In this document: piece after piece, positions 1-64,000 of the stretch
Numbering within the stretch: position 1 is the stretch's first letter
Layout of the letters: every line of letters begins with the position of its first letter
DNA from: a virus
Reading direction: 5' to 3' (one strand)
IMG/VR virus record: IMGVR_UViG_3300023063_000001
Coordinates: 19,572-83,571 of that record
DNA length: 64,000 nt
Program-made: the position numbers and the translations under genes
Notes under the pieces: generated by a model
Told to the model about the DNA's origin: nothing
Database searches by the model: none
What the model saw: the letters and a program-made list of their open reading frames with translations, nothing else

Positions 1-1
1 G

Positions 2-610
2 GTGACGTGGTGGGAAGATCTGACCAAACTCCAGATGGAAGGCGATTCATATAGTCAAATGTTTATTCGTGACGTGAATAATTACACCAGCATTACAGAG
101 TCCGGAAAAATCAAGCTTAAAGGAGCTTATGAATATATGGACTTTGATAAGCTTGGTTGGCACAAGAACCATTCAGCAATGGTAGTTCCTATGGCTGTGA
201 AAGCTCAACTGATTGATGGTGTAGATCACGAAGAGTTTATTCGTTTGCATGAGAACAAGTTTGACTTTATGCTGAGGACGAAAGTACCAAGGAGTAGTAG
301 TCTTGCGCTGGTAGTTGATGGTGAGGATATTCAACAACAGAATATCTGCCGTTATTATCCAGCAAAAGAAGGTGGTGGTAAGTTGATTAAGCTTATGCCT
401 CCTTTGGTAGAAGGAGGAGAAGTGCGTAGGTTGGGTATTGATACGGATTGGAATGTTAAGACGTGTAACAACATTCATGACTTCTCTTGGGGAGTTGACT
501 ATAAATATTACATTGATCAGGCAGCTAAACTTATTGAAGCAGTGTCCGAGGATGTAACTGATAAGCAAGGTAAAAATTGTGAAAGAAGTGTGGAAACCAG
601 TATTGATTAA
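2..610 (+). CDS. Family B DNA polymerase, C-terminal part (5' end outside window)
   Basis: IRDVNNY followed by KxKG (KIKLKGAY), as in phage PolB palm/thumb; heads the replication cluster. Confidence 0.75.
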   Translation: MTWWEDLTKLQMEGDSYSQMFIRDVNNYTSITESGKIKLKGAYEYMDFDKLGWHKNHSAMVVPMAVKAQLIDGVDHEEFIRLHENKFDFMLRTKVPRSSSLALVVDGEDIQQQNICRYYPAKEGGGKLIKLMPPLVEGGEVRRLGIDTDWNVKTCNNIHDFSWGVDYKYYIDQAAKLIEAVSEDVTDKQGKNCERSVETSID

Positions 611-1145
611 AGATGTACATGCACATTATGCTGTAAGTAATCACGGACGTGTGTATGATTTGAAGCTAAATAAATACTCAAATTGGGGTGATAATGGAGC
701 GGGATACAAAACCGTCTCATTGAAAACAGATAATTACTCACAACCAAGAAAAGTATTTTATGTTCATCGACTTGTCGGATTGATTTTCATTGAGAACCCG
801 AGTAAACTTCCTCAAGTCGGACACAGGGACCACAACAGAGAGAATAATCGACAAGATAATTTGTACTGGACAACACCTAAACAGAATACTGCGGATGGTA
901 TTCGTGATGGTAAAATCAATGCAAAGAAACGTCCTAATACAAAAAAACTGAACAAGGCACAGATCTGTGAAATTGCTTTACTTTCTAGCCAAGGGAAAGG
1001 TATAAACGAGATTGCAATTATGTTAGGCTTTCCCCGTACAACAATTTCTAGTGTATTTAACGGTCGTAGCAATTTTGAATTGTTTGATTTTGCTAGGAAA
1101 GAAATTCAAAATAATCCCTTGACCCACCCACACAACCATGTATAA
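579..1145 (+). CDS. Free-standing HNH homing endonuclease (NUMOD4-like N-term, HNH_3, C-terminal HTH)
   Basis: EVWKPV..YAVSNHGRV; VHRLV..FIENP..VGHRDHNRENN..NLYWTT; overlaps the pol stop. Confidence 0.88.
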   Translation: MKEVWKPVLIKDVHAHYAVSNHGRVYDLKLNKYSNWGDNGAGYKTVSLKTDNYSQPRKVFYVHRLVGLIFIENPSKLPQVGHRDHNRENNRQDNLYWTTPKQNTADGIRDGKINAKKRPNTKKLNKAQICEIALLSSQGKGINEIAIMLGFPRTTISSVFNGRSNFELFDFARKEIQNNPLTHPHNHV

Positions 1146-1146
1146 T
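1119..1146 (+). promoter_or_regulatory. Sigma70-like promoter
   Basis: TTGACC-16 nt-TATAAT upstream of a GGAG-preceded ATG at 1190. Confidence 0.6.
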
Positions 1147-1189
1147 AGATCTACGTTGAATTTCTCAGCGAAAAAGGAGAAGAAATTAA

Positions 1190-1345
1190 ATGAGCAAATT
1201 AGAAGCACTGCAAGCTATCAAAGCAGTTCTTGAAGACAGCTTGGATTACTTTGAGTATTTCGATACAAGCGGTGATGAGGATGAGCATGCCGATTTATAT
1301 TGGGGTATTAAAGATATAATTTCTACTGTTGAAAAACGTATTTAA
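1190..1345 (+). CDS. Small acidic hypothetical protein (51 aa, MSKLEALQAIK...), below ORF-track cut-off
   Basis: AGGAG RBS, ATG 1190, TAA 1343-1345. Confidence 0.65.
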   Translation: MSKLEALQAIKAVLEDSLDYFEYFDTSGDEDEHADLYWGIKDIISTVEKRI

Positions 1346-1347
1346 AC

Positions 1348-1539
1348 TTGGAGAATAAAATGAGCAATAACGTAAAACTCGAATACACCCTGATCGACCG
1401 TGAAAATGGTAAAGTGTTGAATGTACATTCTTCTCGTGAAGACGCAAGAGATGAGAAACGTGATTGGAAAGCTGAGGGGTTTCAAGTGGATATTATTCAA
1501 TCTCGTTTCCAGCATGTTATCTCTAAAATTATTCGGTGA
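1348..1539 (+). CDS. Hypothetical protein (likely start ATG 1360)
   Basis: GGAG RBS; packed co-directional ORF. Confidence 0.6.
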   Translation: MENKMSNNVKLEYTLIDRENGKVLNVHSSREDARDEKRDWKAEGFQVDIIQSRFQHVISKIIR

Positions 1540-1545
1540 AATATC

Positions 1546-1791
1546 ATGGGTAAAGTAGTCTACAAAGATTCCCACACAAATGCTAATGGTTGCTCAATCG
1601 TTGAATATCAATTTGATAGTGTTGAGGATTTAATTAAATTTGAAAATCATAAGCAACAAAGCTTGATTGATAGTTTCAAAGGCGTAGGATTGTTTGCATT
1701 GGATACAGAGGATTTTGATGAGGAAGATCATGAAATGAAACAAGCAAATGTAGTTGACATTGAAGTGAATAAGAAAACTACGAAACATTGA
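1546..1791 (+). CDS. Hypothetical protein
   Basis: Packed co-directional ORF. Confidence 0.6.
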   Translation: MGKVVYKDSHTNANGCSIVEYQFDSVEDLIKFENHKQQSLIDSFKGVGLFALDTEDFDEEDHEMKQANVVDIEVNKKTTKH

Positions 1792-1869
1792 AAGAATTTA
1801 TTGTAAGACAAATAGCTGTAAATGCTCAAAAATAAGTGACTAAATAATACACACAAATAGAGAAATAAT

Positions 1870-2547
1870 ATGACTAGTGTTATCGTAAAGCAACTCCCTA
1901 AGTCTGGTACGTTGGAAACCTTCAACGTGTACATCTTGAACACACCGGTGTTCTATCCTGTCGTGCATGAAGTAAAGACCAAGTATCAATCACAGGACCG
2001 TGAATTCAGTATTCAGCCTTTTGTTGATGAAGCTACTAAAGACAAACTTCTAGACGAAGTGATGCTGAACAAAACGTTTGCTGAAGTAGGCGTAACTAAA
2101 ACTAGCAAAGCACCCAGGCGCATCAAGTTTCCCCTATCTTCACAAGTAGAAGAGGGCAAGACCAATTACGATGTTGTTAAAGGTATGCATGGTTTTACTG
2201 TAGCCAAGCCTGAGTTTTCAAAGAAAGGCAATAAGATGACAGTGAATGTCATTGATAAAGAAGGTAATGCGTTTACAGACAACATTGGTAATGGCAGTAT
2301 CTGCACTCTTAAATTGTTTGGATATAAGAACGTAGAAGGCCAACTAACTGTTACACTTGATACTGTTCAAGTGCTGGAGCACGTTCCTTATGAGGGTAAG
2401 GGCTCATCTGATGAAGTTGTGGATGATGTACTGGGCAGCTACAAAGTTAAGAAGGTTGAGCCTAAAGCTACTGAAGTTGAAACACCTAAAGCTAAACCAG
2501 ATCCGCTTGAGCTAGACGAAGACGAAGAGAGTTTGCTCCCCTTCTGA
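1870..2547 (+). CDS. Single-stranded DNA-binding protein (T7 gp2.5-like OB fold)
   Basis: IGNGS..LKLFGY..LDTVQVLEHVPY motif; acidic tail ending DEDEESLLPF. Confidence 0.75.
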   Translation: MTSVIVKQLPKSGTLETFNVYILNTPVFYPVVHEVKTKYQSQDREFSIQPFVDEATKDKLLDEVMLNKTFAEVGVTKTSKAPRRIKFPLSSQVEEGKTNYDVVKGMHGFTVAKPEFSKKGNKMTVNVIDKEGNAFTDNIGNGSICTLKLFGYKNVEGQLTVTLDTVQVLEHVPYEGKGSSDEVVDDVLGSYKVKKVEPKATEVETPKAKPDPLELDEDEESLLPF

Positions 2548-2558
2548 TACACTCCATA

Positions 2559-2574
2559 AGCGCAAGGATGCGCT
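2559..2574 (+). promoter_or_regulatory. AGGA-loop hairpin (CsrA/RsmA-box-like)
   Basis: AGCGCA-AGGA-TGCGCT just after the SSB stop; same motif at 7449, 16657, 39138. Confidence 0.5.
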
Positions 2575-2594
2575 ATTCATTCAAGGACAAACCA

Positions 2595-2846
2595 ATGAAC
2601 TACAACATGTTAAACCTTTCCCTTACATACACTGAAGTGGTGGCAATACAAGCCCTTCTAGGCTATGTACAGCTACATACAAGCGAAGATCTTAGTAGTG
2701 TATCCATGAAACTTGAAGAGTTTTGCGATCCTGATGAAGTAGATTGTAGTCAAGTGAAGTTTATTAAGCTTAGTAAAAATCATATGGATGAAGTGAAGAC
2801 GTACAAGAATTCTAATTTTGCTATTAAATTTGTGGAGAGTAAGTAA
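2595..2846 (+). CDS. Hypothetical protein
   Basis: AAGGA RBS then ATG 2595, in frame with track ORF 2568. Confidence 0.6.
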   Translation: MNYNMLNLSLTYTEVVAIQALLGYVQLHTSEDLSSVSMKLEEFCDPDEVDCSQVKFIKLSKNHMDEVKTYKNSNFAIKFVESK

Positions 2847-3092
2847 GTGTTATTCTCTGAGTTACAAAACTCTATTATTTTAAAAGTACAAGATCACATG
2901 AAGTATGCGAGTATCTCAGACGGCTTTATTGCAGAGGTTACACCAAACTATTATTATGATCTGCTTAGGACATATCCTGATTTCAAGCCTTCACAGATGC
3001 TATACATAAACGTTGTTTTAAATGTAGACATCTCAACGGCTTATGCTTATCGTGATAATATTAAAATAGTAAGTTCCGTAGTTAAAATTTAA
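2847..3092 (+). CDS. Hypothetical protein
   Basis: GGAG RBS, GTG start abutting the previous stop. Confidence 0.55.
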   Translation: MLFSELQNSIILKVQDHMKYASISDGFIAEVTPNYYYDLLRTYPDFKPSQMLYINVVLNVDISTAYAYRDNIKIVSSVVKI

Positions 3093-3102
3093 GGAGAACA
3101 AA

Positions 3103-3375
3103 ATGACTGAACAAACGATCTACACCGAAGAAGCTCTATTCCAACGTCTGACTAAACTAAAGACTGACCTTCAAATCACTAAAGATGACATCAAAGCCAT
3201 CAAAGCAGACTTCACTTACGATGTTGACGTAAACAGTAAAGGCCTACACAAAGATGTGATTAAACTTGTTGATAAAGCAGCCTCTCTTTATGTGGCTGCT
3301 AAGTTTGAGGAAGTGGAGCAAGAAGCTCTTGAAGTGTTTGAGAAGTATAAAACTTTAACTTCATATGAAGGTTAA
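3103..3375 (+). CDS. Small DNA-binding protein, T4 DsbA/GapR-like
   Basis: Coiled-coil LFQRLTKLKTDLQITKDDIKAIK..GLHKDVIKLV pattern; AAGGAG RBS. Confidence 0.5.
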   Translation: MTEQTIYTEEALFQRLTKLKTDLQITKDDIKAIKADFTYDVDVNSKGLHKDVIKLVDKAASLYVAAKFEEVEQEALEVFEKYKTLTSYEG

Positions 3376-3381
3376 CTATTA

Positions 3382-3576
3382 ATGTCCAGTTTAATGGTGA
3401 GTATTAAAGAAAAAGTTGGGGAATGCTCTATTAACTTTGAACTAGATGTAGAGTTTGACGTCGTGTATATCACTGAGAAAGTGGGAAAGCTTGTACAGAC
3501 AGAAGTAACCACTTTAAATAGTGGTAAAATTCCAGCAGGTATCCTACAATATTTTCAGAAGTACATTAAAGAATAA
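3382..3576 (+). CDS. Hypothetical protein
   Basis: Packed ORF. Confidence 0.5.
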   Translation: MSSLMVSIKEKVGECSINFELDVEFDVVYITEKVGKLVQTEVTTLNSGKIPAGILQYFQKYIKE

Positions 3577-3583
3577 TTAAGAG

Positions 3584-3904
3584 GTGAACGTGACTGATAA
3601 TCCTGATGCACAGGAACCAAAGAAAAAGAAATGGCATAAGGCCGTTGGGCGTGTTGCTTGGTCTTTAGCAAAAGGCCTATCCATTCCAATCCTTGCAGGT
3701 GCTTTGGCTTGGTGTGTGTCCTATCCCCTAGGTATGTATCAATGCCGTAATTACACGCTAGGACTGCACCTAGACGGCTGGAATTATACATGGTTCACTT
3801 GCTTTCTTAATGAAGATGGTAAGTGGTATACAAAAGAACAGTATGAAGCTAGTGCTGTAGGTGTACGACTTATTATTAGCCCTGATGTGAAGTTTCCAAA
3901 ATGA
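3584..3904 (+). CDS. Hypothetical membrane protein
   Basis: Hydrophobic segment LSIPILAGALAWCVSYPLG. Confidence 0.55.
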   Translation: MNVTDNPDAQEPKKKKWHKAVGRVAWSLAKGLSIPILAGALAWCVSYPLGMYQCRNYTLGLHLDGWNYTWFTCFLNEDGKWYTKEQYEASAVGVRLIISPDVKFPK

Positions 3905-4036
3905 CAATAATATTTCTTACAGTTTTCTTCTTCTGCTGCTGGGAAGCAATCATTACAGATGAGAATATGTTGGCAGCTAGATATGAAGCTATTTGGTTGA
4001 AGTTTTTAGAAGATACAGGGTTGGAGATTGATTAAT

Positions 4037-4059
4037 GGGGCCGTAAGGCCCTCCTTTTT
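4037..4059 (+). terminator. Intrinsic terminator
   Basis: GGGCC-GTAA-GGCCC followed by TCCTTTTT. Confidence 0.7.
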
Positions 4060-4078
4060 GAATAGGAGTTGGATATGG

Positions 4079-5074
4079 ATGAGTAAGCTTACTGCGGTCA
4101 TAGACCTAGACTACGTTAAGTACAGTGCTGCATCTGTTGGAGAAACACGTTCTATCACTGTTGTACATAAAGCATCGGGAAGGGAAAAAGAGTTTCCTAC
4201 ACGTACAGACTTTTATGGCCGAGACAAACTTAAATCAGGTGGATGGCTTGGAGAACTGAACGCTAAACGAGAAAGTCCTTTTCTTCTTGATGAATTTAGT
4301 ATAATCGATGTACAAACTCCCGAGCCTATTGATCACGTATTACAGATTGCAAAGACACAAGTAGAGAATGATCTTAAGAAACTTGGGACAAATAAATACA
4401 AAGCTTTCTTAGGGAAAGGTGAAAGCTTTCGTGTTGAACTGTCTACACTTCAAAAGTACAAGGCAAATCGAAAAGATATGCTTCGCCCTCTTCATATGGA
4501 TGCTGTGACAGAATACCTTGAACGTAAATTCAAAGCTGAGGTTGTTACATCAATTGAAGCCGATGATGCTTGTGTAATTGAGTGCTATGAAAACCCTAAC
4601 AATGTTATCCAAGGGTTAGATAAAGATTACTACTCCAGCCCTAATAAATTCTTTAATGTGAATAGGCCAGATGAAGGCATTATTGATGCTGATTGTTTTG
4701 GTAAGCTATGGCTAGATGATAAGGGAGATGTTCGTGGTGTTGGCAGAATGCATCTGTATTGGCAGATGTGTAGCAATGACACCAGTGACAACTATGCTGC
4801 CAACTGTTTCTCTGACCTTCGTTGGGCGGGAAAGTCAGCCTATAAATCCCTTGTAGAGTGTGGGTCTGACAAGGAGGCGTGGGACAAGATGAAAGAGGTT
4901 TTCACCCTACTTTATCCCGAGGAAAAGACTGTTTTAGGGTGGAGAAATGATCCTATCAGCGTAACATGGGATTACGTACTGAATGAGATGTTCATGATGG
5001 CTAGGATGTTAACTAAACGTGATGAACATCTAAACGCTTATGATATGATGGATGAAATGGGGGTGAGTTATTAG
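4079..5074 (+). CDS. 5'-3' exonuclease (T7 gp6/RNase H-like)
   Basis: VIDLD, FR..YKANR, IEADD, DKD and D.SDN motifs; AGGAG RBS before ATG 4079. Confidence 0.88.
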   Translation: MSKLTAVIDLDYVKYSAASVGETRSITVVHKASGREKEFPTRTDFYGRDKLKSGGWLGELNAKRESPFLLDEFSIIDVQTPEPIDHVLQIAKTQVENDLKKLGTNKYKAFLGKGESFRVELSTLQKYKANRKDMLRPLHMDAVTEYLERKFKAEVVTSIEADDACVIECYENPNNVIQGLDKDYYSSPNKFFNVNRPDEGIIDADCFGKLWLDDKGDVRGVGRMHLYWQMCSNDTSDNYAANCFSDLRWAGKSAYKSLVECGSDKEAWDKMKEVFTLLYPEEKTVLGWRNDPISVTWDYVLNEMFMMARMLTKRDEHLNAYDMMDEMGVSY

Positions 5075-5609
5075 TAGTAAGGAGCCTTGGCTATCCCACC
5101 CTGAGATCTGGAAGAATTCAGTTTCTTGGTTTACATACCTGAGGGGGTGTCTGAGAAAGGCTTGGTCGTCATCCCCGGTAAAGCATAATTTAATTAAAAA
5201 GAAACGTAAACAAATACCAAACCCGAATCCTAAAGGGAAAAAAGAAACAGTGTTTGGTTTTACTTGTGAAATGTGTAACACTGACCATGTTATTGCTAGT
5301 GGTCAAGTGGACCATATAATTCCAGCAGGGAGTTTAAGGAAGACAGAAGATATTCAAGGGTTTGTTGAAAGGTTGCTTTATGTGGCTGAGGAAGACCTTA
5401 GATTGATCTGCAAAGGGTGCAACTCAGCTTTAGCGTATGCGGACAAACAAGGAGTTACATATGAACAGGCGATTAAGGAGAAAATGCTTATTGAAATTTG
5501 TAAGTCAAAGAAAGATATACAGTTTCTTAAAGACAGAGGAATTATTCCAGCCTCAAATGCAGTTAAACGTAAAGAACAAATTAGAGAGTTTTTAAACAAT
5601 GAAAATTGA
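5070..5609 (+). CDS. HNH-type endonuclease with CxxC..VDHI..CxxC; frame open from 5067, start probably near 5070
   Basis: FTCEMC, QVDHIIPAG, LICKGC; upstream in-frame KEPW..YLRGCLRKAW segment. Confidence 0.7.
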   Translation: MSSKEPWLSHPEIWKNSVSWFTYLRGCLRKAWSSSPVKHNLIKKKRKQIPNPNPKGKKETVFGFTCEMCNTDHVIASGQVDHIIPAGSLRKTEDIQGFVERLLYVAEEDLRLICKGCNSALAYADKQGVTYEQAIKEKMLIEICKSKKDIQFLKDRGIIPASNAVKRKEQIREFLNNEN

Positions 5610-5692
5610 TTACTGGCAATCCGTACAGGCAACACAACTAATTCAATACGCAACATTCTTCTACACATTCCTAAATCAAATAGGTCTTTGAT

Positions 5693-5989
5693 ATGTCAGT
5701 AGTGGAGCTATTTCCTAAGAAGCTTTCAGCTATTCCAGAAGGTGAGACTATGGAACAAACAGTTGTACGTTTCCATGAAAAGCTTGATATTGCTTTATCT
5801 GAATTTGGAACAATGTCTGTCATGGAGAAATGGGAGTTGTTTGAAACTGTTGTAGGGATGAACAAGAATATTTTTAAGCTCTATATGGATGTTAAGAAAC
5901 AAAGGGACTTTGATATTAAATGGTATGCTGATTTGAGTGATAAGTTGGCTAGGGCTATTGAGAAGAATGAGGAGATGGGAATTGAGTGA
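5693..5989 (+). CDS. Hypothetical protein
   Basis: Packed ORF. Confidence 0.6.
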   Translation: MSVVELFPKKLSAIPEGETMEQTVVRFHEKLDIALSEFGTMSVMEKWELFETVVGMNKNIFKLYMDVKKQRDFDIKWYADLSDKLARAIEKNEEMGIE

Positions 5990-6875
5990 TTTGGATTGGA
6001 AAGACAAGGCAATTGAACTTGCTAAAACGGGTAAAAGCTGGCGTAAGATTTCAGAGTTACTTGGGGTTGCTAGGTCTACTGTAAGTGATTATTTACGTAA
6101 AGAATTCAGTCAAGTGGTTCTAGATAATCGTAAATCATCTGAAACGTACTCTGTTCGTAAGAAAGATGGACCAGAGCATGATAATAGTAGGATTCTTTTG
6201 ATTAGCGATCTTCATATACCATTTCACCATCAAGATGCAATTGCTTTCTTACTGCATCTTAAAGAGAAATACAAACCTACACGAGTTATTTGTTTAGGTG
6301 ATGAAGTTGACGGAGCAGCGCTTAGTTTTCATGACCATGACCCGGATCTGCCAAGTGCTGGCGATGAAATTCGCCAAGCTTTGCCTGTAATTGCCGAACT
6401 ATTTAAAATATTTCCCAAGATGGATATTCTTGAAAGTAATCATGGAAGTCTAATTTGGCGGAAGGCTAAAGTATTTGGTATCCCTAAGCACTACATAAAA
6501 TCTTACAATGAGGTTCTTGGTGTTGACGATGGTTGGAAATGGAGCTTTGACTTAACAGTAGACCTGCCTAATGGTCAGAAGTGTTATATGCATCACGGTA
6601 AGACAAGTAATATTATTCAGCTTAGTCAGCAAATGGGCTCAGCGGCGGCTCAGGGCCACTACCATGAATCTTTTAAAATTGATTACTGGGGCAATAGTAC
6701 GGGTTTGTACTGGGGAATGCAGTGCGGCTGTTTGATTGATGATAACAAACTGGCATTTAACTATAATAATGTAAATATTAAACGTCCAATTATCGGTACG
6801 GGTTTGATTATTAATTCACTACCTATCTTAGAACCAATGGTTCTTTTGAAGAATGGGCGGTGGGAAGGTGTTTGA
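5982..6875 (+). CDS. Calcineurin-like metallophosphoesterase with N-terminal HTH
   Basis: SDLH, LGDEVD, SNH, HHG and GHYH motifs; HTH SWRKISELLGVARSTVSDYL; GAGGAG RBS before TTG 5982. Confidence 0.85.
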   Translation: MSDLDWKDKAIELAKTGKSWRKISELLGVARSTVSDYLRKEFSQVVLDNRKSSETYSVRKKDGPEHDNSRILLISDLHIPFHHQDAIAFLLHLKEKYKPTRVICLGDEVDGAALSFHDHDPDLPSAGDEIRQALPVIAELFKIFPKMDILESNHGSLIWRKAKVFGIPKHYIKSYNEVLGVDDGWKWSFDLTVDLPNGQKCYMHHGKTSNIIQLSQQMGSAAAQGHYHESFKIDYWGNSTGLYWGMQCGCLIDDNKLAFNYNNVNIKRPIIGTGLIINSLPILEPMVLLKNGRWEGV

Positions 6876-7434
6876 ACTAACACAAGTGATTCTTCATGAA
6901 GCTTTAGACTACAATAAAGACACCGGAGTTTTCACATGGAAAAGTAACAGACCTCTAAGCCACTTTAAAAATGCCCATGCACTCTGTGCATACCAAGGTA
7001 AATTTTCTGGTAAGGTTGCTGGGTATGCTTCAAAATATGGAGAGAAAGATTTATACTATCTTCAGATTAGAATTAAAGGCACTCTGTTTTTGGGGCATCG
7101 TCTAGCGTGGTTTTATGTAGAAGGGGTTTGGCCAGAAAAGCTTATTGATCACGAAGATGGAAATGGGTTAAACAATAAATGGGAGAATCTCAGAGAAGCA
7201 ACCCCTATAAGTAATGGTCGTAATTGTGGTTTGTCTTCCAATAATAAATCCGGTGTCAACGGTGTTTATTGGAATAAAGCAAACAGTAAATGGATTGCCG
7301 AGGGTCACTATACGGAAGATGGAGTGCATAAAAAGATTAACCTTGGTTCTCACTTAAGTCTTGAAGACGCTGAAAAAGCTAGATTAAAATGGCAATCTGA
7401 GCAAGGTGGGTTCACAGAACGACACGGAAAATAA
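6853..7434 (+). CDS. Free-standing HNH endonuclease with AP2-like C-terminal domain
   Basis: GHRLAW..IDHEDGNGLNNKWENLR; NNKSGVNGVYW..KWIA..NLGS..EDA. Confidence 0.88.
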   Translation: MGGGKVFELTQVILHEALDYNKDTGVFTWKSNRPLSHFKNAHALCAYQGKFSGKVAGYASKYGEKDLYYLQIRIKGTLFLGHRLAWFYVEGVWPEKLIDHEDGNGLNNKWENLREATPISNGRNCGLSSNNKSGVNGVYWNKANSKWIAEGHYTEDGVHKKINLGSHLSLEDAEKARLKWQSEQGGFTERHGK

Positions 7435-7438
7435 GCCC

Positions 7439-7467
7439 TTTACACCACATAGCAAGGATGCTATTAT
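7439..7467 (+). promoter_or_regulatory. Sigma70-like promoter overlapping an AGGA-loop hairpin (7449-7464)
   Basis: TTTACA-17 nt-TATTAT; ATAGCA-AGGA-TGCTAT. Confidence 0.55.
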
Positions 7468-7495
7468 TGTTCTACGAAATTAATTTAGGAGAGGA

Positions 7496-7924
7496 ATGAT
7501 GAATAAGTTTAAAGTTTCAGTAGGGAAAGAAAAGAACTTAGAATACATCTATGATGTTGTGTTTAATGGACTGACTTATAGTCTTCGGTGGTATGATGAA
7601 GACGGCCTGAATGAGTGCGTGTATACTAAGGAAAAGGGAGAGGAGTTTATTAAAAACAAAGCTTGGGTTGTTTTAGAGGGAAAACAAGAGCCTACAGGTG
7701 CTATTAAATCAGCAAGTGCCCTAGACAAACAAATTAGTGGCAACCATTACAAAGATTGCAAGATTCAACCCATTGAGTATATTCAAGCTAATGGCTTATC
7801 CTACTTAGAAGGGAATGTTATTAAATACACCACCCGTCACAGTAAGAAAAATGGAAAGGCAGACATTGAAAAAGCTATTCATTACCTTGAATTGATTTTG
7901 GAAATGGAGTACAAAGACAAGTGA
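7496..7924 (+). CDS. DUF3310 / T7 gp1.7-like protein (putative nucleotide kinase)
   Basis: GNHY..IQPIEYI..GNVIKYTTR..KNGKADIEKAIHYL. Confidence 0.8.
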   Translation: MMNKFKVSVGKEKNLEYIYDVVFNGLTYSLRWYDEDGLNECVYTKEKGEEFIKNKAWVVLEGKQEPTGAIKSASALDKQISGNHYKDCKIQPIEYIQANGLSYLEGNVIKYTTRHSKKNGKADIEKAIHYLELILEMEYKDK

Positions 7925-8247
7925 TATACCTAGCCAGTCCCTACAGCTACAAAGCAGACAAAGAACTGATGCACACACGCTACCTTCAAGCTCTAGCTAA
8001 GGCAGCTGAGCTTACAAAAGAAGGATTGGCTGTGTTCTCGCCGATAGTTTCATCGCATCAGCTTTCCTTGTTTCACGATATGCCAACCACTTGGGATTTC
8101 TGGAGCAATATTGATTATAAATTTCTAGATGCCTCTAGTGAACTGTTTATACTTATGTTAGAATCCTGGGACAAGTCAGTAGGCGTAGCGGCTGAAATTA
8201 AGTATGCTGAACAGATTGGTATCCCTGTAACATTTATTTATCCTTAA
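7921..8247 (+). CDS. DUF1937 / nucleoside 2-deoxyribosyltransferase-fold protein
   Basis: IYLASPYS..VFSPI..W..SVGVAAEIKYA. Confidence 0.75.
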   Translation: MIYLASPYSYKADKELMHTRYLQALAKAAELTKEGLAVFSPIVSSHQLSLFHDMPTTWDFWSNIDYKFLDASSELFILMLESWDKSVGVAAEIKYAEQIGIPVTFIYP

Positions 8248-8256
8248 GGAAAGAAC

Positions 8257-8742
8257 GTGAAAAACTTGCAAGACTACTACAACCAAATTATTGATTGGAA
8301 CAAGAAAGCCGGGGTTAAGGATTTCACCTACGGCACCTTGGATTGGGAACGTGCTGTAGAACTCCAATCAAAGTTGTTGGTAGAGGAGAGCAGCGAAACG
8401 ATTGAGTCTATTACTCACGGTAATATGGTAGAGTTGCTAGGCGGGGCTGTTGACACGTTTGTAATTCTAGCAAAGCTTATGGATATGCTAGAGAAAGCTG
8501 GTTTTGATGTTGAAGGCGGTATTCAACAAATTATTGATAATAATCAAAACAAGATTTTCAATTCTTTTTACGAAGCTTGTGAAGCTAAAGAAAAGCTTGA
8601 AGTTCGTGACAAGAAAGAATACTATATTGAAACATCAGTATTGAATGGCTTATCTTTTTACACTTGTCGACGTGAAGATGGGAAGATTGCTAAACCTGTA
8701 GGGTTTGTTGCTGTAGAACTAAAGGAGTTCGTACCTAAATGA
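8257..8742 (+). CDS. MazG-like NTP pyrophosphohydrolase
   Basis: LLVEESSE..ELL..VD..NN..K; REDGKIAKP. Confidence 0.7.
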   Translation: MKNLQDYYNQIIDWNKKAGVKDFTYGTLDWERAVELQSKLLVEESSETIESITHGNMVELLGGAVDTFVILAKLMDMLEKAGFDVEGGIQQIIDNNQNKIFNSFYEACEAKEKLEVRDKKEYYIETSVLNGLSFYTCRREDGKIAKPVGFVAVELKEFVPK

Positions 8743-9509
8743 CGCAGATTACTGTAGAGTATATTGATCATTGTGGCTCTGATTTAAGTGTAGCCAATGC
8801 CGCAAGAGTTTCTTTTGATAAGAAAAGTGAGTGGGAGCTTCCGATTGACGTCAAAGAGTTTATGGATCTTCCGCAAGCATTGGTGAGTGGGTGGCCGGAA
8901 AAGAATGGGTTTAAATTGGTAAATGGTTTATTCCAACGACTTAAAGCATCCGACACAAAACTCATTAACTACCTAGCTAAACACAAGCATTTTTCACCAT
9001 TCAATCACAGCTTCATTAGTGTTCGTGTAAAGGCTCCTATATTTGTGTGCAGGCAACTTGTGAAGCATAAATTCATGCCTTACAATGAAGTGAGTAGGCG
9101 TTATGTGACAGACAAACCTGAATTCTACACACCTGATTCATGGCGACAAGCTGCTGAGAATGTAAAGCAAGGCAGTAGTGATGTAGAAGTAGACATCAGT
9201 CCTTTGCTTGAGATGGAGACATTAGATGGTAATGCTGTGATGCTACCTGATGAGGTTAACACTATTGCTCTACAAACCTATGAAGCTCTATTAAAGCAAG
9301 GGGTGTGTGCTGAAGAGGCCAGGATGGTGCTGCCACAGTCAATGATGTCTACATTCATTTGGTCTGGTACGCTGGGGGCTTTCTGTGATATGCTTGTCTT
9401 ACGGCTTGATCCTCATACACAATATGAGAGTCGTTTGGTAGCGCAGCAAGTAGCAGAAATTGTTAAAGGGTTGTTTCCAGTTTCTTATAAAGCTTTGGTG
9501 GAGAAGTAA
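8739..9509 (+). CDS. thyX: Flavin-dependent thymidylate synthase
   Basis: ANAARVS, HFSPF, RQLVKH..NEVSRRY, EEARMVLP, LRLDPHTQYE. Confidence 0.93.
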   Translation: MTQITVEYIDHCGSDLSVANAARVSFDKKSEWELPIDVKEFMDLPQALVSGWPEKNGFKLVNGLFQRLKASDTKLINYLAKHKHFSPFNHSFISVRVKAPIFVCRQLVKHKFMPYNEVSRRYVTDKPEFYTPDSWRQAAENVKQGSSDVEVDISPLLEMETLDGNAVMLPDEVNTIALQTYEALLKQGVCAEEARMVLPQSMMSTFIWSGTLGAFCDMLVLRLDPHTQYESRLVAQQVAEIVKGLFPVSYKALVEK

Positions 9510-9510
9510 A

Positions 9511-9702
9511 ATGATTATTGAACGGCAAGATTATAGCGCTTCAGCTTGGCTTGCAGATCTTACGAATATTATCAAAAAACGTGGATTTCTTGATAAGAAA
9601 GAAAATGCTTGGCTTGTAATTGAGGAGAATATTGTAGAGTTGATTGAATTGTACGAGGGTGGTAGTTCACCAAATGAAGCATTTTTGGAGTTTTCAGAAT
9701 GA
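9511..9702 (+). CDS. Hypothetical protein
   Basis: GGAG RBS, ATG 9511, in frame with track ORF 9460. Confidence 0.55.
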   Translation: MIIERQDYSASAWLADLTNIIKKRGFLDKKENAWLVIEENIVELIELYEGGSSPNEAFLEFSE

Positions 9703-10064
9703 CAATCGGCCACACACTTTCAGTTTCAGACCTACTCCTAATCGATGATTTCAAAACTGCTTTTGGTAGTGATGATAAGAAAGCAATTGAAAAGATCCTG
9801 TTTGAAAATGGTATGGATATTAACGAACCAGTAAGCCTAGAGTTCTCCAAACATCGTAATCTACGAGGTAATATCGTAAGTTGTGAGCGTTATGTAGGGG
9901 AGGAGAGGCAGGACCTTAGTTGGAGGCAATCAGGTGCTGCATCATGGGATTGTATCGTTGCATCCTGTGATCTTGATTTGCGTATCCAATTAAAGGTTAT
10001 GGGGAAGAATTACAGTAATGCTGAACATATTTGTTCTGAACTAGAACGACACGCTACTAAATAA
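9699..10064 (+). CDS. Hypothetical protein
   Basis: ATGA overlap with previous gene. Confidence 0.65.
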   Translation: MTIGHTLSVSDLLLIDDFKTAFGSDDKKAIEKILFENGMDINEPVSLEFSKHRNLRGNIVSCERYVGEERQDLSWRQSGAASWDCIVASCDLDLRIQLKVMGKNYSNAEHICSELERHATK

Positions 10065-10084
10065 ATTATAACTAAGGAGCAACA

Positions 10085-12474
10085 ATGAGTAACGCTGGTA
10101 AAGAAATGATGAGTCAATCAAAGTTTTATATGGGTTATTCCCGCTGGGATGAAATCAAGGGCGGTTATGAAACATGGGAACAATCAGTTTCCCGTGTAAT
10201 GGATATGCACCGACAAAAGTATTCTTCTGTAATGACACCACAGCTTGAAGAGTATATTGCTTTTGCAGAACAAGCTTACAAAGATAAAGTTGTACTCGGC
10301 GCCCAACGAGCATTGCAATTTGGTGGTGAACAATTATTCAAACACGAAACTCGTATGTACAACTGCTCAGTATCCCATTGTGATCGAGCCACTTTCTTTC
10401 AAGAGTGTATGTATCTTCTGCTGTGTGGTTGTGGTGTAGGCTTCTCAGTACAGTCACACCACATTGCAAAGCTACCCAAAGTTCATAAGCGATATGAAAA
10501 GAAAGTAAAAGTATTTCAGGTGCCTGATACAATTGAAGGATGGGCTGATGCTTTTGGTGTTCTGTTCAGTAGCTACTTTGTAGATGGTGGTAGCTTTCCT
10601 GAATATAAGGGTTGCCAAGTTCACTTTGATTTCAATAAGATTCGCCCTAAAGGTGCTTTGATTTCAGGGGGTTTTAAGGCACCCGGACCAGATGGCTTGC
10701 GTAGTGCATTAGTTAAGTGTGAAGCTTTGCTAGAAGCACTAGTTGAGGGTAAGACAGAGGCTGTAAGTGTACCTACCATCACAGCTTACGACTTTGTAAT
10801 GCATATGTCTGATGCTGTATTAAGCGGCGGTGTTCGTCGCTCAGCTACAATTTGTATGTTTGATAAAGATGATGATTTGATGTTGAAGGCCAAGACTGGG
10901 GATTGGTTTGTTGATAACCCTCAACGCGGTCGTAGTAACAACAGCGTTATGCTAGTTCGTGATGAACTAAGCCGTGAAGAGTGGGCTAACATCATGAAGT
11001 CTGTTAAGGACTTTGGTGAACCCGGTTTCATCTTCACAGAGAATAAAGAGTTCTGCTTCAATCCGTAAAATTACATGCGGATTTAAAACCTTCTCTGATT
11101 GACTTGGAAGCCAAATATAAGGCGACAGGGCGCAAGGGTAATGCCAGCGTGAGAGACTAAGTGAGAGGGGCACTAAATAGTGTATGCGATAGTCCAGCGC
11201 ACAGTCAGAACTATATTTGATTACTGACAGTGTGAGGTGTAGAAATTGGTATGCTTCCAATTGCAGAAAATGGAGACTCTGGTTTTCAATTCTGTAATTT
11301 GACAGAACTTAATGGTAGCAAATGTGTGGATAAAGAATCTTTCTTTAGGGCTTGTAAAGCCGGAGCTATTCTTGGGACCCTTCAGGCAGGTTACTCAAAC
11401 TTTAAATACTTGTCAGATGCAACACGTCGCATTACAGAGAAAGAGGCATTGCTTGGGGTTAGTATTACCGGTTGGATGAACAACCCCGATGTGCTATTTG
11501 ACCCACAGAATATGATTGATGGGGCCACAGTTGTAAAAGATATTAACTCTGTTGTTGCTATTTTATTGGGTATCAATCAAGCTGCACGGACAACAGCAGT
11601 AAAACCCTCTGGTAATGCTTCTGTAGTACTAGGCACAGCTTCAGGTATCCATGGAGAACATAGCCCTAAGTATCTTCGTAATGTACAGATGAACGTAGGA
11701 GATGAGGTTACACGCATTATTACAAAGACCAACCCTAAAATGGTTGAATCAAGTGTTTGGAGTAGTAATGGAACAGATGTTGTAGTTAGCTTCCCTGTTG
11801 AAAGTAAAGAGGGATCTATCTATAAATCTGATTTGATGGGCGTGAAGCAGCTTGAGTATGTAAAGACAGCACAGCAATATTGGATTGAACACGGTACAAA
11901 CTATGAGCTTTGTGTTGACCCTGATCTTCGTCATAACGTAAGTAATACCATCACAGTTGATGATTGGGATGAGGTTGAGGAGTATATCTACAACAACCGT
12001 AAATGGTTTGCTGGTATATCCCTTCTCAGCTCTATGGGGGATCGCGCATATGCTCAAGCTCCATTCACAGAAGTATTCACTGCACAACAGATTGTTGATA
12101 TGTATGGTGATAGTTCAATGTTTGCATCTGGTTTGATTGTAGGTGCATTACAAGCTTTTGGTAACAATTTGTGGATGGCTTGCGATACTGCATTGGGATA
12201 TGGACTTAAACTTGACCCTGAAGATTCATCAGACCTTTTAAAGCGTGATTGGGTACGACGTATCAAGAAGTTTGCTGAACGAAACTTTGAAGGTGATACT
12301 ATGAAGCTTACGTTTATGCTTAAAGATTGTCATAATCTTCATAAGTGGGTGGGAATCAATAATAACTTTATTAATGTGGATTTCTCACAAGATTTGTCTC
12401 AGCAAAGCTATACAGAAGTTGATACAATGGGTAGCCAAGCCTGCGCAGGGGGTGTCTGCGAGATAAGCTTTTAA
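10085..12474 (+). CDS. nrdJ: Ribonucleotide reductase, probably class II (B12-dependent); exons 10085-11066 and 11237-12474
   Basis: YNCS, GCGVGFS, GGVRRSA, spliced FNPCVEIG, QFCNLTE, KPSGN, C-terminal CAGGVC; no beta-subunit gene nearby. Confidence 0.88.
11067..11236 (+). mobile_element. Group I self-splicing intron, 170 nt, no ORF
   Basis: P1 AATCCGT/GCGGATT with U.G at the 5' splice site; P7 GAGACTA/TAGTCC; P3 CTTCTC/GAGAGG; terminal G11236; removal restores the TGT Cys codon in frame. Confidence 0.92.
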
Positions 12475-12483
12475 GAGAAAATA

Positions 12484-12675
12484 ATGGACTACAAAGAGCT
12501 AATGAAATCTGTGGGTGTACAATCATGTGTCACCCACTCGTGTCCTCAGTGTCAACAGCCGGTTAAATGCGAGGTTTCTCAAGGTAAAACCTTTTGTTGG
12601 TGCTTCAACGTACAGAGTAAAGGGTTGGATATGAATGACGTTTGCATGTGTAAAAAGTGCCTTAAAGAGGCTTGA
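12484..12675 (+). CDS. Cysteine-rich CWC-family protein
   Basis: CPQC..C..CWCF..CMCKKCL. Confidence 0.75.
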   Translation: MDYKELMKSVGVQSCVTHSCPQCQQPVKCEVSQGKTFCWCFNVQSKGLDMNDVCMCKKCLKEA

Positions 12676-12700
12676 CACCACCCACAATTTCCACCATACT
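12672..12700 (+). promoter_or_regulatory. Sigma70-like promoter
   Basis: TTGACA-17 nt-CATACT. Confidence 0.7.
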
Positions 12701-12739
12701 AGCCTCAAGAGCAGAAATGCTTTTAGAGGCTTTTCTTTT
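12701..12739 (+). terminator. Intrinsic terminator-like hairpin
   Basis: AGCCTC..GAGGCT stem followed by TTTCTTT. Confidence 0.55.
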
Positions 12740-12756
12740 ATCTAGGATAAACAAAC

Positions 12757-12978
12757 ATGACTACACTAGAAATCCTGTCCCTCATCCGCCTGGGACTTTG
12801 TCACATTTCCTCAAGCGTGACAAAAGAGACAATGGCTAGGAATGCTGGACATTCTCAAGGGCAAGCATCCATGGCCATCAAGATGGGGGTTATCACTATG
12901 GATGATTTCAATTCTATTTTTAAAGATGTGGAAAAAGAAATACTTACTTGGTATGCTAAAAACACCAATATCTTTTAA
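12757..12978 (+). CDS. Hypothetical protein
   Basis: AGGA RBS downstream of promoter. Confidence 0.55.
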   Translation: MTTLEILSLIRLGLCHISSSVTKETMARNAGHSQGQASMAIKMGVITMDDFNSIFKDVEKEILTWYAKNTNIF

Positions 12979-12994
12979 ATAGGAGAAATTAATT

Positions 12995-13129
12995 ATGAAA
13001 GTAATTGAAATTTATTCTTTTCAAACATTGATGAACATGCTAACATCTGATGCTTGGGAAGTGGAGAGTGAAGATGATGGGAATTTTATCTTCACACAAA
13101 ATATTTATCTTAATGGGAGAAAGAAATAA
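12995..13129 (+). CDS. Small hypothetical protein (44 aa)
   Basis: AGGAG RBS; TAATG overlap with next ATG. Confidence 0.55.
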   Translation: MKVIEIYSFQTLMNMLTSDAWEVESEDDGNFIFTQNIYLNGRKK

Positions 13130-13381
13130 TGAGTGAATTTAAAGCCTTCCTTTCAGGTGAAGACGATGCACCTAAAAAGTCTTGAGCCCGAAGCAATGCC
13201 GGTTGATGAACGCCCAACGCACGAGCCGTATCAACGTGAATACCGGTGTCCTACTTGCCAGCAATGGCGGCCGATGATTCGACGTGGCGAGAAGCCGCCT
13301 TGTGGGCAGACAGCACAATGCAATGAACAAGAAAAATCCCAGCCCGCTGAGCCACTAAAAGAATGGTCCGGCAAATACTGA
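13129..13381 (+). pseudogene. Possibly frameshifted small CxxC protein gene
   Basis: ATG 13129 frame stops at 13185; the +1 frame continues past the A5 run at 13174-13178 to 13381. Confidence 0.35.
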
Positions 13382-13584
13382 GGTACTGCGATGAAATGGG
13401 TTGATGGATTGGTTATTCTTATCACTCTCCTAATTTTCTTAATTGGGGGTGGAATATGGATAAATATGAAAGCTGAAGAAGTATCTGTAAACGGAGTTTA
13501 TGATTTAAGGAATCATAACACAAGTACTCCAAGGACATTTGAATATATGGTAAAACACACAGACTAAATTATGGACATAAAAAT

Positions 13585-13620
13585 GCCCCGGCATCCTTCA
13601 CAGGACCGGGGCTTAGTTTT
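13585..13620. terminator. Probable bidirectional terminator at the convergence of + and - transcription
   Basis: GCCCCGG..CCGGGGC stem flanked by AAAAAT and TTAGTTTT. Confidence 0.75.
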
Positions 13621-13675
13621 GAGATAGGCTATGGCGGGCCTATGTCCGTAGAACGGTTCTTATTGTTATCTTTTA

Positions 13676-14224
13676 TTATTTACGGGTTGTCACTGTTTGC
13701 GTGTTTAGATTGTTTTGTATTACCCGAACACCACTCTTGTTAGAGGATTGAATGTTATAAAGCTTTTGTTCAATAACCTCTAGACGAGATGTTGTTTTAC
13801 TGTTTGTGGTGTCCACTTTCTCATCAATACGATTGATTTTATTTTCTATATATTCCATGTTACTTTCAACAGGAGGGGTTACTTCAGGGATCGTCTTATT
13901 GTCAGTGGGAGTATTTTCAATAATAGGAGAAGGGTCTTTTTGGTAAAGTTCATACAAATCATCAATTCGTTTAGAATAGAGCTTGGATCTATCTTCACGA
14001 AGTTGAATGTATCTGTTAACGTTGTCTTGCTGTGTCAAGATCTTTTGGTTAAGATCTGATACATCATTATTAATTCTAGTAGTAAGTTCTTTCTCTACAC
14101 TGTCAATACGGCTTTCGTAGGCATGGCGAGAGCTAAATTGATAAACGAGGAAGAGGGCTAATATGATTATAAGAAGGTTGGCTGAAGGGCCTATTATTTT
14201 TGTTATCCACATATCTAGCCTCAA
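13676..14224 (-). CDS. Membrane-anchored coiled-coil protein at the end of the lysis cassette
   Basis: N-terminal TM LLIIILALFLVY then coiled coil. Confidence 0.6.
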   Translation of the reverse strand: MRLDMWITKIIGPSANLLIIILALFLVYQFSSRHAYESRIDSVEKELTTRINNDVSDLNQKILTQQDNVNRYIQLREDRSKLYSKRIDDLYELYQKDPSPIIENTPTDNKTIPEVTPPVESNMEYIENKINRIDEKVDTTNSKTTSRLEVIEQKLYNIQSSNKSGVRVIQNNLNTQTVTTRK

Positions 14225-14236
14225 CTGCTGAAACGG

Positions 14237-14518
14237 CTATCTTGAGCTTTTATCTGATTGTTGCAAAAGGCGAACAACCATATCAAGCCTTGAATTCATT
14301 TCTGAAAACTTAGTCTCCATACTACGATTCAATCTATCCTCCATCAACTGACCTGCACTCTGTGTCATGGTGGTTGTAGAGATATTGAACACCCGGTCTT
14401 CCAAGTGTTGAAAGGAATTGAATTGCCATCCAATCAATACAAACAGCAACCCAATCAATGCGCTTTTTACAGTTTCAAAGTTTCTATCTTTTTGCGCATT
14501 TAATTCTGAGTTAGGCAT
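14237..14518 (-). CDS. Single-TM protein, possible holin/antiholin
   Basis: ALIGLLFVLIGW TM; lysis context. Confidence 0.45.
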   Translation of the reverse strand: MPNSELNAQKDRNFETVKSALIGLLFVLIGWQFNSFQHLEDRVFNISTTTMTQSAGQLMEDRLNRSMETKFSEMNSRLDMVVRLLQQSDKSSR

Positions 14519-14779
14519 TTAATTCTCCATCCTCTTTAAAGTGTTGATTTTCCATACTTGAAGCGTTTTAACCTTCTGGCTACACTTTCCAAGATTATTT
14601 GTTTGTAAGCTCCAAGCACTAGCAAGAAGAAGCTTATCTTTCTCAGTGTTACCTGACAATGTAGGGGGAGGGGAGATGATGCAATCTGATAAGAGCGCAT
14701 CCGATGGAAGTGGTGGGGTGGGGTTATTAGAAGAGCAGGCAGCAATGCTAAAACATATGCAAAGAATAATAATCCTCAC
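14519..14779 (-). CDS. o-spanin (Rz1-like lipoprotein), copy 2
   Basis: Lipobox IAAC, Pro-rich, LLSDC..C. Confidence 0.75.
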   Translation of the reverse strand: MRIIILCICFSIAACSSNNPTPPLPSDALLSDCIISPPPTLSGNTEKDKLLLASAWSLQTNNLGKCSQKVKTLQVWKINTLKRMEN

Positions 14780-15264
14780 TCTTTACACTCCTTAGCTGAA
14801 GGAACCGTGGCACAATAAGAATCTTTCATCATTGTGTTAAGCTCTTTATTAACAACAGTTTTTACCTCTACGGTTGTAGTGACTGTTTCAGTTTTAACTT
14901 TAGTAGGTTGATTAAGGGCTTTATCAATAATAATGTCTTGTACTTTAGAAATCTTATCATTAACTTTAGTGGCTGTCTTATCTACACCTTCATGCGCTGG
15001 TGTTATTACAGGAAGCATAAATTGATTTCTTTGTTTTTCGTTTTCAGCCCTAAGATCCATAATCTGTGTATGACTATTGACCAAGTCTATTTGTAGAAGT
15101 GCTATTTGGTCTTTCATTCTTAGGGACATATTAGCTTCCCGTTCGATTATAAATACCATCACAAATAAGGCTATGAAAGAAACAACACCATACCATATAT
15201 GTAGGTCATTCTCTACATACCACCCTTCTAAACGTCTAAACAAAGACTCTTCATCATCTTCCAT
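14776..15264 (-). CDS. i-spanin-like protein, copy 2
   Basis: N-terminal TM, coiled coil, C-terminal Cys pair; 4-nt overlap with the lipoprotein gene. Confidence 0.6.
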   Translation of the reverse strand: MEDDEESLFRRLEGWYVENDLHIWYGVVSFIALFVMVFIIEREANMSLRMKDQIALLQIDLVNSHTQIMDLRAENEKQRNQFMLPVITPAHEGVDKTATKVNDKISKVQDIIIDKALNQPTKVKTETVTTTVEVKTVVNKELNTMMKDSYCATVPSAKECKE

Positions 15265-15275
15265 ACTAAATAACC

Positions 15276-15557
15276 TTACTTAGTTTTATAAATGAGTAAC
15301 TGAGAGGCTGTCCACTTACGTTGACTGTCAATCAACAACTGATATTGTTGTATACAACTATTGTTCTGTACATATGCCTTGGCAAGCAATCGAACAGTGT
15401 CTCCAGCATCAACAGACGTACAAGGAGTGACCATCAAACTACTTGGCATCACCACCAACACTTCCTTGGACTGCACTACTTGATTGCTGCAAGATTGTAA
15501 GCAAAGAAGAGGGAAGCTTGCCATCAATATCAACAACATCTGTTTCATCTTGTACAT
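15276..15557 (-). CDS. o-spanin (Rz1-like lipoprotein), copy 1
   Basis: Lipobox LQSC, PSSLMVTPC..C; overlaps the 3' end of the i-spanin in another frame. Confidence 0.8.
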   Translation of the reverse strand: MYKMKQMLLILMASFPLLCLQSCSNQVVQSKEVLVVMPSSLMVTPCTSVDAGDTVRLLAKAYVQNNSCIQQYQLLIDSQRKWTASQLLIYKTK

Positions 15558-15891
15558 TCGTATTAGCCTGTTGTGTTGTAGCCTTTACAGGCTTCTTGGG
15601 AAGGGCATCAATAGCATTAAGCTTCTTGTCTTTCACATCAACAATCGTGGCTGTAGCTGTTTGGTATGCAGCTAATGCTTTATCTGTTACATCACAAGAA
15701 GCTGTCTTATCTATCAAGGATTTATCAAGAGTTTTGTTAGCATCTTGTGCCACCTGTACCTGAGCTTCAAACTTGTCAGCTTGAGTCTTGGAGTACCAGA
15801 AAAGCCCGCCGAATAGGAGAGTTGATGCCACTAATGCAGCTATGATGTAGAGCAGAATAGAACTTGAGATTGATGTAAACCAACTAAGCAT
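15439..15891 (-). CDS. i-spanin (Rz-like), copy 1
   Basis: N-terminal TM, coiled coil, D.KLP..L..IL C-terminal motif. Confidence 0.78.
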   Translation of the reverse strand: MLSWFTSISSSILLYIIAALVASTLLFGGLFWYSKTQADKFEAQVQVAQDANKTLDKSLIDKTASCDVTDKALAAYQTATATIVDVKDKKLNAIDALPKKPVKATTQQANTNVQDETDVVDIDGKLPSSLLTILQQSSSAVQGSVGGDAK

Positions 15892-16193
15892 TATTTAGTC
15901 TCCGTTGAAGCAACAGGATCAGTGACAGTCTCAACATGGGCATTAACAGCAATGTTCACTTGAGTGTCGGGAGGAGACTCATCTGTCTTCAAAGATTCTT
16001 GTGGGATGTACCGAAGAATACCAATAAGAGTGCCTAGTGTGAATGTAACCCACGCAAACACTTGAGGAGTGACTACAGCAGCTAACATAGGGACATTGAG
16101 TTGAACAATAGACAAGACAGCAAGAAGAAAAGACAACTTAACAGTATGTGATTTCCACAGTTTGCGATAGTTTGGCACGAGGTTAATCTTCAT
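15891..16193 (-). CDS. Holin
   Basis: LVPNYRKLWKSHTV then two TM helices, R.IPQ; adjacent to endolysin. Confidence 0.7.
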   Translation of the reverse strand: MKINLVPNYRKLWKSHTVKLSFLLAVLSIVQLNVPMLAAVVTPQVFAWVTFTLGTLIGILRYIPQESLKTDESPPDTQVNIAVNAHVETVTDPVASTETK

Positions 16194-16208
16194 CTTGCAT
16201 CATCTTCT

Positions 16209-16637
16209 TTATGAAAGGAATAAAGCTTTTTCTGCTGCCCTACGTTTTACTAACCCCGGTAAGATAACTCCTCCGGCATGTGTCCACTTAGGAAACTCAA
16301 GACTCGCCCCAGCATAATCACCAAGATTAAGTTTTTTGAGTAGTGTTGATCCACCAAGACTTCCTAGCCCTAAGTTGAAGCTAAAGCAAACAAGAGCATC
16401 AAATTGATTTTGGTTAAGAAATACTTTTACAAGCTTACTAACACCAATCTCAAACCTAGACAAATCTACAGTAAGTAGAAGTTCAGCTTCAGCAGCAGTT
16501 ATTTTCTGCCCCATTTGTACGTGTGACCCAGTCGAACCATATCCTATAGTTGTAACACCAACAGAATCTTTGTATGCTTCAAGTCTAAGCCCTTCTGAGG
16601 CTTTAATCAGGTCAATACCTTTCTGACTTGTTTTCAT
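16209..16637 (-). CDS. Endolysin, GH24 lysozyme
   Basis: EGLRLEAYKDSVGVTTIGYG (E-D-T triad), QFDALV, GLVKRRAAE. Confidence 0.95.
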   Translation of the reverse strand: MKTSQKGIDLIKASEGLRLEAYKDSVGVTTIGYGSTGSHVQMGQKITAAEAELLLTVDLSRFEIGVSKLVKVFLNQNQFDALVCFSFNLGLGSLGGSTLLKKLNLGDYAGASLEFPKWTHAGGVILPGLVKRRAAEKALFLS

Positions 16638-16656
16638 ATCTACCTCTTACAAAATA

Positions 16657-16672
16657 GACACATCCTTGTGTC
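16657..16672 (-). promoter_or_regulatory. AGGA-loop hairpin upstream of the endolysin RBS (CsrA/RsmA-box-like)
   Basis: GACACA-AGGA-TGTGTC; core ACAAGGATGT fits (A/U)CANGGANG(U/A). Confidence 0.5.
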
Positions 16673-16679
16673 ACTAAAT

Positions 16680-18611
16680 TTAAATACCCGTCGATACAAT
16701 CTTACACGTCACTAAGTTTGCTGTACCTGACCCTGTTTTACTCATCTGCCATACATGCCCCGGACTGATAATAAAGCTAAGACTTTGAGTTACAGTGTGT
16801 GGGGTTGTCTGTGCAGATACAGCAATGCCTGTACGGGCAGAGAGTACGCTAGCATTCTTGCCTGTATAGATAGTGATGGTTGAATCACTTGAGGTAGTAG
16901 GGGTTAGGCTATAAGCTAACGAGATTTCTACAGGCACCCCATAAGTGTTGGTGTAGTTTGTACCGGATACAGGAGTAGGAGATGCCGGAAGTGTTCCTGG
17001 ATTTGGGTGGCCAATACGCCATTGGTTCAAACAACCAGCAGCACTAAGATCTGATACAGTGACGCCCGGATTACCAACAACAAGTTTATTAGCGTCAGCA
17101 TTACCACCAAAGATAAAGAAACAATCAGGGGTCGATGCATATGTCACTTTAAAGTCATTGTACAAACCATAGATTTCAACACCAATCTTATCAGGAGAAG
17201 TACAACGCTCCATGGCGATAATATCAAATACTAAGTCATTACTATTGTTATCCGTACCGTCTGGATTACCAATAATCATGTGCTTGAAGTTGGTGACAAA
17301 GTTTTTTATCTTGAATCGGTTAACTTGTGTAGCGCCTACAGAAGCACTTATAGATTTAACAAAAATACCAATACCATTGTAGCCAAGGATTCCAAAGTTG
17401 AAATCGTTGTCTTGCATGTGTTGGCCAGAATAGATATTGTTTGTGGAGTTGAAATAATATCCAGCAAAAGTGAAAGCTAAAGCTGCTTTACATTTAAAGT
17501 CACTAAACTGTACATTGCGATATTCAATACCAATACTACCAGATGTGTTGTATCCGGTTGGGTCAGCCGAGTTACCATTAATAGCCCGCAACCCTTCAAG
17601 CTCTACATCAAAGTCTGTACGACTAATAGTTGGGGCTACACTCCCTGCAATGATTGCTGCACCCGTTGTAGGGGTGTATTGAATAAAGCTTTTAAATCTT
17701 GCATAAATAGGTGTGTCAAACACCAAACTACTTGCAATAACCAAAGGCATTCCGGGAGGTGATGTCAAACCACCACGCACACCTTCGGATGTTCCTGTGA
17801 TACTGCCAGCCCAATTGATTGCAGCTTGAATCTTTGCTGCTTGGTCAGTACCGTTATTTACAACACCCCATTGACGTAAATCAGTTATGTTGTTGTGTAT
17901 AAGCTTAATGCGTACACCATTAGCAACCCACACCGTACCATTATTAGCAACACTTGTGGTATCCGAAGCATCAATATAGTAGTCTCCCTGACCACCATCA
18001 CCGATAGTATTATAGCCCATGGTTGAGAAGCGTTTCACACGCCCTGTATCCAAAGCTGCGATCTGTTGTGCTGTGTCTAATACAACACGCCCCAACTGAC
18101 CAAATGCTTGGTTTAGTGTGTCTACGTTTACAGCAATGGTGCTAGGAGTTTTAAAGGTTGATGTGGTTGGTACAGCCACTGTCCCTGAAAAAGTAGGTGA
18201 TGCAATATTAGCTTTAGTGGCTAAAGATGTGGTTACATCAGAGCTATTAGCCTTTGTAGCAATGGCTGAGGATAGATCTGAAAGAGCAGGTTGAAGCTGT
18301 GGAAGAGTACCATCAAAGACGTACAATGCACCCGAGGATTTAATCTTAAATTCAAACCACTGAGGAAGTGGAGTAGAATAATAAGCACCCTCTACGACAT
18401 AATAAATACGCTTATCAGTTTTAAGGTAGTAGGCATTTCCGTTAACGGCTGTAGGAAGTGTATCTACTAAACCAATAACTGTTGAGTCAAAGAGGTAGGA
18501 GAATTTTAGAAGGTCTTCATCAACCCCAGTATTCCATTGACTCTCTCCATAACTCCAACCATACTTGGCTTCAATAAAAGGGCTTGTTTTTTGTGGCATA
18601 TTAAACCCCAA
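16680..18611 (-). CDS. Tail spike / receptor-binding protein with probable beta-helix depolymerase domain
   Basis: GY..IGDGGQGDY and LRQWGV..DQAAKIQAAI beta-helix entry motif; follows tail fibre. Confidence 0.75.
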   Translation of the reverse strand: MGFNMPQKTSPFIEAKYGWSYGESQWNTGVDEDLLKFSYLFDSTVIGLVDTLPTAVNGNAYYLKTDKRIYYVVEGAYYSTPLPQWFEFKIKSSGALYVFDGTLPQLQPALSDLSSAIATKANSSDVTTSLATKANIASPTFSGTVAVPTTSTFKTPSTIAVNVDTLNQAFGQLGRVVLDTAQQIAALDTGRVKRFSTMGYNTIGDGGQGDYYIDASDTTSVANNGTVWVANGVRIKLIHNNITDLRQWGVVNNGTDQAAKIQAAINWAGSITGTSEGVRGGLTSPPGMPLVIASSLVFDTPIYARFKSFIQYTPTTGAAIIAGSVAPTISRTDFDVELEGLRAINGNSADPTGYNTSGSIGIEYRNVQFSDFKCKAALAFTFAGYYFNSTNNIYSGQHMQDNDFNFGILGYNGIGIFVKSISASVGATQVNRFKIKNFVTNFKHMIIGNPDGTDNNSNDLVFDIIAMERCTSPDKIGVEIYGLYNDFKVTYASTPDCFFIFGGNADANKLVVGNPGVTVSDLSAAGCLNQWRIGHPNPGTLPASPTPVSGTNYTNTYGVPVEISLAYSLTPTTSSDSTITIYTGKNASVLSARTGIAVSAQTTPHTVTQSLSFIISPGHVWQMSKTGSGTANLVTCKIVSTGI

Positions 18612-19314
18612 TAGCTAAGTAGTTTACGGTTATGACCACTGGATTAGGATTCCAAACAGTGAAACCTGTAGTGGTGCGAGTGGCCTGACCTACTGCATAC
18701 TGATTACCTGCTGTAAGTTGAGGCGTCAATAGCAGTTGAAATACAGCACTAGTGAAGGCAACATCAAAGTTTAGTGCAGTAGTGGTGCTACCAACAGCGC
18801 TCACTTGACCCCACTTCAATTGTATACCGCCGGGTAGGATTTGCTTACCGTTAGAATTAGATACTTGCTGACTGCCTGTAAAAGCGTTAGCAAGCTGCAA
18901 AGGACTGATGAAAACAGTGTTATCAGTCATTGCCCTTGATTGAGCGGCAGTTGCAACATTAGGACCTAGAGCACTTGTACTATCAACAAAAGCTACCCGC
19001 CAGCTTGATGTTGTGTCTCCGACAGGATTGATGTTTGTGTTAGTGATCAAGCATTTGTAGACAACACCATCGCTACCCTGTGTGTAACTGGAGTTTGCTT
19101 GATAGCTTGTAATAGAATCCCAAAGAGCAACACCGTATTGGTTAATGTGTGCAATAGCTTGATCTTGTCGTCCATCAATATAATTGAAGTACTGCCTTGG
19201 TGGAATGGTGTTAGCTGACCAACCATTTGCTATATAGGAGTCAGGCGGGGCAAGTACATCGCCTGAAGCTGCCCATATTTTGTTAATATCTGCTGGTTTT
19301 GTGATCGCAGCCAA
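18601..19314 (-). CDS. Short tail fibre / baseplate-attached fibre protein
   Basis: WA..G..GW..PPRQYFN N-terminus; LPGGIQLKWG C-terminal fibre motif. Confidence 0.75.
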   Translation of the reverse strand: MAAITKPADINKIWAASGDVLAPPDSYIANGWSANTIPPRQYFNYIDGRQDQAIAHINQYGVALWDSITSYQANSSYTQGSDGVVYKCLITNTNINPVGDTTSSWRVAFVDSTSALGPNVATAAQSRAMTDNTVFISPLQLANAFTGSQQVSNSNGKQILPGGIQLKWGQVSAVGSTTTALNFDVAFTSAVFQLLLTPQLTAGNQYAVGQATRTTTGFTVWNPNPVVITVNYLAIGV

Positions 19315-19335
19315 TTGAATATTCCTTCTTAAAAT

Positions 19336-20136
19336 TTAATATAGCGTTGCGAACACACCGCCGTTCTTATTACTATAATCTGAATCGCCGTAGTTAAGAC
19401 CCCAACCAAGCCCGTACCCATAAGTCCCGTTAATATCACCGAAACCAAGGGCACCCGGACTGCCATCAAATCCAAAATACTCCCCGGCTTGGTATTCCCC
19501 ATACTTAACCCCTACACCAACTGTCTTAGGAATTAACCTAGAAGGGTAGCCATCTGTGGAGTTAATATAAGCTAACAAGCCTTTTTCATAGTCGCTAAGC
19601 TGTCTACCAAAGAGGACAGTGACGTTAGCATTACCATCTTCTGTAAGGGATGTACCTGTTGTACCAAAGATTAGATTGACTACTTCAAGAAATTCTTCTG
19701 GTGTAGAGGCTGTGGTGTTCTTATAAATCTTAGCTCTGATAAAAAGACGATAGGTGTCATCATCTAAGGCAATATTACCGCCTGTAGGAGCACCGTAGTC
19801 TAGAAACTTACCACCATATAAATTACTACCGTACTCTCCAAAACTTGCTGCTTTAGGTGCTCCGACAAAGCCAAAGAAGGTGTAGAGGTCAGCATTCAGT
19901 AGAACACGGTCTTGACCTACAATACGTCCTATGACATCAAGCTGAGCACCTGTAGCGTTATCAATATCACGAAGCTGAAGAAGATCTTTAAACACTTCCT
20001 GGATATTGGTTTGAGCATCTACTAGAAGTTGCAAATACTTGTCAAACACCGGAGCATATTCTTGTTTAAATTGTTCAGTTGTTCGACTTCTTGCCGTTGC
20101 TAAAAAATCCTCTTCATTAAACACAGGAGTTGTCAT
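19336..20136 (-). CDS. Baseplate wedge protein (DUF2612-like)
   Basis: ATGAQLDVIGRIVG, FFGF, DDDTYRLFIRAKI. Confidence 0.8.
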   Translation of the reverse strand: MTTPVFNEEDFLATARSRTTEQFKQEYAPVFDKYLQLLVDAQTNIQEVFKDLLQLRDIDNATGAQLDVIGRIVGQDRVLLNADLYTFFGFVGAPKAASFGEYGSNLYGGKFLDYGAPTGGNIALDDDTYRLFIRAKIYKNTTASTPEEFLEVVNLIFGTTGTSLTEDGNANVTVLFGRQLSDYEKGLLAYINSTDGYPSRLIPKTVGVGVKYGEYQAGEYFGFDGSPGALGFGDINGTYGYGLGWGLNYGDSDYSNKNGGVFATLY

Positions 20137-20148
20137 ATTTAAACTCCC

Positions 20149-21618
20149 TTATGTGTTAATGACTATATTGACTGAGGAAATTGAAGCTATCTGATTAAAA
20201 GCAATTGGGATAGTTGGTCCTGTGCCTGTTGGGCTTGGTGATGTGCCAACAAACAAACTGTCTACTTGAAAACCCGCAACAGAATTTATTGGAGTGTAGA
20301 GACGGCTGTAAATAACATCATCACCAATACCAAGAGTTCCAATGTAAGCAACCAAGGCCGAAGCAATATCATCTTTACCCGTTGCTGGAAAGTTGCTATC
20401 TGTTTCAAGGGTCATTGTAATGTATAGGGGTACAGGATCTGGTCTTTCAAAACCAATATTGTGTGCAAACCCTTGACCACCATCAACACCTTGATTATCA
20501 TAAATAACTACAACCGTGTCACCATAGCTTCGTATACCCATTGGTTTGTTTTCCCAAATGGATTCTGCAATATCGCTAGACAATCCACCTAGAACAATAG
20601 GCATGAAGCTGTGGGCAGGAACACCTAAAGAATCTGTCGTATCTGTATCATTCTCATAGATTCTAACCTCTTGCACGCCATCAAGGCTAATCAAAGAGGA
20701 ATAAAGAGCTTCAAGAATATTACTCGCACGTTCAAACTTTGTTTCTCGAAAGCGAAGACGAAGTTCATCATCTGTTTCAAGGTTTCTTCCGGGAGACGCA
20801 GCCGTTGGATTATAAACACTATCCCAACCAAGTTGTGGAGTTAGAATCTTGCTTAAACTATTAACTTCAGCATCCACAGGACCGCTGACAGTTGACTGCA
20901 CTTCACCAATCTTTTGTACTTTAGTGATACCAAGATTACTTGTGGTAGTAAAGCTAACTACTGCAAATTCATCTACACGAACTAATGTAACAACACTGCC
21001 AACAACTGTAGCTGTAAGAGTGGGGTGGCTTGTACCAACCAATGCTGCAATACCCGCAACAATAGTAGCTGCTGTAGCACCTGTTCCGCTTGTGTAATTA
21101 ATGCTATTGCTTGTAGAGATAGAAGAATAAGTGATGGTATATAAGGTGTTGTCAGCTACAACCAAAGGAGAGAATGTAGCACCTGTTGCAGATGTAGGAG
21201 ATAAGGCAACAGGGGAGAGGAGTGTCCATTGTGAGCTATCAACAGTACTACCAATAGTTAAGCCTGAAGCTACAAGAGTACCGTTATCACCAGCCAGAAT
21301 CACTTGTGCTGTGGAGAAAGAGGAGCCTAAACGTGTGATACCGCCCAAGGCTACTAGGTTATCAAGGGAGATTCCTGTGGCTGTATTAGGGTCAAATGCC
21401 CCGTATAAATCCTGCATTTGTTCCCATAGAAGAGATTCACCAGCAGCATCTAGAGCAATCAATCTACCAAGAATACTGGAGTCACTTGTGTCCACCACAT
21501 CGCCAACAGCTGTCTGATCTTGAAACAGTTGTACAGCTTTAGCTCTCTTTTCTGTTAAGATGTCAGAGAGTCTTTTATTTATAAATCCTAGTGACGTAAG
21601 ACCGTATGCAGTTGCCAT
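20149..21618 (-). CDS. Baseplate J-like protein
   Basis: TATGISLD, GRNLETDDELRLR, YENDT..PAHS. Confidence 0.9.
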   Translation of the reverse strand: MATAYGLTSLGFINKRLSDILTEKRAKAVQLFQDQTAVGDVVDTSDSSILGRLIALDAAGESLLWEQMQDLYGAFDPNTATGISLDNLVALGGITRLGSSFSTAQVILAGDNGTLVASGLTIGSTVDSSQWTLLSPVALSPTSATGATFSPLVVADNTLYTITYSSISTSNSINYTSGTGATAATIVAGIAALVGTSHPTLTATVVGSVVTLVRVDEFAVVSFTTTSNLGITKVQKIGEVQSTVSGPVDAEVNSLSKILTPQLGWDSVYNPTAASPGRNLETDDELRLRFRETKFERASNILEALYSSLISLDGVQEVRIYENDTDTTDSLGVPAHSFMPIVLGGLSSDIAESIWENKPMGIRSYGDTVVVIYDNQGVDGGQGFAHNIGFERPDPVPLYITMTLETDSNFPATGKDDIASALVAYIGTLGIGDDVIYSRLYTPINSVAGFQVDSLFVGTSPSPTGTGPTIPIAFNQIASISSVNIVINT

Positions 21619-21637
21619 ATATTTTTCTCTTTTTAAA

Positions 21638-21997
21638 TTAAACTGATACGGTCACAGAGGCACTGCCTTCTTTAGTCAGAACGGTAAATGAGCAACTGTA
21701 AAGTCTTGTGTAAGCATCAAAAGTAGATGTGAAAGATTGGATTTCTAATACACCAGATTCAGCAAGGATTTGTTCACGAAAAATGTTATCTACTGTTGTC
21801 TTGGAAACATTCTTCTTCAATATTTGCTCAAAGTAGGGCATACCATAAGTTGTGTTAATGAACCAATCACCTAAAAAACTACGAAGCCTAATAGTTAATC
21901 GTTGAGCAACAACATCTTGAGCAGATTGGGTAATACCAGCTAAAGTAAGTGGACCATTGATAAACACGGCATCACCATCAGTAAGTCTAATATCCAT
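21638..21997 (-). CDS. Baseplate wedge / sheath initiator
   Basis: QRLTIRLRSFLGDWFINTTYGMPY. Confidence 0.75.
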   Translation of the reverse strand: MDIRLTDGDAVFINGPLTLAGITQSAQDVVAQRLTIRLRSFLGDWFINTTYGMPYFEQILKKNVSKTTVDNIFREQILAESGVLEIQSFTSTFDAYTRLYSCSFTVLTKEGSASVTVSV

Positions 21998-22006
21998 ACT
22001 TCCCTC

Positions 22007-22744
22007 TTAGTTACTTGGTGGTGGTGAAGAACCGTGTTTATGGGTGCTGAAAATTACTCCGTTGAAGGTTTGAACACCGACAGATGTAAAGTTTCCAGTG
22101 TGTTGTATGTTACCCACCCAAGTGGTATTAACACTATCTACAACCAAGTTCTGAGCATTCAAATTAATAGAGTTGTTAGCATTGACTGTAACATCTGAAG
22201 CATTGATGGTTACAGGACAATTGCTCGTATTAATCTCAATTGATCCGTCTTGTTTAAGGCGTATTTCAGCCTCTACAGAGCCTAGCCCTGCAAACAACAC
22301 TGTATCCTTGGGGTCATGCGTTAAGACGTGTTTGGTAGGGTTATTTACCGATACTCCGGGGGGTTGAATCCCTGCAATAGCGATAGCATCCTTATAATCC
22401 AACATCCTGAAATCAGTAGGGGTGACAGGGTAACCATTGCCAGCTTTCCAAGAATCTAAACCTCTCTCTGAGAAGATAAGAAGAACTGTATCGCCCTTAT
22501 CGACTGGGAATGTCATACCTGCTGTTTTAGAGACAGGAAATTGAAGAGGGACATTTAGAATAGTAGGACGTTCTACAGCACCACTCCCATCGAACATTTT
22601 AAGGTTGAGAGAAGGTTGAACGTCCACTTGCATATTAGCAAGGTCTGCCCTTACAACTATAGCTGGAATGCTGAAATGAAAGTTTTCAAAATGATGTTCA
22701 ATAGCGGAGTTTAGTGTTTCTTGAAGCGAAGATTCTCTTGCCAT
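22007..22744 (-). CDS. Baseplate central spike (gp138-like)
   Basis: FPVDKGDTVLLIFSERGLD; C-terminal HKH tip motif. Confidence 0.85.
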   Translation of the reverse strand: MARESSLQETLNSAIEHHFENFHFSIPAIVVRADLANMQVDVQPSLNLKMFDGSGAVERPTILNVPLQFPVSKTAGMTFPVDKGDTVLLIFSERGLDSWKAGNGYPVTPTDFRMLDYKDAIAIAGIQPPGVSVNNPTKHVLTHDPKDTVLFAGLGSVEAEIRLKQDGSIEINTSNCPVTINASDVTVNANNSINLNAQNLVVDSVNTTWVGNIQHTGNFTSVGVQTFNGVIFSTHKHGSSPPPSN

Positions 22745-22747
22745 AAT

Positions 22748-23641
22748 TTAACTCGCTAATCTTTGACTGCAACGACATTCACTTACCCACTGCCCACCAC
22801 GCCAGCTACCTGTGTGCCTGACAGATTCAATTTTGTAAAACCCATCGAGACTGTTACCCTGATCAAGCTTTATGATTGACCCTGCATAAAAATCAGCATT
22901 TAAGTTTGCTTGAAATTGAATGCCTGCCACTTTTGCAGGGTCAGGTTTCTTAACAATACCTTGACCACTAACTTTATAAGCTAAGTCAATCAAACCCGTC
23001 TCAGGAGACACAACGATAGCTTGGTCGGTGGTTGATTGATAACTTTGTCCCCTATCCATAAGGTATAGAGTATTGTTATCAATTGTGTATTCCATTTCAC
23101 CATCATGACACAGCTTATCTAAAGCAGCTTTAGGGGTGCCAGTCAACGGATACCCTGAGATAACAGGGTTATTACAATTAACCCCCGAGTACAAGCCTTT
23201 GTTAATACCTGTGATCTTCTTTCTAATAGCTTCAACCACTTCTTTCTTCTTAGCTCCAGGGGGTAGAATACCTGAAAGCTGAGTAAAGTTTAAAGCAGAA
23301 TACCCCGCTCCCATTAGAATTTGAGTGATCAAATCTTGACCTGATTGCCTTGTTGTTACTTGGGCAATTTCACCAGCAAACAACCTCTTTATATGTGTGT
23401 TGTAATACCCTGCATTAAATTCAGCAGCTACGAACTCTTTATCAAGCAAAGCGAGCGTATTGTCATCCACATTATAGATTTCAATAGTGCAAGAATTTGT
23501 CTTGTCTTTATTACTACTACTTTTACTCACTTCGAAAGTAATCTGAAGATTATCAATCAATATGGCATTGTTAGGGTCATTTTTATAATCCCCTATTGTG
23601 AGTGAATACCCCCTATTAACATAGGTATTTTCCAACGCCAT
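22748..23641 (-). CDS. Baseplate hub
   Basis: ITFEVSK..IEIYN..AGY; SPETGLI; synteny. Confidence 0.75.
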   Translation of the reverse strand: MALENTYVNRGYSLTIGDYKNDPNNAILIDNLQITFEVSKSSSNKDKTNSCTIEIYNVDDNTLALLDKEFVAAEFNAGYYNTHIKRLFAGEIAQVTTRQSGQDLITQILMGAGYSALNFTQLSGILPPGAKKKEVVEAIRKKITGINKGLYSGVNCNNPVISGYPLTGTPKAALDKLCHDGEMEYTIDNNTLYLMDRGQSYQSTTDQAIVVSPETGLIDLAYKVSGQGIVKKPDPAKVAGIQFQANLNADFYAGSIIKLDQGNSLDGFYKIESVRHTGSWRGGQWVSECRCSQRLAS

Positions 23642-23654
23642 GTTTTATTTCCTT

Positions 23655-23996
23655 TTAAGTGAGAGAGGGTATGTATTCAAATGTGTAATATTGACTCAAC
23701 GCTTCAGGGACTTCTTTATACTTTTCAGAAGTTATCGAGGGTATAGGATATAGCCAAAAGAAGCCTGTAAGATTGGGAAGGATATAATCAATAGCAATAG
23801 GATATTTAGGCAGTAAAGCCAATCCGGCTATAATTAAAGACCTATCTTCTGTATACAATGACATAAACCATTTTTTAGAGTAGTCATTGTATTGTATTTC
23901 AATAATGTATACATCATTATCATCTTGCAAACTTATAGAATATTCATAAAAGTAATCAGAAAAGAGGGGTAGATTAACTGAAGTGTATGTTGTCAT
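23655..23996 (-). CDS. Baseplate/virion structural protein
   Basis: YN..W.MSL motif; synteny. Confidence 0.65.
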   Translation of the reverse strand: MTTYTSVNLPLFSDYFYEYSISLQDDNDVYIIEIQYNDYSKKWFMSLYTEDRSLIIAGLALLPKYPIAIDYILPNLTGFFWLYPIPSITSEKYKEVPEALSQYYTFEYIPSLT

Positions 23997-24757
23997 TGTG
24001 GCAACCCTTCTAAGTCATCTGATTGATCTTTTTCTTCATCAACTTTAGGTATATTACCTTTCTTAGATTTTGGGGACGCCCTACTTTTTAAAGCCTTGAC
24101 AACATCGGGTGTTAAAGCTGTAGTCTGAAGCGTTACAAAACTAACTTGTTCAAATTGAAGATCACAGAATAATGCATCACCACTGTCCACTGTTTCTTTT
24201 ATGTCAAGAGTTACTAAACACAAATCATCATAAGTCTTAGTTAAGGCTGAGCCTTCAAACTCAAATAATTTGATTGGTCTAATTCTTGTTTCTGTCTTTC
24301 CGGTTGTTGTGTTGTAGAAGCTGCCAGACATAAGTTTGGTGAGACAAGTTTCTACATACGTCTTGTAATTTGTTCGTATAGGAGAGACAGTGATGGTATT
24401 GGAAGAAGGTTTTAAGAATTGACCAATAGACTCAGGTAAAAAATTTAGTAATGAGTTTGAACTACTTTGGATAGTAGCAGCATCTGGCTGGTCAATAGCA
24501 TTATTAGCTAAATTATCCTCATCATCTCTAATCAAAGCATATACAGAGGATATATCAGCAAAGCTAACGACTCCTGTGAATCCAAAAGTAGGATTTTCAG
24601 CAGTATAGTTATCTGTTGATGATCTTCCACGGGCTGTAGGGTTCTTTGTAACCTGCCCTCGTTGGTTACGAGAGTAGAGAGTTACACTATCAAAGTACAA
24701 CCAAAACCCGGAATCCGACTTATCTGTTGAAGGTGGAAGCTTTATACCTAAACTCAT
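23993..24757 (-). CDS. Tail tube initiator / Dit-like protein
   Basis: VTKNP..G..TD motif; follows tape measure. Confidence 0.6.
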   Translation of the reverse strand: MSLGIKLPPSTDKSDSGFWLYFDSVTLYSRNQRGQVTKNPTARGRSSTDNYTAENPTFGFTGVVSFADISSVYALIRDDEDNLANNAIDQPDAATIQSSSNSLLNFLPESIGQFLKPSSNTITVSPIRTNYKTYVETCLTKLMSGSFYNTTTGKTETRIRPIKLFEFEGSALTKTYDDLCLVTLDIKETVDSGDALFCDLQFEQVSFVTLQTTALTPDVVKALKSRASPKSKKGNIPKVDEEKDQSDDLEGLPQ

Positions 24758-24766
24758 AAAGCCTCC

Positions 24767-26467
24767 TTATCGGGCACTTTTTGCATAATTCAATTGGGCA
24801 TTAGCCCATACAGTTTCCATTGCAGGGGCTAGCTGAGCTTTGAAATCATCCATCATACCAGAGGCATTAGTAGCGGATGTATTCACTATGATGTCCCCAA
24901 CAGTCACTGTGGTAGTTTGCGTAGTGGCTTTAGGTGTGGACATACTGTTAGATAAAATAGGGATGTCTTCATTACGACCAAGAGGATTGACGTTAACATC
25001 GGGCAGTGTATGTGTACCTGTAGCATCAACCTTTTTCTTCCAATCGTCTTTGGTCATATACCCAGCTTTCTCAGAAAAACTATCAACCATCATGCTGAAC
25101 TTTTCTGAAGGGCTCATATTCGGAGAATCCCAAATCATCCCTAAAACACTACCACTACCAATATTATTATTACCAATGTTACCAAGCTTTGTTGCTGCGG
25201 CAGGAATGTCTTTTCCACCAAACTGTACAGCCCAACGAATAGCTGAAGCTGAATAGTTCATAGTAGCAACTTCAGCAGCATTCATGGCTTCTTTTAGGGG
25301 TTTTAATGCTGCCTCTAGTTCACGTTCTGCTGCAATACGATTCTTTGTAGCATCTTCGATTTGCTTGCCGTCACGTTCAAACTGATTCCAAAACTTATCG
25401 TTTGCAAGCCGTTGAGCGTTTGCACGCACCGAGTTTACAGCCTCATCAAGCTCTTTTGTATATTTTGTTGAACTTATCTGATATGCTGAAATCAAATCCC
25501 CGGATGTAACCTGCCCTTTCTTCTGTGCAGTTTGGTAATCACCCGATAGGTTTTCCCCAGCGTAGTTGGTTCGTTTAGCCCAAGCTTTTTGAACAAGAGT
25601 TTTAATCTCCGGGTCACCACCACCCTCCACCAAGGCGTTCATATCTTGTTGGCCAACTTTCTGCTTACCTAGAATCTGTGTGATTTGACGCATAGCAGCT
25701 TTTTGTTGATCTGAGCTAAGGTGTCTTACAGCAAAACGTTGGGAAAACAAATCGTAGTTACTGAGTGCTTGGCGAGTACTAATACCATTACCACGTTGAA
25801 GAGCAATAGCGGTGTTAAAGTCTGTCACGCCCTCTTCAGCGCTATTACCATACTTATTGCTATTCCTTTTGTACCAAGCAATGGCATTTGCCTTTCGGGT
25901 ATCACTACCACCTACAGATTGACCAAGAAGGATACGTTTAGTATCGTTACCAATCACACGTTCTTGTACTTCATCTAGTCGCCGGTTTACAGCATAGCCG
26001 GCTGCAACAGTAGCCCCTATTCCTAGACCAGCTAAACCAAGACGACCACCCACAAGATTGGCCAAACCAAAGCCTGTGTGCTCAGCAAATCTAGGACTAA
26101 ATAATCTTTCGGATCGAAACTGGTGGGAGTCTGCAACAGAGCTTGATATTTGCTGTACTCTTGCCCTTCGTCCACCTTGTGCATTAAGATTTACCGGAAG
26201 GTTAACACCCCTGGATGCTCTGAGTAAACTAGCTTGAAGGTTACGTTCATTTACAACAAACTTAGATATTTGAAATGTAACTTTTCCAGTTGCAAGATCT
26301 AGGGCATCGCCCAAAACTTTTGTGAGATTTTTCTGATTAACAGAGAAGCTTTTAAGTCTATTTTCAATTTGAGTGAATAGACTATCTACTTTATGAATAC
26401 TTGTTGCGTCTACTTTAACACCGAGAGAGGCCCAAAACTTGGCTACTTCTTGACTATTATTTTCCAT
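24767..26467 (-). CDS. Tape measure protein
   Basis: Helical Ala/Gln-rich protein, AMRQITQILGK motif; follows chaperone genes. Confidence 0.8.
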   Translation of the reverse strand: MENNSQEVAKFWASLGVKVDATSIHKVDSLFTQIENRLKSFSVNQKNLTKVLGDALDLATGKVTFQISKFVVNERNLQASLLRASRGVNLPVNLNAQGGRRARVQQISSSVADSHQFRSERLFSPRFAEHTGFGLANLVGGRLGLAGLGIGATVAAGYAVNRRLDEVQERVIGNDTKRILLGQSVGGSDTRKANAIAWYKRNSNKYGNSAEEGVTDFNTAIALQRGNGISTRQALSNYDLFSQRFAVRHLSSDQQKAAMRQITQILGKQKVGQQDMNALVEGGGDPEIKTLVQKAWAKRTNYAGENLSGDYQTAQKKGQVTSGDLISAYQISSTKYTKELDEAVNSVRANAQRLANDKFWNQFERDGKQIEDATKNRIAAERELEAALKPLKEAMNAAEVATMNYSASAIRWAVQFGGKDIPAAATKLGNIGNNNIGSGSVLGMIWDSPNMSPSEKFSMMVDSFSEKAGYMTKDDWKKKVDATGTHTLPDVNVNPLGRNEDIPILSNSMSTPKATTQTTTVTVGDIIVNTSATNASGMMDDFKAQLAPAMETVWANAQLNYAKSAR

Positions 26468-26756
26468 TTAATTTAAAAGCCTCTTCTTTTCTTCGGTGGT
26501 TATCTATCTCAGCTTTTGTTTTAATTTCTTTTGATTCCTCAAAAGCTTCAAGCACTTCAATATCTTCTGCAAAATCTAGAAGATCTGAAAGTGTGTAGAC
26601 GCTAGCTAACTCAGCCTTGGTACATTTTATTCTTGGATGGGTGGTGACTTTCAGAATAAGCCAGTTTTGAGAGTATCCGTCTGTAATCTCTTTATCAAGA
26701 CTGGATGGTGCAGAGGAGGCTTTTACTCTCCTACTGAACCTTGATCGGGAAAATTT
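26457..26756 (-). CDS. Tail assembly chaperone -1 frameshift extension (lambda gpGT-like)
   Basis: Slippery A AAU UUU at 26756-26750; -1 frame open to TAA 26459-26457, includes ELASVYTLSDLLDF. Confidence 0.75.
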   Translation of the reverse strand, partial: KFSRSRFSRRVKASSAPSSLDKEITDGYSQNWLILKVTTHPRIKCTKAELASVYTLSDLLDFAEDIEVLEAFEESKEIKTKAEIDNHRRKEEAFKLNGK

Positions 26757-27046
26757 TCATCAAAGTTAAACTCAAGGACAGAGTTGTAAACATCCATCAA
26801 GTGTGTATACCGACCAGAAAAGTATTCATCAAACTTATCACTTGAAATTCGAACGCTACCAATTGCAACAGATGAACATACTACATCTTTAATAAAAGCT
26901 GGAGTCACCATATCATCACGAAGCTTGAACTGTACATCCAAACCTTTGATAGCTGAAAGCTTAGTGAATACATACTCCACGGGGGCTACATTGCCATCTT
27001 TACTTTTGTAACCTTCAATGGTAAAAAATTTAGTTTCGAGTGCCAT
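26723..27046 (-). CDS. Tail assembly chaperone
   Basis: Between tube and tape measure genes; ATG 27046. Confidence 0.75.
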   Translation of the reverse strand: MALETKFFTIEGYKSKDGNVAPVEYVFTKLSAIKGLDVQFKLRDDMVTPAFIKDVVCSSVAIGSVRISSDKFDEYFSGRYTHLMDVYNSVLEFNFDENFPDQGSVGE

Positions 27047-27059
27047 GTTATTTCTCAAT

Positions 27060-27533
27060 TTAAAACAAGGATGAAACTCCGGAGGAGATTGCATCTAAAA
27101 GTGAACCAGAAGGTGTGGTAGTGTTACCAACATTGTAAACGTCTGTACTTAGGCATTGTATTGTCCAAGCCCTTTCAGATAAGGAAGCGTCAAATACAAC
27201 GTCAGCAAAGTTAACCACAAAAGCTTCTGAGGATTTAAATAAGCTTGTCCCACCTGTGTCTTTTAATAACAACTCAAGACGTGATGTCCCAGAGGTTAAG
27301 TCAGCAGTTAGTAAACTAGAGAATATACTATTCCATTCGCTACCGGCTGGTAACGTAAGTCTAACCGTCGCACTTGTGTCATAGCTTAATACTCGCGTGT
27401 GCTTACCACGAATACCCTTAATCGTCAGGATAGGGTAGCTGTCTCTTGTAATAGAAATTACATTCCAACCTACTAAGATTTGTTCGCCAATAACTAGATA
27501 TATTGCTTCAGGATCATAAGTTGTTATTGTCAT
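27060..27533 (-). CDS. Tail tube-fold protein (paralogue 3)
   Basis: TYDP..KDTGGTSLF..R.W motifs shared with the two upstream genes. Confidence 0.7.
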   Translation of the reverse strand: MTITTYDPEAIYLVIGEQILVGWNVISITRDSYPILTIKGIRGKHTRVLSYDTSATVRLTLPAGSEWNSIFSSLLTADLTSGTSRLELLLKDTGGTSLFKSSEAFVVNFADVVFDASLSERAWTIQCLSTDVYNVGNTTTPSGSLLDAISSGVSSLF

Positions 27534-28030
27534 GAAATCAAACCTGCAAGACTTGGAATCTCAGCCACCAAAGTATTAATAATATCTTCAGCTATAGAGG
27601 ATGCACCATAGCTATCACCAAAGCTAACAACACCTTCACTCGCCCTGATAATCCAAGTGCGAGGTACTACACTATCACCAAAGATTAAATCAGGTTGTGC
27701 TTCAATCCAGCATGTAGTAGAGAAAAACAAACTTGATCCCGATGTATCTTTAATAAATAAAGGAAATTTAGCAACGGTTGTAGTTTGATCTGCAATCAGA
27801 AAGTATTGAAGTATTTTACTTGTCTTGCTGACAGATGATAGAGTTAATTCTATAGTGTAAGACTTACTGGAATTCCTGCGCCTGTATTGAACACCATCTG
27901 TTGAAACACTGCTTGAAAAAGTTTGTGCGTCTTTACTAACCCTAACAAATGTTCCTGATTCAACATCTTCTACAATAATACCAAGGATGTTAATAGTTAC
28001 ACTGGTTGGATCATACATTGAAAAAGGCAT
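27530..28030 (-). CDS. Tail tube-fold protein (paralogue 2)
   Basis: MYDP..IKDTSGSSLF..RTW. Confidence 0.7.
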   Translation of the reverse strand: MPFSMYDPTSVTINILGIIVEDVESGTFVRVSKDAQTFSSSVSTDGVQYRRRNSSKSYTIELTLSSVSKTSKILQYFLIADQTTTVAKFPLFIKDTSGSSLFFSTTCWIEAQPDLIFGDSVVPRTWIIRASEGVVSFGDSYGASSIAEDIINTLVAEIPSLAGLIS

Positions 28031-28081
28031 ATTCTCTCCTTATCTGGAGAGGGGCAATAAAGCCCCATCCCTCTTCTTTAT

Positions 28082-28615
28082 TTAGCTAATCCATTTGGCT
28101 GGAATAGTTACACCTAAGCTAGCAGCTTCGTCAACCAAAGCACCATCAACTTTACTGTTACCACCAAGAATATCTTCAAGCTTGTTAACACGTACCACCC
28201 ACTCACGGGTTTCCATTGTGTTACCATACATTGCATTTGGTTTAACAGCTACATAAGCTTGATAACCATAGTGTAGCGAACGGCCAGATGTGTCTTTAAC
28301 AGTAATAGAGAACAAGTTATCGCTTGACTTACCACGAATGTCACGAGCAAACAAAGCATCAAGAATATCATTGGTATCTGAAGTCATCTGTAGTGGGATG
28401 GTAATGTTAGCTTTATCCCAAACAGCATTATAGATACGAGTTGTATTGCCGTAAGCCCCAACTGATTCAGACCAAGCGTCTGAACGCTCGATTCTCACGA
28501 TCTCTGATTCGCTCACACCGTCAACAATATGTGAACGAGGGGCACCATTATTATCTTCCCAATCAAGAATTATATAAACTTGCGTGGGATCATAACTACT
28601 AAGCATACCACTCAT
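28082..28615 (-). CDS. Major tail tube protein (DUF3277-like)
   Basis: SYDP..LQMTS..VKDTSGRSL..REW; follows sheath, followed by a hairpin. Confidence 0.78.
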   Translation of the reverse strand: MSGMLSSYDPTQVYIILDWEDNNGAPRSHIVDGVSESEIVRIERSDAWSESVGAYGNTTRIYNAVWDKANITIPLQMTSDTNDILDALFARDIRGKSSDNLFSITVKDTSGRSLHYGYQAYVAVKPNAMYGNTMETREWVVRVNKLEDILGGNSKVDGALVDEAASLGVTIPAKWIS

Positions 28616-28642
28616 AGTAAATTCTCCTTATCAATCAGTTGG

Positions 28643-29665
28643 TTACACATGCACGGTTCCTTTTATAATTACTTTTTCGACGGCCCCTTGTAGGGTTGCA
28701 TCAAATAAGAAGTCACCGGCAATACGTTGCAGACGTTGGTTCTCCGGGATGTCACTCACTCTTGGGACCGTGATTGTGTAGGTACTATAAGCACCATTGG
28801 TCACACCAAGAGCTAGTACAGAACGCATCTGAGCTTCAACCAAAGCAAATCCTGCATCGGTGTACGGAACTTTAGGCTTGCGAACCAACATACCAAATAC
28901 TGACTCTTGCATACGGGCAATCGTCCAAAACACAATGATCTGTTGATCAATTTTTGTGCCATCTGCCATCATATTATGCCGAGTGATGTTTACCCCTGCA
29001 ATAGTGATATAGTAGGACATGTTCTTACTTTCTAGGTTAGTGCGAGCAGTCTTCGAAAGATTGTCTGCTGGGACACCTTCAAGAGTCTTAAATTCCCAAG
29101 TGTTAGCACCCGGAGTATAAGTCAACTGGCTGCCTACCCATGCAGCTTCTGGATAATATGTATCTGCTGCTGTGTGGAAAGTGGTGCTTGTTTGGTCATA
29201 ACCCAAGGCTTTAAGCTGGGCACCAATATCTGTTGTAGTCACTGCAAGGGCTGTAGCATCTTGGGTAGATGTGAAATATACTTTGTTAACCGTTGCAATA
29301 TAACCAGCCATGGCCAGAACATCAGCAGGAACGTGTGTACCAGCAACCAAAGCAAACCAAGTACTGTTTTCAGCATCTACGGCTGTCAAGGCTTGTAGCC
29401 AAGTTTCTGTAGTTGGTACTTTACGCCCAATCACTACAGTATTAGGAGATTGATCCTGACCAAAAATTGCTTCTGCCATTGTTAGAACAAGAGGAGCATT
29501 GAAGTCTTCAACAACCTCAGCGTAAGAGGAATAGGTACGAGTACGTGAATCAGTCCAATCCGTAAATTCGGCTAGAATTAGGGGGATCGTAAATGAAGCC
29601 GTGGTGATAGTTTCTGTCTGAGCACTGATGCTGACAGAAACTACATCATCTAGCATATTAGCCAT
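28643..29665 (-). CDS. Tail sheath protein (DUF3383-like), compact 340 aa
   Basis: TWEFKTLEGV, KVPYTDAG, LQGAV motifs; synteny. Confidence 0.88.
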   Translation of the reverse strand: MANMLDDVVSVSISAQTETITTASFTIPLILAEFTDWTDSRTRTYSSYAEVVEDFNAPLVLTMAEAIFGQDQSPNTVVIGRKVPTTETWLQALTAVDAENSTWFALVAGTHVPADVLAMAGYIATVNKVYFTSTQDATALAVTTTDIGAQLKALGYDQTSTTFHTAADTYYPEAAWVGSQLTYTPGANTWEFKTLEGVPADNLSKTARTNLESKNMSYYITIAGVNITRHNMMADGTKIDQQIIVFWTIARMQESVFGMLVRKPKVPYTDAGFALVEAQMRSVLALGVTNGAYSTYTITVPRVSDIPENQRLQRIAGDFLFDATLQGAVEKVIIKGTVHV

Positions 29666-29673
29666 TTATTATT

Positions 29674-30207
29674 TTATCCTATGCTTTCTGGGATTTCATA
29701 ACGATCACCCGTGTTTTGATTTACGATTTTTACTTGTTTAATGTAATCCACAGATTGCTGCGTTATATACGCATAACTGAAAGTTACATCTTGAATAAAA
29801 GTTTGTATATATTTTGTATCACGAACTTGAGGAGCATTCCTGATAGATGATGTTCTCATCTTACCTAGATTATTCTCATTCATTCGTTCCCTATATATAG
29901 GGCTATTAAATCTTTGGGCAAAGTCATGAGCAAGATCACCTGCTGTACTTCCCTTGAAAGTAAACTGTACTTGAGCTTCATAGTTAGCAATAATATTTAA
30001 AAAGAAACTGTCACTATCTAGAGCAGTTTCAGAAGCTAGACTACTAACTTGCTCTCTCCCTATCTGATCAATACTAAGAATATGCATTCCTACATAAGGA
30101 TCTGTAGGCTCTGTTCCACCACCATACATCCAAATAACTTGTGATGTTGGGAACATAAAAGAAATAGTGTTATAAAGAGCACTTCTTAACTCTGTGTATG
30201 CAGCCAT
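29674..30207 (-). CDS. Tail terminator / neck protein
   Basis: QVIW..PTDPY; synteny. Confidence 0.65.
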   Translation of the reverse strand: MAAYTELRSALYNTISFMFPTSQVIWMYGGGTEPTDPYVGMHILSIDQIGREQVSSLASETALDSDSFFLNIIANYEAQVQFTFKGSTAGDLAHDFAQRFNSPIYRERMNENNLGKMRTSSIRNAPQVRDTKYIQTFIQDVTFSYAYITQQSVDYIKQVKIVNQNTGDRYEIPESIG

Positions 30208-30230
30208 TGGTGCTCCTTACTGGTTATTCA

Positions 30231-30716
30231 TCAAGACTTTCCTACCTCAAAAGACACGTTGTCTATGAGTTCGTGTGTTTTTACTAGGGGATTATTAAAA
30301 CCTTTTAACTGTATAGTTATACGGGAGTTGGGCGGTGTATCCCAAGCATCCATAGTACTCTGTAAGGCTTTTACAAAGGCAGGACCAAGCATGTTGTATG
30401 CTTTTAAAGCTGTGTCACCACTCACAACAGCATTGATAAGAGCTTTAAAGTTGGTAGCCGCTTTATCAGTCTTCATGTAGTCTCTAAACCCTACACGCAT
30501 GAAAGGTCTAGGTGGTGTATAAGTTCCGGGGAAAGCAGCACCTGCACCGTTAACATGCCCATCTTCATTGAGGCTGGCCACAAATGCATGTGGGAGGTTA
30601 TCGTTGTCTGGCCCATAATGGGTATTGAACCAACCTATACGAAGCTCTGTACTCTCTAAAGTGAGTAGCTGTTTCTTTAGTTTATCCCAACCACTTTTAT
30701 CAACTGTATAGTCCAT
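30231..30716 (-). CDS. Neck / tail completion protein
   Basis: PPRPFMR, PPNS.ITI.LKG.NNPLV. Confidence 0.75.
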   Translation of the reverse strand: MDYTVDKSGWDKLKKQLLTLESTELRIGWFNTHYGPDNDNLPHAFVASLNEDGHVNGAGAAFPGTYTPPRPFMRVGFRDYMKTDKAATNFKALINAVVSGDTALKAYNMLGPAFVKALQSTMDAWDTPPNSRITIQLKGFNNPLVKTHELIDNVSFEVGKS

Positions 30717-30724
30717 AAAACACC

Positions 30725-31099
30725 TCAGTTGGGAGAAAGTTCTACTCTTGCAGCACGGCCTTCATAGTGATCACGGATTTGCATAGTCCAAACACTAGTT
30801 GCCATAATCTCGTAAAGATCACCATTCCATGAGAATCTATCGGCCCCGTATTGCCCTTCTTTCTTTGATCTAATCAGATCAGATGTAAACACCCACATCC
30901 AACTTTTAGTTCTATCAGCTTCAGGAAGGAGCATCACTTGATAATCAGAGAAGGGGTGGATATTGGCATTGATAGTTACATCTTGCTCTACTCCTTCCAC
31001 CCAATTACCATTTACATAACTACCTAAAGCATGACGTTGAATAGTGACAGGGACGTTATTAACCAAAGAAAAACTTGCAGTAGTCATCGTATGTACCAC
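30725..31099 (-). CDS. Head closure (stopper) protein
   Basis: GSYVNGNWVEG, LPEADR; synteny. Confidence 0.7.
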   Translation of the reverse strand: MVHTMTTASFSLVNNVPVTIQRHALGSYVNGNWVEGVEQDVTINANIHPFSDYQVMLLPEADRTKSWMWVFTSDLIRSKKEGQYGADRFSWNGDLYEIMATSVWTMQIRDHYEGRAARVELSPN

Positions 31100-31557
31100 A
31101 ACGGCAAGTCAGGAACACCATAACGAAAGCGATCTAGCCAACCATAAGGAGAGCAACCATCCATCTCTACTTGTTGAGTTGTGTTGACGAGATTACCTTG
31201 ATAACCACTGCGATCATATTGATTAGAACGAACATCTTCTCTATCAATACCAGCAGCATAAGGCATTAAACTACCAAGCCCCAATGTAGGGTTTGATGTA
31301 ATATTAGAAAGAAGAAGTTTATACCACTCAATGGCATTGCTCCAAACTTCATAATGTCCTGCTGTTTCACGGATGATAGACTTATTCTTAGCAAGGTCAG
31401 CAAGCAAAGCATACAAGGCAAATATAGTTGCTTGCCTTACACTCTGACCACCCATATCCAAGAAGTATTGGATTTCATCATCAATGAATGTGAAAGGGGC
31501 TGTGCTATCACCTATAAAAATTCTAACACCCTGTATTGGAGTCAACATGGATGCCAT
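31084..31557 (-). CDS. Head-tail adaptor
   Basis: VRIFIGD..FIDDEIQYFL; PYAAGI. Confidence 0.75.
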   Translation of the reverse strand: MASMLTPIQGVRIFIGDSTAPFTFIDDEIQYFLDMGGQSVRQATIFALYALLADLAKNKSIIRETAGHYEVWSNAIEWYKLLLSNITSNPTLGLGSLMPYAAGIDREDVRSNQYDRSGYQGNLVNTTQQVEMDGCSPYGWLDRFRYGVPDLPLWYIR

Positions 31558-31566
31558 TTCAAATCC

Positions 31567-31863
31567 TTACGCTTTAATAGCGCGAATAATTTCATTGAGC
31601 TTATCAGCGATTGCAACGCTTGATGTTGAGCTTGTATCTTCAAACTCTTCAATACTAATCAAAGCTGCATACTTAACCCAAACAGCTTTCTTAACTTCTT
31701 CTTGCACTTTAGCTTTAACCCAGTCATAGTCAACTGAATCATCTGGAACATCTACAGTGTTGTTAATAGTTGTATCATTGATCACGATTTCAAGTTGGTC
31801 AATAAGGTCATTAACAGCAGAAGTAGGGCCAGCAAAACGACTTGGTTTAGTAAACCGTGGCAT
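31567..31863 (-). CDS. Hypothetical virion-associated protein
   Basis: GAGGA RBS; KLNEIIRAIK C-terminus. Confidence 0.55.
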   Translation of the reverse strand: MPRFTKPSRFAGPTSAVNDLIDQLEIVINDTTINNTVDVPDDSVDYDWVKAKVQEEVKKAVWVKYAALISIEEFEDTSSTSSVAIADKLNEIIRAIKA

Positions 31864-31888
31864 ATCTATTCCTCACATTTAGAGAATA

Positions 31889-31908
31889 AGGGGTCAGTTA
31901 AGACCCCT
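31889..31908 (-). terminator. Hairpin terminator after the major capsid gene
   Basis: GGGTC-TTAACT-GACCC then TTATTCT. Confidence 0.6.
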
Positions 31909-31924
31909 ATAAAACTCACTTATA

Positions 31925-32998
31925 TTAAGCGAGGTACAGACGTACTATGGCTTGTGGTCTAAGTACTGCGTTCAGCATGTTGGACTCAGACATGATTTCG
32001 ATCTTGTCCATCTTGTCGCCCATGTACTCAGCGTAGTACTGAGACTGACCAACAGTGTTAACTGAAGGGAAAGTCAGAGCAGGAGCGTAGTAGGTCTGGA
32101 ACATATCAGTCACACCCAATGGGAATGCATAAGCATCGCCAGCAGGAATGAAAGGCTGTACAGCACCGTTTTGGTCGGTGTAAGTACCACGATATTCAAC
32201 GAAGGTGATACCACCAAAGGTGAACACTTGATAACGAGCGTCAAGACCCATTGCACCAGTAGCCAGACGGTTAACCAAAGGATCTTGGTCACGGCGGAAG
32301 TACTTGTATACTTCGGTGATGTAAGGGTTGGTGATTAGAGCTTGGAACCAAGTTGGGGAACACAGAACAACAAAGTTTTCAACTACTTGACCATTCAACA
32401 GACCATCTTGTACAGCGGAGATGATTTGGTTGGTATAGGTCAGGGGATCGGTGTTAACGTTGGTGAGAGTGGTTGGAATCTCAGTACGGGTAACGCCAAA
32501 CTCGGTGTAGTAGTTGATGGTGTTGCCGTAGGTGGTGGCCATAGTACCACTTGGAGCATATACGCTACCTGAAGTGATAATCTGCATACGCGCTACTTCT
32601 GCAAGGTTGGCATAGCGCTGACGCAGGTTAGCCATCTTACGAAGACGTACAGTAGCTTGGGTTTCCAGTTCCAGACCTTGGGCAAAGTTAGTCCAAGAGA
32701 TGATACCTTGAAGGTCACGCGGGGTGATTTCAGTATCAAGTGGGAAGTGAGGAATCTTGAAAGGCATAACACCACGCTTTGAAGGCTTCAGAGCGGAGTT
32801 ACGTTCATCCCAGTTGCGGTCAACAGGCAAGCCATCAACTTCAGTGAGGGCACTAACCAAAACGGTGTCTTGGGTAACGCCTTGCTCATTGAACAGGCCC
32901 ATGGTGTTGAGAAGACCCCAGTGGTTTGGGATGTTCAGAAGTTGTTGTGTTAGTTCGGCAACCCGACCAGTGTTGTTGGGTAGAAAAGCAATAGCCAT
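31925..32998 (-). CDS. Major capsid protein (HK97 fold, lambda gpE-like)
   Basis: IPHFP, FGGITFVEYRG, AFPLG..YYAPA, SESN..RPQAIV; strong codon bias. Confidence 0.92.
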   Translation of the reverse strand: MAIAFLPNNTGRVAELTQQLLNIPNHWGLLNTMGLFNEQGVTQDTVLVSALTEVDGLPVDRNWDERNSALKPSKRGVMPFKIPHFPLDTEITPRDLQGIISWTNFAQGLELETQATVRLRKMANLRQRYANLAEVARMQIITSGSVYAPSGTMATTYGNTINYYTEFGVTRTEIPTTLTNVNTDPLTYTNQIISAVQDGLLNGQVVENFVVLCSPTWFQALITNPYITEVYKYFRRDQDPLVNRLATGAMGLDARYQVFTFGGITFVEYRGTYTDQNGAVQPFIPAGDAYAFPLGVTDMFQTYYAPALTFPSVNTVGQSQYYAEYMGDKMDKIEIMSESNMLNAVLRPQAIVRLYLA

Positions 32999-33026
32999 AG
33001 TATTTAGACTCTCTGATTAATTGTTA

Positions 33027-33446
33027 TTAGTAAGCAGTTTCAACAAGCACACCCTGAAGTTCCAGCAGACCACGAAGGGTCACAATCTGAGGGGCAGTGA
33101 GTTGAGTGTTGTTAGCTTTAATCAGGAAGTCAGAAAGAATGACTCCGCCACGAACGAAAGCAACAGCAGGGGTAGCGGTGGCAGCAACAATGTTCCAAGT
33201 GGAACGGAAGCTATAACGATCACCAAACACTACAGCGAAACGAGCACCGGTAGCAGTGAGGTCAGCAGCAACTACCAAGTGGTAGGAAACACCAGCATCG
33301 GTGGAAGCAACAACAGTACCCAGCGGGATAGCTTGTGCAGCAACAAAGTTAAGGCTGATAACTTTGCGAGCATAGCCAATGCTTGGTTCGTGTTCGTGTT
33401 GTACTAGGTCGCCAAGGACATAGAAGGTTTGATCTAGAAATGCCAT
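33027..33446 (-). CDS. Head decoration protein
   Basis: LGTVV..FVRG; between scaffold and MCP. Confidence 0.75.
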   Translation of the reverse strand: MAFLDQTFYVLGDLVQHEHEPSIGYARKVISLNFVAAQAIPLGTVVASTDAGVSYHLVVAADLTATGARFAVVFGDRYSFRSTWNIVAATATPAVAFVRGGVILSDFLIKANNTQLTAPQIVTLRGLLELQGVLVETAY

Positions 33447-33463
33447 TAGGAAGATTCCTCGTC

Positions 33464-34855
33464 TTATTTAGTTTTTGTTTTAAATTGTTCAGCGATCAAC
33501 TTTGCGAGATGATCTTCCATTGCTGGTGTAACAGCAGTGTCTACAACAGTGTCAGCACCCATTTCTTTAAACAGAGATGAATCACCAATCACTTTATTGC
33601 TCATTTCATGGCTAGCTACAACAGCGTCCATCTGAGCATCTGACAAACCATCAAGAGAGGCGAGCAGGGTTTTAGCTGCTTCATCACCAAGGACGGCTGA
33701 AAGTTTAGCGGTGCGAGCTTCTACAATAACAACTTTAGCAGCTAGTTCAGCAGTTTCTTTTTCTGCTTTGAACTGAGCTACAAATTCATTTGCTTCAGCA
33801 AGTTTAGCTTGAAGATCTACAACACCAGAAAGGGCTAGTTGCATTTCTTGTTCTTTAGTTTGAAAAGCTAGCTGAAGTGCGGACAATTCCGACTTAGCGA
33901 GTTCTAGTTCGTTCATGTCGAAACTCTCCAGAGACACTGATGTGTCTACGTTCTTGGTCATTTTAAATAGTTTGTCTTTTAGCATTGAAGAATCATTTCC
34001 TTTATTGCTTTGGGCTGTATCTGCTAAGTATTCGTAAAAATCCTCGATGGACATTACCTTATCTGCTAGACCAAGCTTCAAAGCGTCTCCGGAGAGAAAC
34101 GTCTTTGCTTCTGTGGCTCTAACTGCTTCTACAGAAATGCTGCGATTCTCAGCAACAAACTCTGTAAAACTGTCGTAGAGAATATCTACTTTTGATTGAA
34201 TATCTTCTAAGAATGCAGGTTTGAAAGATCCGTCATTTGCAAATGGGGTCTTGGATGCACCTGCCGTAATAAAGGTACGTTCATAACCTTCTTTCTCAAG
34301 AGCTTTACTATCATTAATTAACTGAACAACTACACCAATACTGCCTATATCACTTTGAACATTAGTAATAATTTGATCAGAAATAGCTGTAAGAGCATAG
34401 GCGGCGCTGGCACTTAAACCATCTACATAGCTTAATATCGTGACATCGTTGGCTTGTGCATAAGCTTTGATATAGTTAGCTGCATCAAACAAACCGTAAG
34501 CTGAGCCTCCACCACTATCAACCATGAATGCAATAGTCTTTGCACCATTATCAACTAGATAAGTAAAGTCAGCTTTAAGGTTCTGATAGCTAGTACCACC
34601 ACAATCCATTCCCATCATTGTAACGGGTTTATCTGTAAGTGGGCCTTGGATGTCCATAACGGCTACACCAAGATCAGAGTTAAATGAATAGCGGTTTGTA
34701 ACTTTGTTTGAAGGGCTGTCTTCATCGTCATCTAGTTTAAAATCACTAGCTTCACGACTGTCTAGATAATCCAAGACTGTTTCAAAGGATTGAAGATGCA
34801 TCAAATGAGGAGTGTTAGACAGCTTCTCTTTAATACGTAAAAGTTGATGAGCCAT
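33464..34855 (-). CDS. Prohead protease (S49) fused to scaffold; probable internal scaffold start at ATG 33916
   Basis: DSGGG, ASAAY, GSIGVV, GLAD; C-terminal coiled coil; GGAGAG RBS 7 nt before in-frame ATG 33916. Confidence 0.9.
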   Translation of the reverse strand: MAHQLLRIKEKLSNTPHLMHLQSFETVLDYLDSREASDFKLDDDEDSPSNKVTNRYSFNSDLGVAVMDIQGPLTDKPVTMMGMDCGGTSYQNLKADFTYLVDNGAKTIAFMVDSGGGSAYGLFDAANYIKAYAQANDVTILSYVDGLSASAAYALTAISDQIITNVQSDIGSIGVVVQLINDSKALEKEGYERTFITAGASKTPFANDGSFKPAFLEDIQSKVDILYDSFTEFVAENRSISVEAVRATEAKTFLSGDALKLGLADKVMSIEDFYEYLADTAQSNKGNDSSMLKDKLFKMTKNVDTSVSLESFDMNELELAKSELSALQLAFQTKEQEMQLALSGVVDLQAKLAEANEFVAQFKAEKETAELAAKVVIVEARTAKLSAVLGDEAAKTLLASLDGLSDAQMDAVVASHEMSNKVIGDSSLFKEMGADTVVDTAVTPAMEDHLAKLIAEQFKTKTK

Positions 34856-36376
34856 TTAATTTTCCTTATTTGAAGTAGATGAGTCTCCAGAGCTACCCGT
34901 TGCACTACCCGTACCTGAGGGAAGACCAGCCGCCAACCCTTCACCACTGGAACTGTCTGCTGGACCTAGAAGCTCATTAAGATCATCCTGACTCATATCC
35001 TCATCCACACGATCTGGAAGACCAATAATCTCAGCAATGTAGTTAATGTTCTTAGGGGTAGGGGCTACAAGACCGACAGCTTTAGTTCGTTGCAAAGCGC
35101 TAGAGAGTGCGTCAATATCCGTGGCGTCCACTTCACCATAGCAAAGCTTAGGCATATCTACAGGATTCCAACCATTAAGCTGTGCAAGCTGTTTAATCAC
35201 ATCATTATTGAATACATCTTGAATTTCCATCAAGGCTGTTTCAACTCGTGTGGCTACAATGCTTGTCTTGTTATCAGCAAGGCTAAAAGAACCTGTATTG
35301 TTCTGACCCATCTTCAACACATCAGCAAAGAATGACATTAGAATTTCTGTTGAATACCTGTCAATGACAGCACCAACATCAAAGCTTTTAGCTCCCGTAA
35401 CACCAGCCAACTCAAAGTTGAACATCTTGTTACCAGACTCATCATAGATGGTTGGAAGAATCAAACCCTCTTGTTCTTCACGATGTAAATTACGCATCAC
35501 TTTCTTTAGGTATTCGTAGGTGGCTTTATCAGAGTCAGAAGCACCTTCCACCATATATTGAACAGGGATAGAAAGAACTGGAAGCCCTCTCATATCCTTG
35601 CTTATACCAACAGCTTCAGCTTCTTCTAACGCCTTCTTGAACTTCCACGATTCCCAACAATAGATAAGAGGACTTTCACCTGTTGGGCTATTCTTACGAG
35701 CGTTGGTTCTAAACAACATAAACTTTTCACGGGGGATAAGAACTCCAGGTGAAATCTGTGTTGATTGAACAAACTGTGTAGTTGTTGGGTTATCTATGCC
35801 TGTGTTATTTACTTGCCACTGGCGAACACCTGTTACATTACGATTGTTAGCATCCATTTCCCAACGAGCAATAGTTTCTTGACCACGACAATAAATACCT
35901 TTAAGACCAATCAACCCATCGTTGTAATAAGAGCCATTAATCTTTAATCTTTTTCTAAAAACCTTTTCACAGAGCGAAAATCCGTAAGTGTTAAAAGAAA
36001 TAATCTCTTTAATTGTTTGAAAGAAACTTGTATCTAAGTCTTCAAAAAATACTTCTTCTAGAAACTTCTTTTTAGCTTTCTGATCTGGTGTGGCATTGTG
36101 AGGAACATCAAAGCTCCACTTAGTCTTGCTAATCATTGTTTCAACAAGCTGAATAGCAGAACTTACTGTTGCATCTTTACGCATCTGTTTAAATGTGTAA
36201 ATGCATTGTGGCCATTGCAATTCTTGTCTGTAGCCATCTAGGATATTGTTTCCTAGTTCTACACCCGGTTGACCAGATTCAGTGAACTTGAGACGTGGGA
36301 TTGTAGAATCCGTTCCCGTTGTTAATGTCGGCAACTCTGTAGTTGCCCCCACAGGAGCCTTTTTTGTTGCTGCCAT
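34856..36376 (-). CDS. Portal protein
   Basis: QMRKDATV, YGFS..EKV, PTGESPL, GSFSLAD; follows TerL. Confidence 0.9.
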   Translation of the reverse strand: MAATKKAPVGATTELPTLTTGTDSTIPRLKFTESGQPGVELGNNILDGYRQELQWPQCIYTFKQMRKDATVSSAIQLVETMISKTKWSFDVPHNATPDQKAKKKFLEEVFFEDLDTSFFQTIKEIISFNTYGFSLCEKVFRKRLKINGSYYNDGLIGLKGIYCRGQETIARWEMDANNRNVTGVRQWQVNNTGIDNPTTTQFVQSTQISPGVLIPREKFMLFRTNARKNSPTGESPLIYCWESWKFKKALEEAEAVGISKDMRGLPVLSIPVQYMVEGASDSDKATYEYLKKVMRNLHREEQEGLILPTIYDESGNKMFNFELAGVTGAKSFDVGAVIDRYSTEILMSFFADVLKMGQNNTGSFSLADNKTSIVATRVETALMEIQDVFNNDVIKQLAQLNGWNPVDMPKLCYGEVDATDIDALSSALQRTKAVGLVAPTPKNINYIAEIIGLPDRVDEDMSQDDLNELLGPADSSSGEGLAAGLPSGTGSATGSSGDSSTSNKEN

Positions 36377-36388
36377 TTTGGCTCCTAA

Positions 36389-37975
36389 TTAACGGATGTT
36401 GTTGAGAGGGTTACTGGTTCTTTCGAAACCAAAAGATTGCATGCCGGAGAGGAAGTTTGGTACAGTGCGTTTGGATGCTACAGCTTCGAAGGCATCCGAG
36501 CACGCATCACATAAATCATCGTGACCTGCCTCGCCACTACGACGGGTTCCATCAAACACCTCCACTTGATTGTAAAAAAAGGATAAATCATTGGTTACCC
36601 CGTTTTCAAAATCAGTAGCACAATTCTTTAGAATCTTCATACCACCGTTCATTACAATAGATGCAAAAGGCTTAAACCTATCAGCTTTTTTACCTTGTGC
36701 CCTTAACTGTCTGCACATAAAACCGGCTGATGAAATATCCCTAGATAAGACACTGTTTGTAAACTTAGCCCCAGGGCCTGGGTCCAAAGGGATAATTATA
36801 TCTGTCCTTTTCCCATCTTGATAAGCAGCTTCAAGGATAAAAGGTAGCCACTCTCCCGGAAGAATACGAGTCTGCTTGATGTCATGAATAAAATAAGTAC
36901 CATCTTTGAGGCGACTCATTTTCACTGAAACTGTATAGTCCGGAGAACTGTTCTTTTCACTTTTCTTGGAAAAGGCAAAATCATAAGCGCGGACTGTGCA
37001 ATCAATGTCTGTCCAAGCGGGTTCTTGACTTTCTTCAATGAACCACTCGCGGCGCACCATGCCTGAACCTTCTTCGCGGGCCTCCCACGAGCCATAAAGA
37101 AGAATTTCTTTTTGTACGCGTGGCAATCCTTCAAGGAATGCTATATAATTATCTTCAATGTATGGGTTGTCATAAACAGATGCTGAAATCCAAGCAAACG
37201 AAAGAGGTTTAATTTGCTTCTTATCCGTATCCGGCAACAAGTCGCCAAAGGAATCTCTTCGTCCATGTTTCTCAAACATCTGATCCCGAGATTCAGCCCA
37301 AATCATGTTGTTGCCGTCACGGATAAACCAGCGCACAACACCTTGTTTAGCTGGGTCAGGCCTGCCAAAGAACTCACTTCCCTCTGGATATAAGTACCAC
37401 CCAACCCACTTCTTCACCCAGCTATCAGGCGAGGGGTTCATGGTAGCCCTCATCACCGGTTTCATTTCTGCTTTTGTACGAAGGCGGGACAAAATATAAA
37501 GAAATTGACTTTCTTCAAACTGACAAAGTTCGTCTAGGACCGCTGAACTAATTTGTGCCCCTTGAAAATTGCCCGTATCATCAACACTTTCAAAGTGCGT
37601 AAAGGACACTTCAGCTTTCTTTTCTAAACCCTGCACCGGTCCAAAGTTAATCTTCATGTCCTTGATTCGAACACGAGCATTTTCATCAAAATCTTTATAT
37701 AGGCTTTTAGCTTCGTCCCAAATTGCTCCGGGTTTAGTAAGCATGGGGGTTGTTCGGCGAATCACAATACCCTTATAATTAGGTAAGTGAATATATTTCA
37801 TGTGATGAATAAGCGCGGCAAAAGTCTTCCCTCCGCCAGCTTGCCCCCCATAGAAGATTATATCAACTTCTTCACCTTCTTCTGTCGCATACTTACTACG
37901 TTTTCCTGTACCATCTCTTAGATTTAAGAAGAGGGCTTGAGGTCGGCTTGCGGGGGCAATAATTTGTCCTGACAT
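36389..37975 (-). CDS. terL: Terminase large subunit
   Basis: Walker A GGQAGGGKT, Walker B VLDE, TMNP, RAYDFA, HDDLCDA. Confidence 0.95.
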   Translation of the reverse strand: MSGQIIAPASRPQALFLNLRDGTGKRSKYATEEGEEVDIIFYGGQAGGGKTFAALIHHMKYIHLPNYKGIVIRRTTPMLTKPGAIWDEAKSLYKDFDENARVRIKDMKINFGPVQGLEKKAEVSFTHFESVDDTGNFQGAQISSAVLDELCQFEESQFLYILSRLRTKAEMKPVMRATMNPSPDSWVKKWVGWYLYPEGSEFFGRPDPAKQGVVRWFIRDGNNMIWAESRDQMFEKHGRRDSFGDLLPDTDKKQIKPLSFAWISASVYDNPYIEDNYIAFLEGLPRVQKEILLYGSWEAREEGSGMVRREWFIEESQEPAWTDIDCTVRAYDFAFSKKSEKNSSPDYTVSVKMSRLKDGTYFIHDIKQTRILPGEWLPFILEAAYQDGKRTDIIIPLDPGPGAKFTNSVLSRDISSAGFMCRQLRAQGKKADRFKPFASIVMNGGMKILKNCATDFENGVTNDLSFFYNQVEVFDGTRRSGEAGHDDLCDACSDAFEAVASKRTVPNFLSGMQSFGFERTSNPLNNIR

Positions 37976-38529
37976 TCAAACTCCTCAAGACTAAACCTTT
38001 TAAAAACAGACTCTATACAAGTTGAAGAAACATTATATTTAGCTGCAAAATCTTTTTGTAAAACACCTTCAACCCTTTTCTTGCAATTCGTAAGAATATC
38101 TATAACAGCTTCCTTGTCTAATTTAGCTAACTTACTTTCTAATTTAGAGGCTGTTACTTTAGTCAAACCCGTTGCAAGAGCATGTGATTTATTTTCAGCG
38201 TAGGTATTCCACTCAAGATTCTCTACTTGGTTGTTAGTCTTATTTCCATCAATATGGTTTATTGTAATCTTAGTTTCAGGATTAGGTATAAAAGATTTAG
38301 CAACTAGCCGATGGATCATACAAGTTTCCCTAACACCCTCTAAAGAATAAAAGTGTAGGGTTGGGTAGCCTGATGTACCAACTGAAAATTTAAGAATCTT
38401 TTCTTTATATGGGTAAACACGCCCATCTTTATAAATTATAGTTTTAGCTAAAGCTTTAACCCTACCTAAAGAACTAACTTGATATAAACCTTCATACCCT
38501 TGTATATCTTTCCAAACTTCTTCATTCAT
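37924..38529 (-). CDS. Free-standing HNH homing endonuclease (NUMOD4 + HNH_3)
   Basis: EVWKDIQGYEGLYQVSSLGRV; IHRLVA..INHIDGNKTNNQVENLEW; overlaps terL start by 52 nt. Confidence 0.9.
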   Translation of the reverse strand: MNEEVWKDIQGYEGLYQVSSLGRVKALAKTIIYKDGRVYPYKEKILKFSVGTSGYPTLHFYSLEGVRETCMIHRLVAKSFIPNPETKITINHIDGNKTNNQVENLEWNTYAENKSHALATGLTKVTASKLESKLAKLDKEAVIDILTNCKKRVEGVLQKDFAAKYNVSSTCIESVFKRFSLEEFECQDKLLPPQADLKPSS

Positions 38530-38559
38530 GTAATTTAGTCTCTTAATAAAAAGAAAACT

Positions 38560-38660
38560 GTGTGCCTCCCGGCAAGACATGAGTATAGGAGCGTTTCACA
38601 ACGAGTCCTGAATAGGTGAGGGCGTCATCCCGACGAGCCTCGGTGTTGCTTTTATACAAC
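38560..38660 (-). ncRNA. Structured leader with two related hairpins
   Basis: CGTC-GGGAT-GACG and AGGA..CGTT-GTGA-AACG..TCCT. Confidence 0.4.
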
Positions 38661-38663
38661 TCT

Positions 38664-39116
38664 TTACTCTTCACCACTCACATCATCAACACCGTCTTCA
38701 ACGGCCTTCAGATATTTCACCTGCATAACCGAGCGCTGGCGCCCCTTGACGCCTCGACTCTGAACTGCATCTTTGAAATCTTCCCACTCCATAGCCTCTA
38801 GATCTTCTGCTGTAAACACAGAGTCCTTCAAAGGAACAGGAATAGTATGAATCCCCGGTTCCATCCGTAGAGTCTTATCTGTCTCAATCACAAGACTTGC
38901 TGTCAACGGGAAACCTTTAAGACGTGGGAATGTATTGTCTTTCAATACAAACCCTTGCTTACCAAGCTCAAGAATCTTCTTTACAAAATCAACAGGGCTA
39001 CCCATTGATAAATTAACTGTTTGTTCTGCCACGTTTATTCTCCTTTGTTCTAGCTTGTGGGGAGAGTTTAACATTGATTTTACATCCCTGTCAATAGTCT
39101 GAGTGTTTATTTTCAA
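38664..39116 (-). CDS. Hypothetical protein with SAP-like C-terminus
   Basis: FTAEDLEAM..GVKGR pattern. Confidence 0.55.
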   Translation of the reverse strand: MKINTQTIDRDVKSMLNSPHKLEQRRINVAEQTVNLSMGSPVDFVKKILELGKQGFVLKDNTFPRLKGFPLTASLVIETDKTLRMEPGIHTIPVPLKDSVFTAEDLEAMEWEDFKDAVQSRGVKGRQRSVMQVKYLKAVEDGVDDVSGEE

Positions 39117-39137
39117 CTATTTTAATAGATTTATTAA

Positions 39138-39161
39138 ATAACACCCATCCTTAGATGTTAT
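39138..39161 (-). promoter_or_regulatory. AAGGAT-loop hairpin
   Basis: ATAACATCT-AAGGAT-GGGTGTTAT with G.U pairs only on the - strand. Confidence 0.45.
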
Positions 39162-39180
39162 CTATAAAGCTACTTTACTG

Positions 39181-41217
39181 TTATAACAAGACTTCTTGTG
39201 CTGACATAAATGTAAATGTAGGTGTTTGTGTTACGTTCACTGTCCTAAGACGCACAAATTTACCTAGTGGAATAACACCAGATAGATTTGCTGTACCAAG
39301 ACTTGTGATACTAAGTACACCACCTGTACTGTTCCCTGATGATGTGACAGTAGTTACGCCTGTCGTAAATCCAACCTCGTTTGCATACTCTAAATAAACT
39401 CTACCACTTGCTCCTGCAATCAATACAGCAGACACTGTAATATCTACAGCATAACTTACTATAGCATCTTGTGTTGTGCTGATTTGAAATGCAGTGTTTA
39501 AAGTACGTGTGGGGTTGGCAAACGTCCTTGTAGGAATGGGAAGAGTTGCTAATGATCCATCACCACGGACATATTGAGATACTGTACCTGTTGGAGTATT
39601 AAACTTAGTTGACAATCCGCTTGTCAATGCACTTGTTGTAGCATAAGTGGATAGTGTGGTTGTAAGGCTAGTTGTTGTTACACCATCTGTAATTCCATAA
39701 CCACTTAATGTTGTAGGCTTACCTGTGATCGTGCTGTATGGAATATTAGCACCTACACTAATCTTCCCATCAAGACTTGTCTGTAAGCCTGTCACATCAC
39801 TAATAACATGTGTATGGTTTGTAGCTGCTGCTCCAACATCCAAATTGGTTAAGACTACAGCCCCTGTCTTTGTGTTAACAGACGTGACAGGGTAGGTAAC
39901 AGTAGTAAGATAGCCACTGTCGTTTGTAAGCTGTGATGTCTTTGTTACAACTGTTGGAACACCTGTTAATGTACTATAAGGAATACTAGCCCCTGTAGCA
40001 ATAGCTCCTACATCCGAAGCTGAAAGAACAACAGTTCCTGTTTTACTATTGACACTTATGACAGGATAGTTTACAACAGGGATAGTTGGCTTATTAAGAA
40101 TAAAAGCCACACCAGATGTTGCATTCCAATCTGAATTCACTTGTGCAGCAGGAATTACAGGCGTTCCTGTAAGCTGTAAATAGGGGATTGCTGTACTTGT
40201 CCCAATCTTGCTATCCAGCGCGTTTTGTAGCCCTGTAACGTCTGCTATAACGTGAGTGTGTGGGGTAGGAACGAATGCAGCAGGAACGTTGCTTAGGCTC
40301 GTATATTTCCCGTCAAATAGGGCAGGTTTGTTCAATATCTGGCTAACACCAGCAACACTATTCCAATCACTGTTAACTTGTGTAGGAGATGCTGGTATTG
40401 TCACTGCACCAGTTTGTCCATTTACAGATGTTACACTTGTTGCGGGGATCATTGCTTTTACAGCATTAAGATCATTGGTATCAACAAGACCAATATAATA
40501 GCCTTCTTGAATGATTGCTGAAATCTTTGGAATTCCTGTAGAGCTATTTCCTAGGAGTGCATAGTTGTCAGCAACAATATCAAATATTAAAGTTGTACCT
40601 GAAGTCAAGATAAGAGAGGTATCTTGATAATCAATAATATTATCACCTGTTGAAAGGTTGGTGCCATTACTACCAGACACCCAAGCTGACTTACTAGGGA
40701 AATACTTTACTGCAATATTGCTTGTCTTGTCTCTAATTCTAAGCCTTACATTTGTCATTGCCGATGATGCTGTGAATATCAAAGCATTTGATCTAGCTGT
40801 AAGGGTTGTTGTGTATTCAAAAGAAATAGGAGATGTTAAAACATCGCTTCCTGATGTAGCTGAGAACGTCCGTTCGGCTTCTTTCAAATAAAAATAGTAG
40901 GGTTTTGATGAAGCTGCATTTCTTGGAACTGAGTAGTCTACTAATTGGTACCTATTAAGGGACACCATATCTTGAATGGCAAGAAAACTTGCTGATTCAG
41001 ATAGCCTTAAGACATCACCAAAATCCACTGATCCTGATTCTACAGCAAACCCTATTGGAGCTAGTAGGGCTCCTGAGGAAAGCATCATAAGGCCTGAGCC
41101 TTGCAGAGTTCCATCTTCTGCTTTATAAGGAACTTCGTTAACACCTAAATTATCTAGGTTAACTCCGCTATCCCCTTCAATGATTGTTGTATTGTTTCTA
41201 TTAGGAATAATACTCAT
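39181..41217 (-). CDS. Fibre-like virion protein with internal repeats
   Basis: Repeats QVNSDWN..ILNKP, V.SVN..TG.V and HTHVI.DVTGLQ..LD.K. Confidence 0.7.
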   Translation of the reverse strand: MSIIPNRNNTTIIEGDSGVNLDNLGVNEVPYKAEDGTLQGSGLMMLSSGALLAPIGFAVESGSVDFGDVLRLSESASFLAIQDMVSLNRYQLVDYSVPRNAASSKPYYFYLKEAERTFSATSGSDVLTSPISFEYTTTLTARSNALIFTASSAMTNVRLRIRDKTSNIAVKYFPSKSAWVSGSNGTNLSTGDNIIDYQDTSLILTSGTTLIFDIVADNYALLGNSSTGIPKISAIIQEGYYIGLVDTNDLNAVKAMIPATSVTSVNGQTGAVTIPASPTQVNSDWNSVAGVSQILNKPALFDGKYTSLSNVPAAFVPTPHTHVIADVTGLQNALDSKIGTSTAIPYLQLTGTPVIPAAQVNSDWNATSGVAFILNKPTIPVVNYPVISVNSKTGTVVLSASDVGAIATGASIPYSTLTGVPTVVTKTSQLTNDSGYLTTVTYPVTSVNTKTGAVVLTNLDVGAAATNHTHVISDVTGLQTSLDGKISVGANIPYSTITGKPTTLSGYGITDGVTTTSLTTTLSTYATTSALTSGLSTKFNTPTGTVSQYVRGDGSLATLPIPTRTFANPTRTLNTAFQISTTQDAIVSYAVDITVSAVLIAGASGRVYLEYANEVGFTTGVTTVTSSGNSTGGVLSITSLGTANLSGVIPLGKFVRLRTVNVTQTPTFTFMSAQEVLL

Positions 41218-41227
41218 TGTCTACTCC

Positions 41228-41524
41228 TCAATCAAGCGTCTGAATAGAAACTTTACCAGCATTAGTTCCCTTCAGCCAAACTCTACTTCCTGTAGGTACA
41301 TCTGTAACTGTCGTCCATCGTTCCCCTGTCGTAGATCCTAAATCCCACCCATCAGTTGAAGCTACAGGAGGGGCTACAGCATTGATGTTAATATAAATAA
41401 CGGCTGAAGCTTTGTTTCTAATGATCAGGGATGTACCGGGGCTTATGCCTGTAAGATCGTAAGCATCAATCCATGTGTTAGTGACTAGCTGTACATCATT
41501 AAGTGTATTACTCATATTAAACAC
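41228..41524 (-). CDS. Small beta-rich protein, possibly virion-associated
   Basis: AGAGG RBS; lies within the fibre module. Confidence 0.55.
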   Translation of the reverse strand: MFNMSNTLNDVQLVTNTWIDAYDLTGISPGTSLIIRNKASAVIYININAVAPPVASTDGWDLGSTTGERWTTVTDVPTGSRVWLKGTNAGKVSIQTLD

Positions 41525-41622
41525 CTCTTATTGTTATTCTAGGTGCCTTTCCAAGAGGTCTTTATAGCCACTGACAGACAAACAACGGCTTTTGTATGAC
41601 ACAGCCTCTTTCTGCTTAAACT

Positions 41623-41640
41623 AGGGGCCTTACGGCCCCT
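41623..41640 (-). terminator. Intrinsic terminator hairpin
   Basis: AGGGGCC-GTAA-GGCCCCT; same core as the 4037 hairpin. Confidence 0.65.
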
Positions 41641-41648
41641 CACACATT

Positions 41649-42977
41649 TTAAAGTGCAGCTACGGTTGGTTGTACAACTGCTTGTAGCGCAACATAACCA
41701 GCGTTGCTGAAGTGTACGTTGTCACTTGAAGCCATACCTGATGCAATCTGAATTTGACCTGAACCATCATCAGCACCAGCAACAGCAGCTTGATAACCTG
41801 GCACTACTGCAACTCCACCGTAGTTATTGGTAAGAAGTGCAGCCTCACTATTCATAAACCGACGAACAGTTGTGTCATATGCACCAAGAGCACGGTATGC
41901 TGTGTTGGTTGGAGCACCTTCCAAGAAATACAGAGCAGGTGGAGCAGTCTTTAAGCTCACTGTTGAGAGTACACGGCTAAGGGCTGTGTAATCTTCTTGC
42001 AGAATAGCTGTTACGGTGCTGCTTGTATAAGTGTTGTTAATTGAATAGGGAGCATAGAACAATGCAGTAGGATTCACTTTATCCAAGTGGTTACTTACCA
42101 TCTGTGAATAAGTGGCGGGGGTCTGTGCATGTAAAGCCGCATTAAACCACTCAACAGGCGCTGTCGGCGAGGAAAGAGCAGCACAAGCACGTTGTACAGC
42201 ACCAAACGCACGAATATCACCACCAATCCCTTCTACAGTACTGTCGCCATTCACCATAACTAGTTTACCAGCACGAGGGCTGAAATAACGGATAGCTGGG
42301 TGAAATACACTGTCATAACTAACAGTGGTGGTGGTGTAGTTGGCAGGAGTTGTAATACCGGCTACAGCTTGGTATGAACCTTTAAGGATAGGCTGAGCCT
42401 GACCTGAAGTAGCCCAGTAGTAGGTGTTATTCGCCGGAATCATTGGAGAAATGGTGGTTGGGAATTGAATGCGTACACAAACAATAGCCTTGGTTCCGCT
42501 ATCGGTGCGTGCCAAACTGCGAAGTGGACTTACATCAAGAATGGTGTAAGAAGGAACTTCGTTTGCAATTTGGGCTGCAATGTTAATAGTGGTGGAACCG
42601 TTCAAAGTGGCGTTAGTCCACGTACCACCTGTAGGGGTGATAGGTACAACGTTATCAGCACCAATCGCACTGGCTACACAAACCTGAACAGTACAGCCGG
42701 CAATTGCTGGACCGTTGTTAGGAAGTATAACTTGAAAACCATAAAAACTATCAGCCATGACTTCTTGGATTGAAGTGTGGGTTTCAATAGTTGTTGAGGC
42801 AGTTCGTGGAATGTAACGCCCAAACCTAGACACAGTAAAGGTGTTGGTTAGTGGGCGTGTACGAACCTTAGCGGTGGTCAAGGCTGCTGGTAGGGTTGAT
42901 GGTAAAGATGAAGGAAGAGCAGTTGTGATAGCAGCAGGAAGCAATGCCGCCAGCGGTACTGAAATATCTGTGGTCAT
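41649..42977 (-). CDS. SGNH/GDSL esterase with N-terminal beta domain
   Basis: Block I GDSTVEG, block III SINN, block V DNVHFS..GY. Confidence 0.78.
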   Translation of the reverse strand: MTTDISVPLAALLPAAITTALPSSLPSTLPAALTTAKVRTRPLTNTFTVSRFGRYIPRTASTTIETHTSIQEVMADSFYGFQVILPNNGPAIAGCTVQVCVASAIGADNVVPITPTGGTWTNATLNGSTTINIAAQIANEVPSYTILDVSPLRSLARTDSGTKAIVCVRIQFPTTISPMIPANNTYYWATSGQAQPILKGSYQAVAGITTPANYTTTTVSYDSVFHPAIRYFSPRAGKLVMVNGDSTVEGIGGDIRAFGAVQRACAALSSPTAPVEWFNAALHAQTPATYSQMVSNHLDKVNPTALFYAPYSINNTYTSSTVTAILQEDYTALSRVLSTVSLKTAPPALYFLEGAPTNTAYRALGAYDTTVRRFMNSEAALLTNNYGGVAVVPGYQAAVAGADDGSGQIQIASGMASSDNVHFSNAGYVALQAVVQPTVAAL

Positions 42978-42980
42978 GTA

Positions 42981-45900
42981 TTAACTTCCGTAAGTGACGT
43001 AATCGCCATTATAAGTAACTGGACTACCATTATAAGTAACAGCATTCGAAGGTGTTGTTGAGGCAGTTTGTGGAGGGTGAGCAACAATAATTGGCAATAC
43101 AACTGTATTATCAGCGCCACTAACCGGACCAACTGCTGTGATAGAGCTAAAGCCATCACCAGCCGCCCAATACGTACCACTCCATTTGTAAGTGTCATAG
43201 AGGGTTAGGGATGCTGCAAAGTCTGTACGGTAGTTTGCAGAACTGGTGCTTGAATCACTTGGTACACCATATTCACCCATAAACACTTTGACAGTTTTCG
43301 CATCTGTCCACCTACCCACTGCGTTAACATACAGAGGCATACGGTCACGAACATCTTGAGTCCATGCAGTTGTATATGCACCGCTGTAGTCAAGGTAGTG
43401 GTGAAGGGATAGTTGTGTCTTGTTGAGTGGGTCAATCCAAGGGACATCAGGCCACCAACCATAACAAGAACCGAATGCCATCAAACCTGAAGCTTGATCA
43501 CCCTCCCACAAGCAATAACCCGTATAACCTGCGTTACGAACAGCAGCAATTGCAGTGTTTGTGGCGGTTGTTATACTTGCTGTAGGAGAACCATCATAAG
43601 ACCAAGTAACATATGGCTGTAGAGTCGACCCTTCAGTAATGTTAAAGTCTTCTACATAACCCATACCTACAAAGCCTTGCATGTTGAAGTTGTAGTACAG
43701 TAGGGTTTGACCAGAAGGCATTGTGAAAGTCAAGCTAACACGGCTACGACTTGTGGTAGCAACTAATGGTATGTTACCGAGTGCAACACCGCTAGCTGAA
43801 GCATACCCACCTGCTGCAAAGTACAGGATGTGAGTACCACCAGTGGCAGTTGACTCGTAGGAGAAGCTAATTGTGTAAGTACTTCCCGCTACTAGCGTAT
43901 CACCACCATCACTGCCATTAATCCTATGGCGAATAGCGTCTTTATACTGGGCTGTTGTAGCTGCCCATGAAAGACGACCTTGACCAGTTGTACCACCAAA
44001 TGAAACGTTAGTGTAAGGTGCAGTTGTAAACCAGTTACTTGTTGTCACTGGATTACGGTTGGTAGGATCGGTCATCAACTGCTTGTAAGGTCTAGCCGTT
44101 GGGTAGTAGTTGAACGCTGTAGAGGCAATTGGTAGACCGGCTGGCTCGTTTACAAAGTCAATACCGTAAAACGCTGTCTTACCTTGAATATAGGTAGCTA
44201 CGTTTGCCCAATCACTTGCCCAAGATGCAACGCTATAGCTGCTTGAACCAAGTTGTACTTGTGCTCCACCCACATAACGTTTGGCGTAGTCGTGACCATC
44301 TAGGATAATTTGCATACCCGTTTGATCAGCATACCCTTGAACCAAATCAATCTGAGACTTACCAGTAGCATTTAATGCAGCGCCTGGGGTATCAAACCAG
44401 CGAGCCAAAAGAATTGGCAAGCGAATGATGTTAAAACCTTTAGCTTTCCAATACTGGAAGTTTGCCAAGGTTGGGAGGAAATAGTTTTGACCTGGGGTGC
44501 CTGGAATAGTACTTTCACTATATTCCATACCACTTAGGTTAACACCACGCACGTAATAAGTTCCTGGGTCAGTACTTACAATAACTGTAGGATCATCCAC
44601 ACGACGCCAATTAGTCCCATCTGAATAAATATTATAGGCATAACCACTTGCTGGAACAAACATTGCTGTACGATATTTATACGTTGCAGCAAGGGCTGTA
44701 GTAGTTAGTTGAGTGATACCCAATACTAGAGGTTGACTTGAGGCTGCTGCTAAAAGAGCAAGAATCTTATCAATCGAGTATGTTACGTTTGAGCCACTTG
44801 TAGCCGCATCATTAACCGAGGGTTTTACTGATATGGCTGAAGCGAGTGCTGCTGGTTGTACGGCTGTACCTGCCAATGTACCTTGGGCTGAAGTAGCTGC
44901 TCCAACGTCTGTGGCGGCTAATGTAATAGTTGTACCAGTCTTACCATTTACTGTCTGAACAGCAGTGTCGGCTTTAGCACCTTGAGCGCTGCTTGCTGCA
45001 CTTAAATCTGTTGCAGTTAGAGTGACAGTAGGGCCAGCTTTACCATTTACCGTAGTGACTTTAGCATCAAGGGCAGATTGCAAACCACTCACTGTAGAAA
45101 TTGCTTGCACACCTGTGTGCGTAGTACGATCCCTTAAGAGAGCATCTGTACTGTTTGCTGTAGCACCCGTAGCAACACTAGCAACCTTGGATTGATCGGC
45201 TGTGGTGTAATCATTGGTGGATAAACCTTTACCAGTAACTGTTGCTTGTTTAGCGTCAAGTGCTGGCTGCAACCCCGTAACAGTGCTGATAGCCTGAACA
45301 CCCGTGTGGGTGGATCGATCACGCAAAGATGCATCACTACTGTTTGCTGTAGCGGCTGTTGCAATACCAGAAAGTTTTGTCTGTTCTGCTGTAGTGTAAT
45401 CATTTGTTGAAAGCTGTTTACCTGAAACAATAGCAACTTTTGCATCTAAAGCAGGTTGTAAGCCATCTACAGTACTAATAGATTGAGTACCAGTCTGGTT
45501 AGCCCGATTCAGAAGGGTCGCATCAGGACTGTTTGCTGTAGCTGCTGTTGCAATGCCTGCAAGCTTTGCTTTATCCGCATCTACATAAGCATTGGTGTTA
45601 GCGTTTGACTCATATGAAGTCTTTACTTGTGCAGGAGTTAGGGCAGGAGAACTGCTGCTAGTACCCAACTGCCAAGTATTATCACTTGTACGCCAGATGT
45701 AGAATAAGGCAGGCGTACCAGAGTTATCTACGAAAGCATAGTCACCAGCACGAGGATTTGTAACACCTGATGTTAGTGCTGCAAGGCTTACAAAGCTACC
45801 ACGAAAAGAGGCTGTATCAAGAGTACCAAGCTTAGTCTTTTCAGCAGTGGTGTAGTCGTTTGTAGAAAGACCCTTACCAGAGATGAAATTAACTTTGGAG

Positions 45901-46595
45901 TCAATAGCTGTCTGCAAACCATCAACTGTTGCAATAGCTTGAGTGCCAGTCTGATTTGAACGGTTTAGTAGAAAAGCATCGGCACTGTTTACAGTGGCAC
46001 CTTGAGCAATGGTGGCTAGCTTTGATTGTTCTGCTGTGGTGTAGTCATTGCTTGACAAAACTTTACCAACAACAATATCCACTTTAGCTGTAAGGCTAGA
46101 TTGAAGGTTGTTGATAGTAGAAATATCTTGTGTGCCTGTATGATTGGCACGGTTTTTAAGGTTTACATCTGTATCGTTGAGTGTAGCGCCTTGCTGTATA
46201 GTGCCGAGCTTGGTTTTGTCTACAATCGTGTAGTCGTTGCTACTAAGAACTTTGCCTGCAATCTGCTGTACAGCAGTGGTAGCTAGCAAACCTTGAGCGG
46301 CTGTGGCAGCACCAACATCATCTGCCTCAAGAACAACAACACCAATCTGACCGTTTACAGAGTCTACAAGACCGTCACCACCGCTACCATTGCCATCAGC
46401 ACCAGCTTTAGCTAGGATATTCCAGTAGGCTAAATCACTGACAGATACGCCTTGAGATATTTGAATAGCAACATAACTGCTACCTGCAAAGCCTACAGCA
46501 TCATTTAATGCATAAGACTTAGTTGAATCATATTGACCCCGCCATACTAGGCCCGGATCACCTTTTACATAATTGCCTAGAATAGGTGGTAGCAT
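42981..46595 (-). CDS. Fibre-like protein: repeat stalk plus C-terminal GH5 glycanase with inserted CBM-like domain
   Basis: RGVNLSGMEY, FNIIRLP, ILDGHDY, NEP, HHYLD, MGEYG, YWAAG; ~60-aa GK.LS.NDYT repeats. Confidence 0.85.
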   Translation of the reverse strand: MLPPILGNYVKGDPGLVWRGQYDSTKSYALNDAVGFAGSSYVAIQISQGVSVSDLAYWNILAKAGADGNGSGGDGLVDSVNGQIGVVVLEADDVGAATAAQGLLATTAVQQIAGKVLSSNDYTIVDKTKLGTIQQGATLNDTDVNLKNRANHTGTQDISTINNLQSSLTAKVDIVVGKVLSSNDYTTAEQSKLATIAQGATVNSADAFLLNRSNQTGTQAIATVDGLQTAIDSKVNFISGKGLSTNDYTTAEKTKLGTLDTASFRGSFVSLAALTSGVTNPRAGDYAFVDNSGTPALFYIWRTSDNTWQLGTSSSSPALTPAQVKTSYESNANTNAYVDADKAKLAGIATAATANSPDATLLNRANQTGTQSISTVDGLQPALDAKVAIVSGKQLSTNDYTTAEQTKLSGIATAATANSSDASLRDRSTHTGVQAISTVTGLQPALDAKQATVTGKGLSTNDYTTADQSKVASVATGATANSTDALLRDRTTHTGVQAISTVSGLQSALDAKVTTVNGKAGPTVTLTATDLSAASSAQGAKADTAVQTVNGKTGTTITLAATDVGAATSAQGTLAGTAVQPAALASAISVKPSVNDAATSGSNVTYSIDKILALLAAASSQPLVLGITQLTTTALAATYKYRTAMFVPASGYAYNIYSDGTNWRRVDDPTVIVSTDPGTYYVRGVNLSGMEYSESTIPGTPGQNYFLPTLANFQYWKAKGFNIIRLPILLARWFDTPGAALNATGKSQIDLVQGYADQTGMQIILDGHDYAKRYVGGAQVQLGSSSYSVASWASDWANVATYIQGKTAFYGIDFVNEPAGLPIASTAFNYYPTARPYKQLMTDPTNRNPVTTSNWFTTAPYTNVSFGGTTGQGRLSWAATTAQYKDAIRHRINGSDGGDTLVAGSTYTISFSYESTATGGTHILYFAAGGYASASGVALGNIPLVATTSRSRVSLTFTMPSGQTLLYYNFNMQGFVGMGYVEDFNITEGSTLQPYVTWSYDGSPTASITTATNTAIAAVRNAGYTGYCLWEGDQASGLMAFGSCYGWWPDVPWIDPLNKTQLSLHHYLDYSGAYTTAWTQDVRDRMPLYVNAVGRWTDAKTVKVFMGEYGVPSDSSTSSANYRTDFAASLTLYDTYKWSGTYWAAGDGFSSITAVGPVSGADNTVVLPIIVAHPPQTASTTPSNAVTYNGSPVTYNGDYVTYGS
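45050..46270 (-). repeat. About five degenerate ~60-aa coding repeats (GKxLSxNDYT..KL..AT.NS.DA.L..R..HTG.Q.ISTV.GLQ.ALD.K)
   Basis: Visible in the translation of 42981..46595. Confidence 0.85.
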
Positions 46596-46925
46596 TTATA
46601 AGCTCTCTGAAGTTATATCTTTAACAATTGTAAAAGGTATTGCCGATGAACTAAAAACATATCCATCAATATCTCTTACAAACTGAACATCCACAGTTGC
46701 ATCCCCTAAAGGCCAAGCTGTGGTGTCTATGCAAAAGAGACGGAGATATTTAGTAGTATCGGGGTCAACCCATGAGCACACAAGGTCTGAGATAAACTTG
46801 TTATATTTACCTGTTCTTATTTGTGATTTAACAGTAACCCCAGTGACAAAAGAACCGGGCGAGAAAGCATCACCAATTGGCGCTATTTGGTCAAAAGAGT
46901 CACCATGGATAATGATTTCTGCCAT
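46596..46925 (-). CDS. BppU-like adaptor / virion accessory protein
   Basis: GDSF..SQIR..TTAWPLG..DVQF..S..F.IVKDIT pattern. Confidence 0.55.
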   Translation of the reverse strand: MAEIIIHGDSFDQIAPIGDAFSPGSFVTGVTVKSQIRTGKYNKFISDLVCSWVDPDTTKYLRLFCIDTTAWPLGDATVDVQFVRDIDGYVFSSSAIPFTIVKDITSESL

Positions 46926-46946
46926 TTCTTATTCCTCTTGTTTATC

Positions 46947-48692
46947 TTATGCCCAAGCTGTTTGTAGAACACTGTTGTAAGTGCTTGCAAGAAGAGGAGC
47001 ACCGTTAACACCGCCACTAGGATGTGTACCATCACCAGTTTGTGAGTTGGCAGTTCCGTTAACAATCCACTTACTTACATCTGTACCTCGTACAGCATCA
47101 TTAACAACAACAGAGTCATATTTAGTAGTGGTGATCAAAGCATTGAACTGTGCAACCACTTGGCCTGGGTTCCAGTTTGCATTGATTGTTTGGTTAGCTT
47201 CAGTTACGAAACTATCTGTGGATGTGGTACGCGGCAACAGACGTGAAATGGAAGCCTTAACACCAGCCTTAACACCTGTAGCACCTTTATATCGAGCAAC
47301 GAATGCGTCGATATTAGAAATAATAGATGCTGCTGTTGGCGGTGTGCTGATACCAAAATCGTTAGTACCCACCATCACATGCAAACCGTCTGGTACGTAT
47401 TTGAAATAAGCCAAAATACGAGCATCAGTTATTAGAGATGTTGACAGAGCGCCTGAGATACCAAAGTTAATGGACGCAGCAGGCGTTGGAAACAATGCCA
47501 ATGCACGTTGGAAGAATCCACCACCAAGGTATCCTGGGTTCAAGTCGTTATAGCCAGATTCAATTGAGTCGCCCCAAGCGGCATAAGACTTGATGGTAGC
47601 ATCTTTGAAAATACCAATTAGAATTGGTGCATAAAGATTACCCGCACTAACCGGAGCAGTGCCTGTATAGCCTGTCGTAGAGTTAGCCAACGAATCTACA
47701 CTTGGGACTGTTGTTTGTGTTGAATCGTAAAACCAACCTGACAAGTTAGACTGCCCGTACAAGTTACGTGGGCTTGTTGGGATACTTCCATTTGTTGGAA
47801 CTGTTGCTTTCATTTTGAAGAACAACACTGTTCCAACAGGAATTACACCACCTGTAAAACCCAAGGCCGTTGGTGTGATCATGTCACTAATCAGGTTGCT
47901 ACCATTGGTCACAACACCTGTACGATTGCCTGAAAAGGTTACAGGAGCAGAAGTGGTAGTTGTTTGAAGGCTAGCCTCTATGATATTAATATCATTACCA
48001 AGGTTTGTGCCCGTACCTGTGTTAGTGTTGGGTGTGTACCATGCCGGAAGGTTTAAAGCAACACCTGTAGCATCACCCGATCCTGTAATCATTTTCACAG
48101 GAACGTAGTATGTGGTTAGGGTGGAGGATGTGGTGGCAATACCATCATTCATCGGATTCCAACGACCCAACGCTTTAACTGTAGCGCTTGCAGCAACCAC
48201 GTTACCAGATACAGAAGTAGTGACACCGCCTGTAGTAGTTGTGATGTCAATAGTGGGTGTACCAATAGCAACACCTGCAACAACACCTGAACTGTTAACA
48301 GTGGCGATAGTTGGGTTGCGAGAGGAGTAGGTGACTGATTGACTAGCGCCTGTAGGACCAACCACGGGGGTAAGTTGTACAGTACTACCAACCGCTACAG
48401 CGAAGGGATTAGGCGTTACAGAGATAGATGTTGGCAAGATAGGAGGGGTATAGATTGTCCCATCCATTTTACGCCAGTTAATCGCATCACTCAAAGCAAG
48501 GAACGGAGGATTACCATCTGTTACAACCACAAGCTCGTTAGCATGATTGGCTGCAAGGTATGTGGTGCCTAATGAAGCACCCGTTTGTGTGGTAATACCT
48601 GAATCGTATGCACCCGCAAGAGCAGCCCTTACAGGACCAACACGAGTGATTAAAGCGGCTTTATCATTACTAGATAGGGACATACATATCAC
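46947..48692 (-). CDS. Ig-like (Big_2) domain plus SGNH esterase
   Basis: PTSISVTP..VGSTVQL..YSSRNPTIATVNSSGVV; GDSIESG, NFGISG, GTND, DGTHP. Confidence 0.85.
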   Translation of the reverse strand: MICMSLSSNDKAALITRVGPVRAALAGAYDSGITTQTGASLGTTYLAANHANELVVVTDGNPPFLALSDAINWRKMDGTIYTPPILPTSISVTPNPFAVAVGSTVQLTPVVGPTGASQSVTYSSRNPTIATVNSSGVVAGVAIGTPTIDITTTTGGVTTSVSGNVVAASATVKALGRWNPMNDGIATTSSTLTTYYVPVKMITGSGDATGVALNLPAWYTPNTNTGTGTNLGNDINIIEASLQTTTTSAPVTFSGNRTGVVTNGSNLISDMITPTALGFTGGVIPVGTVLFFKMKATVPTNGSIPTSPRNLYGQSNLSGWFYDSTQTTVPSVDSLANSTTGYTGTAPVSAGNLYAPILIGIFKDATIKSYAAWGDSIESGYNDLNPGYLGGGFFQRALALFPTPAASINFGISGALSTSLITDARILAYFKYVPDGLHVMVGTNDFGISTPPTAASIISNIDAFVARYKGATGVKAGVKASISRLLPRTTSTDSFVTEANQTINANWNPGQVVAQFNALITTTKYDSVVVNDAVRGTDVSKWIVNGTANSQTGDGTHPSGGVNGAPLLASTYNSVLQTAWA

Positions 48693-48699
48693 TCGTGTT

Positions 48700-48895
48700 T
48701 ATTCTTATTATAAAATAGGTGGTAGCCGCCACTCTTACCTGCTGCACTACCGTGGAGACACAAAAGGCTTGTCTCCCTCACCACACTTACGCTAACCGCC
48801 AGATTAGCTTTCTTCAAAGGAACTAGGACTTACCTTGAAGACACCAAGCCGAAGCTTGATTCATTTCCTACGCTTATACATTTCTATAAGGCAGA
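48700..48895 (-). ncRNA. Multi-hairpin structured leader or ncRNA
   Basis: ATCAAGC-TTCG-GCTTGGT (cUUCGg), TCTTCAAGG/CTTTGAAGA, GCTAAT/GTTAGC, GGAGACA/TGTCTCC. Confidence 0.5.
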
Positions 48896-48915
48896 TAATT
48901 TTTAAAACTCTTAAT

Positions 48916-49083
48916 TTAAAACCAAAAAGTACGATTGCCACTAACAAGATTCAAAATCAAGCCAACAATAAATACTACTAGAAGAATTTTCAATAGCAAA
49001 CCAACAGTACCGGCGATTACGAACACACCGAACAGTGGTAGTACAAGAGCTAGAATCAATAGTACAAGAATTAGATTAACCAT
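48916..49083 (-). CDS. Small two-TM protein (55 aa), DUF1328/YtjA-like
   Basis: GAGGA RBS; IAGTVGLLLKILLVVFIVGLILNLVSG. Confidence 0.6.
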   Translation of the reverse strand: MVNLILVLLILALVLPLFGVFVIAGTVGLLLKILLVVFIVGLILNLVSGNRTFWF

Positions 49084-49095
49084 TTTTATTTCCTC

Positions 49096-49515
49096 TTATT
49101 CGTTTTCTTCATACCCAACTTCACCGAGTTTAGGGGTGTAGTTAAGATTCAATCTAGTGACAGGAACAAGCTTTAGGATTTCCGCAGCGTCTTCTTCCTC
49201 TTCATCGCGTTTGCCTTCAAGACGTAGTTTAGTGAGAGTGGACTCTTCCTGAGAAGCAGCACGGTCTAAGGAAATGATACTAGTTATCACCCACTGACTT
49301 GTTGAAAGTTGTTTAGCATCAACATCCCTACCTTCAACACTATCTTTAATGTTCTCTAGAGCTTTAGGCTCAATTTCACGCAGCTTGGCCGCTGTATCAC
49401 GCAGCTTAGACTTCTGTATGCGAATTTTACTATTTGATTTAGTGTTACGGTTACTACGCTCCCCATCAAACTGTGTTGAGCGTTGTGCTGGACTAGGTGT
49501 CTTTTTGTTAGCCAT
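49096..49515 (-). CDS. Putative terminase small subunit
   Basis: Basic N-terminus (STQF..RSN), helical core, acidic tail; first gene of the packaging-direction cluster. Confidence 0.4.
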   Translation of the reverse strand: MANKKTPSPAQRSTQFDGERSNRNTKSNSKIRIQKSKLRDTAAKLREIEPKALENIKDSVEGRDVDAKQLSTSQWVITSIISLDRAASQEESTLTKLRLEGKRDEEEEDAAEILKLVPVTRLNLNYTPKLGEVGYEENE

Positions 49516-49536
49516 TTTAATTACCTATAATTGTTC

Positions 49537-49755
49537 ATATTTTTAAGGAAGCTCGTAGACAATACGTCTTACAATATTCAATAGAAGGAGAATCCTTAAA
49601 AATATAACTTCCAAAAGAGGAGGGCAATCAGAAGTTATAGGAGGCAAACACGCAGGAGGGAACGTGCGCCTTTAACACAAGACTAGAGGAGAAGGGAGGA
49701 TAGTCTTGTGGATGAAGACAGAGCTTTATGGAGGATTTACTTCTTAGCGCTCATG
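49537..49755 (-). ncRNA. Multi-hairpin RNA with CCUCC-containing loops
   Basis: Four to five stems with anti-SD loops; G.U extensions favour the - strand. Confidence 0.6.
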
Positions 49756-49764
49756 CCGGTGAAT

Positions 49765-50139
49765 CTATTGCTTTGGTCCGACGTATTCTAAAGTAAACAT
49801 ACGATTTCCCATCTCATCAGTAATGGCAGGCAAAATCATTCCTTCACTCTCACCATTATTAATTTTTCTAAGCTGTTCTTTTAGAAGTTTGTAAATAGCC
49901 AGATCTTTTTCTTTTGCTGATTCTTGCATATATTGAATAGGTACATGAAGAACATATGCACCATTACAGTCTTTAAAATCAGTAACAGCTACAGCTTCTT
50001 GTTCTTCATATAACTTAAGTTTTTCATAAAGCTCAATAGCCATACTACGATACATAGGGCCATCATTATGCTGACGAGGGCCTGCGTAGTGTGCAGAAAG
50101 ATGGGCAGCAACAATAGAATGTTTTTCAAAATCAGACAT
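49765..50139 (-). CDS. Stand-alone portal-fragment paralogue (124 aa)
   Basis: About 37/77 identities by eye to the portal segment at 35403-35626; GAGGA RBS. Confidence 0.85.
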   Translation of the reverse strand: MSDFEKHSIVAAHLSAHYAGPRQHNDGPMYRSMAIELYEKLKLYEEQEAVAVTDFKDCNGAYVLHVPIQYMQESAKEKDLAIYKLLKEQLRKINNGESEGMILPAITDEMGNRMFTLEYVGPKQ

Positions 50140-50164
50140 TTTTATTCCTCAAAATTAAAATAAG

Positions 50165-50375
50165 TAAAACAAGAAATCCGGTTTTAGACACACTCCGGCA
50201 AGTGGTTTACAGAGGAAGGCGTACGCATCTATTAGCTAACGAATTTAATCGCTACATCTCTAGAGGAGAACCTTTGCAGGTTCAGCCACTTCCTGATAGA
50301 GAGTGTATTCCTCTATCCGTCTACAGGGTGGAGGGGCCTAATACACAACCAGTCTCCAAATCGTCTTACGCTGTA
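50165..50375 (-). ncRNA. Structured RNA downstream of tRNA-Thr
   Basis: GATAGAG/CTCTATC, GAACCT-GCAA-AGGTTC (GNRA), AGGAAG/CTTCCT closing helix. Confidence 0.45.
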
Positions 50376-50379
50376 AAGA

Positions 50380-50455
50380 TGGTGCCGTCACTAAGATTTG
50401 AACTCAGGACCTACGCATTACAAGTGCGTTGCTCTACCTACTGAGCTATAACGGC
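50380..50455 (-). tRNA. tRNA-Thr(UGU)
   Basis: Cloverleaf, anticodon arm ACGCA-CTTGTAA-TGCGT, GTTCAAA, encoded CCA. Confidence 0.95.
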
Positions 50456-50460
50456 ATATT

Positions 50461-50546
50461 TGGTGGGTGTTGATGGATTCGAACCACCGATGTATCAATG
50501 TACGGATTTACAGTCCGCTGTCTTCGCCACTAGACTAAAAACACCC
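50461..50546 (-). tRNA. tRNA-Tyr(GUA)
   Basis: GCGGA-CTGTAAA-TCCGT, long variable arm, GGTTCGAATCC, CCA. Confidence 0.93.
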
Positions 50547-50551
50547 AAGGA

Positions 50552-50628
50552 TGGCTGGTAGTAGTGGACTCGAACCACTCATCTGTAGATTAACAGTCTA
50601 CGACCCACGCCCGGTGAGATCACTACCA
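50552..50628 (-). tRNA. tRNA-Asn(GUU) with atypical D arm
   Basis: GTAGA-CTGTTAA-TCTAC, GGTTCGAGTCC, acceptor TGGTAGT/ACTACCA, GCCA end. Confidence 0.85.
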
Positions 50629-50722
50629 ATAATTTGAATTAAATACAATACATTTGTTTCTTATTCTATTGATATGCATTCCATACAATACATAAAAGCT
50701 ACTTTTATTTCGCAGTCATACT

Positions 50723-50752
50723 ATTATAGACACATTATTCTAATACTGTCAA
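50723..50752 (-). promoter_or_regulatory. Consensus sigma70 promoter for the tRNA cluster
   Basis: TTGACA-18 nt-TATAAT. Confidence 0.85.
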
Positions 50753-50764
50753 CCATTATTTCAA

Positions 50765-50974
50765 TTAGTTATCATAATCATCTGAATAGATTGTCCAGAA
50801 CTGTGTTTTACCCCTTTCAGTAAGAGATTCAAATGCCCTTTCCCACACAAAGCTTCTACAGCCTTCTTCCAATATCAATACATCTGGAAACTGCTGGTCT
50901 TCTATCAACACTTTCAAACTTTTAAGATCACCTTCAAAAAGAGGTAATACAGAAGTATCTTCGTCCTCTTTCAT
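50765..50974 (-). CDS. Small acidic hypothetical protein
   Basis: AAGGA RBS; TTGACA upstream at 51031-51036. Confidence 0.6.
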   Translation of the reverse strand: MKEDEDTSVLPLFEGDLKSLKVLIEDQQFPDVLILEEGCRSFVWERAFESLTERGKTQFWTIYSDDYDN

Positions 50975-51059
50975 GAGGTTTTTCCTTATTTGGTTTCAAT
51001 GCACATATAATTACATATACATCTATCAGATGTCAAGTGTTAATAGAAAATAATTATAA

Positions 51060-51317
51060 CTAACCAATATTACCCCACCTAGACCTCTTTAAGGCACATG
51101 CGTAATTCCCTTTACTGTCTACAACCAACTCACCAAACGCTTGTGTACAGTTTGTCCAAGCTTTGAGGAAATCCAATTGTTTCTTTTGTTCTTGTATTTG
51201 TGTACGCCACATGTCTAAATCAGCTTGTGTAATTCTAGGCTTTAAAGGCTCTTTTACTATGTAGACAGCGGCACCAATACCAATTACAGCAATAGCTAAT
51301 ATTGTAAATACATTCAT
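51060..51317 (-). CDS. Membrane-anchored small protein
   Basis: N-terminal TM, coiled coil, two Cys. Confidence 0.6.
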   Translation of the reverse strand: MNVFTILAIAVIGIGAAVYIVKEPLKPRITQADLDMWRTQIQEQKKQLDFLKAWTNCTQAFGELVVDSKGNYACALKRSRWGNIG

Positions 51318-51319
51318 AA

Positions 51320-51535
51320 TTATTTCCTAATGTTGTTTACACGATTAATATAATCCTTAAGACCATCTTGTATCTGTTTGTCAAGCATGTTTGAACAGTC
51401 AGAGCGAAGCTTAAGGTTTTCATCTTTTAGCTGACTATACGCCACCCAATGCTCTTGATTGGGATTGTCTTGTCCCCATTTGTAGAACATCACCATGCCA
51501 GCGATGATTAGGGCTGTGTAGATAATTGGTTTCAT
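51320..51535 (-). CDS. Membrane-anchored small protein
   Basis: AGGAG RBS, N-terminal TM. Confidence 0.6.
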   Translation of the reverse strand: MKPIIYTALIIAGMVMFYKWGQDNPNQEHWVAYSQLKDENLKLRSDCSNMLDKQIQDGLKDYINRVNNIRK

Positions 51536-51559
51536 GTGGTTCTCCTATTGTGTGGTTTG

Positions 51560-51588
51560 ATTCTAGCTTAGGAGAGTGCGGGTGTCAA
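51560..51588 (-). promoter_or_regulatory. Sigma70 promoter
   Basis: TTGACA-17 nt-TAGAAT. Confidence 0.8.
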
Positions 51589-51679
51589 GGGTTTATTTTT
51601 AACTCTTGATTGTTAATTTGTTTTCTGATCTTTTGTGCTTTAATCACATCTTCTATGTCTAAATTCATATCTTATCTCC

Positions 51680-52045
51680 TGTGTTATTACTTATCCTTAG
51701 TATCTTATATACTCATTCTGATAGATCTGTGGTAGGAAGGATAGAGAAGTCCCAAGGAATCGCCATACAGAACAAGTCTGCCTAAGACGAAACCTTGGCT
51801 CTATCCTTCACTAAATCAAGCTCATTCTGATGAGTCTGAGGTTAGGCTGCTAGGTTAGCAGAATGGACGGTTCTCATTCCATGCTTTACAGCATGTAGTC
51901 TCTGACGCTATAAGAACCTACGAGATCAGCTTGGGCGAGTCAGATAACCTCTTCATACCCTTTAAGACACAGCCGGTGAGTGAATGCTTTCGCTGACATA
52001 TCTCTCTGTGTCCGTACACCTAATGTCTTTACAGTTAGAAGGTGA
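51680..52045 (-). ncRNA. About 365-nt structured non-coding transcript or leader
   Basis: Own promoter; GACACAG/CTGTGTC, GC-GAAA-GC, CATGCT-GTAA-AGCATG, GAAGGATAGAG/CTCTATCCTTC, CCAAGG/CCTTGG. Confidence 0.5.
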
Positions 52046-52051
52046 AGATCA

Positions 52052-52080
52052 AGTATGGCAGATTAAATTTAATAAGTCAA
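52052..52080 (-). promoter_or_regulatory. Sigma70 promoter (divergent pair, leftward)
   Basis: TTGACT-17 nt-CATACT. Confidence 0.7.
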
Positions 52081-52081
52081 C

Positions 52082-52115
52082 CAAAAATAAATCTAAATCA
52101 AAAATAAATCTAAAT
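52082..52115. repeat. Exact 17-bp tandem duplication between divergent promoters
   Basis: CAAAAATAAATCTAAAT x2. Confidence 0.9.
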
Positions 52116-52121
52116 AACTGC

Positions 52122-52151
52122 TTGCATACCCTACCCACATACTGCTATCAT
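52122..52151 (+). promoter_or_regulatory. Sigma70 promoter (divergent pair, rightward)
   Basis: TTGCAT-18 nt-TATCAT with TG extension. Confidence 0.65.
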
Positions 52152-52190
52152 TCCCTCACTGAATCAAAACACACAAACAGGAGATACACC

Positions 52191-52376
52191 ATGTCAGGCT
52201 TTGCTCACTTCATCTGCTTCATCCTTACCTGTATCACTGGAGGCTTTTTCCTTCCGCTGTGGGTGTTGTTCGCCTTGATCGCAGGTAGCAGCAATCGAAA
52301 GAAAGAGATTCGTAAACGTGACCAAGAACTCAGCTTACTTCGGGAATTGGTGAAAAACACCAAGGGGAATAAATGA
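52191..52376 (+). CDS. Small membrane protein
   Basis: AGGAG RBS before ATG 52191; H..L..ITGG..L.W pattern. Confidence 0.65.
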   Translation: MSGFAHFICFILTCITGGFFLPLWVLFALIAGSSNRKKEIRKRDQELSLLRELVKNTKGNK

Positions 52377-52660
52377 CATACCTAGCCTACTGGATTATCC
52401 TATCCATATGCACCTATTTACTGACCAAAAACACCCTAGAAAAGCTTTTGAAGCCTATAGGTGGTGTGGTAGCATGGTTGGACAAAGGAGCACGTTTAGA
52501 CGGTGATAAATCCCTTGAATTAGTGCCTGATCAATTTAAGATTGCAGTGTGTTGGACATACTTTCTTATCTTGTCTTTGTTTCTATGGCCTGTTGTGCTT
52601 TCGTTCACAGTCTATTACACTTGGTTTCCAGAAAGATTTATACGGAGGGTTGAAGAATGA
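52373..52660 (+). CDS. Two-TM hypothetical protein
   Basis: ATGA overlap; hydrophobic helices. Confidence 0.6.
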   Translation: MTYLAYWIILSICTYLLTKNTLEKLLKPIGGVVAWLDKGARLDGDKSLELVPDQFKIAVCWTYFLILSLFLWPVVLSFTVYYTWFPERFIRRVEE

Positions 52661-54067
52661 GTGATCAAATGGATCAAGCCATAATCCGAATGCCAATACT
52701 CTTGGCAATGGAGAATAATTTATCTAAGATACAGTTTTACAACCGAGCGCAAGCTATTTTGACTGAGCGTGATGAACAAAGAGAAACTATTGAGTTGCTT
52801 CGTTACACCCTAGAACGTGCTCGTAACAAACTCTCAGAAGAGAGGTGTGATCGTATGGCAGATGATATTGACAAGGTGTTGGAAAAGCTATGAATATAGG
52901 GAGAACAGTTACTTTTGAAAATGATTCTATAAATATCAATGGATTTGTAGATGGTGGGAAAGTGATTGTTCTTTCTAAACACAGAAAAGACAAGAAGTTT
53001 ATTATTGAATACTTGAAACCTTTTCCTGAAAATATTACAATAGCCAAGAAGTATTTAGAAGCTTACAACAAAGTTTTCATGTTCTCAGAGGATTGGGAGA
53101 GCTACAATGAGTAAAATTATTCAACTACCGGGAGCACCCACCCTACAAGGGGAAGCTGTCCAATCCATTGTCTACATGCTTGAACAGCTATTGGATCAAG
53201 CCAGAGATGGAAAGATACGTTCATTAGCTGTAGCCTTTGTGGATGATAAGGCTGATGTTAAAACCAATTGGGAGAATGAAGAGAATTTCTTTAAATTGAT
53301 GGGTGCTGTGGCATACCTCAGTCATCGTATGTACAAGGAGGCTAAATGATTAAACTCTCTTTGTTTATGCTTGATCCTGTAAAAGCTCATGCACTATACG
53401 TTAAAGAACGTGAGACAATGGAGTATGAGATGTTTGAGCCTTATGTAAAAGAAATAGCTCGTTTGACAAAGCTTTATGAGAAGGCTACAAAGAAGAGGAA
53501 TAAATTAGATAATGAAGTCAAACAACTGAATAACAAATTGAAGGAGACTAAATGAAACACTTAACTTACGCTTATGCTGCATGGTTTGCACAAGATTTAA
53601 TGGATGCTGTTATTGCCCTTGATTCATTTAAAGACAATAAGAATAATTCTCCTTTTACATGGGAATTGAAACGTTGGAGCTATACGGATTATTCTGAACA
53701 TAGATTCTACAGGAAAACTATCCTGATTGAAGAAGAAGGGAAACAACCTATCCTAAAAGAGTGGTATCACAGAGAAGGGTTGGAATCAATCATTGCTGAA
53801 TTGATTTATGATAATGAGGAGATTTGAATGAAAAAGTCTTTAGCTGATTTGGCGGTTGGATTAAGAGGCAAAACTTTTGATGCTATTTGGAATCCTTATA
53901 AAAATGAACCGCATTTAGGTATTTCTAATTTATGGTATTTCACTATTGAAAGAAACAGAGACAGAGAGCACACGTTCTTTCTGAACATCCCGTTTGAAGA
54001 TGGTAGCTCTGTGCAGTGGAAAATAGATAGCATGACATTTAATAACACTTGGCAGAGGATTTCTTAA
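52657..54067 (+). other. Run of six tightly coupled small hypothetical genes (52657, 52890, 53107, 53346, 53552, 53828)
   Basis: Mostly overlapping stop/start junctions and GGAG-type RBSs. Confidence 0.7.
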
Positions 54068-54466
54068 TTGGATACAACAGAAGATTTCCAAACGCTACAA
54101 ACACAAGTAAGCGAGCTATCAGATATAGCTGAAGCTATTAGAACAGCTTTAGGTAATGTCACAGAAACAACAGATGTTACGTCAGCAGAACAAACGCTTA
54201 CAAATGTAATATCTACATTACAATCTTTTGTGACAACAAACTTAAATGCTATTGGAGGGCAAGATGTAGTGGAGGATTTTATTGCTGAATTGAAAGTACT
54301 GCTGGATAAATATACAGCTTCTATTGCTATTACAGATAGTGAAGGAGGGTATGGTGTTGGTTACGGAGAAGGTGGCACACCTAGTATTACGTTTACAGCT
54401 TCTCTTGATGGGGCTACAGGGAGTAAGACATTTAATGTGAGTAGTTTGGTGGGGAATGATTTGTGA
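54068..54466 (+). CDS. Acidic Thr-rich hypothetical protein
   Basis: GAGGA RBS, TTG start. Confidence 0.6.
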   Translation: MDTTEDFQTLQTQVSELSDIAEAIRTALGNVTETTDVTSAEQTLTNVISTLQSFVTTNLNAIGGQDVVEDFIAELKVLLDKYTASIAITDSEGGYGVGYGEGGTPSITFTASLDGATGSKTFNVSSLVGNDL

Positions 54467-54828
54467 ATATAGATTGCAGTTTACTGCCGAATCCCTACGA
54501 GATTAACATTTGGAATACTAGGCAACAGCTTACAAAAGATATGGTGACAGAGTGCCTCAAGCGTGGTTTAGTTAAACGCTACCCAATCTTTGATTATGAG
54601 GATCACGAGGACGAGTTGTTACATGCTCAAAGAGTTTGCCACTTCATTATGGATAAGTGGAGTGATCCAGTTGATGCGGATGTACAGTTTACACCAGAAG
54701 GCGAGCCTTATATTTGGAATATTGATGGTTGCCACCGCGTCGCTGCTGCTTTGTACATGGAATGGGAAACAATCACTTGTCTTTATAATGAAGTAGTAGA
54801 GCAATATTTAAGGGAGAGAGACTTATGA
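54463..54828 (+). CDS. ParB/Srx-like domain protein
   Basis: DPVD..IDGCHRVAAA. Confidence 0.7.
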   Translation: MNIDCSLLPNPYEINIWNTRQQLTKDMVTECLKRGLVKRYPIFDYEDHEDELLHAQRVCHFIMDKWSDPVDADVQFTPEGEPYIWNIDGCHRVAAALYMEWETITCLYNEVVEQYLRERDL

Positions 54829-55036
54829 GCGAAGATGTTATGGCGTACAGCACTGTTGTTGGTGAGCTTGTCAAGATGGTGCGTGAAGAGATTCCTCAAG
54901 TGTTTGTTAAGTGGGAAGATTACTTAGCTCTGAAAAAGAAAGCAGATGAGATGGAATTTGTTTTAGAAGAATTGTATAAATAAGATTGTAAATTTAAAGG
55001 AAGTGTGTCATATTGATCTTGTTGTACTTTTATTAA

Positions 55037-55882
55037 TTGGTAGCAAGTGAGGTGTACATGGGAAGTCGCGAAAGAGCATTTGTAGTACAAGTTGACGGAC
55101 AAGATGTTGCCGTTCCTCGTAAGCGTGTTCGTAAAGACAAGGTTGGTAAACCTGCTGTCAATCACAAGTATGATGAAGAAAAAGAATTCAACTCAATGCA
55201 CTTCAAGCCAATTGGTGATGCCCAAATACTAGGCGCTCAGTATTTGCAAGAGGGTAGGAAAATTGTAGCACTGCAAGGTCCAGCAGGTGGTGGTAAGAGT
55301 ATTCTTGCTGCTTGGCACGCTGCAAACTTGTTGAAAACTAAATCCATCAGTAAACTATTTCTTGTTCGGCCTTATGAATCTTGCGGACGTACAATAGGTG
55401 CAGTTCCAGGCACGGAAAACGAAAAACTGGCTGTGATATTCACTAGTATTCTTGAACATCTTGCAAAGTTTCTTGGACGTACGCAATTATCCTATCTTCT
55501 TGAAAAGAAAGTAATAGAATTCAAAAGTGTTGAATGGATGCGTGGATATAGTTTTGAAGATGGTTGTTTTGTCTTGTGTGAGGAGTCACAAGGGTTTGAT
55601 ACAGAGCTTATGCAGATGCTTACCACCCGTGTCGGTGATGGTGCTCAGCTTTGTATGACAGGTGACTGGCGGCAAAAAGACATTCGTAAAGAAACAGGTC
55701 TTCGTTATCTGGATGAGTTGGTAACAGCAGTTAATGGAAATCCCCCACCATTCTTGGACGCAGAAGATATTAGGGAAATTCGCGATAACATTGGTTTTGT
55801 GAACTTTACGTTTGAAGACAGCGGGCGTCGTAGTAAGCTAACTAAGGCACTTGTTAAAATGTTTTACTACGAGAAGGGGTAA
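55037..55882 (+). CDS. phoH: PhoH-like ATPase (start may be ATG 55058)
   Basis: GPAGGGKS, RP..GAVPG..EK, MRGYSF, EESQ, TRVG, GD.RQKD. Confidence 0.92.
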   Translation: MVASEVYMGSRERAFVVQVDGQDVAVPRKRVRKDKVGKPAVNHKYDEEKEFNSMHFKPIGDAQILGAQYLQEGRKIVALQGPAGGGKSILAAWHAANLLKTKSISKLFLVRPYESCGRTIGAVPGTENEKLAVIFTSILEHLAKFLGRTQLSYLLEKKVIEFKSVEWMRGYSFEDGCFVLCEESQGFDTELMQMLTTRVGDGAQLCMTGDWRQKDIRKETGLRYLDELVTAVNGNPPPFLDAEDIREIRDNIGFVNFTFEDSGRRSKLTKALVKMFYYEKG

Positions 55883-55885
55883 GTA

Positions 55886-56641
55886 ATGAGTAAAGAAGAT
55901 ATGATTTTCCCGATGATTCAAGATCAATGCCCCGTAATGCATTCCACAATTACAACAAATGTGTTTGATATTATTCTAGATGATAATATTCGTGAGCCCG
56001 CCTACTACCGAGATGCTTTTCAAGTGTTTCGTCAGGCACAACGAGGAGATCGAATCAATTTAATCCTGAATAACTCAGGTGGCCGTCTTGATAGTGCAGT
56101 ATGTTTTGTAAACTTAATGAAAGAAACTGACGCAGAAGTTGTTGCAATCTTGGAAGGCGAGACACATTCAGCCGCATCAATCATAGCACTGAATGCCCAC
56201 GGTATTGAAGTAAAGCCATATGCATCAATGATGATTCATCACGCAAGTTTTGGTTCTGGAGGAACTGTTCAGAATGTAATGGATCATGTGAATTTTACAA
56301 GCAAGCAAACAGAACGTTTGATTCGGGAAACGTATCAATTTTTTCTAACGGAGGCCGAGCTAGACGAAGTGATTCGTAATCGCGAAATCTGGTTGACGGA
56401 CGAGGAGATTGGAGAACGTCTAGATACTATGTTTGAGGCCCGTAAAGAACAAGGCTGTGGTGTAGAGGGTTGTAGTTGCTCGGAGATTACAGAAGAGCTT
56501 GAAGAGGGTGATGGATTTGATCTTGATATGATGATTGAAGAAAAAGTTCAAAAGGCCCTTGAAGTCTACGACAAGAAACAGAAAACTCTTGCAGCCAAAG
56601 CAGCCAAAAAGAAACCTGCGGTGAAATCAGATGAATCCTGA
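55886..56641 (+). CDS. ClpP-like serine protease
   Basis: NNSGG, HSAAS (Ser), MMIHH (His), EIWL. Confidence 0.88.
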   Translation: MSKEDMIFPMIQDQCPVMHSTITTNVFDIILDDNIREPAYYRDAFQVFRQAQRGDRINLILNNSGGRLDSAVCFVNLMKETDAEVVAILEGETHSAASIIALNAHGIEVKPYASMMIHHASFGSGGTVQNVMDHVNFTSKQTERLIRETYQFFLTEAELDEVIRNREIWLTDEEIGERLDTMFEARKEQGCGVEGCSCSEITEELEEGDGFDLDMMIEEKVQKALEVYDKKQKTLAAKAAKKKPAVKSDES

Positions 56642-56846
56642 AGAGTATCTAAGTAGTGTACTTTTAGAGATTATTAAGGAGAATAAAATTCCACTCACTG
56701 AGAGAGGTCTTGCTTTTCTACAGAAAGAAGTGACTAATCGGTTAATCGATAAAGGTTATGAGATAAATATTCAACCTGTCTCGGAACTATCTGGTGAAGA
56801 TCGCAGACAGAGGGCAACACCTAGGATTGAAATTATCCTTAAATAA
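56631..56846 (+). CDS. Stand-alone tail-sheath C-terminal fragment paralogue (71 aa)
   Basis: KIPLTERG..Y.I...VS..S..DR.QR vs sheath KVPYTDAG..YTITVPRVS..QRLQR. Confidence 0.65.
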   Translation: MNPEEYLSSVLLEIIKENKIPLTERGLAFLQKEVTNRLIDKGYEINIQPVSELSGEDRRQRATPRIEIILK

Positions 56847-56907
56847 CCCTTGACCTGAATACGTGCCCTCCTATAAACTGAGGGCACACAAACTAAAGGA
56901 GATACAA

Positions 56908-57117
56908 ATGAACAGTAAAGCATTGTTAGAAATTAAAGAGATGTTCGATAAATACAATATTTCTATTCAAATAGTTTATAACAATAAATTATCCGTAGGG
57001 AGATGTGAACCAGAGCTTTGTATGTATTTTAAAGATGAAAGTGGCTTAGGTTTAGAACTAGATCATTTTTGGGAAGACAAGATTAAAGCTTATAACTTAA
57101 TTCCATTTGCTGTCTAA
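56908..57117 (+). CDS. Hypothetical protein
   Basis: AAGGAG RBS before ATG 56908; TTGACC promoter-like element at 56850. Confidence 0.6.
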   Translation: MNSKALLEIKEMFDKYNISIQIVYNNKLSVGRCEPELCMYFKDESGLGLELDHFWEDKIKAYNLIPFAV

Positions 57118-57137
57118 ACTAACTAGAGGAGAATTAA

Positions 57138-57347
57138 ATGTCTAAACGTTATTGGGAACCAAATCTTAACCAAGGTAATCACTTCACAGAACAAGATGTG
57201 ATTATTGGAAATCTTTTGGCTTACATTGCTAAAAAAGAATACAAAGCTGATGAGTTTGGTTGGTTCTTGAAAGAATCATCCCCTTATTGCAAATTTAATC
57301 TTGACACTATGCAGCCTGAAATACTAGAATACAAGCCTACACTTTAA
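57138..57347 (+). CDS. Hypothetical protein
   Basis: GAGGAG RBS. Confidence 0.6.
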   Translation: MSKRYWEPNLNQGNHFTEQDVIIGNLLAYIAKKEYKADEFGWFLKESSPYCKFNLDTMQPEILEYKPTL

Positions 57348-57666
57348 CAACATAATAGGAGAGGATTATGACGTTTTACGAGTTTAAAGAAGAGAATTAT
57401 TCAGAGCAATATCAAGATAACATTGAAACTATCTTGGCTACGCTTGAGGATATACGTTATACACTAGGGGAGGAGCTTACTGCTGCTTTGTCATATGATA
57501 GATTGGATGCTGACTTCTAATGCACATCATCTTTCTAATATTAATGGTTTGTGCTGTTGCAGGGCGTAGACCACGAAGACGATATAGGCATGGAACAGAG
57601 ATTCCTATTTCTTTACAGTTGGTGGGACTATATTTCTTGTTGTGGTTTGCTTTGAAGGGGTAGGTT

Positions 57667-57933
57667 ATGACTAAAGAAGTTGAAGTGGTGATTGTTTCTT
57701 TTGCTGAATACACGTCTTATGATTTCATTGATCCTGGAACTTATTTCTCTGTATCTGCTATGCAAAAATATTACTTTTATAAAACAAGTGATCGTAAAGC
57801 TGCTCAAGATAAGTGTGATGAATTATTTGGTGTTGGTCATTATGTGGTTAAAACAAGCAAGACAGTCAAGACTAAGTCCCGCCAAGAATCGGGAAGCTAC
57901 ACATGTACTGGCACAGCGACTAGAAATAAATGA
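57667..57933 (+). CDS. Hypothetical protein
   Basis: Co-directional ORF with RBS-like sequence. Confidence 0.55.
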   Translation: MTKEVEVVIVSFAEYTSYDFIDPGTYFSVSAMQKYYFYKTSDRKAAQDKCDELFGVGHYVVKTSKTVKTKSRQESGSYTCTGTATRNK

Positions 57934-58036
57934 AATTAATCAACCTAAATGACCTTGAACAACGCATCAAACTGATTACCAAACCTACACCGCAGCAAGT
58001 GGTAGACTTAATCACTAAAATGTACAAGGAGATTAA

Positions 58037-58297
58037 ATGAATATTGCTAAATTTCTTTTAAGTTGTACATCAGATCAACATAATGGACACTTTCAAACAA
58101 TACTTAAAGGGCTTTCAATTAAAAAGGGTGTAAAGATTTGTAGGAAACTTGAGAGTATTACAAAGAAGGATTATGTTCTTGAAGTTTGGACTTGTGATAG
58201 CTACTGTATTTATGAAAAAGATGCATGGAAAGATGGAGAACATCCTTTGCATCATAAAGATCGGTTGATTGCCTCGGTGGATAAGAGTGAAAGATAA
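58037..58297 (+). CDS. Hypothetical protein
   Basis: AAGGAG RBS. Confidence 0.55.
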   Translation: MNIAKFLLSCTSDQHNGHFQTILKGLSIKKGVKICRKLESITKKDYVLEVWTCDSYCIYEKDAWKDGEHPLHHKDRLIASVDKSER

Positions 58298-58691
58298 GCA
58301 CATTAAAGCCTACATGAAGTGTGCAGAAGCTTTTGCTGAATGCTCTGTATCTAAAAGGTTGTCTGTAGGCTCTGTTATTGTTAAAAACAATCGGATTATT
58401 TCTTGTGGTTATAATGCCTTACCTGAGTTCATAGATGGACCACTAGAGGATGAGTTTGGTAAAACCCTACCAGAGACAAGACACGCAGAGAAATCAGCCT
58501 TAATGGGGCTTACTAAGAGCAATGAGAGCGCTGTTGGAGGTGTATTGTTCTGCACGCACGCATGTTGTAAGTTCTGCTCTATTGATATTATTGACAGCGG
58601 TATAACAAAAGTATACTATCGAAATGAATATAGGAGCACAGAGGGTTTAGAGTACCTTCGTGCAAACAACATTGAAGTAATAAAGATTTAG
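58269..58691 (+). CDS. dCMP deaminase
   Basis: VGSVIV..GYNA, HAE, THACCKFC (PCxxC variant). Confidence 0.9.
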   Translation: MPRWIRVKDKHIKAYMKCAEAFAECSVSKRLSVGSVIVKNNRIISCGYNALPEFIDGPLEDEFGKTLPETRHAEKSALMGLTKSNESAVGGVLFCTHACCKFCSIDIIDSGITKVYYRNEYRSTEGLEYLRANNIEVIKI

Positions 58692-58701
58692 GAGAACAAG
58701 A

Positions 58702-59214
58702 ATGAATGACAAAGACTATCTAGAATGGGCAAAGCAATCTTTACTAAAGAGCAGTGTGATGGAATACAAGAATACGTCTTTTGAAGAAAAAGAAGATAAG
58801 ATGCTTCTCCCTGAAGAGATTGTAGACACTAAAGAACTACAACTACACAGCTTAAAAGCCTTCATGTCTGCATTGAATTATGAATGGGCTGTGGTCAGTG
58901 TATTCTTTGACAAAGCGTGCTACTTTGAAAGCTTTACACGCAGTAATAAGGCACGACAGACAATAAGCTTTAACACGGCTGTTCAGTTGTACAATAATCA
59001 CTACTACGACAACCATGATTTCACAAAGCCAAGAGCACCATTTGATTTTGATGCTTATAGCTGGAAGAAAGCTCAGGCTGCAAAGATTGTAAAAGGTGTA
59101 AATCTACAACTCAATAAAAAGACAGGATTTATCAAAGCCTCTAGTAACATCGTAAACTTTGTAAATCCTATTTATTATCAGATGTTTATAACCTCTAAAT
59201 ATTTTCCATTCTAA
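58702..59214 (+). CDS. Hypothetical protein
   Basis: AGGAG RBS. Confidence 0.65.
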   Translation: MNDKDYLEWAKQSLLKSSVMEYKNTSFEEKEDKMLLPEEIVDTKELQLHSLKAFMSALNYEWAVVSVFFDKACYFESFTRSNKARQTISFNTAVQLYNNHYYDNHDFTKPRAPFDFDAYSWKKAQAAKIVKGVNLQLNKKTGFIKASSNIVNFVNPIYYQMFITSKYFPF

Positions 59215-59398
59215 AGGTGTTTTATGAAAATTATTTTATTAGCCGATGGAAGTTGGGAACACGAGGAAGACGTTTACAAACTAGAACAAGAATATATTAT
59301 CCTTACGATTGCAGAGAACTGGTCAGACAGAGAAATTAGTCAGATGATCAATGACTATTACAAAGAAAATCTTAATAGTATTTTTCAATAAATTTAAT

Positions 59399-59431
59399 AG
59401 CCCTGTGAGCTTGTGCTTGCAGGGCTTCTTT
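59399..59431 (+). terminator. Intrinsic terminator
   Basis: AGCCCTG..CAGGGCT then TCTTT. Confidence 0.6.
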
Positions 59432-59450
59432 GTTAGAATTAGGGCAGAAA

Positions 59451-59654
59451 ATGAAGCTAACAGCAAAACACATGAAATATTTCCATCTAGGTATGATGCT
59501 TTTATGGCTAGGGCTTACAGTGCCAACACTGGTGTTTTGGTCACAAAGCATCCTTTGGGTTTCTGTGATGAGTATCTATTCAATTATTGTAGGACACATG
59601 GCAGGGTATCAAGGTGCTCGGTCTGAACGTGTACAGGAGAAACGAGATGAATGA
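59451..59654 (+). CDS. Two-TM membrane protein
   Basis: Hydrophobic helices; ATG 59451. Confidence 0.55.
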   Translation: MKLTAKHMKYFHLGMMLLWLGLTVPTLVFWSQSILWVSVMSIYSIIVGHMAGYQGARSERVQEKRDE

Positions 59655-59852
59655 ACAAATAGAGACAGAACAACCAAATAAAGATATGGTGGGTCCATTG
59701 GACACCCCTGACTTCCGTATCAGGTATTTTCAAACACTTGTAGGTTGTACAGAATATATTAAAAACTTCAACATCAAAGGTGGTGAATGGGGATTTAATA
59801 ACGAAGAGCAATGTTTTATTCTTGTTTATCGGCCACAGTAAGGAGAATTTAT

Positions 59853-60203
59853 ATGAATCATCTTAAAGAGTTGACACAAGAAGATCGAGAAGCTATTGCA
59901 CAAGCTAGAGAAGATAAAAAAGATTGGGCTTTAAACAATCTAAAGCTAGAATATGCCGATATGCCTTATTGGGAGAACACAGCCTCAGAGCTTGGTGTAC
60001 GTCTCCCACAATGGATGCATCCGGGGACAGATGTTAAATATCTTAAACGTGTAGCTACAAAGCTTGGATATGACATCAACATCTTCATAGAAGAAACAGG
60101 GTTTTCATCCTTAAAATCCTTTGCACAAGCTAATAACACATACAATGCTCGTGCTCTATGTGGAATACTACTTGAATCATACCTTCAAAATCGTTTAGAA
60201 TAG
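59853..60203 (+). CDS. Hypothetical protein
   Basis: AAGGAG RBS before ATG 59853. Confidence 0.6.
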   Translation: MNHLKELTQEDREAIAQAREDKKDWALNNLKLEYADMPYWENTASELGVRLPQWMHPGTDVKYLKRVATKLGYDINIFIEETGFSSLKSFAQANNTYNARALCGILLESYLQNRLE

Positions 60204-60901
60204 GCTATTCATGCGGGGTTTTAGGTATGATTAGACGTGTTAGCTTAAAATCCAAGAGCATGTATGTCTTTACGAGAGATGTATAATTAATATGGGAAAT
60301 ATCCCGATGCTTAAATAATATTCACCACAATAAGCCTTATCCCTTATAAAGTTTACGGGTATTGATATTAAATATGAGGATTATAAATATAATGTGGCCA
60401 TTCAAGAAATCAGCAGAAAAGTTATACAAGGAAAAACAAGAAAAGTTAGCATTGGAATCCATCCGCAGAATGGCTGTACTCGTCTCAGATAGGGGTGGAA
60501 TCACACGGATAGGTTGTTCTGAATACGGGGCACGTAAACACCTAGAAGAAGGGACAGAGCCTCATGAGAAGGTGCTTACCTCTGAAGGAGATCTTATTAC
60601 ATGGGAAGAATGGAGGAAAAGAAATGTGTAATAATAAATGCTCTTGCACTAGACGAGACAAAGAGGAGTGTGTTGAGGAGTCTTCCAGTGGGAAGATGTG
60701 TGTGAAGGACATGCCCATTATTGAGGATATTAATTTATCAAATACTAAGCTGTTTGATAGTGGGGATTACACAGCAGACAAGTTAGAATATACCTGCATG
60801 AAATGCCTATACAAAGGCAGCCCTAAGCGTTATTGGAAAGGTGGTAACTATATGATTTGGTATCAAGGTTGTGCTGAATGTGGTAGTGGAGTATTTATAC
60901 A

Positions 60902-61471
60902 ATGAAATATTATACAGGGATTGGTTCACGAGAAACACCAAAAGATATTCTAGAGCTTATGCATGAGATTGCATTTACATTAGCTGATCAAGATTACGTC
61001 TTGCGTTCAGGCGGTGCTCAGGGTGCGGATACTGCTTTTGAGGAAGGTGCTAAAGAGTGGAGTTTAGATACAGCCACAAGCTTTAGCGACATACCTGTGA
61101 TGGGTAATATTTATATCCCTTGGAGTGGGTTTGGTAATTACACAGAGCAGTTTAAAGATTGGTATAAAGTGTTGGATCAAATGAGTACTAAGGTCTCAGC
61201 TTTCAAGCTTGCAGAGAATACACACCCAGCTTGGGATAAGTGCTCTATAGCTGCTAAGAAACTCCATGCACGTAATACTTATCAGATACTGGGGCCACTA
61301 TTAAATAACCCATCAAGCTTTCTCATCTGTTGGGCTAAGCTTGATAAGCATGGAAATATTAAGGGTGGTACGGCAACAGCATGGAATTTAGCCAAGAAGT
61401 ATAACGTCCCTTGTTTTAATTTATATAACGAAGATGAGAAACAACGATTAATTAAGTTTGTGGAGGGTTGA
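60902..61471 (+). CDS. SLOG/DprA-like Rossmann-fold protein
   Basis: YTGIGSRETP, LRSGGAQGADTAFE, HARN..ILG, GGTATA. Confidence 0.8.
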   Translation: MKYYTGIGSRETPKDILELMHEIAFTLADQDYVLRSGGAQGADTAFEEGAKEWSLDTATSFSDIPVMGNIYIPWSGFGNYTEQFKDWYKVLDQMSTKVSAFKLAENTHPAWDKCSIAAKKLHARNTYQILGPLLNNPSSFLICWAKLDKHGNIKGGTATAWNLAKKYNVPCFNLYNEDEKQRLIKFVEG

Positions 61472-61773
61472 TAAAAATGATTCCTTACAAACACAACACT
61501 TTGCTATTAAAAACACAAGGCTTACATCTTGAATACGGCTATGCAAGACAAGCTGAAATATTGAGCTTCGTTGGTATTGAAAACATACCTACCAATCCAG
61601 ATACAATGGTAGGAGAGCTACGCTGCAATCCCCTAGAGCCCTGTGCTAGATACAAAGAAGTACTTGCACTAAAATCTAAATATAGAACACAATATGGAGA
61701 CAATCAATTAGAACAAGACTACAAGAATATGCTTGAAAAGCTAAGGGGATACAATGAGTATAAAAACCTTTGA
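61468..61773 (+). CDS. Hypothetical protein
   Basis: GGAGG RBS. Confidence 0.55.
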   Translation: MIKMIPYKHNTLLLKTQGLHLEYGYARQAEILSFVGIENIPTNPDTMVGELRCNPLEPCARYKEVLALKSKYRTQYGDNQLEQDYKNMLEKLRGYNEYKNL

Positions 61774-62302
61774 CTCCAAGCATGAAGGATTGATCCTAGT
61801 AGATGATGATACAGGGGAGATTGTTTACCACAAGAAACCAAAGCATGTGAAACGTGGTAGCTTTGATAAGTATGTAGGGGTTGATGTCAGGTATGCGGAT
61901 GACTGCACAACGAAAGAAAGCCTTATTGAAACCTTGTCTGTAGTAGACGGCTACCTTAAGGACAAGGTATATCTTACATCTCACAACCTATTAGATGCTT
62001 TAAACCAAAATCTATTATCTCCTCTTGAGTTGAAACTAATTACACACATAGTCTTAAACCTGACAGCATGGAATATCTACATCGGAAGTGTAAAAGATCT
62101 ACTGGCTTGTGGTGTGTCTGAATCCAATCTAGCTAGGCTCCTAAAAGGATTGAGTCCTAATGTACTTAGGGTCACTCATAAGAATAAACCTTTAAGGGGA
62201 GATATTGTTATTCAAGTGTCCCCTATCTACGGATGGAAAGGAGATGTTAGGTATCGAGAAACAAGAACAAACAGTTGGTATGGTGTAGGGTCATCTGAAT
62301 AA
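61754..62302 (+). CDS. Winged-helix protein resembling RepL-type replication proteins
   Basis: VDDDTGEI, HTH-like VSESNLARLLKGL, VSPIYGWKG. Confidence 0.5.
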   Translation: MSIKTFDSKHEGLILVDDDTGEIVYHKKPKHVKRGSFDKYVGVDVRYADDCTTKESLIETLSVVDGYLKDKVYLTSHNLLDALNQNLLSPLELKLITHIVLNLTAWNIYIGSVKDLLACGVSESNLARLLKGLSPNVLRVTHKNKPLRGDIVIQVSPIYGWKGDVRYRETRTNSWYGVGSSE

Positions 62303-62418
62303 CGAACTCTTCATGGGTGACGAGTTGGTAGCCCTACAACCCTTATAAACCGTAGTGTGCTAAATCTCACTACTTATTATATATCCCAACTAGAAATATC
62401 TTTACGCCCCTCTGGAAA

Positions 62419-62454
62419 GACCCTTAGCTAATTCTAGTAGGGGTCTATTTCTTT
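62419..62454 (+). terminator. Intrinsic terminator
   Basis: AGACCC..GGGTCT then ATTTCTTT. Confidence 0.6.
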
Positions 62455-63004
62455 GTCTGTAAATATCCTCAAAGACTTGTAGATACAGGTCTGTAGGTCG
62501 GTGGGTTATTGGATAGTTGTATTGGGTGTTTAACGTACTACGCCCTTAGCTTTTGATTTGCTCTAGATCGCTTCAAATATGCTCACTCTATCACCACCCT
62601 CTACCTAATAGATACTACCTATACTCTATTGATCACCTTACTCTAATAGAGACTGACATAGACTCCTATGGGCGCTGTCAGTCCTTTACAGGCGTATTCC
62701 AAATGGTATTCCAAGACGCTACTTGATACACACAATCTCCTTTAATAACATACACTTAGGCTCTCTGTTCAGCTTCCCATTGAACAGTTGAATCGAGCTA
62801 TTGTATGTCTGATGTAGGCAAAGCTTGTATACTAATAGAATTAGCTAATTGATTGTAAGATGTTGATAGATAATGGTTAATTATAAGGTATCCCTGTATG
62901 TGGGATGTAAGGATACTGTGATAATGTACAGGATTGTACAGGTTGACAAAAGAGTAATTTAGATGCGCTTAACCTAGCGGTTAATCTCCTCCATACTTGT
63001 AGAC

Positions 63005-63098
63005 ATTCATTTAGTGACTAAACACTCTTTACAGTCGCATTACAGACCTTGCAGTTCAAGGCTTAGGCTAGGTTTGATAATTATTCATTTAGTGACTA
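63005..63098. repeat. 16-bp direct repeat ATTCATTTAGTGACTA (63005, 63083) containing palindrome TTTAGTGACTAAA
   Basis: Direct sequence match. Confidence 0.8.
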
Positions 63099-63132
63099 GA
63101 ATTGTCTTTTTAGTCATATTTTAGATAGCATA

Positions 63133-63154
63133 AAGCCCACTACACAGTGGGCTT
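63133..63154 (-). terminator. Hairpin terminator
   Basis: AAGCCCACT-ACAC-AGTGGGCTT after the 63181 stop. Confidence 0.6.
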
Positions 63155-63180
63155 AGAGTTTCCTGCTAGGATTAATCTAA

Positions 63181-63450
63181 TCAGAATTTCCAGTTCTCTA
63201 CACACCACGCCAGGAGAGGGTGAGAGTTTTTAACTATACCTGTCTCTTTCTTAGCCTTTACAAGAAACTCTGCCTTGCCATTAGAGTTACGTTTAACTTG
63301 CATCAGTGCAGCACGCATTGAATTATTAGCTCTATCCCAGGCATTCATATTACCATGTTCAATGATGCTTTGAGCAATGTTACCGAAGGTCTTCACAGCT
63401 TCACTGCTAAGGTTGCCTTTGTAGCCTGGAACATTATTGAGGGCTTTCAT
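63181..63450 (-). CDS. Early hypothetical protein
   Basis: AGGAG RBS; own promoter. Confidence 0.7.
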   Translation of the reverse strand: MKALNNVPGYKGNLSSEAVKTFGNIAQSIIEHGNMNAWDRANNSMRAALMQVKRNSNGKAEFLVKAKKETGIVKNSHPLLAWCVENWKF

Positions 63451-63495
63451 TTTGTTTCTCCTAGAATCTTAGAGCTTTTCTCTAAGGGATGACCC

Positions 63496-63524
63496 ATTGT
63501 AAACAGATACACGTCCTTGTGCAA
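63496..63524 (-). promoter_or_regulatory. Sigma70 promoter
   Basis: TTGCAC-17 nt-TACAAT. Confidence 0.7.
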
Positions 63525-63547
63525 TAGGTATCCTCAGAATTCTTTGA

Positions 63548-63712
63548 TTATTCGTAATCTCTGATTACATCTGCCTTTGCTTTGTGCTTTCTAGAAATAC
63601 GGATAATCTCTTTCTCAATGCTAGCCAAGGATTCATCGAACAGTTTGTACTCTTTGAAGCCTGGAACAGTGAGGACGTATTCGCTGTCTTGTTTGGAGAT
63701 GATGAATTTCAT
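63548..63712 (-). CDS. Early small hypothetical protein (54 aa, MKFIISKQD...)
   Basis: AAGGT RBS, own promoter; below track cut-off. Confidence 0.6.
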   Translation of the reverse strand: MKFIISKQDSEYVLTVPGFKEYKLFDESLASIEKEIIRISRKHKAKADVIRDYE

Positions 63713-63757
63713 GTCTTTATACCTTTTGGTAAGTAGGTTTTATGTTTCAGTCCCCAC

Positions 63758-63786
63758 ACTATAGCTCTCCTGGTGGAGTACGTCAA
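63758..63786 (-). promoter_or_regulatory. Sigma70 promoter
   Basis: TTGACG-17 nt-TATAGT. Confidence 0.75.
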
Positions 63787-64000
63787 CCACTTATTTTACA
63801 TTTATTTCAGGCAAGACAAAGGGCGCTTATGCGCCCTAGAAAGATTCTTTTAAGCAAGTCTGATAGAGGTGACTACTAAACGGCTTCCGTATGCCTGGAA
63901 CATCGTCTCAATCCACCATGCAAGGTCTTCCTGAGACTTACTATTGTACTCTTTAGAGTTGTCTGTAGAGTCAATGCAGTAGTTGATAAGGTACATTAGT

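Follow-up and report, generated by a model that had tools for sequence, protein, structure and literature searches.

Genomes of Pseudomonas Otagoviruses carry, in this order, tRNA genes, an SGNH 'lipase', an 87-aa protein, a fibre and TerL. In the phiPsa374 study (PMC9796965), Table 1 lists the SGNH protein gp053 (42 peptides, 94% coverage) and gp055 (44 peptides) in CsCl-purified virions. The AUCs given there are 1.5e8 for gp053 and 1.4e8 for gp055, compared with 7.8e7 for the portal and 5.5e9 for the MCP, so that the abundance of the two proteins is ~2x that of the portal and ~1/40 that of the MCP. In phage S6, the GH5 protein gp095 is reported to degrade carboxymethylcellulose, and infection by S6 is reported to require bacterial cellulose (PMC9544554). 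SGNH deacetylase fibres have also been described, including tail fibres that deacetylate O-polysaccharide.

We analysed a window of 64,000 nucleotides from an uncultured virus of a leaf-litter metagenome (~40% GC). The genome is best explained as that of a FelixO1/Otagovirus-like myovirus with an enzyme and fibre cassette at the head of its late operon. A preliminary description had proposed a plant-associated Pseudomonas host, for which the GC content, the metagenomic origin and a TerL only ~40% identical to those of Pseudomonas phages provide little support. All five ORFs named in that description were found on the minus strand at 39181-48692, and a sixth conserved gene, of 98 aa, had been overlooked. 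The cassette order is 581-aa, 109-aa, 1204-aa, 442-aa, 98-aa and 678-aa genes. The cassette adjoins TerL and the portal, and it is indeed set apart from the tail genes as described: the baseplate genes (19.3-23.6 kb) and tail fibres (16.7-19.3 kb) are ~20 kb away. It had also been placed between TerS and TerL. The TerL side of this placement holds, but none of the 124-, 139- and 150-aa ORFs matched a TerS family (Pfam 0.01, PHROGs 0.001), and the latter two lacked a TerS match even at E<=10 against Pfam and PDB sequences, nor did any other family or PDB entry match them. The ORF formerly called TerS is probably the 139-aa one. Among 11 clade loci from related uncultured phages, homologues of the 139-aa ORF lie upstream of the enzyme slot in nine, and those of the 150-aa ORF immediately follow the fibre in nine.

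Table. Coordinates of the cassette genes and their flanking features in the window
Feature	Position	Strand	Evidence and remarks
TerL	36389..37975	-	Pfam Terminase_6N/6C; phrog_979 3.9e-141; downstream boundary anchor
HNH homing endonuclease	37924-38580		Pfam NUMOD4 and HNH_3; precedes TerL
150-aa conserved ORF	38664..39116	-	Between fibre and HNH/TerL; usual TerS position
678-aa core accessory fibre	39181..41217	-	Pfam PTR 1.6e-8, exceeds cut-off
98-aa fibre partner	41228..41524	-	phrog_4770 3.9e-17; 10 bp upstream of fibre gene
442-aa two-domain carbohydrate esterase	41649..42977	-	Homologues and AF2 fold
1204-aa stalked GH5	42981..46595	-	Pfam PF00150 (Cellulase/GH5) 3.1e-21; PDB 4lx4
109-aa partner of stalked GH5	46596..46925	-	Stop abuts GH5 start, 0-bp gap
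581-aa Ig-like + SGNH esterase	46947..48692	-	Stalkless enzyme head; Pfam, PHROG, motifs
139-aa conserved ORF	49096..49515	-	Upstream boundary of variable enzyme slot

The 98-aa and 678-aa genes constitute a core that is inherited across the whole clade and sits just upstream of TerL. Both were present in all 11 clade loci, with TerL and the portal downstream; the 98-aa homologue was located immediately upstream of the fibre in each of them and in Otagovirus UNO-G1W1. The Otagovirus gene order is the same as in the window, and the 98-aa protein has its Otagovirus counterpart in the 87-aa protein (E 2e-8). The 678-aa protein, which was also analysed by AF2 and VIA-align, proved to be a repeat fibre as described. 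Its conserved N-terminal region (1-260) contains a CBM-like jelly roll (~105-245); next come a repeat shaft of the PTR type and, at the C-terminus, a beta domain (~564-678) that matches phrog_28908 and phrog_31472. The N-terminal region had 55 homologues, mostly on contigs of 78-93 kb, and matches in 94 phage records.

The 1204-aa protein is a repeat-stalk GH5 enzyme with both catalytic glutamates intact, in agreement with the preliminary description. A fibre-type motif (~1-65) and a shaft of PTR-like repeats (~80-630) interrupted by a small knob precede a pre-enzyme module (~630-670) and a GH5 domain of the (beta/alpha)8 type (~680-1175). The shaft repeats of ~63 aa are evident at the protein level, with S[ST]NDYT at residues 118, 181, 244, 396 and 459, and no tandem repeats were found in the DNA of the stalk gene. 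The best solved relative was endoglucanase 4lx4 (E 5.5e-21), whose alignment covers two stretches on either side of a CBM_4_9-like insert (~830-1000) splitting the GH5 domain. CBM_4_9 scored 1.1e-5 on a GH5 homologue that is 50% identical (L024) and is also present in the precomputed Pfam annotation of two others (P0005 and P0006). The NEP and GEYG motifs align with 4lx4, and R725, H768, N816, E817 (NEP), H1065, Y1067 and E1108 (GEYG) were invariant in all five aligned homologues. Judging from the nearest solved enzymes, the substrate would be a beta-1,4-glucan; GH5 glucanases do not point to alginate, which had been suggested earlier.

The 109-aa protein encoded just upstream is likely a proximal adaptor or attachment module. 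Homologues were found in three of the clade loci, each right before a large fibre-like protein. The family comprises 577 cluster representatives at E<=1e-3; of the top-scoring 150, two are fusions and the other 148 stand alone. One of the fusions, P0081, is a collagen-stalk protein of 740 aa that carries the domain N-terminally. Its former label as a BppU-like adaptor was not sustained, as neither PHROG nor, even at E<=10, Pfam gave a match to the protein. The one lead came from the ESM Atlas, where a single neighbouring cluster set carries BppU_N on 18% of its members and the structural match is LtfC.

Both SGNH proteins were identified as such. In the 581-aa protein, Pfam Big_2 (2.4e-12) and Lipase_GDSL_2 (6e-10) exceed the curated cut-offs, and phrog_19495 matches at 1.7e-49. 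An N-terminal module of ~85 aa is followed by Big_2 (88-158), a beta-sandwich and the SGNH domain (~370-581), with the motifs GDS374, GISG411, GTND442 and DGTH554 and the residues S376, G413, N444 and D554/H557. The 442-aa protein had no match among Pfam, PHROG or PDB sequences, and its assignment as an SGNH carbohydrate esterase comes from homologues and the predicted fold. GDS244-246, N314, D419 and H422 were invariant in eight of eight homologues; the AF2 model (pLDDT 72) has an N-terminal beta-sandwich (~44-230) and a C-terminal SGNH domain (S246, N314, D419, H422). A Foldseek search of the PDB with this model retrieved carbohydrate esterases of the two-domain SGNH type (9kr0 at 6.6e-13, 7toh at 4e-12), 7tog and CE2 enzymes. 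In BFVD, it matched the 'tail fiber protein' of Pseudomonas phage POR1 (37% identity, TMq 0.83), a 685-aa protein whose C-terminal part corresponds to the 442-aa module.

The enzyme slot lies upstream of the core and holds an SGNH gene in five of the 11 clade loci, a GH5 gene in two and neither in four. It is best explained as an exchange site for carbohydrate-active enzymes, and the window phage has the largest enzyme load seen: the Ig-SGNH protein, the 109-aa protein with its stalked GH5, and the CE2-like SGNH. The pairing of a deacetylase with a glucanase recurs. The GH5 and 442-aa SGNH genes are adjacent in the window, with a 3-bp gap. An adjacent GH5-then-SGNH pair is present in a clade relative (L033), where the SGNH is of a different type, and another in the unrelated siphovirus-like contig L024, with 50% and 31% identity to the window GH5 and SGNH, respectively. 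P0004 and P0016, both reported on contigs of 91,643 bp, were also counted toward this linkage, and among cellular proteins, those of Pedobacter and Pontibacter include GH5+GDSL fusions.

The data on phiPsa374, a cultured relative, make virion association of the cassette proteins plausible. The gp055 protein found in those virions is a homologue of the 678-aa fibre (37% identity, E 9e-53). The gp053 protein is an SGNH esterase in the same position, yet it shows no sequence similarity to either window SGNH and has the reverse domain order, and is therefore an analogue only. The 98-aa counterpart, gp054, is not among the entries examined in the 25-protein virion table of phiPsa374. If the portal is set at 12 copies or the MCP at 535, gp053 and gp055 would by our own estimate be present at ~14-23 copies per virion, which fits a 6- or 12-fold site and not capsid-wide decoration. 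On balance, we lean towards a virion-borne cassette of accessory fibres and depolymerases that would remove acetyl groups from an acetylated host polysaccharide of the beta-1,4-glucan type and cleave it.

The position of the genes could also be taken to mean that the proteins attach to the outside of the head, in the manner of Hoc or phi24B gp84, giving an enzyme-studded capsid; this corresponds to the 'head' part of the preliminary description. There is precedent in the gp84 esterase, reported to decorate T=9 hexons via DUF1737 (preprint 10.64898/2026.04.10.717836), and in Hex-Dec of Bas63, the gene of which is described as lying far from the structural module (PMC12609058). Apart from the neighbouring TerL and portal genes, this reading draws on Vibrio siphoviruses in which homologues of the fibre N-terminus are flanked by MCP and the Ad1 adaptor, and on homologues of the 442-aa esterase directly after MCP in four IMG/VR loci (L007, L010, L011 and L013), between Hc1 and Neck1 in L024 and, in Gordonia phage Zany, between the portal gene and one for a MuF-like protein. 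In addition, Big_2 of the 581-aa protein matches phrog_215 ('structural protein with Ig domain'), and the N-terminus of the phrog_19495 profile matches phrog_563, a small head-module protein. However, at ~1/40 of MCP, the phiPsa374 proteins are too few for hexon-wide decoration. DUF1737 is absent from the cassette, sequence comparison with the solved capsid-binding domain of Ounavirinae gave no match, and the stalk and N-terminal motifs match PHROG families labelled tail fibre. In 11 class B loci, L017, L041 and POR1, moreover, the homologues come after J, the tape measure or tail fibres. Capsid decoration is thus unlikely, and the head or neck display proposed earlier is possible, the gene position being suggestive and homologues also occupying tail-end positions. 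No support was obtained for the single joint appendage carrying several enzymes that had been envisaged. The preliminary description is partly confirmed in what it observed and partly supported in how it interpreted this.

We consider it similarly doubtful that the cassette encodes a second or third set of receptor-binding fibres, which would recognise a specific O-antigen or capsule, degrade it and set host range, as in the branched systems of G7C or CBA120, rather than serve as a general tool for biofilm penetration. Slot content is hypervariable among otherwise syntenic relatives, which is the usual signature of host-range determinants, and one N-terminal fibre region carries GH5 cargo in the window and SGNH cargo in L028. 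Residues 35-102 of the stalkless 581-aa head resemble the N-terminus of the stalkless L024 GH5 (37%, E 2e-4), and a shared module of this kind would make sense if the head docks onto a partner fibre; the known O-polysaccharide-deacetylating tail fibres are compatible as well. On the other hand, the nearest solved GH5 relatives are endo-beta-1,4-glucanases, suggesting that the backbone resembles a homopolymer more than it does a typical O-antigen repeat, and the core fibre, 40-48% identical across the 11 clade loci, is not hypervariable. Furthermore, phiPsa374 mutations reported to escape LPS-based resistance map to the baseplate-side gp080/gp081 and not to gp053/gp055 (PMC9796965). Very unlikely, in our view, are soluble, non-virion enzymes made late and released at lysis to free progeny from the matrix, or acting as AMGs on plant litter polymers to feed the host. 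The leaf-litter origin and nearest solved folds that include plant-cell-wall acetylxylan esterases and endoglucanases agree with such a role, and soil viral GH5s are often discussed as AMGs, one endomannanase being reported active (PMC6786970; preprint 10.1101/2024.12.20.629349). Relatives with free-standing, stalkless GH5 and SGNH proteins (L033, L038, L029, L032 and L036) could make soluble enzymes, and the 442-aa homologue that follows the endolysin gene in L014 would fit an egress role, which counts against a virion fibre. Against this, the window GH5 forms one polypeptide with a 640-aa stalk matching PHROG tail-fibre families and has its own conserved small partner, the genes are spaced 0-21 bp apart within the late structural operon, and the same-position SGNH of phiPsa374 is listed as a virion protein.

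Under the favoured reading of a virion-borne cassette, the proteins would assemble at a low-copy 6- or 12-fold site, such as the neck/collar or the baseplate periphery. On contact with the extracellular or surface polysaccharide of the host, the esterases may remove O-acetyl groups, and the GH5 may then cleave the beta-1,4-glucan backbone that this uncovers. The substrate could be acetylated cellulose or a polymer resembling xanthan or acetan. The particle would then gain the cell-surface receptor, which would be read by the baseplate fibres (16680-19314). The sugar-cutting and acetyl-removing enzymes are most likely parts of the virion that clear a path through the sugar coat of the host.

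The parent record of 83,571 bp, of which the window covers bases 19572 to 83571, carries direct terminal repeats and is rated 100% complete. The phage DNA occurs in a leaf-litter metagenome run, which may be its source. The minus strand carries all of the late genes, between ~51 and 13.7 kb in the direction of transcription, and the GC content is ~40% for the window and 45 to 47% for the enzyme genes. TerL shares at most ~41% identity with that of any isolate, the best matches being the Pseudomonas phages vB_PsaM_M1 (Ounavirinae) and phiPMW and the Otagoviruses, and the 9.5-kb enzyme and fibre cassette had no megablast match among 50,697 phage records. The ORFs of the cassette were located where a preliminary description had placed them. 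The gaps between the 581-, 109-, 1204- and 442-aa genes were 21, 0 and 3 bp, followed by 124 bp, and the 98- and 678-aa genes were 10 bp apart; this tight spacing suggests two co-translated blocks (581-109-1204-442 and 98-678).

Positions and contents of late-gene features in the window and at related loci (L-numbers, fetched viral and metagenome loci)
Feature	Sequence	Coordinates	Strand	Content
Sigma-70 consensus	Window	50723-50752	-	TTGACA, 18-nt spacer, TATAAT (12/12)
Late operon start	Window		-	tRNA-Asn, tRNA-Tyr, tRNA-Thr, then 124-aa and 139-aa ORFs, then cassette
124-aa ORF	Window	49765-50139	-	Portal-like piece
Enzyme and fibre cassette	Window	39181-48692	-	581-aa Ig-SGNH, 109-aa, 1204-aa stalked GH5, 442-aa SGNH, 98-aa, 678-aa fibre
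After the cassette	Window		-	150-aa ORF, HNH endonuclease, TerL, Mu-type portal, protease, 139-aa ORF, MCP
HNH/NUMOD4 homing endonuclease	Window	37924-38580	-	Overlaps TerL start by 52 nt
After MCP	Window		-	Neck proteins, sheath, three tube-like paralogues, tape measure
Tube-like paralogues	Window	27060-28615	-	157, 166 and 177 aa, all phrog_280
Late operon end	Window		-	Baseplate, two tail-fibre genes, endolysin, holin, spanin
Two tail-fibre genes	Window	16680-19314	-
Variable slot	L028			112-aa homologue of the 109-aa protein, then 856-aa protein
856-aa protein	L028	6993-9563		Chimera of GH5-protein N-terminus and Ig-SGNH body
Variable slot	L029, L036			Homologues of the 442-aa esterase
Variable slot	L030			109-aa-family small protein and collagen fibre
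342-aa protein in variable slot	L030	3392-4420		CapR homology domain (4e-12)
Variable slot	L032			GDSL protein, Otagovirus type
Variable slot	L033			GH5 (9e-13), GDSL protein (4e-12) directly after
Variable slot	L038			GH5 (2e-35), then 105-aa homologue of the 109-aa protein and collagen fibre
Variable slot	L031, L035, L037, L039			No enzyme
134-aa head-module protein	L010	8165-8569		phrog_563, between protease and MCP
134-aa head-module protein	L007	8169-8573		phrog_563, between protease and MCP

Three further observations concern the late strand. The perfect sigma-70 consensus immediately precedes the cluster of three tRNA genes with which the late strand begins, and promoter-like sites in the region were not above the shuffled expectation (19 found, 27 expected). 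The HNH/NUMOD4 gene is situated directly upstream of TerL, and HNH genes occur at varying places around the same locus in the relatives vB_PsaM_M1, L035, L037 and L039. The three tube-like paralogues follow one another downstream of the sheath gene, a place that normally has one tube gene.

The 1204-aa protein was confirmed as a stalked GH5 enzyme with both catalytic glutamates. It matched PF00150 in two stretches (76.5 bits against a cut-off of 23.5, E 3.1e-21), which carry the NEP and GEYG motifs, and its best solved relative was the endoglucanase 4lx4 (E 5.5e-21), Cel5A of Pseudomonas stutzeri, with GH5_5 as the candidate subfamily. The motifs N816-E817-P and G-E1108-Y-G aligned with the same motifs of 4lx4. 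The residues R725, H768, N816, E817, H1065, Y1067 and E1108 were invariant in all five GH5 homologues, and W1143 was replaced by phenylalanine in one of them. A (β/α)8 barrel is predicted by sequence homology, and every one of the nearest solved chains is named endoglucanase or cellulase. In contrast to endo-β-1,4-glucanases of the 4lx4 type, however, the window enzyme has a ~200-aa CBM_4_9-like insert that separates the acid/base strand from the barrel's second half, and it hangs on a 640-aa fibre stalk. The insert of a 50% identical homologue on L024, a siphovirus-like metagenome contig, scored as CBM_4_9 (1.1e-5), as did the precomputed Pfam assignments of the homologous proteins P0005 and P0006. 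The stalk consists of five protein repeats of ~63 aa, scoring 23 bits for PTR (PF12789), under the cut-off of 27; it had no match in the PDB sequence search, and TRF detected no DNA-level tandem repeat in the stalks. A relative whose GH5 domain is 81% identical (P0003, 1794 aa) has an extra segment of ~590 aa between stalk and GH5 domain, which may be a second enzymatic or β-helix domain on the same fibre.

Both proposed SGNH enzymes also held up. The 581-aa protein matched Big_2 (2.4e-12) and Lipase_GDSL_2 (PF13472; 6e-10, 40.3 bits against 32.9), both above the curated cut-offs, and contains all four SGNH blocks (GDS374, GISG411, GTND442 and DGTH554); the PDB sequence search returned only Ig-domain matches for it. 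The 442-aa protein had no Pfam (E ≤ 0.01), PHROG or PDB sequence match, and family models came close to it only through homologues: PF13472 is precomputed on the homologous protein P0021, and the homologue in L036 scored 21.9 bits, below the cut-off. Its assignment comes from conservation and structure prediction. GDS244-246 (with S246), N314, D419 and H422 were invariant in all eight homologues, and the AF2 model (pLDDT 72) matched the PVA esterase 9kr0 (6.6e-13) and the acetylxylan esterase 7toh (4e-12) over the full length, with a Foldseek probability of 1.00 to many SGNH esterases (TMq of 0.59 for 9kr0 and 0.60 for 7tog). The C-terminal half of the model matched TesA, CE3, sialate esterases and other SGNH enzymes. 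The domain order, a β-sandwich followed by SGNH, is that of CE2, yet the CE2 chains 2waa, 2wab and 2wao reached TMq values of just ~0.28 to 0.29 (E 1e-6 to 4e-5), and the full-length superposition was better on PbeAcXE and the PVA esterase. As modelled, the 442-aa protein has an SGNH fold with a Ser-Asp-His triad and an oxyanion Asn. The two SGNH proteins were also considered as close paralogues, and this was rejected (hhalign probability of 2.9%). A side observation concerns phrog_19495, the Ig+SGNH family that fits the 581-aa protein best: its N-terminal positions 7 to 80 are matched by the 134-aa head-module protein of L007 and L010, so that some phrog_19495 members may be head-protein fusions.

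The remaining proteins of the cassette fared differently. The 678-aa repeat fibre stands, as its PTR match (PF12789, 34.9 bits) exceeds the cut-off of 27. The 98-aa gene preceding it (phrog_4770, 3.9e-17) was absent from the preliminary description. The label of the 109-aa protein as a BppU-like adaptor was not borne out, since neither PF10651 nor any other Pfam family matched it even at E ≤ 10; the leads are that 18% of the members in one neighbouring cluster set of the ESM Atlas carry BppU_N, and that the structure resembles LtfC (TM 0.73). A profile of its family retrieved 577 cluster representatives at E ≤ 1e-3, and among the best 150 of these, 148 were free-standing (65 to 142 aa) and 2 were fused. 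One fusion, P0081 (740 aa), carries the 109-aa domain at residues 10 to 112, ahead of a collagen triple helix. This arrangement is a hint, of the Rosetta-stone type, that the 109-aa protein serves as proximal module to the fibre encoded after it. A junction motif shared by P0081 and the GH5 N-terminus (7 of 14 identical) was not significant (E 0.32). The 109-aa and 98-aa proteins were found to be unrelated to each other. The cassette had further been described as lying between TerS and TerL; no TerS could be named, the 139- and 150-aa ORFs having no Pfam, PHROG or PDB sequence match, though a strongly diverged TerS may be present. Judging by its similarity to residues ~230 to 315 of the relatives' portals (29 to 43% identity, E down to 2e-17), the 124-aa ORF is a free-standing "mini-portal" piece.

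We compared the locus among relatives found with the N-terminal 260 residues of the fibre, which had 55 homologues at E ≤ 1e-3, most of them on contigs of 78 to 93 kb. Fourteen IMG/VR loci were fetched. Apart from a 2.3-kb fragment (L034) and the distant L040 and L041, these were eleven syntenic members of the clade in which both flanks are present (L028 to L033 and L035 to L039). Local BLAST showed a 98-aa homologue immediately upstream of the fibre in all eleven, a 150-aa homologue downstream of the fibre in nine and a 139-aa homologue upstream in nine. TerL followed in 11/11 and the portal in all ten loci that reach it (L031 stops just past TerL). Cultured Otagoviruses show the order tRNAs, SGNH "lipase", 87-aa protein, 603-aa "minor tail protein", TerL and portal.

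The slot between the 139- and 98-aa genes, on the other hand, differed among the eleven relatives (see the table), holding an SGNH gene in five, a GH5 gene in two and a 109-aa family member in three, and in all three the 109-aa homologue directly preceded a large fibre-like protein. The first ~110 residues of the 856-aa protein of L028 matched the N-terminus of the GH5 protein (43% over ~105 aa), and residues 339 to 835 matched the Ig/sandwich/SGNH body of the 581-aa protein (29% over 530 aa). This chimera directly documents a swap of cargo on a single type of stalk. The GH5 of L038 lacks the insert and matched 4lx4 over the full length (6e-58), so the slot accommodates members of one GH5 group whether or not they carry the CBM insert. 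The slot of L030 also contains the 342-aa protein with a CapR homology domain.

The combination of glucanase and esterase recurs in a phage with other structural genes. L024, the one locus that the metagenome scan retrieved, has head and tail genes unrelated to those of the window. Its 693-aa GH5 has no stalk and shares 50% identity with the window GH5, the insert included; a 447-aa homologue of the 442-aa esterase comes directly after it (31%, E 4e-53), and elsewhere the contig has a collagen fibre sharing its C-terminal domain with the 678-aa fibre. The GH5 relative P0004 and the esterase relative P0016 are both reported on 91,643-bp contigs and presumably lie on one contig. Bacteroidota proteins (P0007 to P0009, from Pedobacter, Pontibacter and relatives) mirror the phage pair with GH5 and GDSL/SGNH in one chain. 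That a glucanase and an acetyl-esterase move as a pair among unrelated phages speaks for an attack in two steps on acetylated β-glucan exopolysaccharides. The GH5 itself is rare, with 4 close relatives in a collection of 5.8 billion proteins. By tblastn the domain was found in 2 of 50,697 phage records. One is a faecal phage; the better match is LucasX, a phage of Xanthomonas (33% over 88% of the domain), in which PF00150 again aligns in two pieces. Neither the GH5 domain alone nor a five-sequence alignment retrieved an IMG/VR relative besides the window's own record.

The closest cultured counterpart is the Pseudomonas Otagovirus phiPsa374, which has tRNAs, esterase, small protein, fibre, TerL and portal in the same position and order. 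The N-terminal region of its fibre is homologous (37%, E 9e-53), as is the small protein (34%, E 2e-8), whereas TerL is only ~36% identical. It differs in having one esterase, which belongs to another SGNH lineage and has the opposite domain order (SGNH domain N-terminal), and in having no GH5, Ig-SGNH protein or 109-aa partner, so that the window phage adds ~6 kb of enzyme cargo. The Otagovirus "lipase" was rejected as a homologue of either window SGNH, with which it shares no BLAST similarity; it is an analogue only. CsCl-purified phiPsa374 was subjected to LC-MS/MS by Warring et al. 2022 (PMC9796965, Table 1). The SGNH hydrolase gp053 (44.7 kDa) is listed there with 42 peptides, 94% coverage and an AUC of 1.51e8, and the fibre gp055 (63 kDa) with 44 peptides and an AUC of 1.40e8, the values for portal and MCP being 7.77e7 and 5.53e9 (PMC9796965). 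Scaled to 12 portal or 535 MCP copies, these figures from a semi-quantitative method would correspond to roughly 14 to 23 copies each of gp053 and gp055, which points to the level of tail fibres and not to hexon-wide decoration. The counterpart of the 98-aa protein, gp054, is absent from the rows available to us of the 25-protein virion table (PMC9796965). By homology to gp055 and by analogy to gp053, the window proteins are probably virion-borne.

Other phages provide parallels for the enzymes. Erwinia phage S6 (Schitoviridae) gp095 likewise ends in a GH5 domain that has both of the catalytic glutamates; this GH5 degrades carboxymethylcellulose, and the phage requires bacterial cellulose, a β-1,4-glucan exopolysaccharide of the host, in order to infect (PMC9544554). 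S6 differs in being an N4-like podovirus, in the N-terminal domains of gp095 (choice-of-anchor D) and in that the passages available to us describe no partnered esterases (PMC9544554). gp095 was not retrieved when the window GH5 domain was used for tblastn against the 50,697 phage records. For the esterases, gp63.1 of E. coli phage G7C is reportedly a virion SGNH esterase that strips O-acetyl groups from a host surface polysaccharide, within a branched fibre in which one protein is said to dock on another, and gp66 of Pectobacterium phage Possum is said to belong to the SGNH deacetylase tail fibre/tailspike class. These are products of podovirus tail-module genes acting alone, whereas the window has two SGNH types and a glycanase beside TerL.

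The cassette had been proposed to form a head or neck appendage, and the evidence on placement at head, neck or tail is mixed. Head-module positions were seen in the clade and in L040, upstream of the terminase, and in Vibrio siphoviruses, where a homologue of the fibre N-terminus lies between MCP and Ad1. The esterase directly follows MCP in four IMG/VR siphovirus loci (L007, L010, L011 and L013; PHROG-annotated in L010 and partly in L007), and the family lies between Hc1 and Neck1 in L024 and between portal and a MuF-like protein in Gordonia phage Zany. Display on the head or neck also has precedents, namely phi24B gp84 (a NanS-p esterase), reported on hexons, and the Hex-Dec and collar-whisker proteins of Bas63. 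These resemble the present case in being carbohydrate esterase or Ig-like proteins of T=9 phages with genes away from the tail genes. The window proteins differ in lacking DUF1737 and any sequence similarity to capsid-binding or collar domains: Pfam scans of the full length and of the first 100 residues found no DUF1737 in the 581-aa protein, and no Ounavirinae CapBD/DUF1737 capsid-binding domain was recognised in it; an Ig-like domain is present.

Tail-end positions were also seen. In eleven IMG/VR loci the esterase follows a tail protein of 1464 to 2035 aa, a pattern called by ORF size; PHROGs annotated L004, with a tape measure, and L014, with central fibre J and then an endolysin. The esterase follows tail-fibre genes in L017, and the 685-aa "tail fiber protein" at the end of the genome of Pseudomonas phage POR1 has it as its C-terminal part. 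In L041, one of the loci found with the fibre, the position is after baseplate and fibre genes. Of the 19 esterase loci, three (L008, L012 and L022) have too little upstream sequence to classify. Residues 1 to 262 of the window fibre were folded (pLDDT 72.9, with 1 to 100 poorly modelled), and Foldseek gave a TM of only ~0.2 to jelly-roll capsids. VIA-align recognised a generic CBM/PHR-like sandwich (Z 9.5 to 10.6), matching a phi812 baseplate protein, a Bxb1 tail-tip protein and a cyanophage A4 capsid chain equally; a sandwich common to baseplate, tail-tip and capsid chains says nothing on the attachment site. A BLAST of all late-strand window ORFs against L026 (a Vibrio siphovirus), L024 and L040 turned up no head, neck or tail protein in common to which these proteins could dock. 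In the phiPsa374 study, the proteomics gives the presence of gp053 and gp055 in particles and not their site, and the resistance-escape mutations lie in gp080 and gp081, on the baseplate side (PMC9796965). We regard it as rather unlikely that fibre and enzyme partners are anchored on the capsid or where head and tail join, instead of on the baseplate. If true, the clade, including cultured Otagoviruses, would have a head-proximal, whisker-like fibre array tipped with glucanase and acetyl-esterases, which would digest the matrix around the whole particle while the baseplate fibres read the receptor. The position by TerL and portal, and that between MCP and adaptor in unrelated siphoviruses, would then reflect a general, hitherto unrecognised class of "depolymerase whiskers" on the neck or head.

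Wherever they attach, the cassette proteins would act as accessory fibres carried on the virion. The esterases would take off O-acetyl groups first, the CBM-bearing GH5 would then cleave the β-1,4-glucan backbone, and the matrix would thereby be opened for the baseplate fibres. One candidate substrate is acetylated cellulose, the reported product of the wss operon in Pseudomonas syringae DC3000; xanthan- or acetan-like polymers may be another, with the host of LucasX as the lead. Alginate, which had also been proposed, was rejected, as neither the GH5 nor the SGNH assignments point to it. What stood of the original interpretation was the enzymes, their pairing and their probable display on the virion; a head or neck site, one joint appendage and a Pseudomonas host are its conjectural parts.

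Virion-borne polysaccharide-processing fibres are a known class; the conserved cargo-swapping locus beside TerL and the mobile GH5-SGNH pair are new. The accessory-fibre locus upstream of TerL is conserved in a clade to which cultured phages for the biocontrol of Pseudomonas syringae belong. GH5 domains of the window type are rare in isolated phages, and GH5s of this kind in soil and litter viruses are frequently classed among the "auxiliary metabolic genes" of carbon cycling. The window GH5, fused as it is to a fibre stalk, more probably belongs to the entry machinery than to metabolism. This bears on how viral CAZymes are counted in soil viromics and calls for caution in regarding soil viral GH5s as metabolic genes.

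Follow-up and report, generated by a model that had tools for sequence, protein, structure and literature searches.

A structured RNA with C/U-rich loops at the edge of a phage tRNA cluster appears to belong to a previously unclassified phage RNA family

Described RNAs closest to the phage element

Besides RNAIII and RsaE of Staphylococcus aureus, the base-pairing sRNAs with C-rich loops include sX13 of Xanthomonas, LhrC of Listeria and RoxS of Bacillus. The RNA analysed here is encoded by an uncultured virus (IMG/VR record IMGVR_UViG_3300023063_000001, of which positions 19,572 to 83,571 form the window, the whole stretch of 64,000 nucleotides that was analysed) and shares with RNAIII and RsaE repeated unpaired C-rich loop words complementary to ribosome-binding sites (RBSs). 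C-rich-loop sRNAs, however, are independent genes with terminators and known targets, and the phage RNA has neither sequence nor Rfam kinship with them. The loops of RNAIII read UCCC (PMC4615179). The cuckoo family has two to four hairpins with a loop motif resembling an anti-Shine-Dalgarno (anti-SD) sequence and variable stems, and in those parts of the source that describe its folding it forms no multiloop (PMC4615179). This alphaproteobacterial family (cuckoo/ar14, RF02344; NfeR1, CcsR/RSs0680), encoded in Rhizobiales and Rhodobacterales, is like the phage RNA in having adjacent hairpins with pyrimidine loops, free stems and a variable number of modules (PMC4615179). Three differences stand beside this likeness. 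The cuckoo/ar14 loop word given there is CCUCCUCCC, compared with UCUCC(U) in the phage family; the simple hairpins described there fit the phage hairpins H1 to H3 but not H4, which is a three-way junction; and a terminator-like hairpin lies downstream of the RSs0680 cluster (PMC4615179), whereas the phage RNA has none. In addition, the phage RNA carries a conserved UUCACC, H0 and H4, and lies in a phage tRNA cluster.

A search of Rfam with permissive filters returned tRNAs, a weak ar14 match and chance matches, and the Infernal comparison that the original prediction had suggested places the element in no family at threshold. The ar14 match (RF02344) is full-length but sub-threshold (49602-49716, - strand, 26.1 bits, E-value 0.0049 in a 401-nt search), and together with the shared modular layout of adjacent hairpins with anti-SD-like loops (PMC4615179) it would speak for a horizontally acquired alphaproteobacterial ar14/cuckoo member of the NfeR1/CcsR type. 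However, its score is far under the ar14 gathering score of 58.8 bits, 0 of 17 related loci match ar14 at E-values up to 1, CCUCCUCCC is absent from the loops UCCUCCCUUCUCCUC, UCCCUCCU and UUGCCCUCCUCUU of the window while the family motif is UCUCC, and the H4 multiloop is a structure that cuckoo RNAs, as that source describes them, do not form. An ar14 origin of the phage RNA is thus largely refuted, and we regard it as very improbable.

Among phages, T4 encodes two stable RNAs, rnaC and rnaD (species 1 and 2), which lie 1 and 6 nt past the last tRNA on the same strand and are annotated without function (NC_000866). The family described here resembles them in that 11 of 44 loci have a tRNA directly before the RNA, with UUCACC 1-10 nt past the CCA end. 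In contrast, the T4 RNAs lack CU-rich loops, rnaC ends in a tRNA-like T-arm, and in this phage, unlike in T4, a 124-aa ORF parts the RNA from the tRNAs. R1, a covariance model built from the window's single sequence, found nothing in the T4 region (best 8 bits, E-value 0.07, on the other strand). CsrB, RsmY and RsmZ are alike in having many repeats of a short word in hairpin loops, and differ in the functional strand. A survey of IMG/VR (PMC10690425, Comput Struct Biotechnol J 2023) lists 8,495 structured RNA candidates, covarying intergenic motifs of uncultured phages, some of them tRNA-like or upstream of genes; with lengths of 29-151 nt, none of these can be the complete 230-nt element. Our literature search found no description of a phage sRNA with such anti-SD/C-rich loops or loop words.

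Architecture and conservation of the element

The element and its neighbours are as follows, in the order of transcription of the - strand.

50723..50752, - strand: consensus sigma-70-type promoter, TTGACA-18-TATAAT (12/12; pattern match)
50380..50625, - strand: cluster of tRNA-Asn, tRNA-Tyr and tRNA-Thr, upstream of the RNA on the same strand
49765..50139, - strand: 124-aa ORF, which in this phage separates the RNA from the tRNA cluster
49533..49764, - strand: whole structured RNA element, 232 nt as modelled, made of UUCACC, H0, H1, H2, H3 and H4
49758..49763, - strand: invariant single-stranded UUCACC at the 5' end ((nearly) invariant columns in the 24-sequence alignment A3)
49717..49757, - strand: H0, an 8-bp interrupted stem with the 24-nt loop GCUAAGAAGUAAAUCCUCCAUAAA
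49676..49710, - strand: H1, a 10-bp stem (49676-49685/49701-49710) with the loop UCCUCCCUUCUCCUC
49642..49671, - strand: H2, a 10-bp stem with a 2-nt bulge (49642-49652/49663-49671) and the loop UCCCUCCU
49603..49639, - strand: H3, a stem of 9-12 bp (49603-49611/49631-49639) with the loop UUGCCCUCCUCUU
49537..49605, - strand: H4, with a 13-bp AU-rich outer stem (49537-49549/49593-49605)
49096..49515, - strand: conserved 139-aa gene with a weak RBS (UAGGU), directly downstream of the RNA

The original prediction proposed four consecutive stems, and all of them are present in the - strand RNA at the positions given above for H1, H2, H3 and the outer stem of H4; its - strand readings of the loops, UUGCCCUCCUCUU, UCCCUCCU and UCCUCCCUUCUCCUC, are also correct. 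It missed H0, the 5' UUCACC and two small hairpins that the H4 outer stem encloses, forming a three-way junction with a conserved UAUUG(C) linker. The H3 stem reaches 12 bp when two G-U pairs are added, and about 3 nt of its 3' arm are shared with the start of H4. The 249-nt intergenic RNA of the - strand folds with -64.6 kcal/mol (z-score -5.63; 0 of 200 shuffles as good). The + strand of the same intergenic region also folds well (z -4.92), close enough to the - strand value that folding energy alone does not decide the strand. This cluster of three CU-loop hairpins is the sole one across the 83.6-kb genome, in which 37 single CU-loop hairpins are scattered over both strands, and the phage carries one copy of the element.

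Comparison with related phages supports the structure. R1 gave full-length matches in 43 of 56 related loci, every one in the sense of the genes; it likewise matched 3 of 4 further complete relatives (G001, G003 and G004 carry the RNA); the fourth, G002, has a two-hairpin version that R1 missed and that became visible on folding L019. In an alignment of 42 sequences, 93.3% of the cells at paired positions are paired, compared with 38-44% in slid controls, double changes occur at 60 of 61 pairs, and the covariation score is 0.715, a value reached by 0 of 500 shuffles, against 0.055-0.086 for slid alignments. RNAalifold independently predicted 44 pairs, 42 of them with a compensatory change. Every module contributes: double changes affect 8/8 pairs of H0 (98.5% of cells paired), 10/10 pairs of H1, 10/10 of H2 (94.4% paired), 10/10 of H3 (95.8% paired) and 11/12 of the H4 outer stem, and H2 is missing from 4 of the 42 relatives. 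The stems are thus kept by compensatory change while the loop motif stays constant, and the covariation across related phages that had been put forward as a check of the prediction is found at nearly all pairs. The alignment itself depended on the covariance model: plain MAFFT of the upstream regions misaligned H0-H3, and followed by RNAalifold recovered the H4 outer stem alone (14 pairs, 11 with a compensatory change). A gapped DNA pattern for the RNA matched just 21 of the 42 known members and was judged too unspecific.

The same comparison bears on the strand. Read as - strand RNA, the paired positions hold 157 G-U/U-G cells against 52 A-C/C-A cells, a threefold excess, and all 43 of the 43 related matches are gene-sense; with the very strong covariation, these observations uphold the proposal of a structured RNA on the - strand. 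The + strand had been offered as an alternative, as a sponge of the CsrB/RsmY/RsmZ type, rich in GGA and started from a TATAAT at 49526-49531. The TATAAT is there, 12 GGA motifs were counted on the + strand of 49537-49755 where about ten had been announced, and this strand, as said, folds well. However, the related matches all lie on the strand of the flanking genes, the G-U excess belongs to the - strand reading, no Csr/Rsm family matched either strand at E-values up to 10, the promoter scan called no sigma-70-like site on the + strand of this region, and what reads TATAAT on the + strand is complementary to AUUAUAGGUA, the conserved RBS region of the 139-aa gene. The motif count stands but the sponge role does not, the conserved strand being pyrimidine-rich in its loops, and we find a functional + strand hardly credible.

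From these alignments the RNA appears to be a member of a previously unclassified family of structured phage RNAs of ~210-290 nt, with at least 47 genomic instances. The family plan is UUCACC, H0, two or three hairpins with UCUCC(U)/CUCCU loops, and the three-way-junction H4; members have 2-4 CU loops, this phage three such hairpins plus H0. The carriers are uncultured tailed phages of one clade, with genomes of 83-93 kb, sampled from soil, rhizosphere and leaf litter. The one sequencing run found to contain the stretch analysed here is a DNA metagenome of leaf litter, which may be its source. No cultured phage carrying the RNA was found among those searched: in a DNA search of cultured phages with 49000-50700 the tRNA part alone matched, and two family members used as queries gave at most a chance match of 26 nt, in Shigella phage Sf19 (E-value 0.7). 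R1 found nothing in the Pseudomonas phages vB_PsaM_M1, phiPMW, vB_PpS_SYP and M5.1, which is weak evidence of absence because R1 is a single-sequence model; in vB_PsaM_M1, a CDS begins 48 nt past the tRNA cluster, so that there is no room for the element.

Loop words and genomic neighbourhood

The conserved loop word is not the canonical anti-SD sequence. Across 122 family loops, CUCC occurs in 120, UCUCC in 112 and CUCCU in 107, while CCUCC occurs in 20; by position, CUCCU is found in 40 of 42 H1 loops and UCUCC in 40 of 42 H3 loops, and the only H3 loop of 42 with CCUCC is the window's own. In this phage the H0 loop GCUAAGAAGUAAAUCCUCCAUAAA provides a fourth CCUCC. The H1 and H2 loops taken together contain 516 C, 486 U, 61 A and 27 G. 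CUCCU is complementary to AGGAG and UCUCCU to AGGAGA, the hexamer found most often upstream of the phage's ORFs (23 of 138); in the upstream regions of these ORFs, GGAG is followed by A in 32 of 56 cases. As read from the sequence, the predicted RNA has the feature that defines C-rich-loop sRNAs, accessible C/U-rich loop words complementary to SD sequences. The anti-SD character attributed to the loops in the original prediction thus holds as far as SD complementarity is concerned, but CCUCC(U) is a peculiarity of the window, the conserved motif being UCUCC(U). Nothing shows the translational shut-off or early-to-late switch that was proposed with it, and since UCUCCU complements the phage's own AGGAGA, indiscriminate RBS blocking would also hit phage mRNAs.

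The RNA is placed at the 3' edge of the phage tRNA cluster. A tRNA on the same strand lies at most 360 nt upstream of the element in 21 of 44 loci, and in L031 a tRNA-Gln begins 6 nt past H4; in this phage the nearest tRNA is 615 nt upstream, with the 124-aa ORF between. This ORF duplicates an inner part of the 506-aa portal-position protein (48% identity over 80 aa, E-value 6e-22), a resemblance in line with its earlier designation as a mini-portal, and no relative of it was found among viral contigs. The promoter predicted at 50723..50752 is likely to be the start of the transcript that holds the tRNAs and the RNA. Pattern scans found no - strand terminator-like site in 48800-52100, and no promoter or Rho-independent terminator of the RNA's own in the window, nor a consistent one in L025, L064 and L030.

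Downstream, the element was upstream of and co-oriented with the 139-aa gene and a long structural operon in 47 of 47 cases; in this phage the - strand gene block runs from about 51.5 kb to 13.7 kb. The 139-aa gene directly adjoins the element in 43 of 56 loci, and in the window and its relatives its RBS is of the UAGGU/AGGA type only. The element persists where 1-3.5 kb of genes keep it apart from the 139-aa gene, the intervening DNA being a 336-aa ORF in L032/L076 and 2.4-3.5 kb in G001, G003 and G004. The 139-aa protein has a basic, conserved N-terminal region and 117 homologue clusters, none functionally named (the few names read 'hypothetical protein'). It has no match in cultured phages and none in 185,579 species genomes, and in the Atlas all leads are below 0.9 (DUF5681 at 0.87; helical matches with TM <0.5). 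Its earlier designation as a putative TerS is unsupported, as profile searches gave no Pfam family, no PDB relative and a weak PHROG of unknown function; the TerL homologue, at 36389-37975, is 11 kb off.

Possible modes of action

We tentatively favour, from the sequence comparisons above, a reading in which the element may be a processed, stable, multivalent RNA that pairs with SD-like purine tracts. The RNA would be co-transcribed with the tRNAs and cut out as a stable species by the tRNA-processing and an RNase E-type machinery; H0 and H4 would protect it or serve as its scaffold, and the exposed loops would be two to four equivalent seeds. These seeds could pair with AGGAG(A) SD-type purine tracts of host and/or phage mRNAs, and such pairing might modulate translation or stability of the mRNAs. 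This mode would parallel what is proposed or shown for the modular C-rich-loop sRNAs (cuckoo/ar14, RNAIII, RsaE), and it has precedents in the T4 stable RNAs directly 3' of the last tRNA, for position, and in the modular loops of cuckoo. Three observations count against it. Unlike most trans-acting sRNAs, the RNA lacks both a promoter and a terminator of its own; its loop motif matches the phage's own SD consensus, so that unselective pairing would inhibit the phage too; and no outstanding or robust conserved target emerged in four genomes. Target prediction in the phage's own genome gave no outstanding site except self-antisense. Ranking of orthologs over four genomes put the primase-helicase start region first (rank percentiles 0.05, 0.09, 0.01 and 0.14), with a Fisher combination p of about 0.002 that fails correction for 49 ortholog groups. 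No complementarity was found between the RNA and the phage's three tRNAs.

The missing promoter and terminator would be expected if the element worked only within the transcript that carries it, as a cis-acting leader which, after tRNA processing, becomes the new 5' end of the downstream mRNA. Such a leader could stabilise the mRNA against decay that depends on its 5' end, it could draw ribosomes to the 139-aa gene with its weak SD, for instance by way of S1 bound to the pyrimidine loops, or it could let RNA polymerase withstand Rho or terminators across the ~36-kb structural operon; for the last of these, HK022 put and Rho-antagonising elements are models. The element always precedes the 139-aa gene and the - strand block in the same orientation, and it is what separates the untranslated tRNA genes from the first coding genes; this position agrees with a cis role, as does the weak RBS of the 139-aa gene in the window and its relatives. 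However, the RNA is kept where the linkage to the 139-aa gene is broken (L032/L076, G001, G003 and G004), in L031 RNase P, cutting at the tRNA between H4 and the gene, would part the element from the mRNA, and a strict loop word in 2-4 repeated modules exceeds the needs of a 5' stabiliser. We consider a purely cis-acting role possible, though somewhat unlikely. The repeated modules would also suit an RNA whose pyrimidine loops bind a protein instead of an RNA, and which titrates or scaffolds that protein. Candidate partners are ribosomal protein S1; Rho, whose ligands are YC-rich; a KH-domain factor of the 16S 3' end such as Era; an endoribonuclease toxin cutting CUCCU-like sites; or the 139-aa protein encoded next to the RNA, through its basic N-terminal part. 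The two to four equivalent, accessible, G-poor loops are consistent with a protein ligand, the conservation of nucleotides left unpaired in H0 and at the H4 junction hints at tertiary or protein contacts, and the frequent adjacency of the 139-aa gene, with its conserved basic N-terminus, points the same way. In contrast, a protein that reads composition, such as Rho or S1, would not need the near-invariant CUCC, and a strict mimic of 16S would be expected to keep CCUCC, the canonical word at the 3' end of 16S rRNA, which is poorly conserved here. A protein decoy or sponge is on this evidence unlikely.

The more specific version of the decoy, in which two to four stem-locked loops do not act as antisense sequences but capture a host reader of CU-rich RNA, seems to us quite unlikely. 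If the captured protein were Rho, the long untranslated tRNA-ncRNA leader could avoid termination before the 36-kb operon; it might alternatively be a ribonuclease toxin or a ribosome-maturation factor whose target is the 3' end of 16S rRNA with its CUCCU. A role in resisting host attacks on the translation machinery has already been suspected for phage tRNA clusters.

Few non-coding RNAs of strictly lytic phages are understood, and those treated in a 2025 review, in the part of it that concerns them, are mostly antisense RNAs and prophage sRNAs (PMC12197685). The comparative support for the RNA described here, with all but one of its pairs covarying, is unusually clean. Should its loops pair with RBSs, the virus would encode a multivalent RNA that regulates the initiation of translation; should they bind a protein, the RNA would be a decoy carried in a phage tRNA cluster and, were that protein Rho, a toxin or a maturation factor, an RNA-based counter-measure. 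The T4 stable RNAs occupy the same kind of position and are still without an annotated function, and the loops of the element, as distinct from its stems, offer a defined, mutable handle on the role of non-tRNA genes in tRNA clusters.

Structure and conservation of the RNA

The four stems and three loop sequences of the original prediction were reproduced as described, but the element (49533-49764, - strand) is larger than that hairpin set. In addition to the CU-loop hairpins H1-H3, it comprises a UUCACC, a fifth hairpin and inner hairpins within H4:

49758-49763 (-): invariant UUCACC, after the stop codon of the upstream 124-aa ORF
49717-49757 (-): H0, the fifth hairpin, whose loop holds an additional CCUCC
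3' end of the element (-): H4, a 13-bp stem around two small hairpins, forming a three-way junction

The element is present in one copy, and its cluster of three CU-loop hairpins is unique in the genome. The - strand RNA has a folding energy of -64.6 kcal/mol (z -5.63, with 0 of 200 shuffles equally good); as the + strand folds about as well (z -4.92), folding energy gives no strand choice.

The 139-aa protein encoded 3' of the element (49096-49515, -) had no match among 50,697 records of cultured phages. Matches in uncultured data comprised viral loci (7, then 39), metagenome loci (36) and protein clusters (117), the homologue-bearing contigs being mostly of 83-93 kb and from soil-type samples; the window's DNA is present in one sequencing run, a leaf-litter metagenome. 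Simple hairpin scans and folds revealed in most relatives the same hairpin layout 5' of the 139-aa gene, with quite different stem sequences. A covariance model made from the window sequence alone (R1; five helices, 61 pairs) matched at full length in 43 of 56 non-identical loci, always on the gene's strand, the sole other match in this search scoring 12 bits (E 0.12). Of four complete relatives lacking the element in the 1.5-kb flank, three carry it 2.4-3.5 kb farther upstream; in the fourth, G002, R1 missed a version with two hairpins.

The covariation across related phages expected of a genuine structure was found. In a 42-sequence alignment, which was fitted to the model and is hence biased in favour of structure, 93.3% of the cells hold standard pairs (57.7% shuffled, 38-44% slid), 60 of the 61 pairs have changed on both sides, and the covariation score is 0.715 (0.177 shuffled, 0.055-0.086 slid), a value attained by 0 of 500 shuffles. 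RNAalifold alone, on a 22-sequence alignment, predicts H0-H4 with 44 pairs, 42 of them with compensatory change, and the H4 stem already appears in a plain MAFFT alignment (14 pairs, 11 compensatory). Read as - strand RNA, there are 157 G-U/U-G cells versus 52 A-C/C-A cells, which identifies the - strand as the RNA strand, as originally proposed.

Across the family the stems are variable and the loops constant. CUCC is found in 120 of the 122 H1-H3 loops, UCUCC in 112, CUCCU in 107 and CUCUCCU in 81, whereas the canonical anti-Shine-Dalgarno (SD) core CCUCC is found in just 20 and, among H3 loops, in the window alone. The canonical anti-SD loops first described therefore exist in the window but are not a family trait, and the window is an atypical member. 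The number of CU loops varies from 2 to 4, since 4 of the 42 members lack H2 and several have a CU word in H0. Conservation extends to UUCACC, to the H0 loop pattern AAG...AAAUUCUA...AAA, to the CUUAAAG that separates H1 from H2 and to UAUUGC at the H4 junction.

Position in the tRNA operon and neighbouring genes

The source record (83,571 bp, most of it covered by the window) has direct terminal repeats. The element lies in a 249-nt gap (49516-49764) flanked by - strand ORFs of 124 and 139 aa, close to the head of a - strand block of structural genes extending from ~51.5 kb down to 13.7 kb.

51588-51560 (-): second sigma-70 site, 11/12 match
50752-50723 (-): sigma-70-type promoter, perfect consensus TTGACA-18-TATAAT, immediately preceding the three tRNA genes
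50380-50625 (-): tRNA-Asn, tRNA-Tyr and tRNA-Thr, upstream of the element on the same strand
49765-50139 (-): 124-aa ORF, 48% identical over 80 aa to the 506-aa protein
36389-37975: large terminase homologue, ~40% identical to those of Pseudomonas phages vB_PsaM_M1 (Ounavirinae), phiPMW and Otagovirus members
34856-36376 (-): 506-aa portal-position protein, beside the terminase; an internal segment is duplicated as the stand-alone 124-aa ORF

The two sigma-70 sites suggest that host polymerase transcribes the tRNA-RNA region. No terminator-like site was detected on the - strand across 48800-52100, and no promoter or terminator of the element's own in the window or in three relatives scanned. 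The 124-aa ORF, the mini-portal of the original prediction, is indeed a copy of residues 248-325 of the 506-aa protein (E 6e-22), and no relatives of it were found in viral contigs. The label TerS for the 139-aa ORF was a guess: this protein has no Pfam family, no PDB relative and just a weak PHROG match of unknown function. Farther 3' are genes for a 581-aa protein with Ig-like and GDSL/SGNH esterase domains (46947-48692, -) and for a fibre-like protein of 1204 aa that contains a GH5 cellulase-family domain (42981-46595, -); both look like tail-associated polysaccharide-degrading enzymes.

Of 44 loci, 11 have the 3' end of a tRNA 1-10 nt before UUCACC, and 21 have a same-strand tRNA at most 360 nt upstream. 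In one related locus, L031, H4 ends at 1398 and is followed after 6 nt by tRNA-Gln (1405-1478, +) and by the 139-aa gene from 1501; no tRNA was found upstream of the element within this locus. By its position the element behaves like an additional gene of the tRNA operon. It adjoins the 139-aa gene in 43 of 56 loci, inserted genes may part the two with the RNA retained, and in the window the 124-aa ORF separates it from the tRNAs. Since either adjacency can be broken while the RNA is kept, it looks like an autonomous module. T4 has small stable RNAs in a similar position, rnaD and rnaC, annotated at 1 nt and 6 nt past the last tRNA of that phage, but they share neither structure nor sequence with this family.

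Two related loci, L008 (~1020-1140) and L015 (1119-1210, +), have in common a ~90-nt non-coding stretch just 5' of UUCACC, located after tRNA-Met in L015, which is not a tRNA by ARAGORN and has no Rfam match. Another, L028, has a weak Hammerhead_3 match ~180 nt upstream of the element (978-1045, +; 26 bits versus gathering 48.5, E 0.28), probably by chance.

Possible action and relation to known RNAs

AGGAGA, to which UCUCCU is perfectly complementary, is the top hexamer 5' of the phage's ORFs (23 of 138 called ORFs); A follows GGAG in 32 of 56 upstream cases versus 40% genome-wide. The nearest functional analogues are modular sRNAs with anti-SD-like hairpin-loop words, namely cuckoo/ar14 sRNAs (2-4 hairpins, variable stems) and RNAIII (UCCC loops), as described in PMC4615179. 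This complementarity and these analogues lead us to favour, tentatively, a model in which the element would be processed to a stable RNA whose loops are predicted to base-pair with SD-type purine tracts. A counterpoint is that a generic anti-SD RNA would hit the phage's own messages too. No specific target for the CU loops was outstanding in own-genome or four-genome ortholog rankings. A suggestive target is the start region of the gene in primase-helicase position (583 aa; 16199, +, in the phage's complete genome, outside the window). Here and in the orthologs of G001, G003 and G004, three complete relatives, it falls within the top 1-14% by complementarity to the respective phage's own CU loops, which is not significant after correction for 49 groups.

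The constant upstream, co-oriented position of the element suits equally well a leader acting in cis, be it as a stabiliser, an S1-dependent enhancer or an antitermination element, an explanation that we consider possible though rather doubtful, and a protein decoy or scaffold seems unlikely. True membership of ar14 is highly improbable: searches of Rfam 15 with the element from the window and 17 relatives returned no family at threshold, with a lone weak ar14 match in the window (26.1 bits versus 58.8) and none in the relatives, and this match is explained by the window being an atypical, CCUCC-bearing member. We give almost no credence to the + strand GGA sponge, originally offered as an alternative, which would use the strand opposite to that indicated by the G-U cells.

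The element was not found in cultured phages by sequence, nor with R1 in four Pseudomonas phages, and we found no description of such a phage RNA in the literature; one of its hairpins could be among the 8,495 IMG/VR motifs (29-151 nt) of a 2023 survey (PMC10690425). The element belongs with the modular pyrimidine-loop RNAs, an already known type. What is new compared with these is its occurrence in phages and in tRNA clusters, a distinct loop word and two additional conserved domains.

What the first reader, a model, noticed from the sequence alone, without database searches (positions are those of the whole stretch)
49765..50139. Stand-alone mini-portal: a 124-aa gene duplicating an internal segment of the portal protein
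Seen: its last ~77 residues (EEQEAVAVTDFKDCNGAYVLHVPIQYMQESAKEKDLAIYKLLKEQLRKINNGESEGMILPAITDEMGNRMFTLEYVG) align with the phage's own portal at 35403-35626 (EEAEAVGIS--KDMRGLPVLSIPVQYMVEGASDSDKATYEYLKKVMRNLHREEQEGLILPTIYDESGNKMFNFELAG), about 37/77 identities counted by eye with one gap. It has its own GAGGA RBS and an intact frame, and lies 14 kb from the portal, downstream of the strong tRNA promoter. Known: the portal stem/clip is the outward face that binds TerL and the head-tail adaptor, and portals are recognised by Avs4-type STAND sensors. Inference: this segment is the stem-clip, and the protein is either a decoy that titrates portal-sensing defence, a regulator of packaging timing, or an inhibitor of competing phages' terminases.
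Basis: partly seen in the sequence, partly recalled or inferred. Interest (0 to 1): 0.9.

Follow-up and report, generated by a model that had tools for sequence, protein, structure and literature searches.

The report
Free-standing portal clip-domain mini-protein
This phage carries a small, strongly conserved gene that encodes only the outward-facing "clip" tip of its DNA-packaging portal protein; it belongs to a widespread, unstudied family of such mini-proteins that probably act as molecular mimics, perhaps as bait for host immune sensors.

Summary
ORF 49765-50139 (-) encodes 124 aa, and residues 42-121 match the phage's own Mu-type portal (residues 248-325) at 38/80 identities, E 6e-22. The matched piece is the end of a stem helix plus the clip.

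It is not a one-off or recent duplicate. 27 stand-alone homologues of 111-128 aa exist in metagenomes. About 36 more distant cluster representatives of 62-216 aa are also free clip proteins. The family is PHROG 12381, function unknown. It occurs in cultured Pseudomonas phages: the Nankokuvirus PAK_P5 group and the Otagovirus phages PPSC2 and PHB09. There it always lies outside the head module.

In the window's subfamily the clip part is under strong purifying selection (omega about 0.1) and changes more slowly than the portal's own clip.

Function is untested. My best reading (0.35) is a soluble clip mimic that occupies a host portal-clip sensor of the SpbK or Avs4 kind. The main rival is a packaging or neck-timing modulator.

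The scan has noted free clip genes in other phage lineages before. I found no paper describing them.

The parts
49765..50139 (-). Mini-portal gene, 124 aa, including the stop codon
   Evidence: ORF list. 27 stand-alone homologues. Whole-gene omega 0.16-0.23 against three relatives.
49777..49962 (-). Clip-like module, residues 60-121 (strand, loop, helix, strand-loop-strand by analogy with portal clips)
   Evidence: All 27 invariant columns of the 28-member family lie in residues 60-122. Gap-free 62-column alignment with portal clips. Omega 0.06-0.10. The Atlas model aligns residues 55/57-124 to Portal_Mu models, TM 0.45-0.48.
49963..50139 (-). Variable N-terminal module, residues 1-59. Its last part (about 34-50) still matches the end of the portal stem helix.
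   Evidence: Residues 34-121 matched the portal in the six-frame search. At least two unrelated N-terminal types occur in the family. Omega 0.36-0.51.
50146..50150 (-). GAGGA ribosome-binding site
   Evidence: Read from the sequence.
50140..50204 (-). Conserved leader directly upstream of the start codon (CACTTRCCGGAGTG ... AACCGGATTTCTTGTTTTA ...)
   Evidence: Nearly invariant in all 4 loci aligned, although synonymous sites of the gene are near saturation. Each half occurs once in the window. No convincing RNA structure.
50380..50625 (-). tRNA-Thr, tRNA-Tyr and tRNA-Asn cluster upstream on the same strand
   Evidence: ARAGORN and Rfam tRNA hits.
50723..50752 (-). Sigma-70-type promoter-like site, TTGACA-18-TATAAT, 12 of 12
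   Evidence: It is a consensus match only, and the scan as a whole is not enriched over shuffles.
49516..49764 (-). Highly structured spacer between the mini gene and the next gene
   Evidence: MFE -65.4 kcal/mol against -42.1 +/- 3.7 for shuffles, z -6.3. Also flagged by another first-reader note.
49096..49515 (-). Conserved 139-aa basic/acidic protein of unknown family, next gene downstream
   Evidence: Homologues in all 4 related loci, directly after the mini gene in 3 of 4. No PHROG, Pfam or PDB match.
34856..36376 (-). Full-length portal gene, 506 aa
   Evidence: Portal_Mu, phrog_113 and solved portal homologues.
35402..35635 (-). Portal segment homologous to the mini-protein (residues 248-325: stem-helix end plus clip)
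   Evidence: BLASTP.

Best explanation
SHOWN. The gene encodes a soluble, free-standing paralogue of the portal clip domain plus the end of the preceding stem helix. It has no wing, crown or tunnel parts. It belongs to a large family of such mini-proteins (PHROG 12381 and relatives). Family members sit outside the head-morphogenesis module of phages that have Mu-type portals. In the window's subfamily the clip part is under strong purifying selection.

INFERRED. It is made from the host-type promoter and tRNA transcript, so probably before or independently of the portal. It then acts as a molecular mimic of the portal's exposed docking tip, above all the conserved C-terminal strand-loop-strand ILPxxxD(P)ExxxxxF.

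MOST LIKELY PARTNER (inference). A host immune sensor that recognises portal clips. [quoted passage not shown] A free monovalent clip would occupy the sensor without giving it the scaffold or full surface needed for activation.
For: - Homology to the own portal clip: E 6e-22.
- Family size: 27 near-length homologues and about 36 further short cluster representatives, most starting with M and ending just after the last clip strand.
- Family identity: 29 of 57 members hit phrog_12381. That profile also hits the portals of PAK_P5, PPSC2 and PHB09 at E 6e-10 to 4e-12.
- Selection: the clip part has omega 0.06-0.10. L005 and L006 have 66 of 66 identical residues at pS 0.47.
- Slower than the phage's own packaging proteins over the same genome pair (window against L003): mini clip dN 0.19 against portal clip dN 0.45; TerL 37% identity; portal 42%; mini 66%. 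This points to a partner that does not drift with the phage's packaging proteins.
- Position: outside the head module in 5 of 5 genomes examined. The window and L003 have it at the head of an arm at a divergent junction. PPSC2 and PHB09 have it beside PhoH, ClpP, dCMP deaminase and ligase. PAK_P5 has it beside an exonuclease in the replication block.
- Patchy distribution, as for accessory genes: 41 of 229 matching GenBank records hold a close full-length PAK_P5-type copy, and Pakpunavirus records show only the portal.
- The loop of the C-terminal hairpin matches the resident portal lineage in 5 of 5 genomes: D-ExGNxMF or DPE[ST]RxxLF.
- Modular, shuffled N- and C-terminal additions and one tandem double.
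- Clip-directed sensors exist: SpbK docks on clip domains, and Avs4 contacts stem, clip and wing (PMC12847820, passages read).
Against:
- The window subfamily's invariant polar residues differ from the portal consensus at the same columns: H6, K17, K19, Q30, K33, T48, R54, T57 and Y60 of the 62-column module. That fits a new binding surface as well as mimicry.
- L003's mini is less like its own portal (20/62) than like the window's portal (27/62), so it is not tailored to the resident portal.
- The loop match rests on only about two independent lineages.
- In Otagovirus the pattern is reversed. The portal clip is 63/63 identical, but the syntenic minis are 25/60. 'More conserved than the portal' therefore holds only for the window's subfamily.
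- The gene has the same orientation as the structural genes and sits next to a conserved 139-aa protein that another note calls TerS.
- Early expression is inferred from one consensus promoter only.
Confidence: 0.35

Rival explanations
1. Packaging or neck-timing modulator. The free clip binds the phage's own large terminase or head-to-tail adaptor, both of which dock on the portal clip. It keeps them soluble or inactive, or delays their docking until procapsids or filled heads are ready.
For: - The clip is the docking site of terminase and adaptor, and the adaptor competes with TerL (PMC13338283, PMC13450770 and bioRxiv 10.1101/2023.02.24.529869, passages).
- The gene has the same orientation as the structural arm, ahead of the tail-fibre, TerL and portal genes.
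- A conserved 139-aa protein follows it in 3 of 4 related loci.
- The hairpin loop matches the resident portal lineage in 5 of 5 genomes.
- Carriers examined all have Mu-type portals (5 of 5).
Against: - The mini is more conserved than TerL (37%) and the portal (42%) across the same genome pair, and does not follow its own portal in L003.
- It lies in replication or nucleotide-metabolism blocks in Nankokuvirus and Otagovirus.
- It is absent from Pakpunavirus, which has a very similar portal, so it is not needed for packaging by this portal type.
- The 139-aa neighbour matched no terminase family.
Confidence: 0.25
2. Cap or poison subunit for portal assembly. The free clip uses the native clip-to-clip interface to bind portal monomers. 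This could chaperone or shield the phage's own monomers before ring assembly, or spoil the rings of co-infecting relatives.
For: - All four portal subdomains, clip included, are said to contribute to inter-subunit contacts (PMC12847820 passage, AlphaFold model of YonE).
- Avs4 is said to bind monomers in a way incompatible with oligomerisation (same paper), so masking monomers could pay.
- Columns conserved in both minis and portals (P8, Y11, A16, I43-L44-P45, D49, G52, F56) could include interface residues.
Against: - Portal-conserved K21, E38, Q39 and G41 are relaxed in the minis.
- There is no structural test.
- A self-poison would be costly.
- High conservation across phages with 42%-identical portals argues against a partner that co-varies with the portal.
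Confidence: 0.1
3. Neofunctionalised small binding module. The clip fold was reused for a task unrelated to portal partners, such as binding a host takeover target or acting with the neighbouring early proteins. The resemblance to the portal is historical only.
For: - Subfamily-specific invariant polar residues differ from the portal consensus.
- Variable accessory modules and tandem forms occur.
- Location is among early or metabolic genes.
- The syntenic Otagovirus copies diverge fast.
Against: - The best-kept part in all subfamilies is the same hairpin motif that portals keep.
- Its loop variant follows the resident portal lineage in 5 of 5 genomes.
- All carriers examined have the matching portal type.
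Confidence: 0.2
4. Non-functional leftover of a partial portal duplication or recombination.
For: HNH homing endonuclease genes lie next to TerL in the window and in L003, so the region does suffer DNA traffic.
Against: - Intact frame with an RBS.
- 27 full-length homologues.
- Omega 0.06-0.10 in the clip part, with 66 of 66 residues kept at pS 0.47.
- A conserved dedicated leader.
Confidence: 0.02

Closest known systems
Clip domain of Mu-type portal proteins (Pfam PF06074). The nearest solved relative of the window's portal is the 479-aa chain 11bp/9zbs. I take this to be Pakpunavirus P7-1 gp67 from its length and kinship; no tool named it.
   Same: The same 62-residue module, alignable without gaps, with the shared motif hhhxhPxxY...A...K...G...ILPxxxDxxGxxxF. 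The Atlas model of the mini overlays Portal_Mu models over 68 residues.
   Different: No wing, crown, second stem helix or tunnel loop. It is too short to form a channel. No member reaches Pfam Portal_Mu (0 of 57). It is encoded away from the head genes. The portal-conserved K21 and E38-Q39-x-G41 are relaxed.
PHROG 12381 (function unknown): PAK_P5 gp056 (91 aa) and its Nankokuvirus homologues; also PPSC2 orf164 and PHB09_023 of Otagovirus
   Same: Stand-alone clip-only proteins. The window protein hits the profile (E 4.6e-4), as do 29 of 57 family members. The profile also hits portals. The genes lie outside the head module.
   Different: The window's subfamily has a 55-60-residue N-terminal addition that includes a stem-helix remnant. 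It carries the GN-type hairpin loop rather than the PE[ST]RQ type. It is only 15-18 of 62 identical to those proteins.
Portal-clip sensing by bacterial immunity (SpbK-YonE of Bacillus subtilis SPbeta; Avs4-portal)
   Same: These supply a known class of partners that bind exactly the part this protein consists of (PMC12847820, passages read).
   Different: No such sensor is known for this uncultured leaf-litter phage's host. No phage-encoded clip decoy is described in the papers I could search. The known SPbeta escape is a point mutation in the clip helix.
Free clip mini-genes noted by this scan in other phage lineages (T4-type jumbo phages, crAss-like, Bxz1-like, phage G-like)
   Same: The same idea: a small selected gene holding only the portal clip, away from the head module (AI notes, not checked by me).
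   Different: They derive from other portal families, so they are analogous rather than homologous to this one as far as shown.

Membership tests
Portal protein (Portal_Mu, PF06074) | Full architecture: wing, two stem helices, clip, tunnel loop and crown, about 450-510 aa | tested here: not met
   The protein has 124 aa and no Portal_Mu hit at E<=1. Only portal residues 248-325 are matched. It is not a portal.
Portal clip domain (as a domain) | Significant sequence homology to the clip segment of bona fide portals | tested here: met
   E 6e-22 to the own portal. The family profile hits the solved portal 11bp at residues 230-293, E 3.6e-7. It also hits 21 full-length portals at their residues 190-322.
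Portal clip domain (as a domain) | Fold: three strands and one helix, lying between two stem helices (PMC12847820 passage) | tested here: inconclusive
The Atlas's own low-confidence model (pLDDT 0.56) aligns residues 55/57-124 to Portal_Mu models at TM 0.45-0.48. Mapping to the P23-45 clip helix 263-275 through the Pfam profile is approximate.
PHROG 12381 (stand-alone clip proteins, unknown function) | Match to the family profile over the clip module in a protein of about 60-130 aa | tested here: met
   Window protein: E 4.6e-4, residues 56-110 against profile 10-64 of 91. 29 of 57 relatives match, best E 3.5e-10. The window match is weak, so it is a distant subfamily.
Anti-defence decoy of a structural-protein sensor | Binds the sensor and lowers its activation; deletion sensitises the phage to that defence | not testable with these tools
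Small terminase / packaging accessory | Homology to a terminase family, or a conserved position directly beside TerL | tested here: not met
   Neither the mini nor its 139-aa neighbour matches any terminase family. The gene directly before TerL is an HNH endonuclease.

The most novel reading that the evidence does not exclude
Free clip domains are a general phage counter-measure against immunity that senses portals. Phages make, early and in excess, a monovalent copy of the exact hairpin their own portal exposes. The copy soaks up SpbK-like or Avs4-like sensors without giving them the ring or full surface they need to fire. The trick has arisen or spread in several unrelated portal families.
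Probability: 0.3. Interest if true: 0.85.

Novelty: new variant of a known kind. Interest (0 to 1): 0.63.

Why it matters
Portals are among the few phage proteins that bacterial immune sensors are known to recognise, and the clip is where at least one sensor docks. A widespread, selected family of free clip domains has no assigned function and no paper that I could find. The family is present in well-studied therapeutic Pseudomonas phages of the PAK_P3/KPP10 group.

Two outcomes would each be of interest. It could be a new class of structural-protein decoys, or a new layer of control over terminase and adaptor docking. Because cultured carriers with genetic tools and transcriptomes exist, the question can be tested directly by deletion, pull-down and plating on defined defence backgrounds.

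Tried and rejected
**Structure and complex prediction.** Both were unavailable. There is therefore no model, no fold search and no test of self-association or of binding to TerL, adaptor or portal.

Co-variation of mini with portal could be examined in only five genomes.

**Origin of the family.**
- A careful tree of 79 rows and 62 columns put 50 of 52 minis on one side of a branch (98/92). P0071 and P0084 fell beside a portal.
- I first read this as one old origin. AU tests do not support that firmly.
- Trees that join the Pseudomonas-phage minis to their own portals are not rejected (p 0.61, quick tree).
- Trees that join the window-type minis to the window-type portal are not rejected either (p 0.79 quick; p 0.49, delta lnL 1.5, careful).
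- Single versus repeated origin is therefore unresolved. The quick free trees were poorer than the constrained ones.
- Rows left out of the trees: 11 of 28 near-identical members of the window subfamily, then 9 more in the 73-row set; P0060 (tandem); P0085 (broken); the duplicate of P0035.

**'More conserved than the portal' as a general rule.** Rejected. It holds for the window subfamily. It is reversed in Otagovirus.

**The 139-aa neighbour as TerS.** No support from PHROGs, Pfam or PDB profiles.

**RNA structure in the conserved leader.** The consensus fold is weak, with no covariation. The only Rfam hits were the tRNAs plus sub-threshold chance hits.

**Expression.** No RNA holder is listed. 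The only run is the probable source sample, a leaf-litter metagenome.

**Other negative results.**
- tblastn of P0029 against GenBank phages found nothing.
- Atlas feature hits were all under 0.8, so they were not used.
- Literature searches found no phage paper for portal decoy, mimic, paralog or mini-portal. Supplements were closed, so expression tables of PAK_P3/PAK_P4 that might list the gp056 homologue could not be seen.

Full report
**1. What is there**

The minus-strand ORF 49765..50139 encodes 124 residues. A GAGGA lies six bases before its ATG.

BLASTP against the 506-aa product of 34856..36376 (-) gives 38 identities in 80 columns with one two-residue gap, E 6e-22. Mini residues 42-121 align to portal residues 248-325.

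The 506-aa protein is the portal:
- Pfam Portal_Mu, E 2.3e-22, and phrog_113, E 1.2e-81.
- Solved portals at E 1e-101 (11bp/9zbs, 479 aa), plus 9mt4, 9c39, 9cc7 and phi92 gp120.

The window is bases 19572-83571 of an 83,571-bp IMG/VR virus record with terminal repeats. A six-frame search of the whole record finds the motif only in these two genes.

**2. Which part of the portal it is**

Evidence that the segment is the clip plus the end of the preceding stem helix:
- The 62-residue core of the match (GLPVLSIP...FNFELAG in the portal) aligns without a single gap to the same stretch of 23 other portal sequences (full-length or fragments) and of 52 short proteins.
- Papers describe the clip as three strands and one helix joining the two long stem helices. 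It forms the base of the ring and serves as docking station for terminase and tail (PMC12847820, passages).
- In P23-45 the clip helix and adjacent loop are residues 263-275 (PMC7234808, passages). The Pfam P23-45 profile and the PDB hits align window-portal residues 205/206-309/310 to P23-45 positions 184/185-281/282. The clip helix therefore falls inside the duplicated stretch. This mapping is approximate.
- The six-frame match starts at mini residue 34, so the mini also keeps the last turns of the preceding stem helix.
- The ESM Atlas's own model of the protein (low confidence, pLDDT 0.56) overlays residues 55/57-124 on Portal_Mu models, TM 0.45-0.48.

**3. It is a family, not an accident**

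*Close homologues.* A length-restricted search of 5.8 billion proteins gave 27 homologues of 111-128 aa at 46-73% identity. Some sit on contigs of up to 125 kb. All 27 invariant columns lie in residues 60-122. The N-terminal 55-60 residues fall into at least two unrelated types.

*Distant relatives.* A profile search of 1.84 billion cluster representatives gave 64 hits at E <= 1e-3:

| Group | Count | Note |
|---|---|---|
| Full-length portals | 21 | 401-822 aa, matched at their residues 190-322; best score 52 bits, against 160 or more within the family |
| Partial portals | 2 | 300-360 aa |
| Short proteins | 41 | 221 aa or less |

I read 39 of the short proteins, plus the two already held. 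Four are portal fragments and one is a broken mini. About 36 are complete small ORFs that start with M and end just after the last clip strand. Variants include:
- C-terminal additions (P0041, 42, 45, 66, 79, 80, 81).
- N-terminal additions (P0030, 53, 64).
- One tandem double (P0060).

*Database status.* 29 of 57 aligned members hit phrog_12381, function unknown. None of the 57 hits a portal Pfam family.

**4. Cultured carriers**

- phrog_12381 is the family of PAK_P5 gp056, 91 aa, KC862301 37720-37995, Nankokuvirus (E 4.9e-61). The same profile hits the portals of PAK_P5, PPSC2 and PHB09 at E 6e-10 to 4e-12.
- tblastn with gp056 finds 229 GenBank phage records. 41 of them hold a full-length copy at 60% identity or more. 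The rest show only the portal.
- The Otagovirus phages PPSC2 (orf164, 62 aa) and PHB09 (PHB09_023, 65 aa) carry clip-only genes.
- Pakpunavirus records show one place only, the portal.

*Position of the gene:*

| Genome | Location |
|---|---|
| PAK_P5 | Beside a putative exonuclease in the replication block |
| PPSC2, PHB09 | At a divergent junction, followed by PhoH, ClpP, dCMP deaminase and ligase |
| Window | First protein gene after a tRNA cluster behind a 12-of-12 sigma-70 consensus, 13.4 kb from the portal |
| L003 | First gene of the arm that runs into TerL and portal; PhoH and a ClpP-like gene lie on the divergent arm |

For PAK_P4, the late region is gp001-gp034 and the early region gp080-gp124 (PMC5563952, section 12). 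I could not see the per-gene tables, because supplements were closed.

**5. Selection**

Nei-Gojobori estimates:

| Comparison | aa identity | dN | dS | omega |
|---|---|---|---|---|
| Mini clip part, window vs L003 | 72% | 0.19 | 1.85 | 0.10 |
| Mini N-terminal part, window vs L003 | - | - | - | 0.46 |
| Portal clip, same two genomes | 48% | 0.45 | 2.06 | - |
| Whole portal, same two genomes | - | 0.59 | - | - |

- L005 against L006: 66 of 66 clip residues are identical at pS 0.47.
- Between the window and L003, TerL is 37% identical, the portal 42% and the 139-aa neighbour 45%.
- At about equal synonymous distance, the mini's clip is therefore the slowest-changing of these proteins. That argues for function and against recent transfer.

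This is not universal. PPSC2 and PHB09 have portals that are 87% identical with identical clip segments (63/63). Their syntenic minis are only 25/60 identical, and the upstream neighbour is 50% identical.

**6. Relation to the resident portal**

Over the 62 columns:
- The window mini matches its own portal at 30/62 and the other four portals at 20-22.
- The L003 mini matches its own portal at 20/62, but the window's portal at 27/62.
- The three Pseudomonas-phage minis match own-lineage portals best (19-24).
- So 4 of 5 minis match their own lineage best.

The loop of the C-terminal hairpin follows the resident portal in 5 of 5 genomes:
- D-ExGNxMF in the window and L003.
- DPE[ST]RxxLF, with a one-residue insertion, in PAK_P5, PPSC2 and PHB09.

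This covers only about two independent lineages. The hairpin is also the best-conserved part of all minis and of portals.

*Origin.* A careful tree puts 50 of 52 minis on one side of a branch (98/92). AU tests do not reject trees that join minis to their resident portal lineage (p 0.61, 0.79 and 0.49). Whether the family arose once or repeatedly is open.

**7. How it may work**

What the papers say about clip partners:
- The adaptor's C-arm wraps the clip and stem and competes with TerL (PMC13338283, passages). In phi92 it extends the clip sheet (PMC13450770, passages).
- TerL contacts the clip asymmetrically in HK97 (bioRxiv 10.1101/2023.02.24.529869, passages).
- SpbK's N-terminal domain docks on the clips of the assembled ring, and this clustering activates its NADase.

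A free, probably early-made clip could compete for any of these partners. I favour a host sensor, at 0.35, for three reasons:
- The window subfamily is more constrained than the phage's own packaging proteins and does not track its own portal in L003.
- The gene is patchy, and lies among early or metabolic genes in cultured phages.
- Its additions are shuffled, as in accessory counter-defence genes.

Against this:
- No sensor or host is known.
- The subfamily's invariant polar residues differ from the portal consensus.
- The gene is co-oriented with the structural genes.

A packaging or neck-timing role gets 0.25. A reused binding module gets 0.2. A portal cap or poison gets 0.1. Junk is excluded by selection.

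**8. Novelty**

The family exists in PHROGs without function.
- No paper in the searched library holds all three of 'portal protein', 'clip domain' and 'decoy'.
- The terms portal mimic, portal decoy, portal paralog and portal-like domain had no occurrence in any of the 20 papers listed (22 held at least one of the six terms). The 'mini-portal' hits were not about phages (arthroscopy, tendon surgery, ultrasound). The 'portal clip domain' hits concerned full portals.
- The scan's own notes report analogous free clip genes in T4-type jumbo, crAss-like, Bxz1-like and phage G-like phages. I did not check these.

I class it as a new variant of a known kind: a known domain in a new, free-standing and selected form, with its role untested.

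Noticed in passing
window 50140-50204 (-); L003 about 8015-8078; L005 and L006 upstream of the mini start: A roughly 65-base block directly before the mini start codon is nearly invariant in all 4 loci, although synonymous sites in the gene are near saturation. It reads CACTTRCCGGAGTG, then a variable insert, then AACCGGATTTCTTGTTTTA...TTTTAAT. Each half is unique in the window. CACT...AGTG is an inverted repeat, so it may be an operator or promoter. No convincing RNA fold was found.
   Followed up: partly
window 49516-49764 (-): The spacer after the mini gene folds far better than shuffles (z -6.3) into several hairpins with C/U-rich loops. Another first-reader note reads them as anti-Shine-Dalgarno loops. 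The spacer may separate the mini transcript from the downstream genes.
   Followed up: partly
window 49096-49515 (-); L003 10794-11186; L005 1306-1737; L006 1611-2021: A conserved 130-143-aa protein with a basic N-terminus (F-G-x-x-SNRNT-x-x-NSK) and an acidic tail follows the mini gene directly in 3 of 4 loci. It matches no PHROG, Pfam or PDB family. Another note calls it TerS; I found no support for that.
   Followed up: partly
window 37924-38580 (-); L003 13748-15036: An HNH homing endonuclease (NUMOD4 + HNH_3) overlaps the start of TerL in the window. In L003 an HNH endonuclease sits between a 213-aa ORF that matches the N-terminal part of TerL profiles and the 505-aa TerL. This may be a split or invaded terminase gene.
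   Followed up: no
proteins P0060, P0030, P0053, P0064, P0021-P0028 (metagenome): The family is modular. P0060 holds two clip modules in tandem. An N-terminal module 'MSKVTVTK.G..V.I..D.AG.L.L' occurs in two separate clip subgroups. P0030 carries both N-terminal module types before the clip.
   Followed up: no
proteins P0071 and P0084 (metagenome): Two 117-123-aa minis group with portal P0039 (95/84) rather than with the other minis. This hints at a second, separate derivation from a portal.
   Followed up: no
L007 (PPSC2) 3442-4189; L008 (PHB09) 3564-4189: In both Otagovirus phages the mini gene overlaps the end of a conserved upstream gene (143-189 aa, 50% identical between the two phages). 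This suggests translational coupling with that unknown protein.
   Followed up: no
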